DNA of 64,000 bases from Chlamydiota bacterium (GTDB taxonomy: Bacteria; Chlamydiota; Chlamydiia; Chlamydiales; JAAKFR01). The position numbers were made by a program, and so were the translations under genes. The notes beneath the pieces are model-generated. The model ran no database searches. It saw only the letters and a list, made by a program, of their open reading frames with translations, and had not been told where the DNA came from. The DNA lies in contig JAJFLY010000003.1 in the NCBI GenBank assembly GCA_021772455.1, positions 7,630 to 71,629 of the forward strand. Reading direction: 5' to 3'. Positions 1-64,000 of the stretch are shown in pieces (positions within the stretch are counted from its first letter, which is position 1; every line of letters starts with the position of its first letter).

Positions 1-1
1 G

Positions 2-487
2 ACCCAGCGCGCCCCGCGTGATAAACCCCTCTTCCGCTCTCTCTTCGTTCGCAATTTTGACCTCAACGATTTTCACGCCGATCTAAATGATCTCGAAAGT
101 TTTACCGGCAACGGGATTCTAGAATTTTCCAACCTTCCTAAAAAGAGTCTTTTGAGTAACCTCCTCTTCATTCCCACTGAGATTACTGCTCGCATCGGAC
201 TCGACCTAACAGCCCTCATTCCCGCCCGTGGGATAATCGACTACCAAATAGCCAATAAAAAAATCTACTTCAATGAGTTCAAAGACATGTACAGCGACGG
301 CAAATATTCCCGCTTCTACCTTGCCGAAGGGGCAAGTGCTTATGTTGACTTTGGCGGTAACCTCAACTTCAAACTAAAAATGAAGCAATATAATCTGCTA
401 ATGAAGCTCGCCGAGCTTTTCACAATCTCGGTCAAAGGGACTCTGCTCAATCCAAATTATACTTTCACAAACCAATACGAAGGGTAA
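2..487 (+). CDS. 3' end of a gene that starts upstream of the window (function unknown)
   Basis: Frame 2 is open from the window edge to the stop at 485-487. The ORF track only reports the part after an internal TTG at 152. No diagnostic motif was seen. The tail ISVKGTLLNPNYTFTNQYEG looks beta-strand-like. Confidence 0.4.
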   Translation, partial: TQRAPRDKPLFRSLFVRNFDLNDFHADLNDLESFTGNGILEFSNLPKKSLLSNLLFIPTEITARIGLDLTALIPARGIIDYQIANKKIYFNEFKDMYSDGKYSRFYLAEGASAYVDFGGNLNFKLKMKQYNLLMKLAELFTISVKGTLLNPNYTFTNQYEG

Positions 488-784
488 GGGGCTGTTTATA
501 GCTGCGCAGAATTATCCCCCGCTGAACTTCAAAAACTCTGAACAACAGAGCATTCTTGATTCATTAGAGTGTCAGATGGCCCACTTATCGGAAGTGATGA
601 AACTGCTAATTAAGACAGAACAAGTGAGTGGAAAGAGATTGTTGGGTGCCGATTTTGCAAATTGTTCTTACACAGAGAATTTACCATTTGTGGCAATTGG
701 AAAAAATAGTGAGCTTGGCTTTGCGGTTGATCATGCTCAAATAAAGAACACCCATGGTGCCATGGGCGCTCTTGTCTTAAAAGT

Positions 785-2545
785 TTAGAAGTTCCAGCCG
801 AATCCACCTTCTCCTAAGATGCGGGAGCTGCTGTGAGAGTCAAAGCTCGCTTCTAGGTTGAGGAAGAGGTTGAAACATCCAAAAGATTGAATCCCTCTGA
901 TCCCAGAAAGAAATGCTGCAATATTGCGCGGTCCACCCTGATTGAAGCTCAGTGACTCGCCCAATAGCTCTCCATCAATACCGTATCCACCAAGTTGGTA
1001 CCGTCCGTAAACACCGATATAAGGTTCAATGCTCCAGCAACATCTGCCACACGATTCGCTGTAGGGAAGGCCTGCTTCAAATCGTGTAGTTAACAGATTA
1101 ATGTAACGATCATCAACAGATAGGTTTGTTAATGAACCATTTTCTGAGTAACTGCCTGGGTAGAACCCTGCGTAGCGGAGGGTAAAGCTTAAGTTAGGCT
1201 CCCAGCAGAAGCAAGAGAACTGGCGTGCTAACGTGAGCTCGGGAGAGAGGAAGAGGCCATCGATGTCAGCATTTGCTATTTCGACTCCACCACCTGCCAA
1301 ATTATTCATGACGTAGCGGTTGTTATCCCAATCGATGTAACCAGCTGTTAGGGCAAGTCCGACGAAGGTGTTGCAAAAGCACGTTTCGTAGGTTGCGCCA
1401 AGAACATAGCTATTGATAAAAGCCTTTTGGGTGTGTTGATCAACAGCGGTTTCTCCATAAGTTGTTCCTGCAAAGAATCCAAGGTATCCATTACAGATAG
1501 GTTTGTCGTATCCGACAAGAAAGCCTGCTTGCCAGTTATCGTACCCTACATGCTCGTGAGCATGGTCACGTTTTCTGTAGCTGCCAACCCCTTCAACCCA
1601 CGCTCCACAGCCACAAGGAGTGCAGCAGCCGAGACGGTGGCGGTAAATTCCATTTAGGATTGTATCCGAGAGATCGGCAATCACATCGGGTTGTAGTGTG
1701 AGTACTGTTGGATCAATCACGCCAAGGATAGCTCCTACCTGAATATAAGGGGCTTGAATTCCAAAAGCTCCAAAATCTGAAGAATCAATAGTGAGCGCAA
1801 GGTTAAGTCCTGTTTCGACATTTACGTTAAGAGGGGCGATTACTTCAACACCCCCTTGTATGTTTGAACCTCGAAGAAGGGTAAGAGTCAGGTCACCTGA
1901 AATGTCATTAATCGCAAGAGAGCCTACAGAGCTTAAGATCCCTGAATTGATGATGTGGCAGTTAGGCGCACCATGGAAAAATGCGTTAGCACCGGCTCCT
2001 GTGGTGATAATTTTGCCACTATTAATAATTGTAGCGCGCTCGGCATTGTCAGATACGTTAATTCCATGTGCGCCCCCTCCTTGGGTTATGATGGTGCCGC
2101 TGTTCCCGATCACCGCATCTGTGGATACATCAAACAATTCTATTCCATGTGCGCCTCCTCCGGTGGTTGAGATACGCCCAGAATTTAAGATCACGCCTCC
2201 AACAGTATCATTGAATCGAATTCCAATACCTGAGGTCGTCGAGATGAGGCCGCTGTTTGTAATCATAACACCTGTGGTCGTATCTGCAAAAATTCCAATA
2301 CCTGTAGTTGTCAAGATTTGGCCCAGGTTATCGACTGTTTGGCCTGCTGCTGTTAGGGTTATCGCGTCCGTTGCTCCCGTTGTCAAAATACCTCTGCTCT
2401 CGATAAGTACCCCATCATCGGGATCTGGAATGAGAGCCGCGCCAATTGCAGTTGTTTCTACCTCTCCATCACGCACAGTAATCAATACTCCGTAACTTGG
2501 AATGGTGAGGCTAATAGCTGTTAATAATAATGCGCCAATTTTCAT
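785..2545 (-). CDS. autotransporter-type outer membrane protein (Pmp-like repetitive passenger plus C-terminal beta-barrel)
   Basis: 586 aa. The N-terminus MKIGALLLTAISLTIPSYG is signal-like. The passenger is built of imperfect Gly/Thr/Ile repeats (NSG.I.TTGGGAHGI-like, 4-5 copies). A Cys cluster RLGCCTPCGCGAW sits at the passenger/barrel junction. The C-terminal ~270 aa has an alternating aromatic/aliphatic pattern ending GFGWNF (terminal Phe). Confidence 0.75.
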   Translation of the reverse strand: MKIGALLLTAISLTIPSYGVLITVRDGEVETTAIGAALIPDPDDGVLIESRGILTTGATDAITLTAAGQTVDNLGQILTTTGIGIFADTTTGVMITNSGLISTTSGIGIRFNDTVGGVILNSGRISTTGGGAHGIELFDVSTDAVIGNSGTIITQGGGAHGINVSDNAERATIINSGKIITTGAGANAFFHGAPNCHIINSGILSSVGSLAINDISGDLTLTLLRGSNIQGGVEVIAPLNVNVETGLNLALTIDSSDFGAFGIQAPYIQVGAILGVIDPTVLTLQPDVIADLSDTILNGIYRHRLGCCTPCGCGAWVEGVGSYRKRDHAHEHVGYDNWQAGFLVGYDKPICNGYLGFFAGTTYGETAVDQHTQKAFINSYVLGATYETCFCNTFVGLALTAGYIDWDNNRYVMNNLAGGGVEIANADIDGLFLSPELTLARQFSCFCWEPNLSFTLRYAGFYPGSYSENGSLTNLSVDDRYINLLTTRFEAGLPYSESCGRCCWSIEPYIGVYGRYQLGGYGIDGELLGESLSFNQGGPRNIAAFLSGIRGIQSFGCFNLFLNLEASFDSHSSSRILGEGGFGWNF

Positions 2546-2611
2546 GGAGGGTCCCCTTATGTAAAAAAAATATTCATAATAAAAAAGTAATTACAATGGC
2601 AAGATATATCC

Positions 2612-3202
2612 ATGTTACATTTTTTATTTCCTTCACTATGCCTTCATTGTGAAGAAAGATCGCCCAACCTTGTATGCAAGAATTGTGCCACTTTTTTCGA
2701 GTTAATCGACCCTTTAACTAGATGCCCTTTCTGTTTTACGGAAAATGAAGGACGCCACGCATGCCCTGAGTGCCGCGAAAAAAAGAGGTGGCGTTTACGG
2801 TGCGCCTCGGCTTTGGACTTTACGCCGCCTGTTCAAACGGTTGTTGGAAAAATGCAGGGGGGGCAGATGCCCTATCTAGCTAAGACAGCTGCGGCTTTTA
2901 TGGTGATGCAAATGGAACGTTTGGGATGGGATGAGCCCGATCTTTTCATACCCATTCCGCATCATTTCTTGTTTCCATCAACGCATCTTGCTAAGTATTT
3001 GAATGGAAAGGTTTCAACGTGTTTGAGACGAGGGATCGATCAATTCTATTTGAAGAGGGGGGCGCAGATTGAAGGGAAAACGGTTGTATTGATCGACCAT
3101 GTGATGAAGAGAGGGACAGTATTGCAAGATGCTGCAGAAGCACTGAGGGAAGGGTTTCCTAAAAAAATATACGCCCTCACATATGCAAGGGCGTTATATT
3201 AG
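2612..3202 (+). CDS. comF: ComF-family phosphoribosyltransferase-like protein
   Basis: The N-terminus has paired CxxC zinc-ribbon motifs (LCLHCEE..CKNC, CPFC..CPEC). The C-terminus has the PRTase motif GKTVVLIDHVMKRGTV. Confidence 0.75.
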   Translation: MLHFLFPSLCLHCEERSPNLVCKNCATFFELIDPLTRCPFCFTENEGRHACPECREKKRWRLRCASALDFTPPVQTVVGKMQGGQMPYLAKTAAAFMVMQMERLGWDEPDLFIPIPHHFLFPSTHLAKYLNGKVSTCLRRGIDQFYLKRGAQIEGKTVVLIDHVMKRGTVLQDAAEALREGFPKKIYALTYARALY

Positions 3203-3774
3203 ATGATCTGTTCTTCGTCAGTTGTAGCGGGGGTGATGTTGACGTGGCCAACAATCCGCACTCCTTCATCGACACAAAGCGATTTCGCTTGAATGTCCCC
3301 TTTGACACACGCTCCACCGCGAAGCTCAAGCTTCTCTTGGACAGTGATGTTACCCGTCACCTCTCCTTCGATAATCGCCTCGCGCAAGTTGAGGTTAGCT
3401 GCTACTTTCCCTTTGGGGCCGACGACAACCTTCCCTTGAGAGAGTAGATCGCCTTCAAAAGAGCCATCGATGCGCAAAAGGCGCTCGAAGCTCAGCTCAC
3501 CTCGAAATGTCACACCCTCACCAAGAGTTGTTTCAGGATCATCCTCCTGGACAAAGTGGTGGGGAAGAGTACTTGTGTTCTCTTGCGTGCTCCATGGCTC
3601 CTCATGTGTTTCATTCGAAAGGTGGCGGGTTGCAGGACGCCCCCCTTGTTGATGCAAATTATCAAAAATACGTGGGGGGACCTCTTCTTTTTGAGGTCCA
3701 TATTTATAAGGAGAAGAGATGTGTTGCTCTTCTTCGTATTCATCTAAGGGGTTTTTTCCCGGGCGGCGAAACAT
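3199..3774 (-). CDS. bactofilin (polymer-forming cytoskeletal protein) with disordered N-terminal region
   Basis: The C-terminal ~110 aa has the beta-helical bactofilin pattern (GVTFRGELSFERLLRIDGSFEGDL..GKVVVGPKGKVAANL..IIEGEVTGNI..LELRGGACVKGDI..VDEGVRIVGHV). It converges on comF with a 4-nt overlap. Confidence 0.8.
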   Translation of the reverse strand: MFRRPGKNPLDEYEEEQHISSPYKYGPQKEEVPPRIFDNLHQQGGRPATRHLSNETHEEPWSTQENTSTLPHHFVQEDDPETTLGEGVTFRGELSFERLLRIDGSFEGDLLSQGKVVVGPKGKVAANLNLREAIIEGEVTGNITVQEKLELRGGACVKGDIQAKSLCVDEGVRIVGHVNITPATTDEEQII

Positions 3775-3789
3775 AATATACCTATTCGT

Positions 3790-5133
3790 TTAGTGCTCAA
3801 TATTCCGACGGCAAAGAGCTATTTGCCGTTTTAAGGAATCATCTTTTTTAATTTTATTTTCAATCGTCTTACACGCATGCAAGATCGTGGAGTGGGTTTT
3901 GCCAAAAGAGGCGCCGATCATCACAAGCGAGTCGTTAATCATCTCTTTGGCTAAAAACATCGCAACTTGTCTAGCAACTGCGATCTTGAGTGTGCGCGAT
4001 GTTCCCTTAAGATCATTGATGCGCACCTCAAATACTGTCGAGACACTCTTTAAGATATTTTCGACAGAAACTCTTTGCTTTGGAGCTGTTTGAAAAAGCT
4101 CACTCAATGTTTGCTCAACAAGCTCCTCTGAAACATCTTGTCCAAGGAGGCGACAATGGGCGGTCAATCTGTTAATCGCTCCCTCTAGTTGGCGGACATT
4201 ACTAAAAACATGCTCGGCGATAAAGAAGGCGACTTGATTGGGAATTTTCAATCCTTTCTGCTCAGCTTTGTGTTGCAAAATGGCAACACGTGTTTCGAGA
4301 TCGGGCATCCCTACATGTGCCACAAGCCCCCACTCCATCCGTGCGACAATACGCTCGGAGAGTTTGAGTTGGCCGGGAGGCTTATCACTTGTGATCACAA
4401 TCTGCTTATTTTGGTTGATTAAGCTCTCAAACGTATTACAAAACTCCTCCTCGAAATTGAGACGGTTTTGCAAAAATTGGATATCATCCACGAGAAGAAC
4501 GTCAAGAGAGCGGTAAAAACGCTTCATTTTATCAACAGATTTATTGCGTAGGCTATCCACAAGATCGTTGATAAACCCTTCAGTTGTGATGCACTGGACG
4601 CGTAATTTCTTATGGGTATTTTGCACATAGTGGCCGATAGCATGTAATAAATGAGTTTTCCCCAGTCCAACACCCCCATGGATAAAAAGCGGGTTGTAAG
4701 ATCTTCCGGGGCGGTTTGCAATGCCCACCGCTGCCGACTTTACAAACTGATTTGAAGCCCCTTCGATGAAGTTGTCAAAGCGATAAGAGGGATTGAGCTT
4801 CAATTCATAGGGGGCAACCTCCTCGATAATCGGAGAGGCTGCAGGCTTTGGGGGTGCAACCGGGGTTTTACGCTCTGCTTGGTCGGCAATAACGAAAGAG
4901 ATTGCAGGCTCACCTTCCACATTAACAGGAAGAAAGGAGCATAGATCCCGTTTGTAGTTGTCCAACAAGTAAGCTTTCACAAAAATGTTGGGTACTTCCA
5001 AAGAGATTTCTTCTGCAGAGGAATTCAACACCTTAATGGGCGAGAGCCAATTTTCAAAAGCTGTAAGAGAACAGCGTTTCTTTACATATTCGAGAAACTG
5101 GGTCCAAGTATCGCGCGCATCGCAAGTCAGCAT
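3790..5133 (-). CDS. dnaA: chromosomal replication initiator protein DnaA
   Basis: 447 aa. It has the AAA+ Walker [12 protein letters not shown] and Walker B LLVDDIQF. The C-terminal DNA-binding helix region ([30 protein letters not shown]) is typical of DnaA domain IV. Confidence 0.95.
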
Positions 5134-5653
5134 AGAGTTTTCCTTCTTGTGAAGTTGTGAACAGTGTTTTCCACAATAGCTTCAGAGTCATATATTTGGG
5201 TTATGAACAAGATCGAGAATCTACCATTTGATTTGATAGGCCGCAAGAAGTTTCAAAAAGAAAAATGCCGCGCACGAACTAACTGTTTCACGGTTAAAGC
5301 TGTTTGCATCGAAAAAAAATATCGGGGTGTCGTAAACATCTAACCTATTGATAATTAATATTGTGAACATGTTTTCCTCATATTTTTTAGAACAAGATCT
5401 TCAAAAAGAGGCTCTTACCGATCGACAATCAGCGAAGTAACAACCTTCGACATTTTCAAGATAACAGATAGGCAATAATTGCATATAATGAGCATATTTA
5501 ATCATTGTAATTTGGATTCAGCTTCTATCTATGTTGTGATTGGATATGTCGCAGAATTGCGGATTTTGCCGCCAACTTTTCTACCAATCACCTACCAATT
5601 TCAACTGAATTGGTAGGAATGGTTATAAGTTATGAAAAATCAACGGTATAAAA
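5134..5653. promoter_or_regulatory. AT-rich 520-bp region upstream of dnaA with degenerate DnaA-box-like 9-mers (candidate dnaA promoter / oriC-like region)
   Basis: TTTTCCACA at 5167-5175 is one mismatch from TTATCCACA. TGTGAACA occurs at 5156-5163 and 5362-5369, and TTATGAACA at 5201-5209. A perfect 10-bp hairpin CCTACCAATT/AATTGGTAGG lies at 5591-5617. It is the longest non-coding stretch in the window. Confidence 0.3.
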
Positions 5654-6049
5654 TTAATGATAGGCGACAAGAAGTGCTGAGGCATCGTTTGCAATCGTGA
5701 GATCTTCGCTCTTCTCAAGAGTTTTGGCCAGCTCCAATGCGTCTGCTTTTCGACCCAGAAGCAAGAGAGTTTTCACTTTATTAAGCCTAGAAGGTTCGTG
5801 TTGAGGATCAAGGGAAAGAGCGCGATCGAGCGTGTTAAGAGCTTTTTCCCCCTCACTTATTTGTAGATAGAGCGCCCCGAGAGTTTGCATATCGTAGTGG
5901 CTTGTTGGGTCGAGTATGATAAGCGCCTCGAAAAAAAGACGGGCCTTTTGGTAGTGCCCTTCCCGCAAAAAAGAGAAACCGCTGAAGCGGAGCTCCTCGA
6001 GCTGCTCATCCGTCCATCCTAAAATTGCTCTCCAGTTAACTAGCGCCAT
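5654..6049 (-). CDS. TPR protein resembling SycD/LcrH class II type III secretion chaperones
   Basis: 131 aa with three TPR-like helical pairs. The layout LGWTDEQLEELRFSGFSFLREGHYQKARLFFEALIILDP...LGALYLQISEGEKALNTLDRALSLDP parallels the LcrH/SycD pattern. It lies 2 nt downstream of the preceding gene. Confidence 0.55.
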   Translation of the reverse strand: MALVNWRAILGWTDEQLEELRFSGFSFLREGHYQKARLFFEALIILDPTSHYDMQTLGALYLQISEGEKALNTLDRALSLDPQHEPSRLNKVKTLLLLGRKADALELAKTLEKSEDLTIANDASALLVAYH

Positions 6050-6051
6050 CT

Positions 6052-6564
6052 TTATGCCTGTACAAATTGGTGCATGCGGGAAATTACAAAATCGACCATC
6101 TCATTGGTCTCTTTCACTCCTTTTTCCATCATTTCGATGAGCGCATCGCTCTCATCCATGAGCTCTTCATCGCGACTTTTCTCTCCTGACTCCTCATCGC
6201 GCTCTTCTTTGCGGCGGATCTTGCGACCGCGGGTTTGATTTTTGAGAAAGGCGTGAATCTTATAGATGTCAGCATCTTGTTTTTCGGTAGATCCCAAAGA
6301 AGGAGCAACATAGGAGGAGGTAAAGCGCTGCGTGTAGTAGTTTTTGGGGATCATAAAGCGCGCCCACATCTTCCTTTGGTAGGTCTGCATGAGCATGACA
6401 ATCGCAGGGTGCTTTGGAATGAAATCCATAACCCGAGTCTGCACAGCAACCATCTTAGCGCCGCTTGGCGGAACGTGGTACTGCTTGCGGAATGCTTCGA
6501 TCTCTTGTTGATCGTAGGCGTATCGCTCGTGAGCGGTGATATCGTAGCTGTGAACTTCTACCAT
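6052..6564 (-). CDS. hypothetical protein with highly charged C-terminal third
   Basis: 170-aa ORF tightly coupled to the TPR gene downstream. It has a charged segment RGRKIRRKEERDEESGEKSRDEELMDESD. No family was recognised. Confidence 0.55.
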   Translation of the reverse strand: MVEVHSYDITAHERYAYDQQEIEAFRKQYHVPPSGAKMVAVQTRVMDFIPKHPAIVMLMQTYQRKMWARFMIPKNYYTQRFTSSYVAPSLGSTEKQDADIYKIHAFLKNQTRGRKIRRKEERDEESGEKSRDEELMDESDALIEMMEKGVKETNEMVDFVISRMHQFVQA

Positions 6565-6644
6565 GGCTTGATTTTATCTACTAAAATGGTTTGGATCATC
6601 TAAAATCTTTTGTAAAATCTTAAATCTAGGGTATTTTCAGGAGC

Positions 6645-7712
6645 ATGACTGTTAAAGAGACGCTTACTGTTACCATTCAACCACCTCCTATTCACTACGA
6701 CCTTGTCTTTGGTGAGAACCTTCTGTCTCAAGCTTTTGCATATGCGAAGACTCATAATTTCAGGCCTTTTCTGATTACAACACAGGCGATTCAAGATCTT
6801 CTTCCTCATGTTAATGAGGATAAAATTGTTCTTCCGCAAGGAGAATCTATCAAATCGCGTGCCATGAAGGAAAAAATTGAAGATGCGCTGATCGAAAGAG
6901 GGTGTGGGCGAGAGACGTGTTTGATTGCCGTCGGTGGGGGAGTGATTCTCGATCTTGTTGGATTTATTGCTGCAACTTATTGCCGTGGAATTTCTTATAT
7001 CTCGATTCCTACGACACTTATCGCGATGACAGATGCAGCAATTGGAGGAAAAACAGGTGTCAATGTCGAAGAAGCAAAAAATTGGATCGGCGCTTTCCAT
7101 CACCCACGCAAAGTTTTTATAGATTTTACTCTTATTACTACTCTTCCTCAAAAGGAGTTTGTGAGTGGCTTAAGTGAAACGCTCAAGCATAGCTTAATTG
7201 CCGATCCCGATCTTTTCCATTTTTTGGAAACCCATTTTGAAGAGATTCTCGCGCGTGACCCGTTAGTAATTAAGGAAATGGTATCTAGAAGTTGTCGAAT
7301 TAAAGCAAAGATTATCGAACAAGATCCTTTTGAAACGCGTGGCTTGAGGCGTACTCTCAATTTTGGCCACACCATCGGCCATGCTTTGGAGACGCTTTCA
7401 AACTATTCTCTTTCCCATGGGGAAGCTGTTTTAATAGGAATAAAAATCGAAGCAGCTATTGCCCATCGTCTTGATTATCTATCTACTGCCTCATTTGAGA
7501 GGATTTGTGCATTTCTGGATAAGCTTCCAGTTTCGATGGAATTTCCAGACCATTTCCCCTATGAGATGATGAGCCGGGATAAAAAAGGGGCCCACCGCTT
7601 TGTCGTTCTGACCGGAATTGGTTCGGTCGCTCCCTTTGATGGGGAATACGTGACCCATTTGACCAAAGAGAATCTAATTGAAGGGTGGAATGATGTTGTG
7701 TGCCACTATTAA
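6645..7712 (+). CDS. aroB: 3-dehydroquinate synthase
   Basis: It has the GGGVILDLVGFIAA nucleotide-binding motif, the metal-ligand region NFGHTIGHALE and SHGEAV. Its length of 355 aa fits the family. Confidence 0.9.
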   Translation: MTVKETLTVTIQPPPIHYDLVFGENLLSQAFAYAKTHNFRPFLITTQAIQDLLPHVNEDKIVLPQGESIKSRAMKEKIEDALIERGCGRETCLIAVGGGVILDLVGFIAATYCRGISYISIPTTLIAMTDAAIGGKTGVNVEEAKNWIGAFHHPRKVFIDFTLITTLPQKEFVSGLSETLKHSLIADPDLFHFLETHFEEILARDPLVIKEMVSRSCRIKAKIIEQDPFETRGLRRTLNFGHTIGHALETLSNYSLSHGEAVLIGIKIEAAIAHRLDYLSTASFERICAFLDKLPVSMEFPDHFPYEMMSRDKKGAHRFVVLTGIGSVAPFDGEYVTHLTKENLIEGWNDVVCHY

Positions 7713-8976
7713 AGAAGATTCTCTTCAGGAAATCAAGCAAGCTAATAAAAAGGCTGATTTGATCGAATTACGTCTTGATCTCTTCAAACCTAAAGATCTT
7801 AAAGGATTAAGAGAGGCGTGTAAAAAGCCTGTAATCTTCAAGCTTCTCGACTTTGATCCAGAAGTTCTAGAGCTGAATCCCGATTTCGTTGATCTCCCCT
7901 TTGGGGTGGATGTCGATTTGCCGGTTAAACGCATTTGCTCCTATCACGATGAGGAGCAAACGCCTGACCTCGACGCCTTGTACAAAAAGCTCCAAACATG
8001 CCAAGCCGACTACTATAAGATTGCAACCCATGCAAACTCTTCTCTTGATGCCTTAAGAATGTTGCAATTTGTTCGCACAACCAAAATCATTGGCCTATGT
8101 ATGGGAGAAATGGGGGTAATCACACGCATTTTAGCTCCTATCTTTGGCGCGCTCTGGACCTATGCACCTATCCATCAAGGGCAAACAACTGCACCCGGTC
8201 AACTCCTATTGGATGAGCTCGCCCAAACCTACCGCTATCGTGCCCATTCCCAAAAAACTGCCCTTTACGGACTTATTGGCGATCCCGTCTCGAAAAGCGT
8301 GAGCCATAAAACCCACAATTTTGCGTTCAAAGAGCTCGGAGTGGACGCTGTTTATGTCAAAATGCCAGTCAAACAAGAAGAGCTCTTGCCCTTTTTGACA
8401 CTTTGTGAAGAAGTTGGGTTTAAGGGTCTAAGCGTGACGATGCCCCTAAAGGAGCAGATCCAAGAAGGGGAGGCGATCAACACGATTGGCTTTCAGGAGA
8501 GTAAAATCTCGTATTGGAACACCGATGGGGTGGGGGCTTTAGATGCGCTTGAGAAAAAGATAGAGGTCGCAGGGAAAAAGATCGTGATTCTTGGGGCGGG
8601 TGGAGCTGCGATTCCGATTGCAAGGGAAGCTAAAAAAAGAGGCGCTCGGGTGTTGATTGCCAATCGAACCTTTGAGCGGGCCGAAAAGGTTGCCTCGAAT
8701 ATCGGGGTTGAAGCGCTTCCTCTCGCGGAATTTGCCTCAAATGGGTACGACATTTTGATCAATTGCACCTCAACATGTCCTGTTCCAATAGAAGAGCTGC
8801 TTGAAAAGCGGGTCGTGATGGATATCATCATCCGCCCGAAGATGACATCCTTATTAGAAGCCGCTGAAAAAAAAGGGTGTACCCTAGTTTATGGGTTGGA
8901 TATGTTTCTCCAACAGGCGATCCAACAATTTTGCCACTGGTTAATAGATGAAAAGCTGGAAAATAGCCCCCTCTAA
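7690..8976 (+). CDS. aroDE: bifunctional 3-dehydroquinate dehydratase (type I) / shikimate 5-dehydrogenase
   Basis: The N-terminal half has the type I DHQase pattern (IELRLDLF, catalytic-Lys context YYKIATHA). The C-terminal half has shikimate dehydrogenase motifs (YGLIGDPVSKSVSHKTHN, GLSVTMPLKE, NTDGVG, ILGAGGAA). Start chosen at the ATG at 7690, behind GAAGGGTGGA. The ORF track starts at the TTG at 7678. Confidence 0.85.
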   Translation: MMLCATIKEDSLQEIKQANKKADLIELRLDLFKPKDLKGLREACKKPVIFKLLDFDPEVLELNPDFVDLPFGVDVDLPVKRICSYHDEEQTPDLDALYKKLQTCQADYYKIATHANSSLDALRMLQFVRTTKIIGLCMGEMGVITRILAPIFGALWTYAPIHQGQTTAPGQLLLDELAQTYRYRAHSQKTALYGLIGDPVSKSVSHKTHNFAFKELGVDAVYVKMPVKQEELLPFLTLCEEVGFKGLSVTMPLKEQIQEGEAINTIGFQESKISYWNTDGVGALDALEKKIEVAGKKIVILGAGGAAIPIAREAKKRGARVLIANRTFERAEKVASNIGVEALPLAEFASNGYDILINCTSTCPVPIEELLEKRVVMDIIIRPKMTSLLEAAEKKGCTLVYGLDMFLQQAIQQFCHWLIDEKLENSPL

Positions 8977-10210
8977 ACTCAAGGGAGCGCTCACCATTCC
9001 CCCCTCAAAATCGCAATCGATGCGCGCCCTTCTTTTTGGATTGCTTGCGCACGGAAAAAGCGTTTTACACAACGTCCTTCCCTCTCCTGACATGGTCCAT
9101 GCATGTCGTTTGCTAGGAGCGAAAGTTAAAGAATTCTCCGATCGGATCGAAATAGTTGGTGTTGGTGGGAAGTTGAATGGGGCTGAAGATGTGATCGACG
9201 CCGGCAACTCGGGCTTAATCCTGCGACTCATTGGAGCTGTTGGAGCTCTTTCTACAAAACCGATCGTTATCACGGGAGATCACTCCGTTCGAAATTTTCG
9301 CCTCGTATCGCCCCTCTTAGAAGGACTCAATCAATTGGGAGCGACCGCATTTTCTCTGCAGGGGAATGGAAAAGCTCCGATTTTGGTACAAGGGCAGATC
9401 CAATCTAGATGTGCAATCATCGACGGGGCAGAATCACAACCCGTTTCGGGCTTGATTATCGCCTCTGCATTTGCTCCTAGCCCAGTAGAAATTCATGTGA
9501 CCAATCCTGGTGAGCTGCCGTGGGTGCACCTCACCCTCGATTGGCTCGATCGCTTCCACATTCCCTACACAACCCGCAATGGAGAGTATTACCGCTTAGA
9601 AGGGGGCGCCTCGATCGAAGGGTTTTCCTACCGCGTTCCAAGCGACTTTAGCTCGCTCGCTTTTCCACTCGTGGCAGCCCTCTTAACCGATTCCGAGGTG
9701 CGCTTTGAAAACCTCGATTTTGACGATCCACAAGGGGATAAAGAGCTCATTTCCATTTTACAAAAGATGGGAGCGAAAATCGAAGTGGAAGAGAACGCAC
9801 TACAAGTAAAAAAAGGGAGTGTTTTGCGGGGAACGAAAATTGATGTGAATAGATGTGTTGATGCGCTCCCTATTTTGGCCATTGTCGGGTGCTTTGCAGA
9901 AGGGGAAACAGAGCTGGTTGGTGGAGAAATTGCCCGCAAAAAAGAGTGTGACCGCATTTCAGCAATGACCACCGAGCTAAAAAAGATGGGAGCGAATATC
10001 GAAGAGCGGAAAGATGGGTTATCGATCAAACCCTCCCATTTGAAAGGAAGTGTCGTTCATAGCTATCAAGACCATCGGATGGCACTAGCTCTTGCGGTCG
10101 CTGGTTTGGCAGCTGTTGGAGAAACTTCGATCGAAGATATCGACTGTGTCTCAAAAACGTTTCCAAATTTCCAAGCGCAGATGCAAAAATTAGGAGCAAA
10201 AATCCAATGA
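8948..10210 (+). CDS. aroA: 3-phosphoshikimate 1-carboxyvinyltransferase (EPSP synthase)
   Basis: 420 aa. It has PPSKSQSMRALL, AGNSGLILRL, KKECDRI and DHRMALALAVAG motifs. It overlaps aroDE by 29 nt. Confidence 0.9.
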   Translation: MKSWKIAPSKLKGALTIPPSKSQSMRALLFGLLAHGKSVLHNVLPSPDMVHACRLLGAKVKEFSDRIEIVGVGGKLNGAEDVIDAGNSGLILRLIGAVGALSTKPIVITGDHSVRNFRLVSPLLEGLNQLGATAFSLQGNGKAPILVQGQIQSRCAIIDGAESQPVSGLIIASAFAPSPVEIHVTNPGELPWVHLTLDWLDRFHIPYTTRNGEYYRLEGGASIEGFSYRVPSDFSSLAFPLVAALLTDSEVRFENLDFDDPQGDKELISILQKMGAKIEVEENALQVKKGSVLRGTKIDVNRCVDALPILAIVGCFAEGETELVGGEIARKKECDRISAMTTELKKMGANIEERKDGLSIKPSHLKGSVVHSYQDHRMALALAVAGLAAVGETSIEDIDCVSKTFPNFQAQMQKLGAKIQ

Positions 10211-10695
10211 TTCTATGCGGTCTTTTTTGTGCGGGAAAATCAACTCTTGGAAGAGCGCTAGCTGCGCAAAAGGGTGTGCCTTTCTACGATACCGATCTGA
10301 TGTTAGAGGCATCTGAGGGAAAAAATGTGAGCGAGATCTGGAATGCGATGGGGGAAAAAGCGTTTCGCGATCTTGAAACTGCGCAGGTGCTTCAACTTAA
10401 ACGGGAGCCTTGCGTGATTGCCACTGGGGGCGGGACGTTGCTGCGAGAAAAAAATCGCACACATCTGAAAACACTTGGAAAAACCATCTACTTGAAGGCG
10501 CCCGTTTCCGTTCTGTGGGAGCGGCTGCTAAAAAGAGGCCTGCCTGCCTATCTCGATCCAGAGAATCCTCAGGCCCAAGTTGAGCATCTTGCCAAAGAGC
10601 GCTTTCCTATCTTTGAAGCGTATTGCGAGTATACCTTTAAGACGGATGGGCTTTCAATTAATGCATGTCTTAATAGATTTATTCTTGAATTCTAA
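10207..10695 (+). CDS. aroK: shikimate kinase
   Basis: 162 aa with P-loop GLFCAGKST, then the YDTD and GGG (ATGGGTLL) motifs. Its ATG overlaps the aroA stop (ATGA). Confidence 0.85.
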   Translation: MILCGLFCAGKSTLGRALAAQKGVPFYDTDLMLEASEGKNVSEIWNAMGEKAFRDLETAQVLQLKREPCVIATGGGTLLREKNRTHLKTLGKTIYLKAPVSVLWERLLKRGLPAYLDPENPQAQVEHLAKERFPIFEAYCEYTFKTDGLSINACLNRFILEF

Positions 10696-10750
10696 CTTAT
10701 TAAATGCCATTCATAGTTTTATATGTAGCTAAATATGGAGGCTGGTTCGT

Positions 10751-11743
10751 ATGGGACTTTTAAAAAAAGGATTCTGGATTTTATTACTCCCCTTGCTTTT
10801 CTCGTTTGAAGCAAGAGCAGATTTTGGTAACTACGGTAACTGCTGCCCACAATATTGTGACTCTTGTGATGATTGGGTTGTTTATGGAGAGTGGCTCTAT
10901 TGGAGATCAAGACGATGTGATCTCGATTACGCTGTGACAGGAGCAGGAGCTGGCACATACACTGGAAATATCCACAGCGTTGATCAATCTTATGAGAGTG
11001 GATGGCGGATTGGAGTGCAAAAATATTGTGGGGATTTCTTCTACGATCTTACCTATACATATTTTCGAAACGATGAATCGAATTCTAAAAACAATCCAGC
11101 CCTATCCGGAACACGCATCGTGGACGATATCACAGCTGTAACCCAAGGTTTGATTACCGATGCTAGGGGGAAATGGGATCTGGATTACGATGTTGTTGAT
11201 CTCTTAGCTGGGTATGGATTTTGTAATACAAGTTGTTTTCAACCTTATATTTTTGGTGGGCTTAAGCTTGCTTTCATCGATCAAAAATTTGAAGCTTTGT
11301 ACATCGAGGGGGCAAATTTTGATAGAGTCACACAAAAAATTGACATGGATGCGTATGGAATCAACCTTGGGGTTGGCGCAAACTATAACTTTTGCCACTG
11401 TTTCAACTTTTTTGGGCGTTTTTCGTACGATGTCCTATTAGGTGATTTCACACGTCATTATAACTATGAAACCTCTGCGAATGCAGATGCAGCTAACTTT
11501 AAAGATGATTGCTGGAGAATGCTCAGCGTGCTCAATCTCTCATTTGGATTGGGCTACGACTTTGCATTTTCAAATTGTTGGTGTTCTAACCTGGGGATTT
11601 CCTTAGGATATGAATTTCATCAGTGGGTCGGTCAACCTGACTTTATAGATTTCCAAAGTGAATCGGGGGAAGTGACCTTTGATCGCCACCTTCAAAGCTT
11701 GGGCTTTGATGGTCTATTCTTAAGGCTTGCTCTCAATTTCTAG
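10751..11743 (+). CDS. predicted beta-barrel outer membrane protein, most divergent of 4 paralogs (MOMP/porin-like, Cys-rich N-terminus)
   Basis: Signal-like MGLLKKGFWILLLPLLFSFEARA is followed by a Cys cluster NCCPQYCDSCDDW and GEWLYWR, which aligns with EIEALYW in the other paralogs. The body has alternating beta-strand patterning. The C-terminus is LFLRLALNF (terminal Phe). A GGAGG RBS lies at 10737-10741. Confidence 0.7.
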   Translation: MGLLKKGFWILLLPLLFSFEARADFGNYGNCCPQYCDSCDDWVVYGEWLYWRSRRCDLDYAVTGAGAGTYTGNIHSVDQSYESGWRIGVQKYCGDFFYDLTYTYFRNDESNSKNNPALSGTRIVDDITAVTQGLITDARGKWDLDYDVVDLLAGYGFCNTSCFQPYIFGGLKLAFIDQKFEALYIEGANFDRVTQKIDMDAYGINLGVGANYNFCHCFNFFGRFSYDVLLGDFTRHYNYETSANADAANFKDDCWRMLSVLNLSFGLGYDFAFSNCWCSNLGISLGYEFHQWVGQPDFIDFQSESGEVTFDRHLQSLGFDGLFLRLALNF

Positions 11744-11768
11744 AGAAGAGTTTTGATAAGTTTCTGAA

Positions 11769-11804
11769 GCGGTTGTGGAGAAAATTTTCACAACCGTTTT
11801 TTTT
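11769..11804 (+). terminator. rho-independent terminator after OMP paralog 1
   Basis: The stem is GCGGTTGTG (11769-11777) / CACAACCG (11789-11796), with one unpaired G at the 5' end. It has an 11-nt loop and is followed by T8 (11797-11804). Confidence 0.8.
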
Positions 11805-11806
11805 AC

Positions 11807-12823
11807 TTAAAATGAGAGAGCTAACCTGAAGTAGGGGCCCCCAAAGCCAATATTTTGGCAGGTAAAATGGGGGATTTCTGCCCTGCCAAACTCGATTTCT
11901 GTCTCAGATGCATAGCGCAACACCTTCGCATAATAGTCGAGCTCGTAGCCAACCTCTAATTCTACGGGGCGTCCGCAGATACAAAACCCATAGTCAAGAC
12001 CAGCTCTAAGCTCTAGCCCTGGGAAAAGGTGGTGTTGGATTTGTGGCGTCTTCAGAACATTTATGCGGACTAGCGGGTTGCTGATAGTTCGGGAGGTGAA
12101 GTTTTTTAATTTACTCGCTCCGTAAATGGCCATCACGCCCCCACTTCCGTGTAGGCTAAGTCCACCACACAGATGCGCGCGGGTTCCCACTCCAAAACCG
12201 ACACCCCCTCCTTTAAACTCGGATTCTTGTTTGAAAAAGTTTTCGAGGGAGGGATCGGCAGGAAGGGGATTTACCGGCACACCGGTCGTGTTGTTTTGAA
12301 AATCGATGCGCATCAAGCGGGCGTTGCTGTACAAAAAGGCATCGAGGCAGCGTACTAGATCGAGGTCGTAGCTAAGACGTCCATCGAGATTTTGGTAGCG
12401 GAATTTACCGGTAGACTTTGCTGAGAGGACTCGGTCTGAATCCCCAACATTTCCTGCCATCACCATTGTGTTAAAACCATCTCTACTTGCGCTTTCATGC
12501 TCATCAGAGCGAAAGTAGAGGTAGGAGAGATCAAAAAAACAAGCGCAGCTTCGCGTTCCCAAGCGGATACGTGTCCCACCATTGTAGGCACCATCGAGGT
12601 AAAATTGATCGTGTGGTAGTGCAATGCCATTTGCTAAAGCATCATCAAATCTCTCGGCAATAAAAATGGGACAGTGGTAAGTTTTCCAGTAAAGCGCCTC
12701 TATCTCCGCATAGTAAGCACACCCTTTAGAATTGTATGGGTCGTAACACTCTGCTGCGGTCAGATGCGCTCTACCTCCAATCAGTAAGATGAGCAGGGTG
12801 AGATTTCCAAATAGACGTTTCAT
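11807..12823 (-). CDS. predicted beta-barrel outer membrane protein, paralog 2 of 4
   Basis: Start set at the ATG giving MKRLFGNLTLLILLIGG (GGGGA RBS 8 nt upstream), rather than the TTG at 12838 that overlaps the upstream stop. It shares AEIEALYWKT, YQNLDGR, AFLYSNARLMRIDF, FKGGGVGFG and ELDYYAKVLRYAS with paralogs 3 and 4. It ends YFRLALSF. Confidence 0.75.
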   Translation of the reverse strand: MKRLFGNLTLLILLIGGRAHLTAAECYDPYNSKGCAYYAEIEALYWKTYHCPIFIAERFDDALANGIALPHDQFYLDGAYNGGTRIRLGTRSCACFFDLSYLYFRSDEHESASRDGFNTMVMAGNVGDSDRVLSAKSTGKFRYQNLDGRLSYDLDLVRCLDAFLYSNARLMRIDFQNNTTGVPVNPLPADPSLENFFKQESEFKGGGVGFGVGTRAHLCGGLSLHGSGGVMAIYGASKLKNFTSRTISNPLVRINVLKTPQIQHHLFPGLELRAGLDYGFCICGRPVELEVGYELDYYAKVLRYASETEIEFGRAEIPHFTCQNIGFGGPYFRLALSF

Positions 12824-12834
12824 CGTATTTCCCC

Positions 12835-13857
12835 TCAAAAGGCGGTTGCGAGTTTAAAATAAAGACCACCGAAACTTAAATTTTGGCATGTAAAAAGTGG
12901 AAAGTGGTTACGACTAATTGTATTCGCTGCATCAGATGCATAGCGTAGAATATTGGGGTAATGGTCTAGAGAGTATCCCACTTCAGCCTCTAGTTCACAC
13001 TTACAGAAGGAGTGGAGGTAGTTTAGGCCAATTTTAAAATCGTATGCAGCAAGAGCATGAAGTTCGCGCTGTGGTTTAGGTAGATTCTTGACAAAAGATT
13101 GGCGTGGGAATACGGGGCTAGGTTCAAATACAAATTGAGTACGATACTTTCTTAATTGAGTCTCTCCGTAGAGCGCTGTCACCCCGATATTTCCACGAAG
13201 ACTTAGACCTCCACAGATTTCATACGATGCTCCACCACCAAAACCGAATCCCCCTCCATTAAAGCCTCCCTTTTGCTCAAATAAATCCTCAATAAAAGGG
13301 AGGTTAACAATTGGAAATAGCGGTGTGCCACGTACGATATTATGAAAATCGACACGTACCAAGCGGGCATTCCCATACAGAAATCCATCTAAATATTTGG
13401 ATAAATTAAAATAATGTCCAAAACGTCCATCCACATTCTGGTAAAGATAAGTGACACTTCCCTTCGCTGCTGTAATTGGGGTAAATAGTCCAGGGTCTCC
13501 AGGCATCGCTATCTGATCAAAATCCCCAATATCTGCATATAGCGAGTCATAGGAGAAAAAATTGAGGTAAGAGAGATCTGCAAATGTATTGCATAAGCGC
13601 ATCCCCACCCGCACTCGTGTACCTGGATTAAAAGTGCCCTCTAAGTCAAACTCTTCAACCTGACCATTTGCAGCGGCACTTGGATTGAATCTTTTGGCTA
13701 CATAAATCGGCTCGTGCCGCGTTTCCCAATAAAGCGCCTCGATCTCTATGTAGTTCTTGCGGATTTGATCACAGTAGGGGGTACACTCTCCTGCCGTTAG
13801 GGAGAGGCTACTTGTGAGGAGTGCAAGCAAGGCGAGTATTCCAAAAAGACGTTTCAT
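12835..13857 (-). CDS. predicted beta-barrel outer membrane protein, paralog 3 of 4
   Basis: It starts MKRLFGILALLALLTSS and has IEIEALYWET, YQNVDGR, GFLYGNARLVRVDF, FNGGGFGFG and SLDHYPNILRYAS. It ends LYFKLATAF. Confidence 0.75.
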   Translation of the reverse strand: MKRLFGILALLALLTSSLSLTAGECTPYCDQIRKNYIEIEALYWETRHEPIYVAKRFNPSAAANGQVEEFDLEGTFNPGTRVRVGMRLCNTFADLSYLNFFSYDSLYADIGDFDQIAMPGDPGLFTPITAAKGSVTYLYQNVDGRFGHYFNLSKYLDGFLYGNARLVRVDFHNIVRGTPLFPIVNLPFIEDLFEQKGGFNGGGFGFGGGASYEICGGLSLRGNIGVTALYGETQLRKYRTQFVFEPSPVFPRQSFVKNLPKPQRELHALAAYDFKIGLNYLHSFCKCELEAEVGYSLDHYPNILRYASDAANTISRNHFPLFTCQNLSFGGLYFKLATAF

Positions 13858-13919
13858 TTGACCGTTCCAAAGTTGCGTATACGTGCGAAATTTATCAATA
13901 AGTGTTCCATTTTGCCTCT

Positions 13920-14921
13920 CTAATACCTAACCGTAAGCCTAAAATAGGGCCCTTCAAAACCGATGCTTTGGTCGTCAAAAGGAGGGGAGTCTGCCCTCAC
14001 AGAACCAACCTCTGTATTTGATGCATAACGGAGAATTTCCGAGTAGTAGTCGAGCTCATAACCCAATTCAGCATCTAGTGGGCAGTTGCAGATGCAAAGT
14101 GTGTAGCTGAGGCTAAGTTTGAAGTCGATTGCGGGGACAAACTGGTAGTGGCTTTCAGGGTTGAGTAGAACATTTGTGCTGATGTCGGTTCCATCGATAA
14201 ATCGTGTGCTAAAGTTTAGCAATCGACTTTTGCCGAAGATTGCCATCAATCCGAGATTTCCGCGGAGGCTTAAATTTCCGCAGAGGTTATAGGATACGCC
14301 CGCTCCCAATCCTCCTCCACCCCCTTTAAAGTTGGCTCCTTGCTTGAAAAAGTTTTGAAGCGAGGGATCTGCAGGGAGGGGATCTACTGGTATGCCGGTT
14401 GTCACGTTTCTAAAATCGACCCGTATCCAGCGGGCATTTGCATATAAAAAGGCATCGATGCACCTTCCGAGATAAAAAAGGTGGCCAACACGCCCATCTA
14501 CGTTTTGGTACTCGTATTTACCCGTGGATTTCACCGATACGATTTTTCCATTTGTTGGAGAAAAGGCAGGAGAGCCTGCCATCGTCATCCGATTTAGACT
14601 CCCACGGTCCTCGCTTATACGCTCGTCAGAGTAGAAGTAGAGATAGGAGAGGTCGCCAAACCAGCTGCAATATTGGGCACCAGCGCGTACGCGCACACCT
14701 GGATCGTAGGTGTTACCATCTAAATAATACTCTTCTCGCGGCCTTGGAGTGCCATTTGCAACCCCTCCAAGAAATTTTCTTGCGACAAAAACGGGGGCGT
14801 GGACGGTTTGCCAACAGAGCGCTTCGATTTCTCCGTAGTAGTTGCAACAGTTTCCTGCTATAAGGGTTGCGTTACTTGCGAGAAGGGCTAAAAGGGCAAA
14901 TGTTCCAAAAAGACGTTTCAT
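13920..14921 (-). CDS. predicted beta-barrel outer membrane protein, paralog 4 of 4
   Basis: Start set at the ATG giving MKRLFGTFALLALLAS, which is aa 11 of the tracked ORF. It has GEIEALCWQT, YQNVDGR, AFLYANARWIRVDF, FKGGGGGLG and ELDYYSEILRYAS. It ends PYFRLTVRY. Its 5' leader ACGCAACTTTGGAACG is shared with paralog 3. Confidence 0.75.
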   Translation of the reverse strand: MKRLFGTFALLALLASNATLIAGNCCNYYGEIEALCWQTVHAPVFVARKFLGGVANGTPRPREEYYLDGNTYDPGVRVRAGAQYCSWFGDLSYLYFYSDERISEDRGSLNRMTMAGSPAFSPTNGKIVSVKSTGKYEYQNVDGRVGHLFYLGRCIDAFLYANARWIRVDFRNVTTGIPVDPLPADPSLQNFFKQGANFKGGGGGLGAGVSYNLCGNLSLRGNLGLMAIFGKSRLLNFSTRFIDGTDISTNVLLNPESHYQFVPAIDFKLSLSYTLCICNCPLDAELGYELDYYSEILRYASNTEVGSVRADSPPFDDQSIGFEGPYFRLTVRY

Positions 14922-15044
14922 TTTATCGTTCCAAAGTTGCGTGCGTGACAAACCTTATAAAAAAAAATTATTTTAAAGTCAATTTATCTAGAATTGGAGA
15001 TGCGTGTGCCCATCACCTAATTTAGAATGTGAGCGCAAGCCTAA

Positions 15045-15687
15045 AACCCTGATTGCTACCTAAACCTCGTCTAGGAATCGTTTAGCTAACAACTTAATAC
15101 CTTCATCCTGAAGCACATCTTCTAGATCAAAAGAATTATACGCTCCATCTGCATAAAGAAGAGCGTCTTTAGGTATATCTAACTCCATGGACCACAAAAC
15201 CTTGACATCGCTTATGGCACCAGATTTAAAATGCACTTCGACCGGCTTGCCATCTCCGGTCACAAGCATGTGTACCTTGATTCCGCAGAAATACTGTTTT
15301 TTGGAGGCCGCAAAGCCAAGATAGCTCTTTTCGAGAAAGAGTTTTCGCTTGTCCATACGGTTTTTTTGACAGCATGCCAGCTTGTCCACGAGATTTTGTG
15401 AAGACGACGGTTGAGTCGGCTGTTACTCAAGATCGTAGGAAACAATCCAAGACGCTGACAGAAATATCTCGTTTTCACATAGTTGCTGTGAAAAAATTTT
15501 GCTGCCACAACAGCAAAAGTCATCACTTCCGCATTTTCCATTTTCGCTTGAGTGTCGTCTTGTACGCCAAGGATTTTCAGCAGTTATGAACTAACCACTT
15601 AAACTACAGTTGCATAAAGCTCCATACTATCCTCCATTTGGATTTGGTAGGGCACTATAACAACAAGTTTAGGTAGCAATCAGGATC
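15045..15687 (-). mobile_element. degraded insertion sequence, copy 1 (IS4/IS5-superfamily DDE transposase remnant, internally deleted)
   Basis: The terminal inverted repeats are AACCCTGATTGCTACCTAAAC (15045-15065) and GTTTAGGTAGCAATCAGGATC (15667-15687). The same ends occur at 39644 and 40154. The element is about 643 bp, too short for an intact element. The transposase reading frame is split and truncated. Confidence 0.8.
15060..15541 (-). pseudogene. frameshifted and truncated DDE transposase gene
   Basis: There are two overlapping ORFs in different frames. ORF 15260-15541 encodes MENAEVMTFAVVAAKFF...LSNSRLNRRLHKI. ORF 15060-15389 encodes GFAASKKQYFCGIKVHMLV...LLYADGAYNSFDLEDVLQDEGIKLLAKR. 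The C-terminal part present in copy 2 is missing here. Confidence 0.75.
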
Positions 15688-15912
15688 AGAGGGTGAATAG
15701 GAGAGAAAAATGCCCCATAAGACTAAGGAAGCGATGGCACTTCCCGCACCCAAACATCCAACTGCCGGTGGGAGATAAGAATAAAATGCGAACCCAGCAG
15801 TCACAACACCTAAAAGAGTAATCATTGCTAATGCTGCTTGAATCGCATTATTACTAACAGTACCTTTAGTTGGCAGGCAAAAACCTGAACAAACATCCCC
15901 AATCGAACGCAT
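15655..15912 (-). CDS. small membrane protein with Inc-like bilobed hydrophobic domain; 3' end supplied by the IS
   Basis: It has two adjacent hydrophobic helices (AIQAALAMITLLGVVTAGFAFY / VGCLGAGSAIASLVLWGIFLSY) joined by SYLPPA. The last 10 codons and the stop (15655-15687) lie inside the IS terminal repeat, so the native C-terminus is probably lost. Confidence 0.45.
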   Translation of the reverse strand: MRSIGDVCSGFCLPTKGTVSNNAIQAALAMITLLGVVTAGFAFYSYLPPAVGCLGAGSAIASLVLWGIFLSYSPSDPDCYLNLLL

Positions 15913-16286
15913 AATAAAGCCAATCTACAAATTAAGTTTTTGTTGATAATAACATAGAAAATAAAAAATATCCCACTAATTCATTACATAGAGAACTTAA
16001 AAATTAAATTATCAATTATGCTGCCTTTTTCACCTCTTCTCCGTCCTTAATTCCATCGTGAATAGCAAGCAATTCCTTCTTGCCAACAATTCTAGCTCCT
16101 ATCAAGACAAAAGGATCGCAGTCAAAGCTTCCTGCTTTAAAATCACTTCTAGACTTGTTACAAACCCTGGAAAAATGTCATCCTGTTTCAAGAACGTACT
16201 CCTTTTATTTTTCCCGGACACAACTTTCGGTTATACCTCTTTCCGAAGTTAGAATATTTTGATTCCAAACTAAAACGAAGGTAGCT

Positions 16287-16673
16287 ATGAGTTATTACAT
16301 CGCTCTTTACATACTTAGCCTTTACTATCAGTTCCTGTATTATATACAAAAACCAGTGTGGTTATTTCTATTTGTATTACTATTCGTGATTTCCCCAACA
16401 TTCATATTTATTAAAAAGCGAAATCAGATTGGCAAGACTTGGTGGGGTCCGGTGCAAGCGACTGTTTCTATTAAAAATAAGACACTAAACTGCTCACACT
16501 GTGGTCATGATAAATTTGACAAAAGAGAGGGTATCCTCAACACTTCATGGGTCATGTTTTTTCGATTTGGATTTTGGAATAGAAGTGCTTCATGTTTTAT
16601 TTGTCGAGATTGTGGTTTTCTGCACTGGTTTGTATCTCCAGATGAAAAGGCGAAAATTCAAAGGGATTTGTAA
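16287..16673 (+). CDS. hypothetical membrane protein with C-terminal zinc-ribbon (CxxC...CxxC)
   Basis: It has N-terminal hydrophobic segments, then CSHCGHDKF...CFICRDCGFLHWF. It sits in an AT-rich stretch, and the true start is uncertain. Confidence 0.45.
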   Translation: MSYYIALYILSLYYQFLYYIQKPVWLFLFVLLFVISPTFIFIKKRNQIGKTWWGPVQATVSIKNKTLNCSHCGHDKFDKREGILNTSWVMFFRFGFWNRSASCFICRDCGFLHWFVSPDEKAKIQRDL

Positions 16674-16917
16674 ATCTAGGGAACCCAAGCCTGCTGTTTA
16701 AAATCTTTGGCTTAAATCCATCTGAGTTCATTTCTTCCTCCTATTATGTCGTAAACTCAATAGGAAGGTGGGCTCGGACTTTTTCTTTTTCAAAATTTTT
16801 CCTCAAGACTAGCCAAACCAATTTTACAGAAACAATGTTGCACTCAGAAATATGATAATTTTTATGATAGTGGTGTAGGGGTTGTAAAAGTTTCATTAAT
16901 CCGCTAGTTTGTCAGAT

Positions 16918-17292
16918 ATGAATCCATATCATGTTGGCACAATTAATCCTCGGCAGTATCTCTTTTTAAAGAAGATAAATCCTTCTCTATTTCAATGGTT
17001 TAAAACCACGTCGACGTTTGACCAGGAAGAAGAGACCCCCTGCTCAGGCAAATCTCCCGCGGAGGCGATTGAAGCTGCCCACGCAAAATGGGACTCTTTT
17101 CGCACCCTTAACTGCGGCTTTCGCTACTCGTTGCCAGAACGCGATGAGGTGGGATGCAACGCCTTTTTCTGGGAGATGGCCAAAAGCTATGCCTCCTTCA
17201 ATGGCCCCTACTTTGACGAAGAGCTTGGCCATAAGTGTTATGTCGATTTCGCATCGCAAGAGGCTCTCTCAATTTGGAGAAAGCTCCGATGA
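16918..17292 (+). CDS. hypothetical protein translationally coupled to pknD
   Basis: About 124 aa from the ATG at 16918 (the ORF track starts at the TTG at 16909). Its TGA stop overlaps the pknD ATG (ATGA at 17289-17292). No motif was recognised. Confidence 0.6.
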   Translation: MNPYHVGTINPRQYLFLKKINPSLFQWFKTTSTFDQEEETPCSGKSPAEAIEAAHAKWDSFRTLNCGFRYSLPERDEVGCNAFFWEMAKSYASFNGPYFDEELGHKCYVDFASQEALSIWRKLR

Positions 17293-20108
17293 CGCAGACG
17301 ATTGGCAGGTACGAATGTCTGGAAACAGTTGGTAAAGGCGGGATGGGCGAGGTTTTGCTCGCCTACGATTCGGTTTGTGACAGGAAAATCGCAATTAAAC
17401 GGATCAGACCTGATCTTCAGCAGCACGAGATTTTGAAAAATCGCTTTTTGCGCGAAGCAACGATCACAGCTCAGCTTACCCACCCGGGTATTATCTCAAT
17501 CTATTCTATTCATCAGGAAGAGGATAATCTTTACTACACGATGCCCTATGTTGAGGGTAAGACGTTGAAGCAAATCTTGAGACAAGCGCATCATGAGACG
17601 ACAACTTCGATCCCATCGCTTCTGCAAATCTTCAAAAACATCTGCCAAACGATTGCCTACTCTCATTCTATGGGAGTTTTACACCGCGATCTAAAACCTG
17701 AAAATTTTCTGGTCGGAAATTTCGGTGAGGTGATCATTCTCGATTGGGGGCTTGCCCAAATGATTGAGGAGCCTCCTCAAGAATTGGAAGAGGAGATTAC
17801 CCATTCAGATCCGGGTTTAACAAGGCCTGGAAAGCTGGTCGGAACGGTCGCCTACATGGCTCCTGAACGGGCCCTTGGTGCGCCGGCAACAGTTCAGACC
17901 GATTTATATGCGCTGGGTGTAATTCTCTATCAAATTCTCACCCTCCACCTCCCCTTCAAACGCTCTTCGCTGAAGGAATTTTCCAAAACCTACATGCACG
18001 AAAAACTTCTAGACCCTGAGGAGATGGCCCCGTATCGCGAAGTGCCGCCTCGCCTCTCACGGATGGTCAAAAAGTGCCTCGATCCCAACCCTGCTATGCG
18101 CTACCAGACGATGGAGGAGATGATCCACGACTTGATGTGCCATATGGAGGGGCGCTCGGAATGGTTTGAGAGCGCTAAGCTCGATCCCAAGTTGAAAAAA
18201 CCGTGGGCATTTCAAGAAAATGTCCTCATCTCTAAACACATTGCCATCACACGGACAACTGAGTCAGCAGAGTGGGTAAGTGTCATGGTTTCAAAGGGGG
18301 CTTTTGCTGGAAATACACGACTTGAAACGCGCATTCGCATCGGTGAGAGTGGCGAGGGGGTCGGATTTTTGCTATGTGTCCCCGAGTCTAGCGAACGGGA
18401 GAATCCACTTGAAGGGTATTGCTTATGGATCGGATCGGACATTAGCCCTGCCGCACAGCTCTTTCGCAATACCGTTGAGGTGATGCACCAACCCGAAATT
18501 TTCCTAAAGCGAGATGAGTGGCACACGATTACAATTGAAAAGATCGATCACAACATCCACTTCTCGCTAAACGGCCAGCTGCAATTTACGTACTTGAGCT
18601 ATCTTCCCTTATTTGGAACCCATATTGGCCTCCTTGCACGTGACGATGATTTTGAGATGGAACCACTTGCCGTGCTCAGTGGAAGCCAAAATTTGCAAGT
18701 AAGCTGCCTCTCGGTTCCTGATGCCTTTTTAGCGAGCAAAGACTTCAAACGGGCCCTTACAGAATATCGCCGGATCGGCTACTCATTTCCCGGCCACACA
18801 GAAGGGCGAGAGGCGCTTTTCCGTTCTGGGATTACGCTACTCGAACAAGCGCGCACGGCACGCACGGCAAAAAAAACCGAAGAGAAATACACTCTTGCCC
18901 TTGAGGAATTTTCTAAACTCCACAATACCCCTGGAGCCCCTCTTGAATACCTTGGGAAAGCGCTCGTCTACCAATCTTTGCGCGATAATTCCGAAGAGAT
19001 CAAATGTTTGGAGCTGGGCTTGCGCCGTTATGCGAGACACCCCCTTATCAATGCGATCCGCGAACAAATCATCTACCGCATGCACGAAGCCGCGCAAATA
19101 GATCGCCACTCGGCCTACCAGTTGATCCTAATCGTCCTCCGCTTGCTTCCTGAAGTTGTCCAAAATAACGACTCCAACCGCCTCTTTAAACACCTCATTA
19201 ACCACTGGGAGACACTTCCCTTCCTCGAAAGCCCAATTGACCCCTCCCTACTCGGCAAGGAGAAGTGCAGCGAAATCCGCTTTGCGATCCCTCTTGCCTT
19301 TTGGCTCGGCGCTCCCTATATCTTCCTCGAGTTATTTCAGGAGTTAATCAAAATCAAACCGCTCGATACTGCCGCATTAGGAGACATCGTATTCTCCCTT
19401 TTTGAGCTAGGCTCATTTGGTCTTGCCAACAAGTTGATGGAAGAGGCGCATGCCCTTAAAGCTGATCTCGAAATGGAAGAGGCGACCGATTTGCAAAACC
19501 TCCTCGAAACCCTCAAACCAATTTGGGTCTGCCACACCGAATCGCTTAAAAAAGCTCTTCCCACCCAGTATGAAGATATTGGGGTTCGAAAGTTCCGTAC
19601 AATCAGCTACCTACTTCAATACGCTCTGCGCTCCGACCAGGAAGAAATCGTCCACGAAGTTGCAGCTAAAATACGACCCCTTCCCCTTGCGCGTGAAGAT
19701 CGTATCACCCTCGATGCCTATGAAATCTGGGCCTACCTCAAAGAGGCAAACTGGCACGCAGTTGAAGAGCTCTTTGATACCTACCCAATGGAGCTATTGA
19801 ACCAAGAAGGTACTCTTCTCCACTCTCTTTATGGGTGCTACCTACAGGTTACAGAAGGTGATGAGATTGCAAACATCCATTTCGCTGGGGTGATCGATAC
19901 ACCTTTTCCAAGATCGTGGGCACTTCTCGGCCATGAGCTGACCAATAAGATTACCGAATCTGTGGCGTGGTATAGCACGTCGTTTTTATGGGAGCGGCGT
20001 CGCCTTTACAGGCAAATGACTCTTTATTATCAATGTATGGATAATCCCGATCTCGAAGCGTATTACCGTCACCTCGAGCGCGAAGAGTACATCTACGTCC
20101 CTGGATAG
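17289..20108 (+). CDS. pknD: PknD-type Ser/Thr protein kinase with ~650-aa non-kinase C-terminal region
   Basis: Start at MTQTIGRYECLE. It has the Hanks motifs GKGGMGEV, AIKRI, HRDLKPENFL, DWGLA (DFG position) and AYMAPE. The long C-terminal region has helical repeat character. Confidence 0.9.
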   Translation: MTQTIGRYECLETVGKGGMGEVLLAYDSVCDRKIAIKRIRPDLQQHEILKNRFLREATITAQLTHPGIISIYSIHQEEDNLYYTMPYVEGKTLKQILRQAHHETTTSIPSLLQIFKNICQTIAYSHSMGVLHRDLKPENFLVGNFGEVIILDWGLAQMIEEPPQELEEEITHSDPGLTRPGKLVGTVAYMAPERALGAPATVQTDLYALGVILYQILTLHLPFKRSSLKEFSKTYMHEKLLDPEEMAPYREVPPRLSRMVKKCLDPNPAMRYQTMEEMIHDLMCHMEGRSEWFESAKLDPKLKKPWAFQENVLISKHIAITRTTESAEWVSVMVSKGAFAGNTRLETRIRIGESGEGVGFLLCVPESSERENPLEGYCLWIGSDISPAAQLFRNTVEVMHQPEIFLKRDEWHTITIEKIDHNIHFSLNGQLQFTYLSYLPLFGTHIGLLARDDDFEMEPLAVLSGSQNLQVSCLSVPDAFLASKDFKRALTEYRRIGYSFPGHTEGREALFRSGITLLEQARTARTAKKTEEKYTLALEEFSKLHNTPGAPLEYLGKALVYQSLRDNSEEIKCLELGLRRYARHPLINAIREQIIYRMHEAAQIDRHSAYQLILIVLRLLPEVVQNNDSNRLFKHLINHWETLPFLESPIDPSLLGKEKCSEIRFAIPLAFWLGAPYIFLELFQELIKIKPLDTAALGDIVFSLFELGSFGLANKLMEEAHALKADLEMEEATDLQNLLETLKPIWVCHTESLKKALPTQYEDIGVRKFRTISYLLQYALRSDQEEIVHEVAAKIRPLPLAREDRITLDAYEIWAYLKEANWHAVEELFDTYPMELLNQEGTLLHSLYGCYLQVTEGDEIANIHFAGVIDTPFPRSWALLGHELTNKITESVAWYSTSFLWERRRLYRQMTLYYQCMDNPDLEAYYRHLEREEYIYVPG

Positions 20109-20110
20109 GT

Positions 20111-21019
20111 CTATAGCTTATAGCAAGCTCCCACACCATAGTTCGGAGATTGAGCAAAGGGGTCGACTAGCGCCGGTGAGCCCCCTCTGATCGCAAGATG
20201 TTGACTTAAGAAATCCTCGTAGCCAGAGAGATCGCCGTCGTGTACGACGTCTCGCGAAATTTGGGTCTTTGATCGATCATTGTAATCTGGATTGCTTTGA
20301 GAAGTTACCACAAACAAAGTCAAGAGCTCTAAGAAAGAGGGAACAGCAAATCCCAAATCATTTACACTCTCCTTTAGACTTTCAGAATTTAACCCCTGAA
20401 TACCTTTGATGGGCCTATCTGAAATCAAAAGATTGTACGTTTCACCAACAGATGGATCTCCCTCTTCTTTTATTGCTTTCTCAAGGACGTCATGAAAATT
20501 AGTGTTATCCTTTAGCCCATTTTCTACTATAATATTTCTGAGGATTTCTAGGTTAAGTCCCTTTGGTATTGTGAGTCTGGTAGCACTCTCTCCTGTCAGC
20601 CGGAGGAACTTTTTCTCATGAAATTCCAAGTGAGCCGGATCGATCGGAGGTGCATCATAGATTGGAAATTTAAGTTTTTTCCACACCTCGACATCAAAAA
20701 TGACAGGATCGTTAGATACAGATCCTGAGTCCCTCTTCCGCACTTCAGGAGCCATAGGCGAAGGAGGTTCAGGCAGCGTTTCTTCAGGAGGTTCAGGCTG
20801 TTTGTTCTGATTGGTAATCCAAATAAGATCCAAAATTAAAGCAAAAACTGAGAATCCTATAAGGGGAGTGAAACTAACAATCCCACCAAAATGTGCACCT
20901 GAGGAGACAAGTCCAATAGCAGCAAGGGCAATTGCTGTGATCGGTACGACACAGACAGCTGCAGGAATAATCCTGCTTTGAGAAAAAGGAAATGAATCGG
21001 ATAAATCTTTAATAGACAC
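20111..21019 (-). CDS. Inc-like membrane protein (N-terminal bilobed hydrophobic domain, Pro-rich linker, unknown C-terminal domain)
   Basis: The helices IIPAAVCVVPITAIALAAIGLVS and GGIVSFTPLIGFSVFALILDLIWI are separated by SGAHF. A linker QPEPPEETLPEPPSPMAPE follows, then a ~200-aa domain with no recognised motif. Confidence 0.6.
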   Translation of the reverse strand: MSIKDLSDSFPFSQSRIIPAAVCVVPITAIALAAIGLVSSGAHFGGIVSFTPLIGFSVFALILDLIWITNQNKQPEPPEETLPEPPSPMAPEVRKRDSGSVSNDPVIFDVEVWKKLKFPIYDAPPIDPAHLEFHEKKFLRLTGESATRLTIPKGLNLEILRNIIVENGLKDNTNFHDVLEKAIKEEGDPSVGETYNLLISDRPIKGIQGLNSESLKESVNDLGFAVPSFLELLTLFVVTSQSNPDYNDRSKTQISRDVVHDGDLSGYEDFLSQHLAIRGGSPALVDPFAQSPNYGVGACYKL

Positions 21020-21131
21020 ACTAATGTTTTAATTCATCTCTGGAAATTTCTCAATTTGAAACTTTTTTTTAGTAGTTTTGGCTCACAGAGTTCTTTTCCT
21101 CGAATCATATTTTTTGTATACTGTTTGGCCT

Positions 21132-23927
21132 ATGGATAAAGCTTACGATGCAAAAAAGATCGATGCCAAGTGGTATCAATTTTGGGAAGATGGAAATTTT
21201 TTCCAGGCAAACGCCTCTTCCGACAAACCTCCTTACACAATTGTGATGCCTCCGCCCAATGTGACGGGTGTGTTGCATATGGGACATGCGCTTGTCAATT
21301 CGCTGCAGGACATTTTAATCCGATGGAAGCGGATGAGCGGCTATGAAGCTCTTTGGCTTCCCGGGACTGATCACGCGGGAATAGCCACACAAACGGTCGT
21401 CGAGCGCCATTTGATTGCGACGCAAAATAAACGGCGTAAAGATTATGCGCGCGAAGATTTTCTCAAAATTGTTTGGGAGTGGAAAGAAAAAAGCGAGTCG
21501 ACAATTCTCAATCAGCTAAAACGACTTGGCTCTTCGTGCGACTGGTCCCGTTTACGTTTTACGATGGATGATGGATGCAACCGAGCTGTTCGCACTGTTT
21601 TTAAGAAGCTTTTTGATGCTGGTTTGATCCATCGAGGCGACTATCTGGTCAATTGGGATCCGATCACCCAAACAGCGCTCGCTGACGATGAGGTGGAGTA
21701 TGAAGAGCGGGAATCGCACCTCTGGTATTTTAAGTACCACCTTGTGGATGGATCCGACTATATTCGTATTGCAACAACACGCCCTGAGACTATGTTAGGT
21801 GACACAGCCATAGCTGTTTCTCCGAGCGATCCACGCTATAGCGCTCTTATTGGAAAAAAGGTCCGCCTCCCTATTCTCGATCGTGAAATTCCGATTATTG
21901 CCGATCACCATGTCAATCCTGAGTTTGGAACGGGCGCGGTCAAAATTACCCCAGCTCACGATCCCAATGATTATCGGATGGGAATCGAGCATGAGCTTGA
22001 GATGATCAATATCCTCACTCCCGATGGTTTTATCAACGAAAATGGGGGGCCATTTGTCGGATTAGGGCGTGAAGAGGCGCGTGAAGCTGTTGTCAAGCAG
22101 ATGAAAAGTTTGGGGCTTCTCGATAAAATTGAGCCGCATACCTTGCGCGTCGGCGTCTCATACCGTTCTAAAGCAGTTATCGAACCCTATCTTTCCAAGC
22201 AGTGGTTTGTGAAGATGAGCCCCTTTGTAAAACCTCTTCAGGAGGCGGTTGAAGGGGAAAAGGTGAAGATTCTCCCCAAATCATGGGAGAGCACCTATTT
22301 CCATTGGGTCAACAACTTGCGCGATTGGTGCATTAGCCGCCAACTTTGGTGGGGACACCGTATTCCAGTTTGGTACCGCAAAGATGACCCCAAGCAGGTG
22401 ATCTGTCATGATGGAGAGGGTATTCCTGAAGAAGTGGCTCAAAACCCCGATGCATGGGAGCAAGATCCCGATGTTCTTGACACATGGTTCTCGTCATCAC
22501 TTTGGCCCTTTAGCACACTTGGCTGGCCCGATAAGACTCCCGATTTAGAGAAATTTTATCCCACAAATGTACTTGTGACAGGCCACGACATCATCTTTTT
22601 CTGGGTGGCGCGCATGGTGATGATGGGAGATGAGATCATGGGAGAAGCCCCCTTCGCCGAGACCTTTTTACACGGCCTAATCTATGGAAAGTCGTATTGG
22701 CGTGAAAATCCTGAGGGTGGAATCACCTATGTGACTGGAGATGAAAAACGTGAGTACGATCTTGGAAAGCAACCTCCAAAAGGGGTTATCTCCAAGTGGG
22801 AAAAACTTTCTAAATCCAAGGGCAATGTCATCGACCCGCTCGAGATGATCGAAGAGTATGGAACCGATGCTGTGCGTATGTCGCTTTGTGCGTGTGCCAA
22901 CCAATCCCCTCAGATCGATCTTGACCGGAGACGTTTTGAAGAGTTTAAGAATTTTGCAAACAAGGTTTGGAACGGAGCCCGTTTTGTCTTCATGAACCTT
23001 GAAGATCTCACATCTGAAGCCCTCTCAGAGGGGCTCGACGAGTCACTCCTTTCCCTTGAAGACCGGTGGATTCTTTCGGCGCTTAATCGAATTAATTTGG
23101 AGATTAACCAAAATCTCGAGAACTACCAGTTTGATCAAGCAGCAATGACTGCCTACGACTTTTTCTGGAAAGAGTTTTGCGCCTACTACGTCGAGATCTC
23201 AAAGCCCATTCTCTTTGGAAAAGTGGGAACACCTGCCGAGCGGCAAAACAAGCAAAAAGTGCTTCTTATTGTCCTACTAAACAGCATCCGCCTCCTCCAC
23301 CCAATGGCTCCCTTCATTACCGAAGAGTTGTTTCAGAGTTTAAAAGAGCGCTTTCCAAATCTCGAAATAAAGCAAACCGATCCCTACACCAAAGAGGCAA
23401 TCGAAGCGCTTTTATCTCCAGCTTGTGTTGTTGCGCCCTATCCAAAGGCTATCCGCCCCTCCGATATGCTACCCGAGGTAGAAAAGCAATTTGCGACCCT
23501 TGAGAAGATCATCTACACCGTACGCAATATTCGTGGTGAGATGAAAATTCCCCCTCAGATTGCGACCGACGTCTATCTAATTGGAAAGGGGCTCGAAAAG
23601 CAACTCAATATCATCCACGCCCTTGTGAAAGCTGATAAAGTGGAGATGGTTGATAAAGCCCCAAATCAAGGTTTTTACGCGACGGGGATCGTCGAAGATT
23701 TCACTGTGATCGTTCCTCTTCCAAAAGAGCTTGCCGAAAAGGAACGCGAGCGCCTTGAAAAGGAGTTAGAGAAAGCAGCGCAAAATAGCGAGCGCATTCA
23801 GAAGCTTTTATCGAATCCAGATTTCCTAGAAAAGGCGAAACCAGAGCTTATAGAGAAGCAAAAAGAGAGCTTGCGACAAGCAAAGCTTAGTCAGCAAGAG
23901 ATCCAGAAAAAGCTAGCGCAGCTATAA
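21132..23927 (+). CDS. valS: valine--tRNA ligase
   Basis: Start at MDKAYDAKKIDAKWYQFWE. It has the HIGH-type motif GVLHMGHAL and the KMSKS-type motif KLSKSKGN. A C-terminal coiled coil is present. Confidence 0.95.
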   Translation: MDKAYDAKKIDAKWYQFWEDGNFFQANASSDKPPYTIVMPPPNVTGVLHMGHALVNSLQDILIRWKRMSGYEALWLPGTDHAGIATQTVVERHLIATQNKRRKDYAREDFLKIVWEWKEKSESTILNQLKRLGSSCDWSRLRFTMDDGCNRAVRTVFKKLFDAGLIHRGDYLVNWDPITQTALADDEVEYEERESHLWYFKYHLVDGSDYIRIATTRPETMLGDTAIAVSPSDPRYSALIGKKVRLPILDREIPIIADHHVNPEFGTGAVKITPAHDPNDYRMGIEHELEMINILTPDGFINENGGPFVGLGREEAREAVVKQMKSLGLLDKIEPHTLRVGVSYRSKAVIEPYLSKQWFVKMSPFVKPLQEAVEGEKVKILPKSWESTYFHWVNNLRDWCISRQLWWGHRIPVWYRKDDPKQVICHDGEGIPEEVAQNPDAWEQDPDVLDTWFSSSLWPFSTLGWPDKTPDLEKFYPTNVLVTGHDIIFFWVARMVMMGDEIMGEAPFAETFLHGLIYGKSYWRENPEGGITYVTGDEKREYDLGKQPPKGVISKWEKLSKSKGNVIDPLEMIEEYGTDAVRMSLCACANQSPQIDLDRRRFEEFKNFANKVWNGARFVFMNLEDLTSEALSEGLDESLLSLEDRWILSALNRINLEINQNLENYQFDQAAMTAYDFFWKEFCAYYVEISKPILFGKVGTPAERQNKQKVLLIVLLNSIRLLHPMAPFITEELFQSLKERFPNLEIKQTDPYTKEAIEALLSPACVVAPYPKAIRPSDMLPEVEKQFATLEKIIYTVRNIRGEMKIPPQIATDVYLIGKGLEKQLNIIHALVKADKVEMVDKAPNQGFYATGIVEDFTVIVPLPKELAEKERERLEKELEKAAQNSERIQKLLSNPDFLEKAKPELIEKQKESLRQAKLSQQEIQKKLAQL

Positions 23928-24141
23928 ATTTTTATACTGCTCCGTTGCGATAAAGTCTTCAGCATCCTCTTTTTTTTCGAAATAGAAGTGGCTAAGCTCA
24001 ATTGAATCTGGACCTCTATAAAACACACCTGTGTATTCATACTCCAATGACTGAAAGGCTTGCACTTTAAAAGTATGGATCCCGTACTGCCTTGAAGCAA
24101 GGCCTACAAATTGATGACATAAAAATTTCCTGTTATTTCCT

Positions 24142-24663
24142 TTAATCGCCTACTGCCGGTGGAATTCCAACCTCTTGAAGTTCGCACCCTTCGATGAATT
24201 GATTAATATCTTCTTCTCTGAGAGAATACCCGCTCACTAAGAAGTCGATTCCAATAATCTTATAAAATAAGACCGTACATAGACGCTCTTTTTCAAGGTA
24301 TGGTGCGAGCTTGAATTGAAACCGCATACAGGATCCGGGCTCCACATCGACCACATGTGAATTGTAGATCTGTTGGATTTTTATATTTAGCTCCATACGG
24401 TTTACCAACCCCGCGCGTACCATATCTCTTTTATCTTCATCAACGTAAAAGCAAAAGAAAATCCCCTCTTCATCAAAGCATTTTATCCCATACGCAATAT
24501 TGCCGTTATGTAGTTGAGCATCACACATCACATACTCGCCCGGAAAAATTTTTTGACATCCCCATGCCAATACGTTTCTCCAATCGATTGGATCTAACTG
24601 ACCAGCGATATAGTTGATTGGATAAACAATCTGGTTATCACCAATCTGTATAGGATTAGCCAT
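24142..24663 (-). CDS. hypothetical protein
   Basis: 173-aa ORF, 13 nt downstream of the symporter gene on the same strand. No motif was recognised. Confidence 0.5.
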   Translation of the reverse strand: MANPIQIGDNQIVYPINYIAGQLDPIDWRNVLAWGCQKIFPGEYVMCDAQLHNGNIAYGIKCFDEEGIFFCFYVDEDKRDMVRAGLVNRMELNIKIQQIYNSHVVDVEPGSCMRFQFKLAPYLEKERLCTVLFYKIIGIDFLVSGYSLREEDINQFIEGCELQEVGIPPAVGD

Positions 24664-24676
24664 ATCAACTTGTGAT

Positions 24677-26038
24677 TTATAATTTCAGCTCCTCTTGAGC
24701 CACTTTATCAAAGAAGACGCGCGTTTCAGAGACAACAATGCCAGAAAGGGCAACGATTCCAATGAGGTTTGGCAGAGCCATAAAAGCATTTGCAATGTCG
24801 GCCAGTGCCCAGACCATTTCGACTGGAATGGCAACTCCAAATAAGACGATGATCGAGAAGATCAATCTATAGAAAAAAATCGAGCGCGTACCAAAAAGAT
24901 ACTCGCAACATTTCTCTCCGTAGTAAGCCCATCCAACAATTGTCGAGTAACCGAAAAGGATACTTCCGAGGACGACGATCCAGCCACCGTAGGGAAAGGC
25001 GGCATTGAAGGCGGCAATTGTCAAGGGCGCGCCATTGAGAACAGTACCATCGGCACCAATCCCTCCAAGTACGTGAGTCACTGCGATTGCAAGCCCCGTA
25101 AATGTGCAGACAACCGTAGAGAGAAAGGCCCCTGTCATCGAGATCAAGGCTTGCCGCCCTGGTAAATCTGTTTTAGCAGAAGCAGCGGCTATTGGAGAGC
25201 TTCCAAGCCCTGATTCATTCGAGAATACCCCTCTGGAAACTCCCATTTGGACAGCTAACATAATCGTTGAACCGGCAAACCCACCGACCGCTGCCTGGCC
25301 GGTAAAGGCAGTGGAGAAAATCAAGCTAAACGCTTCGGGAATATAGGCATATTTTATAACCAAAACCAGAAAACTTCCCACGACATAGAAAACTGCCATA
25401 AACGGAACGAGGAATGAGGTGACCCCTCCAATCGATTTAATCCCACCGATTAGGACAAGTCCTGTGCATACGGCCAAAATCGCACCTGAAATCCACACGT
25501 TCACACCAAAAGAGGTTGAAACAGCCGAAGCAATTGAGTTTGATTGGACAAGATTTCCAGTAAATAAGGTAGTCAGACCTCCGAAAAAGGCAAAGGCAAC
25601 TGCGAGCCACTTCCATCCAAGCCCTTGCTCGATGTAATACATCGGGCCGCCGGCCATTTCACCGCGGTCGTCGACGATGCGGTATTTGATCGCCAAAATC
25701 GCTTCACTATATTTCGTGGCCATCCCGATAAGAGCTGTAATCCAGAGCCAAAAAAGGGCGCCGAGCCCTCCCATCGCAATGGCAGTGGCAACACCGGCAA
25801 TGTTACCGATTCCAATGGTCGCAGCTAATGCTGTCATCAACGCCTGAAAGTGGGAGATATCCCCTTCTGCATCGTCGTCATGTCGGGTAAAAGCGAGTTT
25901 GAGGGAGTAGAGGAGATAGCGAAATTGTAAACCGCGTAAGCGATAGGTAAGAAAGAGTCCAGTGCCAACAAGAACGACAAAAAGCGGCTGCCAGACCCAC
26001 GCATCGATTCTATTAAGCCAATAAATAAGAGTTTCCAT
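24677..26038 (-). CDS. alanine/glycine:cation symporter (AGCS family)
   Basis: It is a multi-TM protein. Start taken at METLIYWLNRIDAWVWQPLFVVLVGTGLFLTYRL, which matches the usual AGCS N-terminus. The SNESGLGS motif is present. Confidence 0.85.
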   Translation of the reverse strand: METLIYWLNRIDAWVWQPLFVVLVGTGLFLTYRLRGLQFRYLLYSLKLAFTRHDDDAEGDISHFQALMTALAATIGIGNIAGVATAIAMGGLGALFWLWITALIGMATKYSEAILAIKYRIVDDRGEMAGGPMYYIEQGLGWKWLAVAFAFFGGLTTLFTGNLVQSNSIASAVSTSFGVNVWISGAILAVCTGLVLIGGIKSIGGVTSFLVPFMAVFYVVGSFLVLVIKYAYIPEAFSLIFSTAFTGQAAVGGFAGSTIMLAVQMGVSRGVFSNESGLGSSPIAAASAKTDLPGRQALISMTGAFLSTVVCTFTGLAIAVTHVLGGIGADGTVLNGAPLTIAAFNAAFPYGGWIVVLGSILFGYSTIVGWAYYGEKCCEYLFGTRSIFFYRLIFSIIVLFGVAIPVEMVWALADIANAFMALPNLIGIVALSGIVVSETRVFFDKVAQEELKL

Positions 26039-26099
26039 ATCAATGGGAAGGGTTATAATCATTGAAAAAATTGCTGTCAAGTTGTTACTGTTACTACTT

Positions 26100-27155
26100 A
26101 TGACAATAGTTTCCCTGACACCGGAAGAGCTCGACCATCATCTTCCGACGCCAAAACAGCTTCAGGAAGAAATTCCACTTACCGAAGAGAACGCTGCTTT
26201 TATTGCAGCCACTCGCGCTTCGATTCAAAAGATTTTGGACGGCTTAGATTCACGCAAACTCCTCATTGTCGGCCCCTGCTCCATTCACAATGTCGAGGCG
26301 GCGGAGGAATATGCAGCCAAGTTTCGCGATCTTTCAGAAGAGGTGTCTAAGCAATTCTTAATGGTAATGCGTACCTATGTTGAGAAGCCGCGCTCGATTA
26401 TTGGCTGGAAAGGCTTGCTTTACGATCCCAACCTCGATGGATCGCACGATCTCTCCAAAGGGATCCGTTTAACGCGCCGCCTTTTGGCAAACCTTACGGA
26501 CATGCGCGTTCCAGTGGCAAGTGAACTGCTCGAATTGACAACATCTCCCTACTATTCAGATTTCCTCTCTTGGGGATGTATCGGCGCGCGTACAAGCTCC
26601 TCCCCTCCCCATAGACAGCTAGCAGCGAGCTTGGATTTTCCAATGGGCTTTAAAAACTCTACGGATGGCTGCATCGACAATGCGGTCCATGGGATCATCT
26701 CAGCTGGAACCCCTCACGCCTTTTTAGGTTTTTCCTCTACTGGAAAGTTGAGCCGGATTGAGTGTGAAGGGAACAAACTGTGTCATATCGTATTGCGAGG
26801 CGGCTATAACGGCCCAAATTACAATCCAAAAGCGATCATGAGCACGGTTGAACGGTGTGAGGAGGCTGGAGTTCGGAATAAATTGGTGATCGATTGTTCA
26901 CACGATAATTGTGAAAAGAGGCACCTCAAGCAGGTCTCAGCCTTTCAAGCGGTGATCGATCAGATTGCAGAAGGGAATGAAGCGATTGCAGGGTTGATGC
27001 TTGAAAGCAATCTTCTTGGGGGTTCTCAGCCTATTTCTTCAAGTTTGCGCTACGGTGTTTCGATCACTGACCCATGTCTCGATTGGGAGACGACACGGCG
27101 TGCCATTCTCCAAGCTGCTTCTAAATTAGAGTCTGGAGCCCTTTGCTTACTCTAA
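26100..27155 (+). CDS. aroG: 3-deoxy-7-phosphoheptulonate (DAHP) synthase, class I
   Basis: Start at MTIVSLTPEEL, which avoids overlap with the divergent symporter gene. It has GPCSIHN, EKPRSIIGWKGL, IGARTSSS, FKNSTDG and DCSHDN motifs. Confidence 0.9.
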   Translation: MTIVSLTPEELDHHLPTPKQLQEEIPLTEENAAFIAATRASIQKILDGLDSRKLLIVGPCSIHNVEAAEEYAAKFRDLSEEVSKQFLMVMRTYVEKPRSIIGWKGLLYDPNLDGSHDLSKGIRLTRRLLANLTDMRVPVASELLELTTSPYYSDFLSWGCIGARTSSSPPHRQLAASLDFPMGFKNSTDGCIDNAVHGIISAGTPHAFLGFSSTGKLSRIECEGNKLCHIVLRGGYNGPNYNPKAIMSTVERCEEAGVRNKLVIDCSHDNCEKRHLKQVSAFQAVIDQIAEGNEAIAGLMLESNLLGGSQPISSSLRYGVSITDPCLDWETTRRAILQAASKLESGALCLL

Positions 27156-27224
27156 TCTGCTCGATGAGCGAATGTCTATTCTTGCATCAATCGCATCGAA
27201 TACATGTTTTGATTTCCAATAAAT

Positions 27225-27297
27225 TAACCACAGAGCACAAAGAAGAAACTGGACCACGCGAAGCGCTTCTGAGTGCTCTATGGTGGTTATTCTTTTT
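27225..27297 (+). terminator. probable rho-independent terminator after aroG (possibly bidirectional)
   Basis: The left arm TAACCACAGAGCAC (27225-27238) pairs with GTGCTCT (27273-27279) plus GTGGTTA (27283-27289), with a 3-nt bulge. It is followed by TTCTTTTT. It lies between convergent genes. Confidence 0.5.
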
Positions 27298-27350
27298 GTA
27301 AAATGTTGCAGCCATGAACGTCCAAGCAATCAAGACATTCTCCAAAAACA

Positions 27351-27761
27351 CTAAATTTGGATGAGGTCGACCCAAAGCGAATGCTTCCAGTCATAAAGAG
27401 GCTCACCGTCCTGATAAAGAACCGCCTTAAATGAGACAATCCCTTCCCTACACCAGTACTCATCATTGATCAGACGATAGATGTGATGGCCTCGAGAACG
27501 GGTTATGGGCCAAGAAAAGATCGCATCCTCGCGCGAGCCATACCGTACATGTAAGACGAGCTCAAGTGGCAAGCAGGGATGCGGGACGTTCCACTGCATC
27601 ACAACTTGCTGACCTAAAAAGCATGCGTTGCACGGATCGGGTGTTCCAACGTTGGTGCTTGCCAAATAGTCGGGGTAAAGAGCTTCCGTACGGCATTGGA
27701 GTGGGGCGCGGTGACATCCTACAAAAAGCAGAGCCACCGCACTTAAAAATAACAACCGCAT
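27351..27761 (-). CDS. putative lipoprotein, last gene of the V-ATPase operon
   Basis: Start taken at MRLLFLSAVALLFVGCHRA (signal plus lipobox-like FVGC). Its ATG overlaps the atpK stop by 1 nt (TAATG at 27759-27763). The longer tracked ORF (to 27887) would run through atpK. Confidence 0.6.
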   Translation of the reverse strand: MRLLFLSAVALLFVGCHRAPLQCRTEALYPDYLASTNVGTPDPCNACFLGQQVVMQWNVPHPCLPLELVLHVRYGSREDAIFSWPITRSRGHHIYRLINDEYWCREGIVSFKAVLYQDGEPLYDWKHSLWVDLIQI

Positions 27762-28183
27762 TAGAGCAGAAGTAGGGCAAATACGAAGGCGAAGAGGGAG
27801 AAAGACTCCACAATTCCAATCGCAGCGTAGCACTTTCCATAAATCGCTGGCTGCTTTGCCGAGGCTTGGATCCCCGTCGCGCAACACTTTCCTTGCATCA
27901 CCGATGAGAAGAGCAGGGCAAAACCAATTGAAAAGCCGATCGCAATTCCTCCCATTGGAGAGAGCGATTTATCCTTAATCGCTCCATTCATCAGTAGCAT
28001 GAGGATGAATCCGTAAATCGCCTGAGATGAGGGCATCGCAGACATCCCGATCATCTTTCCGTGTCCTTCGTCAATGCGGGCCATCACAGCGTGTGAAGCC
28101 ATCCCGGCAATCCCGCACCCAAAGGAACTTCCAATCATTGCGAGCCCTAGTACGAGAGCTGGTCCGACAACATCATAGTCCAT
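27761..28183 (-). CDS. atpK: V-type ATPase proteolipid subunit K
   Basis: 140 aa with four hydrophobic helices rich in Gly/Ala. It sits at the end of the V-ATPase cluster. Confidence 0.85.
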   Translation of the reverse strand: MDYDVVGPALVLGLAMIGSSFGCGIAGMASHAVMARIDEGHGKMIGMSAMPSSQAIYGFILMLLMNGAIKDKSLSPMGGIAIGFSIGFALLFSSVMQGKCCATGIQASAKQPAIYGKCYAAIGIVESFSLFAFVFALLLL

Positions 28184-28194
28184 GTGTAATTCTC

Positions 28195-30111
28195 CTAGTC
28201 AATTTTAATAAGTGATAATGGATGAAACTCTTTGCCGCCCCCATCGAAGCTATAATGATACCACTCGATGAAGTTGAGACGCAAGCCGTGGATCACCCCA
28301 CCCATCAGGGCGAGTGTGAGGTTGATCATATGTCCGGCTAAAATCACAAAGATCCCTAAGTAGATCGGCATCGATGTTCCAATTTGGTTAAAAGTGGTCG
28401 CCATAATAATCCCGGCGAGCGAAAGGGCATAAATACGTAAGTACGACATGACATCAGCAAAAACGCCGATGATATTCATGATCTCTTCAAGCCCTTTTAA
28501 ACGTCTTTGGATAAGGGCCAATACAACGCACATTCCAAGCCCCGTAAAGAGGAGATACTTGCCGATCATCCCCCCTAGCTCGTAGGGGACGTGGAAAATG
28601 TAGTGGATGAGCGACAAAGCTCCTAAAAGGAGGGGGAAAAAGAGGTACGAGCCGACCATAAAGATCACCCAACCAAGTCCGGCCCAATTGCGGTCGAGAT
28701 ATCGTAAAAATGAGATGATGATGTGGATCGTTCCAATGAAAATCGCAAGCTCGATTAGGACATTATCGGTAAAGTTATCGTAGATGACATAGTTACCCAT
28801 TCCTTGCTGCTTGCGAGTAATTGTCATCATTAGCTCATGCGGTGTGGCGGCATCTTTGAGCTGTGGATACTCTTGCATGAGGTCAGTGTATGCTTTGGGT
28901 TTATGGGTGAGCAAATACTCTGCTTTCTGGTTTACCATCCAGTTGATGAGCGAGACATCGCGTATCTTACTGTCGGGTTTGATGTCGATCCCGAAGAATG
29001 ACGACATCATCACCCCCCAGAACATACACCCTATCGACAGACTCATTGCGAGCAAAATCACGCGCCGTCCCAGCCCTGCCTTTTTGCCATACTTGAAATA
29101 GAGGAAGAGGGAGAATCCGAATAGTATCAGCCCATATCCAGCGTCGGCTATGATCATAGAAAAAAAGATCCCAAAAGCGACAAAAACCCAAAGGGAGGGG
29201 TCGCGATCGAAGCACGATGGGGTGTCATAAATACTGATGAGATCTTGACCAAGACGTCCGAATCTCTTGTTTTCTAGGTAGGTCGGCACGCGGTCTTTCT
29301 CTTCGATTTGAATCGACTCTATATGGATATCGAGCTCATCAGCAATTTTGAGAACGGCTTGGATTTTATTTTTTGCCACCCACCCTTCGACTGCGAACAC
29401 CTCTCCATTAAGAAGCGATTGCAAGCGCTCTTTGGAATCGTTGAGATGGTAGCGATTAAGAGCATCGACAAGCCCACTTTGGAGGAGTTTTTTCTTGTGG
29501 GCAAGGGAGGCGAGCTCAGACTCGTACTCATCGATTTGACGTTGGATTTGTGCGAGCCGATCGTGTAGCTCACCGAGGGACGTTTCGATAAGTATCTCGA
29601 TAAAGCCGTCGTAATTTGTCCGCTCTTCATTGATCGCGACAAAATAATCGAGTCCATACGCATGGCCCACAAAAAGCACTTCAGGGCGCTTAGGTGCTTC
29701 TAACAGCTCGCTTTTTTTTGCGAAAAAGAATTGAAAAATGCGCCCTGTTTCGGCTTCGATTTCATGAAGGGTTGGAATCGAAAAATCCCCAAATGGCTCG
29801 ATACGCGAGATATCTTTTTCTATAATACGTACTTTTTCCGCCAAGTGCTCAAGCTCATGGCTCCTCTCGACGACATGACGGGCAAGTACCCCAGCAGAGC
29901 GGTAATCATCGGTCGGCCCCTGTTTAACTGATACCATTTGGCGCAAAACATGGAGAGCATCAATCAAGTTTTGAATCTCAGGAGGGGTCTCTAAAGCGGG
30001 AGGAGTGGGTGAGATAAACTCAACAATCCCCTCTTCCTGAATCCGTTTAAAAAACAGATCTCGGACACTCATCGCCCCCATTACGAGGTATTTAGTCACA
30101 TCGACTCGCAT
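28195..30111 (-). CDS. atpI: V-type ATPase subunit I (membrane a-subunit)
   Basis: 638 aa. It has a cytoplasmic coiled-coil N-terminal half and a polytopic C-terminal half with the conserved LRLYALSLAG-type helix (YLRIYALSLAG). Confidence 0.85.
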   Translation of the reverse strand: MRVDVTKYLVMGAMSVRDLFFKRIQEEGIVEFISPTPPALETPPEIQNLIDALHVLRQMVSVKQGPTDDYRSAGVLARHVVERSHELEHLAEKVRIIEKDISRIEPFGDFSIPTLHEIEAETGRIFQFFFAKKSELLEAPKRPEVLFVGHAYGLDYFVAINEERTNYDGFIEILIETSLGELHDRLAQIQRQIDEYESELASLAHKKKLLQSGLVDALNRYHLNDSKERLQSLLNGEVFAVEGWVAKNKIQAVLKIADELDIHIESIQIEEKDRVPTYLENKRFGRLGQDLISIYDTPSCFDRDPSLWVFVAFGIFFSMIIADAGYGLILFGFSLFLYFKYGKKAGLGRRVILLAMSLSIGCMFWGVMMSSFFGIDIKPDSKIRDVSLINWMVNQKAEYLLTHKPKAYTDLMQEYPQLKDAATPHELMMTITRKQQGMGNYVIYDNFTDNVLIELAIFIGTIHIIISFLRYLDRNWAGLGWVIFMVGSYLFFPLLLGALSLIHYIFHVPYELGGMIGKYLLFTGLGMCVVLALIQRRLKGLEEIMNIIGVFADVMSYLRIYALSLAGIIMATTFNQIGTSMPIYLGIFVILAGHMINLTLALMGGVIHGLRLNFIEWYHYSFDGGGKEFHPLSLIKID

Positions 30112-30712
30112 GCTTCCTCTGCTCTATTTTTGCTTTGGCTACTTTAGCTTGCCCCACGGCAGCCAACTCCTGATCCCCTAAGAAGATCTTAATTTTTTTG
30201 ATGTTGCGCTTCGATTTAGGGATAAGGTTCTTCTCAAAAAGATTCACCCGGATGGAAACCTCCCTAAGCTCTTTTTCAAGCGCGGCTTTTTTTTCCTGAG
30301 CGATCAAAACTTTGACACGTGCTACCGCCATCTCCCTTAACTGATCAACCGTCACATCCAACCAGGCTGGCGTGCTAAAAAGAGGGTAATCAAAAGGCTC
30401 AAATTCGATCCCTTTGTAAAGTGGAATGTCAACGCCAGCTATATTTTCATACTCTTTATCAACATGCTTAACTTTAGCCGCATCTGTGAGATTTAGCCCC
30501 ACACGCTCATTCAAAAGCCCACCAGAATGCGTAGCGGTCAAACGCGCCTCATCGAATCTCTCTTCGAGACGCAAAATTTCGACACGCACCTCATTCACTT
30601 CCGTTTGCAGCATCGCCTTTTTCAACTGAAGTGTTGGTAAGTACTTCTCAAGTTGATTTAAGCGCACCTGCTCAGAGCGTAATGCATTTTTTGTTAACTT
30701 TACCTCGGTCAT
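30092..30712 (-). CDS. atpD: V-type ATPase subunit D
   Basis: 206-aa coiled-coil protein starting VKLTKNALRSEQVRLNQLEKYLPTLQLKK, as in V/A-type D subunits. Confidence 0.85.
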   Translation of the reverse strand: MTEVKLTKNALRSEQVRLNQLEKYLPTLQLKKAMLQTEVNEVRVEILRLEERFDEARLTATHSGGLLNERVGLNLTDAAKVKHVDKEYENIAGVDIPLYKGIEFEPFDYPLFSTPAWLDVTVDQLREMAVARVKVLIAQEKKAALEKELREVSIRVNLFEKNLIPKSKRNIKKIKIFLGDQELAAVGQAKVAKAKIEQRKHASRCD

Positions 30713-32010
30713 TAACCTGGCCAGTATTTATCAATCAAACTTTGCTTAATTCCAACTTCATGCCTTTGGAAGCACTCAGAGAGGAGTTTCCACCCTAAAT
30801 CGAGCGCTTCTTCAACTGTGATATTCACTTCCAAATTCATCATCTCTTTTTCAAAAAGGCGACTATAGCTAATCAGCTTTTCATCCCACCTTGAGACTTT
30901 AAAACCCATTGACTCGCGCTCTTTCGCCTTCTTTGAATCAGCATAGAGACGAATCAAGGCATTTGCGATATCTCCATGATCTTCACGCGTAACTTTTCCA
31001 ATCACCTGTTGTTTCAAGCGGGAAAGAGAGCCAAATGGGTCGATATAGCCACCGTGTAGATAGAACTGCCCCTCGGTGATATAACCGGTGTTATCAGGAA
31101 CCGGATGGGTCACATCATCGCCAGGCATTGTGGTCACACTAATCAGGGTAATCGAGCCACTATTTTCAATATCGACCGCTTTTTCGTAGCGGGATGCTAA
31201 ATCAGAATAGAGCGATCCGGGATATCCACGATTGGAAGGAATTTGATCCATCGTGATCGAAATTTCTTTAATTGCATCGGCAAAAGCTGTCATATCTGTT
31301 AGCAATACAAGGACATCTTTCCCATCTGTCGCAAATTTTTCGGCACACGCAAGTGCCATATCGGGAGCAAGCATACACTCAACGGCTGGATCGATCGCTC
31401 TGTGGACAAACATCACCGTCTTCTGGACCGATCCCGACTCTTCGGCATTATCGATAAACGCTTGGTAATCGGCAAAAGTTAGTCCCATTCCTGCGATCAC
31501 AACGACATCGGCGTCTGTTTGGTTGGCGATTCGCATAAGAAGTTGGTTATAAGGTTCCCCTGCGACGGAGAAAATCGGAATTTTTTGCGATTTTACGAGG
31601 CAGTTGAAGACATCGATCATTGGAATATTTGTGCGGACCATCTGACGTGGAATAATCCTCTTAACGGGATTGAAGGAGGGTTGTCCAATGTCAACTTTAT
31701 CCCCTGTAATCTCGGGACCGTTGTCGATCGGTTTACCTGTACCACTGAGACGCCTTCCTAGGAGCGCATCACCGTAGGTAGCTTCCATTTGCCGTTTTAG
31801 GAATGTAACTTTATCTCCAGTAGAAATCCCTCTGGTTCCTCCAAACACCTGCAAGGTAACCTGATCTCCCTCAAATTGAAGAACCGAGGCGTAAGTGATC
31901 TGCCCATCTTTTTTCTCAATTTGAGCCATTTCCCCTAAAAATACCCCAGTCGCTGTCACGGTAATCAAGTTACCGCGCATATCATTGATTCTATCGTGCA
32001 CAGTCTTCAT
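30712..32010 (-). CDS. atpB: V-type ATPase subunit B
   Basis: 432 aa of the non-catalytic B-type, with the nucleotide-site region ([13 protein letters not shown]) and [30 protein letters not shown]. Confidence 0.9.
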
Positions 32011-33773
32011 AACTTCCTTGCTGTTTCAATCAATTCATGGATCTCAGAGAGCGCTTTTTTAAATTCGTCGGTCTCAAAAGGAATCGAGTTCATAGTTTTG
32101 ATTTTACCTTGCAGTTGAAGGAAAAACTCACGCGCCCGATCGCGGCTGCTGAATTCAAAGGCTGTATTGAATATGCGATCGATGAGTTTAAAGAGTGGAA
32201 TTTGCCGGTTTAATGGACAGTAGGAATCTACTTTATCGAAAGCATTTTGCTGCAAATAACAAAAATCATACAGCTCAGCCTTGAGGTGGATGATCATGTC
32301 ATCGAGAGAGGTTCCTTCTTCTCCTACAACTTCCATCCGCTTGCCAATCTCATTTCCTTCGATAAGTATCCGCTCAGCCTTCATCACCATCTCGCCCCAC
32401 CCTGGAACCTCTTCTTCCAACTGTTTCGAAACATCACCTACATATTTTGACCATGAAATGAGGGTATCGACCGAGGGGTAGCGACGCGCATCAGAACGTG
32501 CTCTAGAAAGGCCGCAAAATGCGCCGACAACAGCAAGTGTTGCTTGCGTGACAGGCTCTTCAAAATTCCCCCCCGCAGGAGAGACAGCTCCGCAGATGGT
32601 AATCGACCCTTGCTTCTTATTTTTAAGAGAGACAACACCACCCCGTTCATAGAATGCCGCGATTCGAGAAGCCAAATAAGCCGGAAAAGCCTCTTCACCG
32701 GGAATTTCCTCCAACCGACCAGACATCTCGCGCAGTGCTTGTGCCCAGCGGGATGTAGAATCGGCGAGTAATAAGACATCAAGCCCCATTTGCCGGTAGT
32801 ACTCAGCAATTGTCACACCCATATAGATCGAAGATTCGCGGGCAGAGACCGGCATCGAAGAGGTGTTACAGATAATACATGTACGGGTAATAAGAGGTTC
32901 GTTGGTATGGGGATCGGTCAATTCAGGGAATTCGCGCAAAATTTCGACAACTTCCCCGGCTCGCTCCCCACATGCACATAAAACCACAAGGTCGACAGAC
33001 GAATATTTTGAAAGGTGGTGTTGTAAAACGGTTTTCCCAGCGCCAAAGGGCCCGGGAGTACAAAACGTTCCTCCCTTCATAATAGGGATCTGGGTGTCTA
33101 AAATGCGCAAACCTGTATCCATCATGCGAGTCGGCTTCACCTTTTCCCCTTGGAAAAGTCCCATTTTGATCGGCCATTTCTGCACCATAGTGAAGGTATG
33201 CTCCTCACCACGCTCATCACGACCGCGCGCCACAACTGTATCGACTGTGTACTTCCCCGAAGAGATAACCCAGGTCAGGGTGATTTTTCCAAAAAATGAG
33301 AAAGGAACCATAATGTGATGCTCAAAACGCCCCTCCATTGTGGTTCCGAGCGTATCGCCACGCTCAAGAGTGTCGCCAATTTTTGCCACGGTCAAATAAT
33401 CCCATTCCTGCTCGCGATCGATAGCAGGAACATAGACGCCGCGAGGAAGAAAGTATCCCGACTCCTCAGCAATCACTTCCAGTCTATTTTGTAGACCATC
33501 AAAAATCGTCTTTAAAAGACCGGGTCCAAGTTCAGCTTCGAGAAGGTCGCCAGTAAATTTGACCAGGCTATTGAGTTTCACACCACGCGTATCTTCATAA
33601 ACCTGAAGTTTAACTTCATTCCCGACAACCTCAATTACTTCAGCTTTAAGACCGGTTCCATCGACCTCTACAAAACCGACCTCACCTTGGCGCACATTGC
33701 CCTCAAATTCGACCTGCAAAAGATTTCCAAAAGCGCGGACAACCCTTCCTGTTGCTGATGTAGATAGTGTCAT
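32007..33773 (-). CDS. atpA: V-type ATPase catalytic subunit A
   Basis: 588 aa with Walker A GPFGAGKT, a Walker B region ([12 protein letters not shown]) and [11 protein letters not shown]. Confidence 0.95.
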
Positions 33774-34564
33774 TGTATTTCCTTCTGAATGGTATCGATT
33801 ACCTGTATTCCTTTTTGCACGTCAAGATCAAGCCATCTTTCGCATAAAATCAGACGCGCGACATAATTCAAGAGGCGGTTTAAGGTGAAAATGTCACCGC
33901 CCCACAACTCAACGATATGGTTAAACTGATAGGTGTAGACCGCTTTATGTAAATCTTGAGGAGAATCCCCATACTCTTCGAATATGGGCTTAAGCTCCTT
34001 GTATTCAAATGGGGGCTCATACACCTTTGCATCTTTTTGAGCGAGTATTTGCGCCACAATAGGATCTGTTGCATCCTCATATTGCAGTTCAACTGCGACA
34101 TCCCTTCCCAATTTTTTTGCCCGAAATCCCACCATTACAAGGCGCATTTCTCTCTGAAAATTATAAAAATCTTTCAAGAAGCCCTCTTGGTCTTCCATCT
34201 GATATTGAAAAAACAGACTCATTAAAAGAGGGAAATATTCTAAGCGGTCCTCATTAGAATGATACTTATTTAAATAATCCTGTAAAAAGAGCGGGAAATC
34301 CTCACCATTTGGCCACTGGAAATCCAAAAGAGCCTGCTCCATCTCATGACTGTTCAGATTTCCTCTCGGATCAAATGGCTCTTTCGCCCAAAAAGAGCGT
34401 AGATTTTCGAGATCAATGAAGCGCAAAAACCGCCACACACGCCTCTGATCAACATCCGTGAGATTGATACGCACAAGCTCCTTGAGTTCGGGAAAACCAA
34501 GACCTGGAACGTGCCCGATCTCCAAAGGAGGCAAAAGACTCGCTATGAAATAGTATTCAGTCAT
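33770..34564 (-). CDS. conserved V-ATPase-operon protein of unknown role (DUF2764-like, from memory)
   Basis: 264-aa helical protein between atpE and atpA. Its stop overlaps the atpA start (ATGA). A gene occupies the same slot in chlamydial V-ATPase operons, as I recall. Confidence 0.6.
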   Translation of the reverse strand: MTEYYFIASLLPPLEIGHVPGLGFPELKELVRINLTDVDQRRVWRFLRFIDLENLRSFWAKEPFDPRGNLNSHEMEQALLDFQWPNGEDFPLFLQDYLNKYHSNEDRLEYFPLLMSLFFQYQMEDQEGFLKDFYNFQREMRLVMVGFRAKKLGRDVAVELQYEDATDPIVAQILAQKDAKVYEPPFEYKELKPIFEEYGDSPQDLHKAVYTYQFNHIVELWGGDIFTLNRLLNYVARLILCERWLDLDVQKGIQVIDTIQKEIQ

Positions 34565-34573
34565 ATTTTTTTG

Positions 34574-35200
34574 TTACGATTGAAACAGGAGTTCTCGAAA
34601 ATCCTTGCGGATATAGCTTCCAAGAAGCTCTTTTAGAGCATCATCACTTAAATCAAGCGTAAGCTTACGATCAAGCAATTTCAGCTTTACTCCTCCAAAA
34701 AAATCCCCGACGGTAACCGATTTTTCGCTTAACTTATCGATAATTTCTTTAACGAGTATTGCATTAACCTTATCAGCAGGAATTTGCGCAGGAATTTGAG
34801 CTGAAAAATCAGCACTAACGCCCTCTTTTTCAACAGCATCCACCAAAACAGCAATCAGTTTTGCCCCCACTTTTGGATCGGCTGTATTATTTTTTAGCCA
34901 TTCATTTAGCTCGCCATTGAAAAGCTTGTTTTCAATATCTTGCTTTAAAGCTTCGATTCCCTGGCGACACGCCTGCTTCATAGAGCTTTGAAAGAGCTCC
35001 TTTTCCTTTTCCATTTTGGCTTTTGCGTTATTGAGGGTTTCCTCAGCTTTGGCCTCGGCATCACGGATAATCTGATGCGCTTCTTGCCCCGCTACTTCAA
35101 TGATCTTTTGCGCCTCTTCTTTTGCAGGCAACAGCGTTTCATCTTTGAGAATATCGCAGATTTTTTTAATTTTATCTTTGCCTGTTTCTAAGTTCTCCAT
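34574..35200 (-). CDS. atpE: V-type ATPase subunit E
   Basis: 208 aa with a long N-terminal charged helix (KEEAQKIIEVAGQEAHQIIRDAEAKAEETLNNAKAKMEKEKE) and a globular C-terminus. It is the first gene of the cluster. Confidence 0.8.
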   Translation of the reverse strand: MENLETGKDKIKKICDILKDETLLPAKEEAQKIIEVAGQEAHQIIRDAEAKAEETLNNAKAKMEKEKELFQSSMKQACRQGIEALKQDIENKLFNGELNEWLKNNTADPKVGAKLIAVLVDAVEKEGVSADFSAQIPAQIPADKVNAILVKEIIDKLSEKSVTVGDFFGGVKLKLLDRKLTLDLSDDALKELLGSYIRKDFRELLFQS

Positions 35201-35311
35201 TATCCTTAGCCTTTACTGTATTAGATCTATCTTGAGCTCACCTTATCAGCGAGGGAGTAGATTGGCAAACAAAACGATTAAATTCAAGGCCCAACTGCGG
35301 AGGTTAGAAAG

Positions 35312-35788
35312 ATGCGTCTTTTTTTCTGTTTTATGTTTCTACTTTGTGCCACTGCGGTTCATGCAGACACACTTTCTGTTGTTCCTCCAAAAGGATGGGA
35401 AAGGATCCGCGATCCCGAGCAACTCCCTCAAAAAGTATCCGTTATTTATATCGGATCGGGAAAAAGTCCCTTCTCACCCTCGATAAACCTTGCTACTGAA
35501 GAAACAACTCTCCCTGTAAATGAGTACATGACTCTTGCCAAATCCTATCATATTGCTCAAGCAAACACTCATTGTAAACAACTTGGAACTATCGATACAA
35601 ATGCCGGAAAAGCAAACCTGCTTCAAATCGACCGTCCTACCCAATGGGGTCCAGTGCGCTTTATACAAGGTGTTATTGTACAAGACGAGAAAGCCTTTGT
35701 GGTCACAGCAACGTGTCTCCAAGAAGAATTTGCTTCTCTATCCGCACAGATATTCAAATCGATTCAATCTTTCACAATCTCTCAGTAG
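35312..35788 (+). CDS. secreted hypothetical protein
   Basis: It has the signal peptide MRLFFCFMFLLCATAVHA, then VVPPKGWERI, a P.GW start reminiscent of PsbP/DUF1795-like folds (weak). Confidence 0.55.
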   Translation: MRLFFCFMFLLCATAVHADTLSVVPPKGWERIRDPEQLPQKVSVIYIGSGKSPFSPSINLATEETTLPVNEYMTLAKSYHIAQANTHCKQLGTIDTNAGKANLLQIDRPTQWGPVRFIQGVIVQDEKAFVVTATCLQEEFASLSAQIFKSIQSFTISQ

Positions 35789-35854
35789 GAAATTATGATT
35801 GCGTTTCAAAGAAAAGAATTGCTATAACCTAGCTTCTAAACCAATGAGGTCACA

Positions 35855-36118
35855 ATGAAAAAATATATCTCGCTATTTCTACTGCTCATGATGGCTTTAG
35901 CAACATCTATTCATGCAAACCATCCTGTTAATGCCTGCCCGGATTCATGTGAATCCCAAACGTGCTACGATCCATGCGATCCATGTATCCCGTGCGCTCC
36001 AGCTTGTGGCACACGCTGCGGAGTCAATTGGGTCCGTATTGGAGTTGCAACAGGAGTTGTCGTCGCAGTTGGTGTGGCGATTGCAGTTAGTCGTGACTCA
36101 TCACATTCCCATAATTAA
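35855..36118 (+). CDS. small Cys-rich membrane-anchored protein, array member 1
   Basis: The signal is MKKYISLFLLLMMALATSIHA. The core has 8 Cys, including CYDPCDPCIPCAPACGTRCG. The C-terminal hydrophobic helix is IGVATGVVVAVGVAIAV and the tail is SRDSSHSHN. A GAGG RBS is present. Confidence 0.7.
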   Translation: MKKYISLFLLLMMALATSIHANHPVNACPDSCESQTCYDPCDPCIPCAPACGTRCGVNWVRIGVATGVVVAVGVAIAVSRDSSHSHN

Positions 36119-36138
36119 TTAATAGCAGGAGCCTTGCT

Positions 36139-36429
36139 TTGAATAAGTTCGTTGCCATCTTAGCCATTCTTGTTATCTCCTCTGGCATGACCCTTTCGGC
36201 AAACTCCTGCCATTCTGACCCAGGTGATTGTTCGCCTTGTTGTGAACAACCCTGTGCAACCGATTGTTGCTTCCCTTGTGATCCATGTGATATTGCGGCT
36301 CCTGTTTGTGGAACTAACTGTGGTTTGACAGTATGTTCCATCGCAGTTACAATTGCTGCGATCGTTGGTGTGGCTGCGATCATCATTGCAAGTCCAAATT
36401 CTAGCTCTGTCCACCTCCACAATCCGTAA
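36139..36429 (+). CDS. small Cys-rich membrane-anchored protein, array member 2
   Basis: It has a TTG start 6-10 nt after AGGAG. The signal is MNKFVAILAILVISSGMTLSA. The core has 12 Cys, including CFPCDPCDIAAPVCGTNCG. The helix is SIAVTIAAIVGVAAIIIA and the tail is SPNSSSVHLHNP. Confidence 0.65.
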   Translation: MNKFVAILAILVISSGMTLSANSCHSDPGDCSPCCEQPCATDCCFPCDPCDIAAPVCGTNCGLTVCSIAVTIAAIVGVAAIIIASPNSSSVHLHNP

Positions 36430-36504
36430 TCAAAAAAAACCGATTGCGTTCAAAATGAAAGGTTTGATATCTATATCTCCAACAAAAAAACAGAAAGGTT
36501 CATC

Positions 36505-36819
36505 ATGAAAAGTCTCGTTGCTTTATTATGTGCTATCTCACTTGGAATGCCTCTTATCGGAGCAGATAATCCTAACCTAAATTATCAAAACTACAATCAT
36601 GGATATTGTCCAGAGTGCAATTGTACCCCATGTGGATGTGGAGAGCCAGCACCGGCATGTGCAGCACCCGCTTGTGCCCCATGTGATCCGTGCGCACCTG
36701 TTTGTGGAGCTGAGTGTGGCATTTCTCTTTGTGCCATAGGTGTTGGGATCGCCGCGGCTGCAGCAGCAGCCGTTCTCATCATCGCATCAGGAAGTGGTTC
36801 ACAACACCATCACAACTAG
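36505..36819 (+). CDS. small Cys-rich membrane-anchored protein, array member 3
   Basis: The signal is MKSLVALLCAISLGMPLIGA. It has NYQNYNHGYCPECNCTPCGC, then CAPCDPCAPVCGAECG. The helix is AIGVGIAAAAAAAVLIIA and the tail is SGSGSQHHHN. Confidence 0.7.
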   Translation: MKSLVALLCAISLGMPLIGADNPNLNYQNYNHGYCPECNCTPCGCGEPAPACAAPACAPCDPCAPVCGAECGISLCAIGVGIAAAAAAAVLIIASGSGSQHHHN

Positions 36820-36832
36820 AACTAATAGTATT

Positions 36833-37210
36833 ATGAAAACACTTATTACTCTCCTATCTGTATTTTTCCTATCGTGCAGCTCAATACTTACGGCTGCAAG
36901 CAATACATTTTTGGATTACCAAAATTACAACCATGGGTACTGCCCCGATTGTAATTGCAGTCCCTGTAAATGCAGCGGAGGAGGATGTCAAGCTCCAGCT
37001 CCAGATACTGCAAAAAATCCTAAAGATCCAGTTAATCCACCAAGCGACTGTCCAAAACCCAACCCGTGTTCCCCTCCTGCAACAACTGCCTGCACTCAGT
37101 GTGGTTTAAATGTAATCTATGTTGGAATTGGAATGGTTGTTCTTGCCGCAGCCGCTGTAATCATTGTCGGCTCTGACAATGGAAGTGTCCATGGCCATTC
37201 TGCTCCATGA
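36833..37210 (+). CDS. small Cys-rich membrane-anchored protein, array member 4 (with Pro-rich insert)
   Basis: Start at the ATG at 36833 (MKTLITLLSVFFLSCSSILTAA), not the tracked 36740, which overlaps member 3. It has YQNYNHGYCPDCNCSPCKC, a Pro-rich spacer and ACTQCG. The helix is YVGIGMVVLAAAAVIIVG and the tail is SDNGSVHGHSAP. Confidence 0.7.
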   Translation: MKTLITLLSVFFLSCSSILTAASNTFLDYQNYNHGYCPDCNCSPCKCSGGGCQAPAPDTAKNPKDPVNPPSDCPKPNPCSPPATTACTQCGLNVIYVGIGMVVLAAAAVIIVGSDNGSVHGHSAP

Positions 37211-37716
37211 GGACGCCTCTTCTTGGACTTATCATGCTCCTTCCAGCCTGCTCATCTCATAAAGAGTGGAATGCTAGTCAGGTCGTTTCACGCTCGAAGC
37301 CGTTCAATTCAGCCCAACTTCAATATACATCCGATAATGAGCTGCAAGGAGTGGGAGTAGAGCTCTTAAAAGGGGCTTTTGGAACTCTTGGCTATCTAAA
37401 TGTGAGCGCACGTCAGATCCCCACCCTACCAGAAGCGCCTGAGATGTCGATTGTCGTGCTTGTAATTGAAGGGGAGAAATTTCCCTACCATGCGAATCGA
37501 ATGGAAGGTGGACAAAAGCTCCTTCTCCCTTCAGAGGCAACAGAAAAGTTGATCTCAACGCTTGAGAGCAACCAAGCTGTCTCCATCCACCTCGATGGTT
37601 TCATGACCAAGCTAGAGCCCTCGGCTAGTCGCTTCTGGAACATCTTTAAGAGGTTCAACGCGAAAGGCGACGGAAAACTTCTCTCCCCCGATATTCAAGT
37701 CGATGACAGAGCTTAA
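37207..37716 (+). CDS. putative lipoprotein translationally coupled to the Cys-rich array
   Basis: MRTPLLGLIMLLPACSSH is a signal plus a lipobox-like LPAC. Its ATG overlaps the stop of array member 4 (ATGA at 37207-37210). Confidence 0.55.
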   Translation: MRTPLLGLIMLLPACSSHKEWNASQVVSRSKPFNSAQLQYTSDNELQGVGVELLKGAFGTLGYLNVSARQIPTLPEAPEMSIVVLVIEGEKFPYHANRMEGGQKLLLPSEATEKLISTLESNQAVSIHLDGFMTKLEPSASRFWNIFKRFNAKGDGKLLSPDIQVDDRA

Positions 37717-37995
37717 ACGGGTCAATAGAATATTAAAAGGGACCTTTACATGGTGCGTCCCGACATCAATCGCAATCGATGTTCCCCCTAAAATCTCCTC
37801 TGAAGCATGAATCTGGCAACAAAGAGATTCAAACTGACGCAAATGTCTGAGCAGTGTCTCATCATCAAAGGCATACTTTTTCCCACATTTAGGACACGGG
37901 ACGACGTTGTCAAAACTTTCTCGATCGAGGACAGAAAAAAGGATGGGCGCCTCACACCCCTGGCAATGAATCTGAAGTTTATGTCCAATCTGCAT
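37612..37995 (-). CDS. hypothetical zinc-ribbon protein
   Basis: Start taken at MQIGHKLQIHCQGCEAP...CPKCGKKY (CxxC...CxxC). The tracked ORF starts at the TTG at 38061. Its 3' end overlaps the convergent lipoprotein gene by 105 nt. Confidence 0.45.
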   Translation of the reverse strand: MQIGHKLQIHCQGCEAPILFSVLDRESFDNVVPCPKCGKKYAFDDETLLRHLRQFESLCCQIHASEEILGGTSIAIDVGTHHVKVPFNILLTRLSSVIDLNIGGEKFSVAFRVEPLKDVPEATSRGL

Positions 37996-38130
37996 AGCGC
38001 TCTCACATAGTTTAAAATTCGTGCCGAGATTACCAAAGTCGTAGAAAAAAACCCAAGTCAAATTTTTTATTTAGTTTATTAATAACATTCAACTCGTTAT
38101 AATATTATCTTAATTATTATTGGGGGAATA

Positions 38131-38607
38131 ATGAATAAAATAGCAACTTTATTGCTTTTATTAATGCCGTTTACAGCACAAGCAAAATATAATTTTAACG
38201 AAACACTCTTCATTCCAATCGAGCAAACAAGCATTTGGCAGAAATCCAAGCAGTCTGCGACAGAAGAGGGCACCTCAATCACGCGGTTTGTTCAAGGAGC
38301 AGCAAATTCGGAGCTCTTAACAATCCAATTTAAAGACCGCGAGCTTGTTCAAGGAAGGACGGCAGAAGAGGCGATGAAGTATGAGCAAAGTCTCAGTCCC
38401 CTTGCCGATTGGGTCGTCATTAAGAGCCTTCCAAACGATATCATCTATGAGCGGACATTTCCTAGCGGAGAGCATGAACTTGTTCGCATGGTTATGACCA
38501 AGAAGGGACTTCATCGAGCGGCATTCCTAAAACGCGGCAGCCCTATCGCAACAAACCAGCGTTCCGATTGGCTTGAGCGCCTTTCCGGTGGCGTAATAGG
38601 GCGCTAG
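38131..38607 (+). CDS. secreted hypothetical protein
   Basis: It has the signal peptide MNKIATLLLLLMPFTAQA and a GGGGA RBS. An AT-rich promoter-like region with TATAAT lies upstream. Confidence 0.55.
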   Translation: MNKIATLLLLLMPFTAQAKYNFNETLFIPIEQTSIWQKSKQSATEEGTSITRFVQGAANSELLTIQFKDRELVQGRTAEEAMKYEQSLSPLADWVVIKSLPNDIIYERTFPSGEHELVRMVMTKKGLHRAAFLKRGSPIATNQRSDWLERLSGGVIGR

Positions 38608-38672
38608 AGTATTGTTTACAAAAGAAAATGTGTGCTATATGTGAAAAAAACACTAAAAAATGAGTTACACCT

Positions 38673-39644
38673 ATGGCATGCAAATTAGATCAACTGAAAA
38701 AAATGACCACCGTTGTCTGCGATACTGGCGACATCAATAGCATTAAAAAGTACGAACCAACCGATGCAACCACCAACCCCTCTCTGATTTTTCAGGCAGC
38801 TTCTGATCCACAATATCAATATTTGATTGACGACGCTGTGAAATGGGGAATGAGCAAAACATCAAATGAATCGCAGATGCTCCACTGCATCATGGACAAA
38901 CTCTTTGTAAATTTTGGCATCGAGATCCTCAAGATTGTTCCGGGGCGTGTTTCCACAGAAGTTGATGCTCGCCTCTCCTTTGATACACATGGAAGTATTC
39001 AAAAGGGAACCCAGCTAATCGGCTTATATGAAGCTGCCGGGATTGACCGCACACGCGTCTTGATCAAACTCGCCTCCACATGGGAAGGAATTCAAGCTGC
39101 TAAAGTCCTCGAAAAGGAAGGGATCCATTGTAATATGACCTTGATGTTCAGCTTAGAACAAGCTGTTGCCGCAGCTGAAGTGGGAGCAACGCTTATCTCG
39201 CCATTTGTCGGACGCATTTTTGACTGGTTTAAGGCAAGTGAGGGTATCGAAAGCTACCCACCTGAGAAGGATCCAGGTGTCCTATCGGTGCAGCAGATCT
39301 ACAACTACTATAAGAAATTTGGCCATGAGACTCAGATCATGGGCGCATCGTTTAGAAATGTCGAAGAGATCTTGCAGCTTGCTGGATGTGATCTCTTGAC
39401 AATCGCCCCTAAATTCCTAGAAACCTTGCACAATGACGAGGGGACCGTCGATCAAAAGTTGAGCGCTGAAAAGTCGAAAAGCTCTAGTATTCAAAAGCTC
39501 GAGCTTGACGAATCAACATTCCGTTTTGGCGTGAACGACAACCAGATGGCAACCGAGAAGTTGGCTGATGGAATCCGGCGTTTCGCTGCCGATACCCGTA
39601 AGCTAGAGAAGCACATTCTAGAGCGCGTCTCAGCTGTTGCTTAG
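38673..39644 (+). CDS. tal: transaldolase
   Basis: 323 aa with DATTNPSL, RVSTEVDARLS, the Schiff-base Lys context LIKLASTWEG, and ISPFVGRIFDW. The stop codon TAG (39642-39644) abuts the IS end. Confidence 0.95.
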   Translation: MACKLDQLKKMTTVVCDTGDINSIKKYEPTDATTNPSLIFQAASDPQYQYLIDDAVKWGMSKTSNESQMLHCIMDKLFVNFGIEILKIVPGRVSTEVDARLSFDTHGSIQKGTQLIGLYEAAGIDRTRVLIKLASTWEGIQAAKVLEKEGIHCNMTLMFSLEQAVAAAEVGATLISPFVGRIFDWFKASEGIESYPPEKDPGVLSVQQIYNYYKKFGHETQIMGASFRNVEEILQLAGCDLLTIAPKFLETLHNDEGTVDQKLSAEKSKSSSIQKLELDESTFRFGVNDNQMATEKLADGIRRFAADTRKLEKHILERVSAVA

Positions 39645-39664
39645 ACCCTGATTGCTACCTAAAC

Positions 39665-39782
39665 CTCGTCTAGGAATCGTTTGAGTGCGACAGATACAAC
39701 TGCGGAGCTGAAGGCAAGGGTTCCTCCCTTGCCTTTGGCTCTGCAGGCAGTAGATGGCGTGCTCAAACGGTTCCTAGACGAG
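39665..39782. repeat. nested palindromic (hairpin-forming) element at the IS end
   Basis: The outer 21-bp arms are CTCGTCTAGGAATCGTTTGAG (39665-39685) and CTCAAACGGTTCCTAGACGAG (39762-39782), with 1 mismatch. The inner perfect 10-bp stem is AAGGCAAGGG / CCCTTGCCTT with loop TTCCT, flanked by GCGGAGC / GCTCTGC. Confidence 0.7.
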
Positions 39783-40022
39783 TGAAGGGTTGCAAATACA
39801 CGAGAAACTGTAGGCCAAAATTGTGCAGATTACTTCAAGTAAAAATCCGCGCTCTGTCCTTACTTTTAGATACCTAGGTAATAAATTCGCTATTGAACTA
39901 AAAGCCGTTTCTACTATCTGCCGCCTACTGCTGATTTCACGCTCTGCTTGTCTAGAACATAGGCGTTTTTTCCCAGATACGCCGCGTTTAGCTAACAATT
40001 TAATGCCTTTATCCTGAAGCAC
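39774..40022 (-). pseudogene. C-terminal fragment of DDE transposase
   Basis: LQDKGIKLLAKR overlaps the end of the copy-1 ORF (LQDEGIKLLAKR). It continues ...SRRQIVETAFSSIANLLPRYLKVRTERGFLLEVICTILAYSF, typical of IS4/IS5-type C-termini. There is no N-terminal part. Confidence 0.7.
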
Positions 40023-40265
40023 ATCCTCTAGTTCAAAAGAGTTGTACGCACCATCTGCATAGAGAAGAGCGTCTTTGGGTATGTCTAACTCCGAGCCTAC
40101 GCATCTAAATGCATCTAAGCACTATAACAACAAGTTTAGGTAGCAATCAGGGTCACAGAGACGCTTCGCGTTGGAAATAACCCGAATGCCATCTCCGTGT
40201 TCTCTGTGGTGGTAAATATAAACAAAGCTAATTACAAGGCAGAGCGCGGGGCAAGAATTTTCTCT

Positions 40266-40814
40266 TCAAGACCCTTTTCCATTTAGAATTTCAACCTCGC
40301 CCGTTTCAAAATCGTAATAGGCGCCTACGATATGAGCCTTTATATTCTTATCCAAATGGTCGACAACGCCAAGCACATTTGCCTTAACTGCCGCTTCTAA
40401 AGTCTTTGCCCCTTTGATAGAAGGCTTGATAAGACTTGCAATTGCTGAAATCTCACTCACCTGCCCCTCTTTCACGGCATCGACCGCGCCGCAATATTCA
40501 TGCCCCATCACCATCACAACCTTAGCTCCCAGATGATCAAGCGCGTAATTAATGCTCTCCATTTCGATATCGCCCACCACATTTCCAGCAACGCGGACCA
40601 CAAAAAGATCACCAAGACCTTGGTCGAAAATGATTTCAGGTGCTACACGCGAATCAGAACAGGCAACAATTACCGCAAATGGCTTTTGCGTATGAGACTT
40701 AGGTTCTACATGCCCCTTTAGATAACGCGCATTCCCATCGACAAGTTTTTGAAGATCTGCCTCTGCTCCAAAAAGTGGTGTCGACAATAAGATAAGTAAT
40801 AGCCATTTATTCAT
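40266..40814 (-). CDS. beta-class carbonic anhydrase with signal peptide
   Basis: Start at MNKWLLLILLSTPLFGA. It has the zinc-site motifs CSDSRV and GHEYCGAV. The tracked ORF (to 41063) would overlap the upstream gene by about 250 nt. Confidence 0.8.
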   Translation of the reverse strand: MNKWLLLILLSTPLFGAEADLQKLVDGNARYLKGHVEPKSHTQKPFAVIVACSDSRVAPEIIFDQGLGDLFVVRVAGNVVGDIEMESINYALDHLGAKVVMVMGHEYCGAVDAVKEGQVSEISAIASLIKPSIKGAKTLEAAVKANVLGVVDHLDKNIKAHIVGAYYDFETGEVEILNGKGS

Positions 40815-41553
40815 TTTGTGCCCTCTGTGCAAGTTGTGTAAACAAGGATTCATGCTCCTTGAAATTTTTAATAGGTGCCTCAGCATAAAGGACAAATAAG
40901 CGCCCTTTGTGCTCAAGACATTCAAAGAAAAGCCCGCGCTTTCCAGTAGCAAAACCATGCGCCGTAGCGCGAGTCCGCTCTCCCGAGGAGGTGTAGATCG
41001 CTCTGTTGTCAGATTGATAGAGACACGATGGCTCACCATCGAGAGTTTCAAGATGCCATGCAATCAACTCCTCGGAGCCACACCGATCAAGCTCGAAGAC
41101 GCGTACATCAAGATAGAAAGGGAATCCAATCACAGTCTCACCCAAATAGAGGCGTTTATACACTTGAAAAGGAACCGGAGGCTTAATCGTATCCAGAAGA
41201 GGTTCTGAAATGCATAAGACGCTGTATAACTCTTGGGGCAAGGTAAAAGGAATTTGGGCTTGCAAAGCAGTCAGCGTTTGAATCAAAGATGTCTCGATTT
41301 GCTCATGGGTCAATTCAGAGTGTAAAGAGTCGCAAATCTCGCTCAACAATGAGAGGTCACGCATCATCTCAAGATTTGGACGCATCACATTTGGCTGCGT
41401 ATCGAGCCAAGGGTGGGAAAGAATCGGCGCTGGGACGATCGGCCTAACCTTTTCAGTCACCTCAGATGCACCTTTTTTCGCCGGCAATAAACGCAAAGCG
41501 ACAAAAATAGCTAAGCACACAACAAATAAAATCCATGAAAACCGCTTCTTCAC
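40807..41553 (-). CDS. membrane-anchored hypothetical protein
   Basis: Its GTG start overlaps the phoH2 stop (GTGA). The N-terminal anchor is FSWILFVVCLAIFVALRLL. There is no recognised domain. Its stop overlaps the carbonic anhydrase start by 8 nt. Confidence 0.55.
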   Translation of the reverse strand: MKKRFSWILFVVCLAIFVALRLLPAKKGASEVTEKVRPIVPAPILSHPWLDTQPNVMRPNLEMMRDLSLLSEICDSLHSELTHEQIETSLIQTLTALQAQIPFTLPQELYSVLCISEPLLDTIKPPVPFQVYKRLYLGETVIGFPFYLDVRVFELDRCGSEELIAWHLETLDGEPSCLYQSDNRAIYTSSGERTRATAHGFATGKRGLFFECLEHKGRLFVLYAEAPIKNFKEHESLFTQLAQRAQNE

Positions 41554-42944
41554 ATCACCTCTGCAGCTAAAGCCGCCAATTCTGAACGTTCTGTCTTCTC
41601 CATGAAAACATGACCAAAAATTTTCTGCTGCTTAAAACGACCCACAATATACGTTAACCCGTTTGAGTCTTTATCTAAATAGGGATTGTCGATCTGCGTC
41701 GGATCCCCTGTCAGGACCACTTTTGTATCCTTTCCCGCCCGCGAGATCACCGTCTTCACCTCGTGCGGCGTCAAGTTCTGCGCCTCGTCGATAATGATGT
41801 ACATCTTTGGCAAGGTCCGCCCTCGAATATATGTAACCGCCTCCATCTCAAGCTTATTTCCTTCGGTCACCCAACGAAGCGTCTCATTTGGCTCGCTTCC
41901 CGTCGACTCGCACAAATACTCAAGATTATCGTAAATAGGCTGCATCCAATGAAGAAGCTTTTCCTCTTTTAGCCCCGGCAAATACCCAATATCACGACCA
42001 AGCGGCATGATCGGCCGGCTCACCAAAATACGTGAATAAACAGCCTCATCAAAGACCTTCCGTAAACCCGCCGCCAACGCCAACATCGTCTTCCCCGTCC
42101 CAGCCGGGCCAATCAACGTCACCAACTTCACATCATCGCGCAAAAGGAGATCCAAAGCACACCTTTGCTCTATATTCAGAGGATTAATTCCCCAAATATT
42201 TGCCGGAAGATTGATCAAAGAGCCCACTTTCTTCGTTTTCGGATCATATTTACCTACAGCAGAAGAGTGCTCGGCAGAGGTCATCAAACAATATTCATTT
42301 GGAAAAAACTCCTTATCAGGAGCTGGAACCGCGATTTGGCCATCTTTATAAAATGTATCAATGTCATGCTTCGGCAGCTCGATCTTGCGGTACCCCTTAT
42401 AAAGGCTGTCATATGAAAACTTCTGATTTTCATAATCCTCCGCTTCCAGCCCCATCGCTTCGGCCTTCACGCGCATCGCCAAATCTTTGGTCACAAAAAC
42501 GACATTTTCCCCCTTCTCAAAAAGGAAGTAGGCCGCCATTAAGATCCGATAGCTGATTGAGCTCAAAGATAGAGAGAAGTTTGGACTATAATTGGTCTTG
42601 ATTTCCAATTGAATGCGAATGCGCGTCCCATTTTCAAGGACAACCCCCTGATGCAAATCCCCTTTTCCAACGTTTTTCAGGGAGTCGAAATAAGCGAGAA
42701 CGGCCCGCGCATTTTTTGACATCTCATCGCGATACCGTTTTTTCGTGTCGAACTCCTCTAAAACCGCGAGAGGGACGACCACATCGTTGTCCCCAAAAGC
42801 AGTGAGAGCATCTGGGTCGTGCAATAAGACATTCGTATCGAGGACAAAGGTTTTTCTATCCACCAAGCTATACCTCCCTTTATGGGGAATGTAGCGGCTT
42901 AGTTTGGAAGAAGCAATAAAATCTTTTTTAGTCAAAATTAGCAC
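41550..42944 (-). CDS. phoH: PIN-domain / PhoH-like ATPase fusion (PhoH2 type)
   Basis: The N-terminus is PIN-like (FVLDTNVLLHDP...VVVPLAVLEELD-type). The C-terminal PhoH ATPase has Walker A GPAGTGKT and Walker B IIIDEAQN. Confidence 0.85.
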   Translation of the reverse strand: MLILTKKDFIASSKLSRYIPHKGRYSLVDRKTFVLDTNVLLHDPDALTAFGDNDVVVPLAVLEEFDTKKRYRDEMSKNARAVLAYFDSLKNVGKGDLHQGVVLENGTRIRIQLEIKTNYSPNFSLSLSSISYRILMAAYFLFEKGENVVFVTKDLAMRVKAEAMGLEAEDYENQKFSYDSLYKGYRKIELPKHDIDTFYKDGQIAVPAPDKEFFPNEYCLMTSAEHSSAVGKYDPKTKKVGSLINLPANIWGINPLNIEQRCALDLLLRDDVKLVTLIGPAGTGKTMLALAAGLRKVFDEAVYSRILVSRPIMPLGRDIGYLPGLKEEKLLHWMQPIYDNLEYLCESTGSEPNETLRWVTEGNKLEMEAVTYIRGRTLPKMYIIIDEAQNLTPHEVKTVISRAGKDTKVVLTGDPTQIDNPYLDKDSNGLTYIVGRFKQQKIFGHVFMEKTERSELAALAAEVM

Positions 42945-43033
42945 TCATATGTAGAGACCGCTAAAAAATGCTTGATCGAAATCCCTACCTCCGGTACAAT
43001 ATGAGGTAGAAAATTTAGTTAATAGAGGGCTTT

Positions 43034-43777
43034 ATGAAGGTAAAAATAGACGAAACACTCATCTGCATCCCCCCACACATCTCGGCTACATGGGATCAGG
43101 TCACCTTTATCCACTCAGAAGAAGACCCTGAAACTAAAAAATTTACATTGATTTTACATCTTCGCGATGGAAAAATTGTTCAAATTCCACAACTCGACTC
43201 TTCGCTCGTTGACATCGCCTTTTCAGCCCATATGAAGCATATGGAGAAAAAGCCTGCAGCTGATAGAGTTGAGGGTGGGTCTAAGACCTTTGGCGGGATG
43301 CTTCAACAGTTAACTGGCCTCTCCCCTGAGCAACTAACAGGGATGCCCATTCGCTTCGGCATCTCTGGCGGAATGCCAGGAATGGAAAACCTAGAGTCAG
43401 CCTTCCAACACAACCAAGAGCAAGTCAGCGCCCCTGACATGCCCCCCGAAGTTTTAGAGAAAATTTCACAGATGGCAAAGATGATGATGGGTGGCGATTT
43501 AGGATCTTTTCCAAAGCCAGAGCCCCATTGCAACTGCACACACTGCCAACTAGCACGTGCAATTCACAATATCCCCAAAACTATCGAAGAAGAACCTGTT
43601 TCTGATGAGGAACTTACATTTCGCACCTGGGATATTAAGGAAACCTCTGAAAACATGTATGTTGTGACAAGCCCGCTCGATTCAAAAGAGCAGTACACTG
43701 TTTTTCTTGGGACGCCGGTGGGATGTACATGTGGACATGCAGACTGCGAGCACATCAAAGCTGTTTTGTATTCTTAA
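43034..43777 (+). CDS. hypothetical protein with C-terminal SWIM-type zinc finger
   Basis: 247 aa with a Met/Gly-rich middle (MPGMENL, MAKMMMGG). CNCTHC is followed by GCTCGHADCEHIKAV (CxC...CxH) at the extreme C-terminus. Confidence 0.55.
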   Translation: MKVKIDETLICIPPHISATWDQVTFIHSEEDPETKKFTLILHLRDGKIVQIPQLDSSLVDIAFSAHMKHMEKKPAADRVEGGSKTFGGMLQQLTGLSPEQLTGMPIRFGISGGMPGMENLESAFQHNQEQVSAPDMPPEVLEKISQMAKMMMGGDLGSFPKPEPHCNCTHCQLARAIHNIPKTIEEEPVSDEELTFRTWDIKETSENMYVVTSPLDSKEQYTVFLGTPVGCTCGHADCEHIKAVLYS

Positions 43778-43849
43778 AGCATTTCCCTTGATATATTCCC
43801 TGTAAACGAGTACAAAATTGGGTAAAACAGTGTGTATTAGAGGTTACCC

Positions 43850-45061
43850 ATGTCAAAAAAACTGCTCGTAACGTTACTTCTGGCTTCCTTGTCAGCCTCA
43901 TTGAGTGCAAATGAGGAAATCCCAACATATAAATCCTTTACAGGAAAAATCATCGGTTCAAAAGTTCGCTTGCGTACACAACCTACCATGGATTCCCATG
44001 TTGTTTGTGAAACACGCAACGGACAGCTATTTGCTGTGACCGGCGAAGAGCCCGACCACTATGCCATTCAGCCTAAAAAAGGGATGAAGGGCTTTGTCTT
44101 TCGAACCTTTGTTCTAGATGGCGTTGTGGAAGGTGAGCGCGTTAACGTGCGTCTCTATCCAGATATTGAAGCGCCTGTTGTGGCTCAACTCAATACAGGA
44201 GACCACATCGATGCTGTCTTAAGCGATGTGAACCCAAAATGGCTGGAAATCGATCTTCCTCAAACAGCCCATTTTTACATCTCCAAAGAGTATATCGAAA
44301 ACATCGGCCCAGTTGAATTGATCGCAACCATGGAGCAACGCCATCGTGAAGCGACGCACATGCTCAGCTCAGCCTTTCTGTTTGCACAATCACAAATTCA
44401 AAAATCTTTCGCCCAAATCGATCTTGATGCGATCAACTTGAATTTTGAGAAGCTTACACTTGAGTACGCAGATCTTCCCGACATTGCAGAGCGCGCCGAA
44501 GAGGCTCATTCAGTGATTCAAGACATCTACGTACAAAAGAAAATCGCATTCCTAGAAAGCAAGTCTGAAAGAGGCTCTATTAGACACCAGATCGCTCCTG
44601 CGCACCTTGAACGGCTGGCAAAGCTTGGAATTGAAATCAAGCCTGAGATCGTAGAGAAAGATGTCTCTGAGATTGCTGATGCGGCAGCAAGCACAATGGG
44701 ACTTGCTACAACCTTTGCCGATGAAGAAATTACAGATAAAATGCTTGTTTGGCAGCCTCTTGAGGAATCTTTATTCCATCTTTGGGCAGTCGCTAATGGC
44801 GAGCAAGATATTCAAGAGTTCTATAGCCGCGAAGAAGAAGCCGCGACTGTTTTATCAGGCATTGTAGAGCCCTACAATCGCCCCGTTAAGAACCGTCCTG
44901 GTGATTACCTCTTGCGCTGTGAGAATCTTCCAGTAGCCTTTCTTTACAGCACACGTGTGAATCTTGATAGATTGGTTGGAAAGAGGGTAACAATCGTTGC
45001 CTCTCCCCGACCGAACAATCAATTCGCCTTCCCAGCCTACCATGTGCTCTCTGTAGAATAA
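43850..45061 (+). CDS. secreted protein with two bacterial SH3-like repeats
   Basis: The signal is MSKKLLVTLLLASLSASLSA. Two SH3b-like units follow (GSKVRLRTQPTMDSHVVCETRNGQLFAV and GERVNVRLYPDIEAPVVAQLNTGDHIDAV). Confidence 0.6.
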   Translation: MSKKLLVTLLLASLSASLSANEEIPTYKSFTGKIIGSKVRLRTQPTMDSHVVCETRNGQLFAVTGEEPDHYAIQPKKGMKGFVFRTFVLDGVVEGERVNVRLYPDIEAPVVAQLNTGDHIDAVLSDVNPKWLEIDLPQTAHFYISKEYIENIGPVELIATMEQRHREATHMLSSAFLFAQSQIQKSFAQIDLDAINLNFEKLTLEYADLPDIAERAEEAHSVIQDIYVQKKIAFLESKSERGSIRHQIAPAHLERLAKLGIEIKPEIVEKDVSEIADAAASTMGLATTFADEEITDKMLVWQPLEESLFHLWAVANGEQDIQEFYSREEEAATVLSGIVEPYNRPVKNRPGDYLLRCENLPVAFLYSTRVNLDRLVGKRVTIVASPRPNNQFAFPAYHVLSVE

Positions 45062-45083
45062 CTCAGAATGAGAATAACTCAGA

Positions 45084-45119
45084 ATGGCTCCTCCCCCAGG
45101 GGGAGCCATTTCTTCTTTT
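45084..45119 (+). terminator. rho-independent terminator
   Basis: An 11-bp GC-rich stem ATGGCTCCTCC / GGGGGAGCCAT (one G-T pair) has loop CCCA at 45084-45109. It is followed by TTCTTCTTTT. It lies between convergent genes. Confidence 0.8.
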
Positions 45120-45159
45120 GTAGTCCAAAAGTTCTGTAAAGATAAGAATATTTTTTTTC

Positions 45160-64000: not shown

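Follow-up and report, generated by a model that had tools for sequence, protein, structure and literature searches.

The operon and its neighbourhood

Four small Cys-rich genes lie in tandem on the forward strand of the window (the whole 64-kb stretch of DNA that was analysed), between a gene for a secreted 158-aa protein (up158) and a lipoprotein gene (Table 1); no further family member was found in the rest of the window. A preliminary description quoted four ORFs with their motif strings and tails and an ATGA overlap at 37207-37210, all of which are present in the sequence, and the four-part layout that it proposed, i.e. signal peptide, Cys/Pro-rich region, C-terminal helix and Ser/His tail, is borne out in the 87, 96, 104 and 125 aa proteins. 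Two details required correction: the ORF of member 4 is present, but starts at 36833 rather than 36834, and the Cys content, given as 8-12, is actually 8, 12, 13 and 11 for members 1-4, signal-peptide and helix Cys included. Shine-Dalgarno sequences lie upstream of the array gene starts; in the case of member 2, AGGAG is located 8 nt before the TTG start, and the orthologue at locus L012 begins with Met at the same place. The sites at the ends of the signal peptides are of the AxA type (SIHA/N, TLSA/N, LIG/A and LTA/A), and an 'LSC' string in that of member 4 is not kept in orthologues (LAFSS in L012).

Table 1. Coordinates of the operon, its upstream element and its downstream neighbours in the window
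Feature	Position	Strand	Description
Upstream element	35262..35288	+	TTGGCA-N10-TTAAATTCAAG, 23 nt before the first operon gene
up158	35312..35788	+	Secreted 158-aa protein, signal peptide MRLFFCFMFLLCATAVHA; first operon gene
Member 1	35855..36118	+	87 aa, short subtype, no N-terminal head; motif CDPCIPCAPACGTRCG, helix, tail SRDSSHSHN
Member 2	36139..36429	+	96 aa, TTG start, short subtype; motif CDPCDIAAPVCGTNCG, helix, tail SPNSSSVHLHNP
Member 3	36505..36819	+	104 aa, canonical long subtype; head YQNYNHGYCPECNCTPCGC, Cys/Pro spacer, CDPCAPVCGAECGIS, helix, tail SGSGSQHHHN
Member 3, head	36583-36639	+	
Member 3, helix	36727-36786	+	Residues 75-94
Member 4	36833..37210	+	125 aa, 'last-position' subtype; head YQNYNHGYCPDCNCSPCKC, Pro-rich spacer, KPNPCSPPATTACTQCG, helix, tail SDNGSVHGHSAP
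Member 4, head	36917-36973	+	
Lipoprotein	37207..37716	+	169 aa, lipobox LLPAC, Cys15; ATGA overlap with member 4
Zn-ribbon protein	37612..37995	-	Convergent, 127 aa, real start MQIGHKL; constant syntenic neighbour, candidate module member only
dn158	38131..38607	+	Second secreted 158-aa protein; neighbour in some loci only, unrelated to up158

Comparison of homologous loci reveals a constant order, from up158 through one to four Cys-rich genes to the lipoprotein. The operon is conserved and lineage-specific, and is flanked in almost every case by the V-ATPase operon on one side and the transaldolase gene on the other; the arrangement V-ATPase / up158, Cys genes, (usually) lipoprotein / Zn-ribbon ... 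tal was observed in all 21 genome loci and in L001, L002 and L026. The first V-ATPase gene is divergently adjacent to the operon in every locus showing the upstream side, and at L028 the downstream flank differs while the array and lipoprotein are still together. The coupling of array and lipoprotein that had been described thus stands, but the module is larger than claimed, with up158 belonging to the operon. Overlaps between genes occur at both ends of the array: that of the first Cys gene with up158 measures 4 nt at L002, L011 and L026, and the final Cys gene overlaps the lipoprotein gene.

No locus that extends far enough lacks the up158 gene, which always has the same place and direction, and its product has 19 invariant residues across 13 species. 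Family searches gave only weak, sub-threshold PsbP_2 / LpqN matches, a PDB profile search found no relative, and no similarity was detected to dn158 or to the lipoprotein. The convergent Zn-ribbon protein shows strong conservation across 20 loci (phmmer E 1e-33 to 1e-72), with weak Zn_ribbon matches, and its gene is absent beside the array in L028. The up158 and Zn-ribbon genes are putative counterparts of C. trachomatis CT311 and CT312; CT311 is treated in the literature as a signal-peptide protein. The dn158 gene was seen in eight distinct loci of the first survey and in L026, and its product has no Pfam or NCBIfam match.

A bipartite element, TTkdCA-N10/11-TwAAAwTTCAAG, precedes up158 by 9-27 nt in at least 10 loci, which belong to different species, and is probably a promoter or operator. 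A sigma-70 scan performed no better than shuffles, and a reading of the element as a sigma-28, sigma-54 or sigma-66 promoter gave no convincing fit. Rfam identified no RNA family anywhere in the window.

The gene at the end of the array had been termed lipoprotein-like, and its signal peptide does end in a lipobox, the Cys of which is kept by all 20 homologues; at position -1, 19 of these have A, G or S and the remaining one has C. Residues C15, G101, L107 and L119 do not vary, and the homologues also share a conserved motif, MEGGQ+LLLP. The overlap of its start with the stop of member 4 couples the two genes translationally. A homologue follows the array in 19 of the 22 distinct loci of the first survey (it is missing in L017, L019 and L022) and in L026 and L028. 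In E. coli, the residue at +2 sorts lipoproteins, and no Asp there points to the outer membrane; none of the 20 homologues has Asp at +2, which by this rule points to an outer-membrane location. The AlphaFold2 model (pLDDT 83.5) has a beta-rich fold with two helices that offers no functional clue. Foldseek gave no match for it in the PDB at E<=0.001, the best hit, 8z5n_B (chain B, Vibrio flagellar LPHT ring; E 0.08, TM 0.51), being treated as uninformative, and no Pfam, NCBIfam or PDB sequence match was found.

Protein architecture

Across 164 non-redundant family members, the C-terminal helix averages 2.67 on the Kyte-Doolittle hydropathy scale and is rich in small residues (Ala/Gly); it is followed by a tail of median length 10 aa. 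The tails consist largely of Ser (29%), His (16%), Gly (14%) and Asn (11%); His is present in 92% of them, an HxH motif in 78 of the 164, and one ends HHHHHH, while 135 (82%) have neither Lys nor Arg. The conserved core of the family, i.e. DP.AP..GT..G, helix and His tail, is kept even in members that have no Cys, the juxtamembrane motif, helix and tail of which are maintained at dN/dS 0.04. The Cys-rich region, described as common to the array, is thus a feature of all four window members, but not a universal constraint on the family, since the Cys-free paralogues are strongly conserved. The juxtamembrane Cys cluster has the form CX2CX3CX3C. The number of Cys per protein is even in 88 members and odd in 76, i.e. 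without parity bias, so that the Cys need not all pair within one chain.

Long members add a near-invariant 19-aa head, (D)YQNYNHGYCPxCxCxPCxC, carried on a spacer of 25-134 aa with a Pro content of 24.7% and a Cys content of 14.4%; short members have no head at all. Thirteen of the 19 head positions are at least 89% conserved, and four Cys and one His occur at exact spacing in more than 93% of the 94 head-bearing members. The proteins range from 68 to 553 aa, the variable part being upstream of the constant C-terminus, and in the minimal members P0138 and P0136 the ectodomain is only about 10-20 residues long. AlphaFold2 predicts two confident helices in member 3, one formed by the signal peptide (residues 2-14) and the other at the C-terminus (residues 75-94, pLDDT 80-92), with the Cys-rich ectodomain showing no confident fold (pLDDT about 50).

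Selection, paralogue history and distribution

The array genes are real and under purifying selection. An HMM built only from homologues outside the window scored members 1-4 at 53.7, 57.3, 125.8 and 141.6 bits, far above the maximum of 8.5 bits among 800 composition-preserving shuffles, so the array proteins are no artefact of composition. Comparison of L005 with L007, at dS of 1 or more, gave dN/dS values of 0.14, 0.05, 0.04 and 0.03 for the four array genes (0.03 being that of the member 4 subtype) and 0.11 for the lipoprotein. Loss of the Cys pattern in related genomes had been named as a sign of fast-decaying junk ORFs; we found orthologues in at least 21 species, with dN/dS of 0.03-0.14.

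The paralogue subtypes are orthologous across species and their order is fixed. Reciprocal-best orthologues of members 3 and 4 were identified in 10 or more other species, and members 1 and 2 have orthologues in nearer relatives: those of member 1 are at position 1 in L002 and L013, and those of member 2, in L012, L005 and L010, have a common tail, SP.SS.VH.HNP. The orthologue of member 4, wherever present, is the last array gene, directly before the lipoprotein (L002, L005, L007, L012, L008, L013, L001 and L004). Its motif, previously regarded as decayed, instead defines a conserved subtype of its own, KPNPCxPPATTxCTQCG, with the tail SNNG..H.HSAP. At the DNA level, the array copies have only a 15-nt repeat in common. 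The members are therefore paralogues, as the proposal of stepwise tandem duplication implied, but they represent ancient types in conserved order rather than recent duplicates.

The family is rare, with an exhaustive search returning about 85 clusters among 1.84 billion representatives, and is restricted to uncultured Chlamydiales, which are the source of every named cluster and of all 21 genome loci; the carriers are all uncultured MAGs or metagenome contigs. All 21 genome matches fall at one and the same locus, with one to four members per locus, and gene callers overlooked several members. Two proteins from the exhaustive search, P0113 and P0127, were set aside as false positives. P0127, an unrelated protein of 839 aa that has no signal peptide, contains GHCPxCDCSPCEC three times.

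Comparison with known families

The preliminary description called the module uncharacterised, and searches of Pfam, NCBIfam and the PDB gave no match. Pfam had no match for the four window proteins at E<=1, for 66 family members at E<=0.1 or for isolated ectodomains at E<=10; an NCBIfam scan of the four proteins and the 66 members gave nothing above noise, and a PDB profile search with the Cys-rich family found nothing. Literature searches for the motif strings, and for such proteins in papers on chlamydial MAGs, found none. Judged by sequence, the array proteins belong to no described protein family.

The disulfide cross-linked outer membrane complex of chlamydiae consists of OmcA, OmcB and MOMP (PMC2811131). 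OmcA (CrpA, the 9-kDa lipoprotein of Chlamydiaceae; PF03503 Chlam_OMP3) resembles the array proteins in being small (about 70-120 aa mature), exported, very Cys-rich and limited to Chlamydiae, in having 'DPCAP'-like strings and in a plausible role in a disulfide cross-linked envelope. The earlier view that the array is not a plain OmcA nevertheless holds: PF03503 is silent for the 66 members and the isolated ectodomains, and the array proteins have SPase-I-type signal peptides with no N-terminal lipobox anchor, every member instead having a C-terminal helix and tail. Furthermore, the OmcA partner omcB (PF03504) is absent from the conserved neighbourhood, where the partners are up158 and an unrelated lipoprotein of 150-170 aa, and the array family comprises one to four ordered paralogue subtypes.

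Discussion

The operon probably builds part of the cell envelope. Of the readings considered, envelope cross-linking fits the anatomy best, in a form modified to that of a tether. We tentatively propose, although we would not yet call it probable, that the array proteins are inner-membrane-anchored periplasmic tethers that assemble with the lipoprotein and are cross-linked by disulfides; topology, oligomerisation, cross-linking and partnership are all features that we infer. The small proteins would be exported via a cleavable Sec signal peptide and held in the inner membrane by the C-terminal Ala/Gly/Val/Ile helix, with the tail of roughly 10 aa (Ser/His) in the cytoplasm and the remainder in the periplasm. 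The shared core (DP.AP..GT..G, small-residue helix and tail) may allow the paralogues to pack as a hetero-oligomeric membrane assembly, from which the long paralogues would project an unstructured spacer tipped by the head. Cys-rich stalks and heads could then form disulfides with each other, with the (probably outer-membrane) lipoprotein or with other envelope proteins, so as to stiffen or couple both membranes, a role that would be analogous to that of the OmcA/OmcB cross-linked envelope of Chlamydia, built from unrelated parts.

Several observations speak against the proposed tether. The strong constraint on the Cys-free paralogues means that not every subunit can function as a cross-linker, and the lipoprotein is missing in three of 22 loci. 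Stop-transfer helices are usually fixed by positive charges, which the tails do not have, and the location in the inner membrane is therefore a prediction. The exact spacing of the head Cys (CPxC...PCxC plus His) resembles a defined knot or metal site more than a generic cross-linking surface. From general knowledge, and as an analogy only, TonB and Braun's lipoprotein Lpp offer a comparable plan, with an inner-membrane helix anchor, a variable Pro-rich spacer, a conserved distal module and the idea of coupling the inner and outer membranes. There is, however, no sequence relationship; the polarity of the array proteins is reversed (C-terminal anchor, N-terminal head), their head is a 19-aa Cys/Tyr/Asn motif rather than a folded domain, and their spacer is also 14% Cys. 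A bolder form of the proposal, to which we give a rather low probability, is a trans-envelope tether of unseen kind, with a stalk of adjustable length and a head that would lock, by disulfide or metal, onto the co-translated outer-membrane lipoprotein. Such a tether might do the job of OmcA/OmcB or of Lpp-peptidoglycan links in many non-Chlamydiaceae chlamydiae, and could provide redox-switchable coupling of the membranes in the developmental cycle.

A role as membrane-tethered metal binders is possible, but we consider it unlikely. The head (HGYCPxCxCxPCxC) and the CX2CX3CX3C cluster would hold Zn, Cu or another metal in the periplasm, with the His tail on the cytoplasmic side, for metallothionein-like buffering, sensing or hand-over. 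The exact spacing of the head Cys and His, the presence in the head of CPxC, a classic metal-knuckle signature, the HxH and HHHHHH tails and the even distribution of Cys counts between odd and even are all consistent with this, and the repeats in P0127 suggest a portable Cys mini-module. As in metallothioneins and Cys-knuckle sites, Cys makes up 10-17% of the protein, with CxC and CxxC spacings conserved together with a His. Unlike metallothioneins, however, the array proteins are exported and membrane-anchored, their heads are rich in aromatic residues (Tyr) and Asn, short members have no head and the Cys-free paralogues are equally strongly conserved. Searches gave no match to metallothionein, HMA or other metal-binding families, isolated ectodomains included, and no metal transporter or regulator was found in the conserved neighbourhood.

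We regard it as improbable that the proteins are accessory subunits of another membrane machine, e.g. the adjacent V-type ATPase, docking at the membrane ring through helix and tail, with the periplasmic parts secondary. The universal core of motif, helix and tail, to which P0138 and P0136 are almost reduced, and an Ala/Gly helix suited to tight packing would accord with such a role. Voa1, Ac45 and PRR, which are single-pass signal-peptide proteins of eukaryotic V-ATPases, have a similar architecture, although this is an analogy from general knowledge. The divergent adjacency to the first V-ATPase gene also accords with it, but belongs to a broader conserved gene order (V-ATPase ... tal) and so carries little functional weight. 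Moreover, copy number varies from one to four, and a pattern scan and the exhaustive search place the family in uncultured lineages only, whereas chlamydiae in general encode a V-type ATPase.

The proposal that motif, helix and tail form a C-terminal sorting signal, cut by an unseen sortase-like enzyme that attaches the Cys-rich part to envelope or lipid, is very doubtful, most of the defining features of such signals failing here. The PEP-CTERM/exosortase, GlyGly-CTERM/rhombosortase, MYXO-CTERM and CGP-CTERM systems likewise combine a short motif (here with Cys and Gly), a hydrophobic helix and a short tail in signal-peptide proteins; in the array family, conservation of the motif exceeds that of most of the remaining protein, and the C-terminus is constant despite the wide spread in size. 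Known signals, however, have a basic cluster, which most array tails lack, and are dispersed in the genome on diverse cargo, whereas the array proteins form a single array per locus and are all of low complexity. Cleavage of P0138 or P0136 would leave a 'cargo' of about 10-20 residues. An NCBIfam scan of the 66 members at E<=1 gave scattered noise and no CTERM model, and, in agreement with the preliminary description, which saw no cognate processing enzyme, we found no protease or sortase candidate in the operon, in the conserved flanks or within about 12 kb.

The reading of the ORFs as fast-decaying junk or a low-complexity artefact of Cys/Pro-rich translation, for which the low-complexity sequences, mirror ORFs on the opposite strand and omissions by gene callers might speak, is refuted by the dN/dS values at dS of 1 or more, the orthologous subtype order across species and the shuffle control, together with the Shine-Dalgarno sequences and conserved gene overlaps, and has practically no chance of being correct.

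The infectious form of Chlamydiae is stabilised by disulfide cross-linked Cys-rich proteins rather than by a thick peptidoglycan wall. To our knowledge, OmcA, OmcB and MOMP of the pathogenic Chlamydiaceae are the source of nearly everything known about this. The present analysis suggests that small Cys-rich envelope proteins of a second, unrelated kind occur in a broad set of uncultured chlamydiae, with an anchor unlike that of OmcA and a lipoprotein partner of their own. Among the carriers is Clade IV, which is sister to the pathogens (PMC11249467). The family is a clean lineage marker, and its 19-residue head and motif-helix-His-tail core are small and well defined. If the proteins are tethers or cross-linkers, they would represent an alternative solution to envelope rigidity and redox control; if they instead bind metal or serve another membrane machine, they would still constitute a new family of bacterial single-pass membrane proteins.

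Results

Four tandem genes for small Cys-rich proteins (members 1-4), each with a signal peptide, a C-terminal helix and a Ser/His tail, are followed by a lipoprotein gene, the fifth of five consecutive plus-strand genes. The four reading frames and the quoted motif and tail strings of the preliminary description are all found in the sequence, as is the ATGA at which it placed the overlap of member 4 with the lipoprotein gene; only the ATG of member 4 lies one base earlier than it implied. Alignment of members 1-4 gives 14 invariant columns across the Cys-rich core, helix and tail, and no further family member was found in the 64-kb window.

Features of the window and of loci (L numbers) from other genomes or contigs
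Sequence	Feature	Position	Strand	Length	Remark
Window	V-ATPase end of V-ATPase-transaldolase interval	33770-35200	-
Window	Bipartite upstream element	35262-35288			TTkdCA-N10/11-TwAAAwTTCAAG; 9-27 nt before up158 start codon
Window	Member 1	35855-36118	+	87 aa	ORF listing, raw sequence
Window	Member 2	36139-36429	+	96 aa	TTG start, 8 nt after AGGAG
Window	Member 3	36505-36819	+	104 aa	ORF listing, raw sequence
Window	Member 4	36833-37210	+	125 aa	ATG at 36833
Window	Member 4/lipoprotein overlap	37207-37210			ATGA
Window	Lipoprotein gene	37207-37716	+	169 aa
Window	Lipoprotein/Zn-ribbon overlap	37612-37716		105 nt	Convergent genes
Window	Zn-ribbon gene start	37995	-		MQIGHKL; not TTG at 38061
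Window	HSP20 gene missing	38607-38673
Window	Transaldolase end of interval	38673-39644	+
Window	PIN+PhoH fusion protein	41550-42944	-
Window	U-box (E3 ubiquitin ligase) domain protein	45160-46326	-		Eukaryote-type
L005	Cys-free or single-Cys paralogue	6291-6668
L007	Cys-free or single-Cys paralogue	6307-6624
L012	Cys-free or single-Cys paralogue	449-706
L022	Cys-free or single-Cys paralogue	6462-6719
L023	Cys-free or single-Cys paralogue	6545-6859
L028	Cys-free or single-Cys paralogue	1530-1805
L024	Giant member	3727-5394		553 aa	60 Cys, ~40-aa internal repeats, HHHHHH end
L028	Giant member	2-910		≥303 aa	Cys/Asn/Pro-rich
L029	P0127	4001-6520		839 aa	No signal peptide
L001	HSP20 gene	8067-8519
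L002	HSP20 gene	7971-8402
L026	HSP20 gene	8293-8745

Reciprocal best hits show the four genes to be distinct, old subtypes in conserved order. Member 1 (...CAPACGTxCG(V/L)NW...) has orthologues at L002 and L013, and member 2 (tail SP.SS.VH.HNP) at L012, L005 and L010, whereas member 3, of the canonical subtype CDPCAPVCGTECGIS (tail SGSGSS..H.HN), and member 4 (KPNPCxPPATTxCTQCG, tail SNNG..H.HSAP) each have them at ten or more loci. Member 4, previously taken for a decayed copy, is a conserved specialised subtype, the orthologue of which directly precedes the lipoprotein gene as the last array gene in L002, L005, L007, L012, L008, L013, L001 and L004. Some arrays elsewhere include Cys-free or single-Cys paralogues, absent from the window, which keep P.APV.GT..G, the helix and an SSNG..H.H tail; two single database proteins, P0125 and P0138, likewise have 0-1 Cys with juxtamembrane motif, helix and tail retained. 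The two giant members share the C-terminal motif, helix and tail, and the ectodomain can therefore expand enormously.

As a composition artefact had to be excluded, members 1-4 were scored with a family HMM of 62 homologues from which the window proteins were omitted, giving 53.7, 57.3, 125.8 and 141.6 bits, respectively; none of 800 shuffles exceeded 8.5 bits, the highest score reached. Between the close relatives L005 and L007 (Nei-Gojobori; dS ~1-1.8), dN/dS was 0.14, 0.05, 0.04 and 0.03 for array genes 1 to 4, the third being a Cys-free paralogue, and 0.11 for the lipoprotein gene. Together with the reciprocal best hits, these values refute the alternative that members 1-4 are junk ORFs. 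The GC content of the array equals that of its flanks and the copies share only one 15-nt repeat at the DNA level (PCDPC codons), which marks the array as old and native.

Across 164 non-redundant members the C-terminal helix is Ala/Gly/Val/Ile-rich (mean Kyte-Doolittle hydropathy 2.67), and the median tail length is 10 residues (composition S 29%, H 16%, G 14%, N 11%), with His in 92% of tails, HxH in 78 of the 164, and neither Lys nor Arg in 82%; Cys counts lack parity bias (88 even, 76 odd). The juxtamembrane motif, (C/Y)DP(C/S)AP(V/I)(C/A)GTx(C/A)G(I/V/L)(S/N/T), is universal. Minimal members have an ectodomain of only ~10-20 residues, and long members carry, immediately after the signal peptide, a Tyr/Asn/His/Cys head, (S/D)(N/D)TF(L/I)D-YQNYNHGYCPxCxCxPCxC (peptide SNTFLDYQNYNHGYCPDCNCSPCKC; 13 of 19 positions conserved at ≥89%), followed by a Pro/Cys-rich spacer (25-134 aa, with a median of 52; 24.7% Pro, 14.4% Cys). 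In member 3, AlphaFold2 (66-sequence alignment) predicts two helices, one formed by the signal peptide (residues 2-14) and the other spanning residues 75-94 (pLDDT 80-92), with pLDDT ~50 for the ectodomain.

When 5.8 billion clusters were searched with a profile, 65 proteins matched, all unnamed or 'hypothetical', in clusters of at most 5 sequences; wherever a taxon was named, it was a Chlamydiales, Chlamydiae or Chlamydiia MAG. Exhaustive HMMER scanning of 1.84 billion representatives yielded 87 matches (2 spurious); the 20 checked were all of metagenome or MAG origin, 19 being singleton clusters and one having three members. Pattern scanning of 185,579 species, one genome each, yielded 21 loci, each of them in the MAG of an uncultured chlamydia, and no cultured chlamydia was among the matches. 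The evidence for absence from cultured chlamydiae is strong for the head-bearing type and reasonable for the remaining types. Two of the 21 carriers, K940_chlam_9 and KR126_chlam_2, fall within Chlamydiae Clade IV, which is sister to Chlamydiaceae (PMC11249467).

In L001, L002, L026 and the 21 pattern-scan loci the gene order is V-ATPase operon (-), up158 (+; a secreted 158-aa protein), one to four Cys-rich genes (+), lipoprotein (+), Zn-ribbon (-), dn158 (+; an unrelated secreted 158-aa protein), HSP20 and transaldolase (+), with dn158 and HSP20 present in some loci only. In L002, L011 and L026 there is a 4-nt overlap between up158 and the first Cys gene, and the last Cys gene overlaps or abuts the lipoprotein gene, which was found at 19 of the 22 distinct loci. 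Array and lipoprotein gene stay joined in L028 despite another downstream flank (DUF5752, TreT, amylase), which makes up158-(Cys)n-lipoprotein the functional unit; the Zn-ribbon gene and dn158 are neighbours by synteny, and their relevance is uncertain. Within ~12 kb of the array there is no gene for a Dsb enzyme, a protease, a sortase-like enzyme or a metal transporter. The upstream element, found in at least ten species (equivalent position in L002, L008, L011, L013, L015, L018, L019, L023, L016 and L017), may be an operon promoter or regulator site; its spacing is unsuitable for a standard sigma-70-type -35/-10 pair, and it could be fitted to neither the sigma-28 nor the sigma-54 consensus.

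The lipobox Cys is invariant among lipoprotein homologues, none of which has Asp at +2. The lipoprotein model (pLDDT 83.5) comprises a beta-rich domain and two helices, with no significant structural neighbour (best 8z5n_B, E 0.08, TM 0.51) and no sequence family match. A C-terminal extension of ~17-19 aa (pLDDT <50), unique to the window copy, produces the overlap with the Zn-ribbon gene; in relatives such as L002 the two genes stay clear of each other. Up158 combines a signal peptide with 19 invariant residues, and a weak, sub-threshold resemblance to PsbP_2 and LpqN is its sole family signal. Elsewhere in the window, the U-box protein is likely a host-directed effector.

Discussion

The module reported in the preliminary description is real and was well observed, and the family is undescribed so far as available libraries and papers go; its motif strings were not found in the literature searched. 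OmcA is its nearest functional analogue, but the proposal that the array is not a plain OmcA is borne out by the lack of a profile match, a lipid anchor and an omcB partner. TonB-like tethers and metallothioneins are analogies only. The family is therefore new and lineage-restricted; in kind, as putative small Cys-rich envelope proteins of chlamydiae, its members are a variation on a known theme and do not make up a categorically new system.

The architecture is a cleavable signal peptide plus a single C-terminal hydrophobic helix, from which we infer a bitopic topology, N-terminus outside and C-terminus inside. Since the helix-proximal core is strictly conserved, the helices are rich in small residues, and ordered paralogues, including Cys-free ones, are co-retained, the subunits would assemble via helices and juxtamembrane segments. 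Long members would be periplasm-spanning tethers with the head at the distal end of the Pro/Cys-rich spacer, because the spacer varies in length without predicted structure, a near-invariant head lies at its far end, and one subtype is translationally coupled to the lipoprotein, itself probably in the outer membrane. Given that Chlamydiae make their envelope rigid through disulfide cross-linking (PMC2811131), a disulfide-bonded link joining inner membrane, periplasm and outer membrane is the most economical reading, albeit a tentative one.

Metal binding is a less likely reading, kept in play by the fixed CPxC...PCxC and His spacing of the head, by HxH tails and by a Cys mini-motif that occurs three times in the unrelated, non-secreted P0127. 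There it reads GHCPxCDCSPCEC, near-identical to that of the head, and may be a portable Cys or metal knuckle; the P0127 gene lies on a 12-kb JGI metagenome contig with same-strand unknown genes and a TnsA-like gene. That the proteins are accessory subunits of another membrane machine, e.g. the neighbouring V-ATPase, would account for helix and tail as the universal core, but the basis is only adjacency and analogy, and we consider it improbable. Least credible, and very improbable, is a C-terminal sorting signal: the layout is common to such domains, but three of their defining features are lacking, namely an HMM match, a basic cluster after the helix and cargo diversity. In addition, members are confined to one array per locus rather than dispersed, no candidate for a cognate enzyme was found within ~12 kb, and minimal members would retain almost no cargo.

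The interval from V-ATPase to transaldolase may correspond to CT310-CT313 of C. trachomatis; if this holds, up158 and the Zn-ribbon gene would occupy the CT311 and CT312 positions, and the pathogens would lack the Cys array and lipoprotein at this locus. All carriers of the array are uncultured. The array offers compact, testable motifs and suggests that an alternative envelope architecture may exist among the uncultured majority of chlamydiae.
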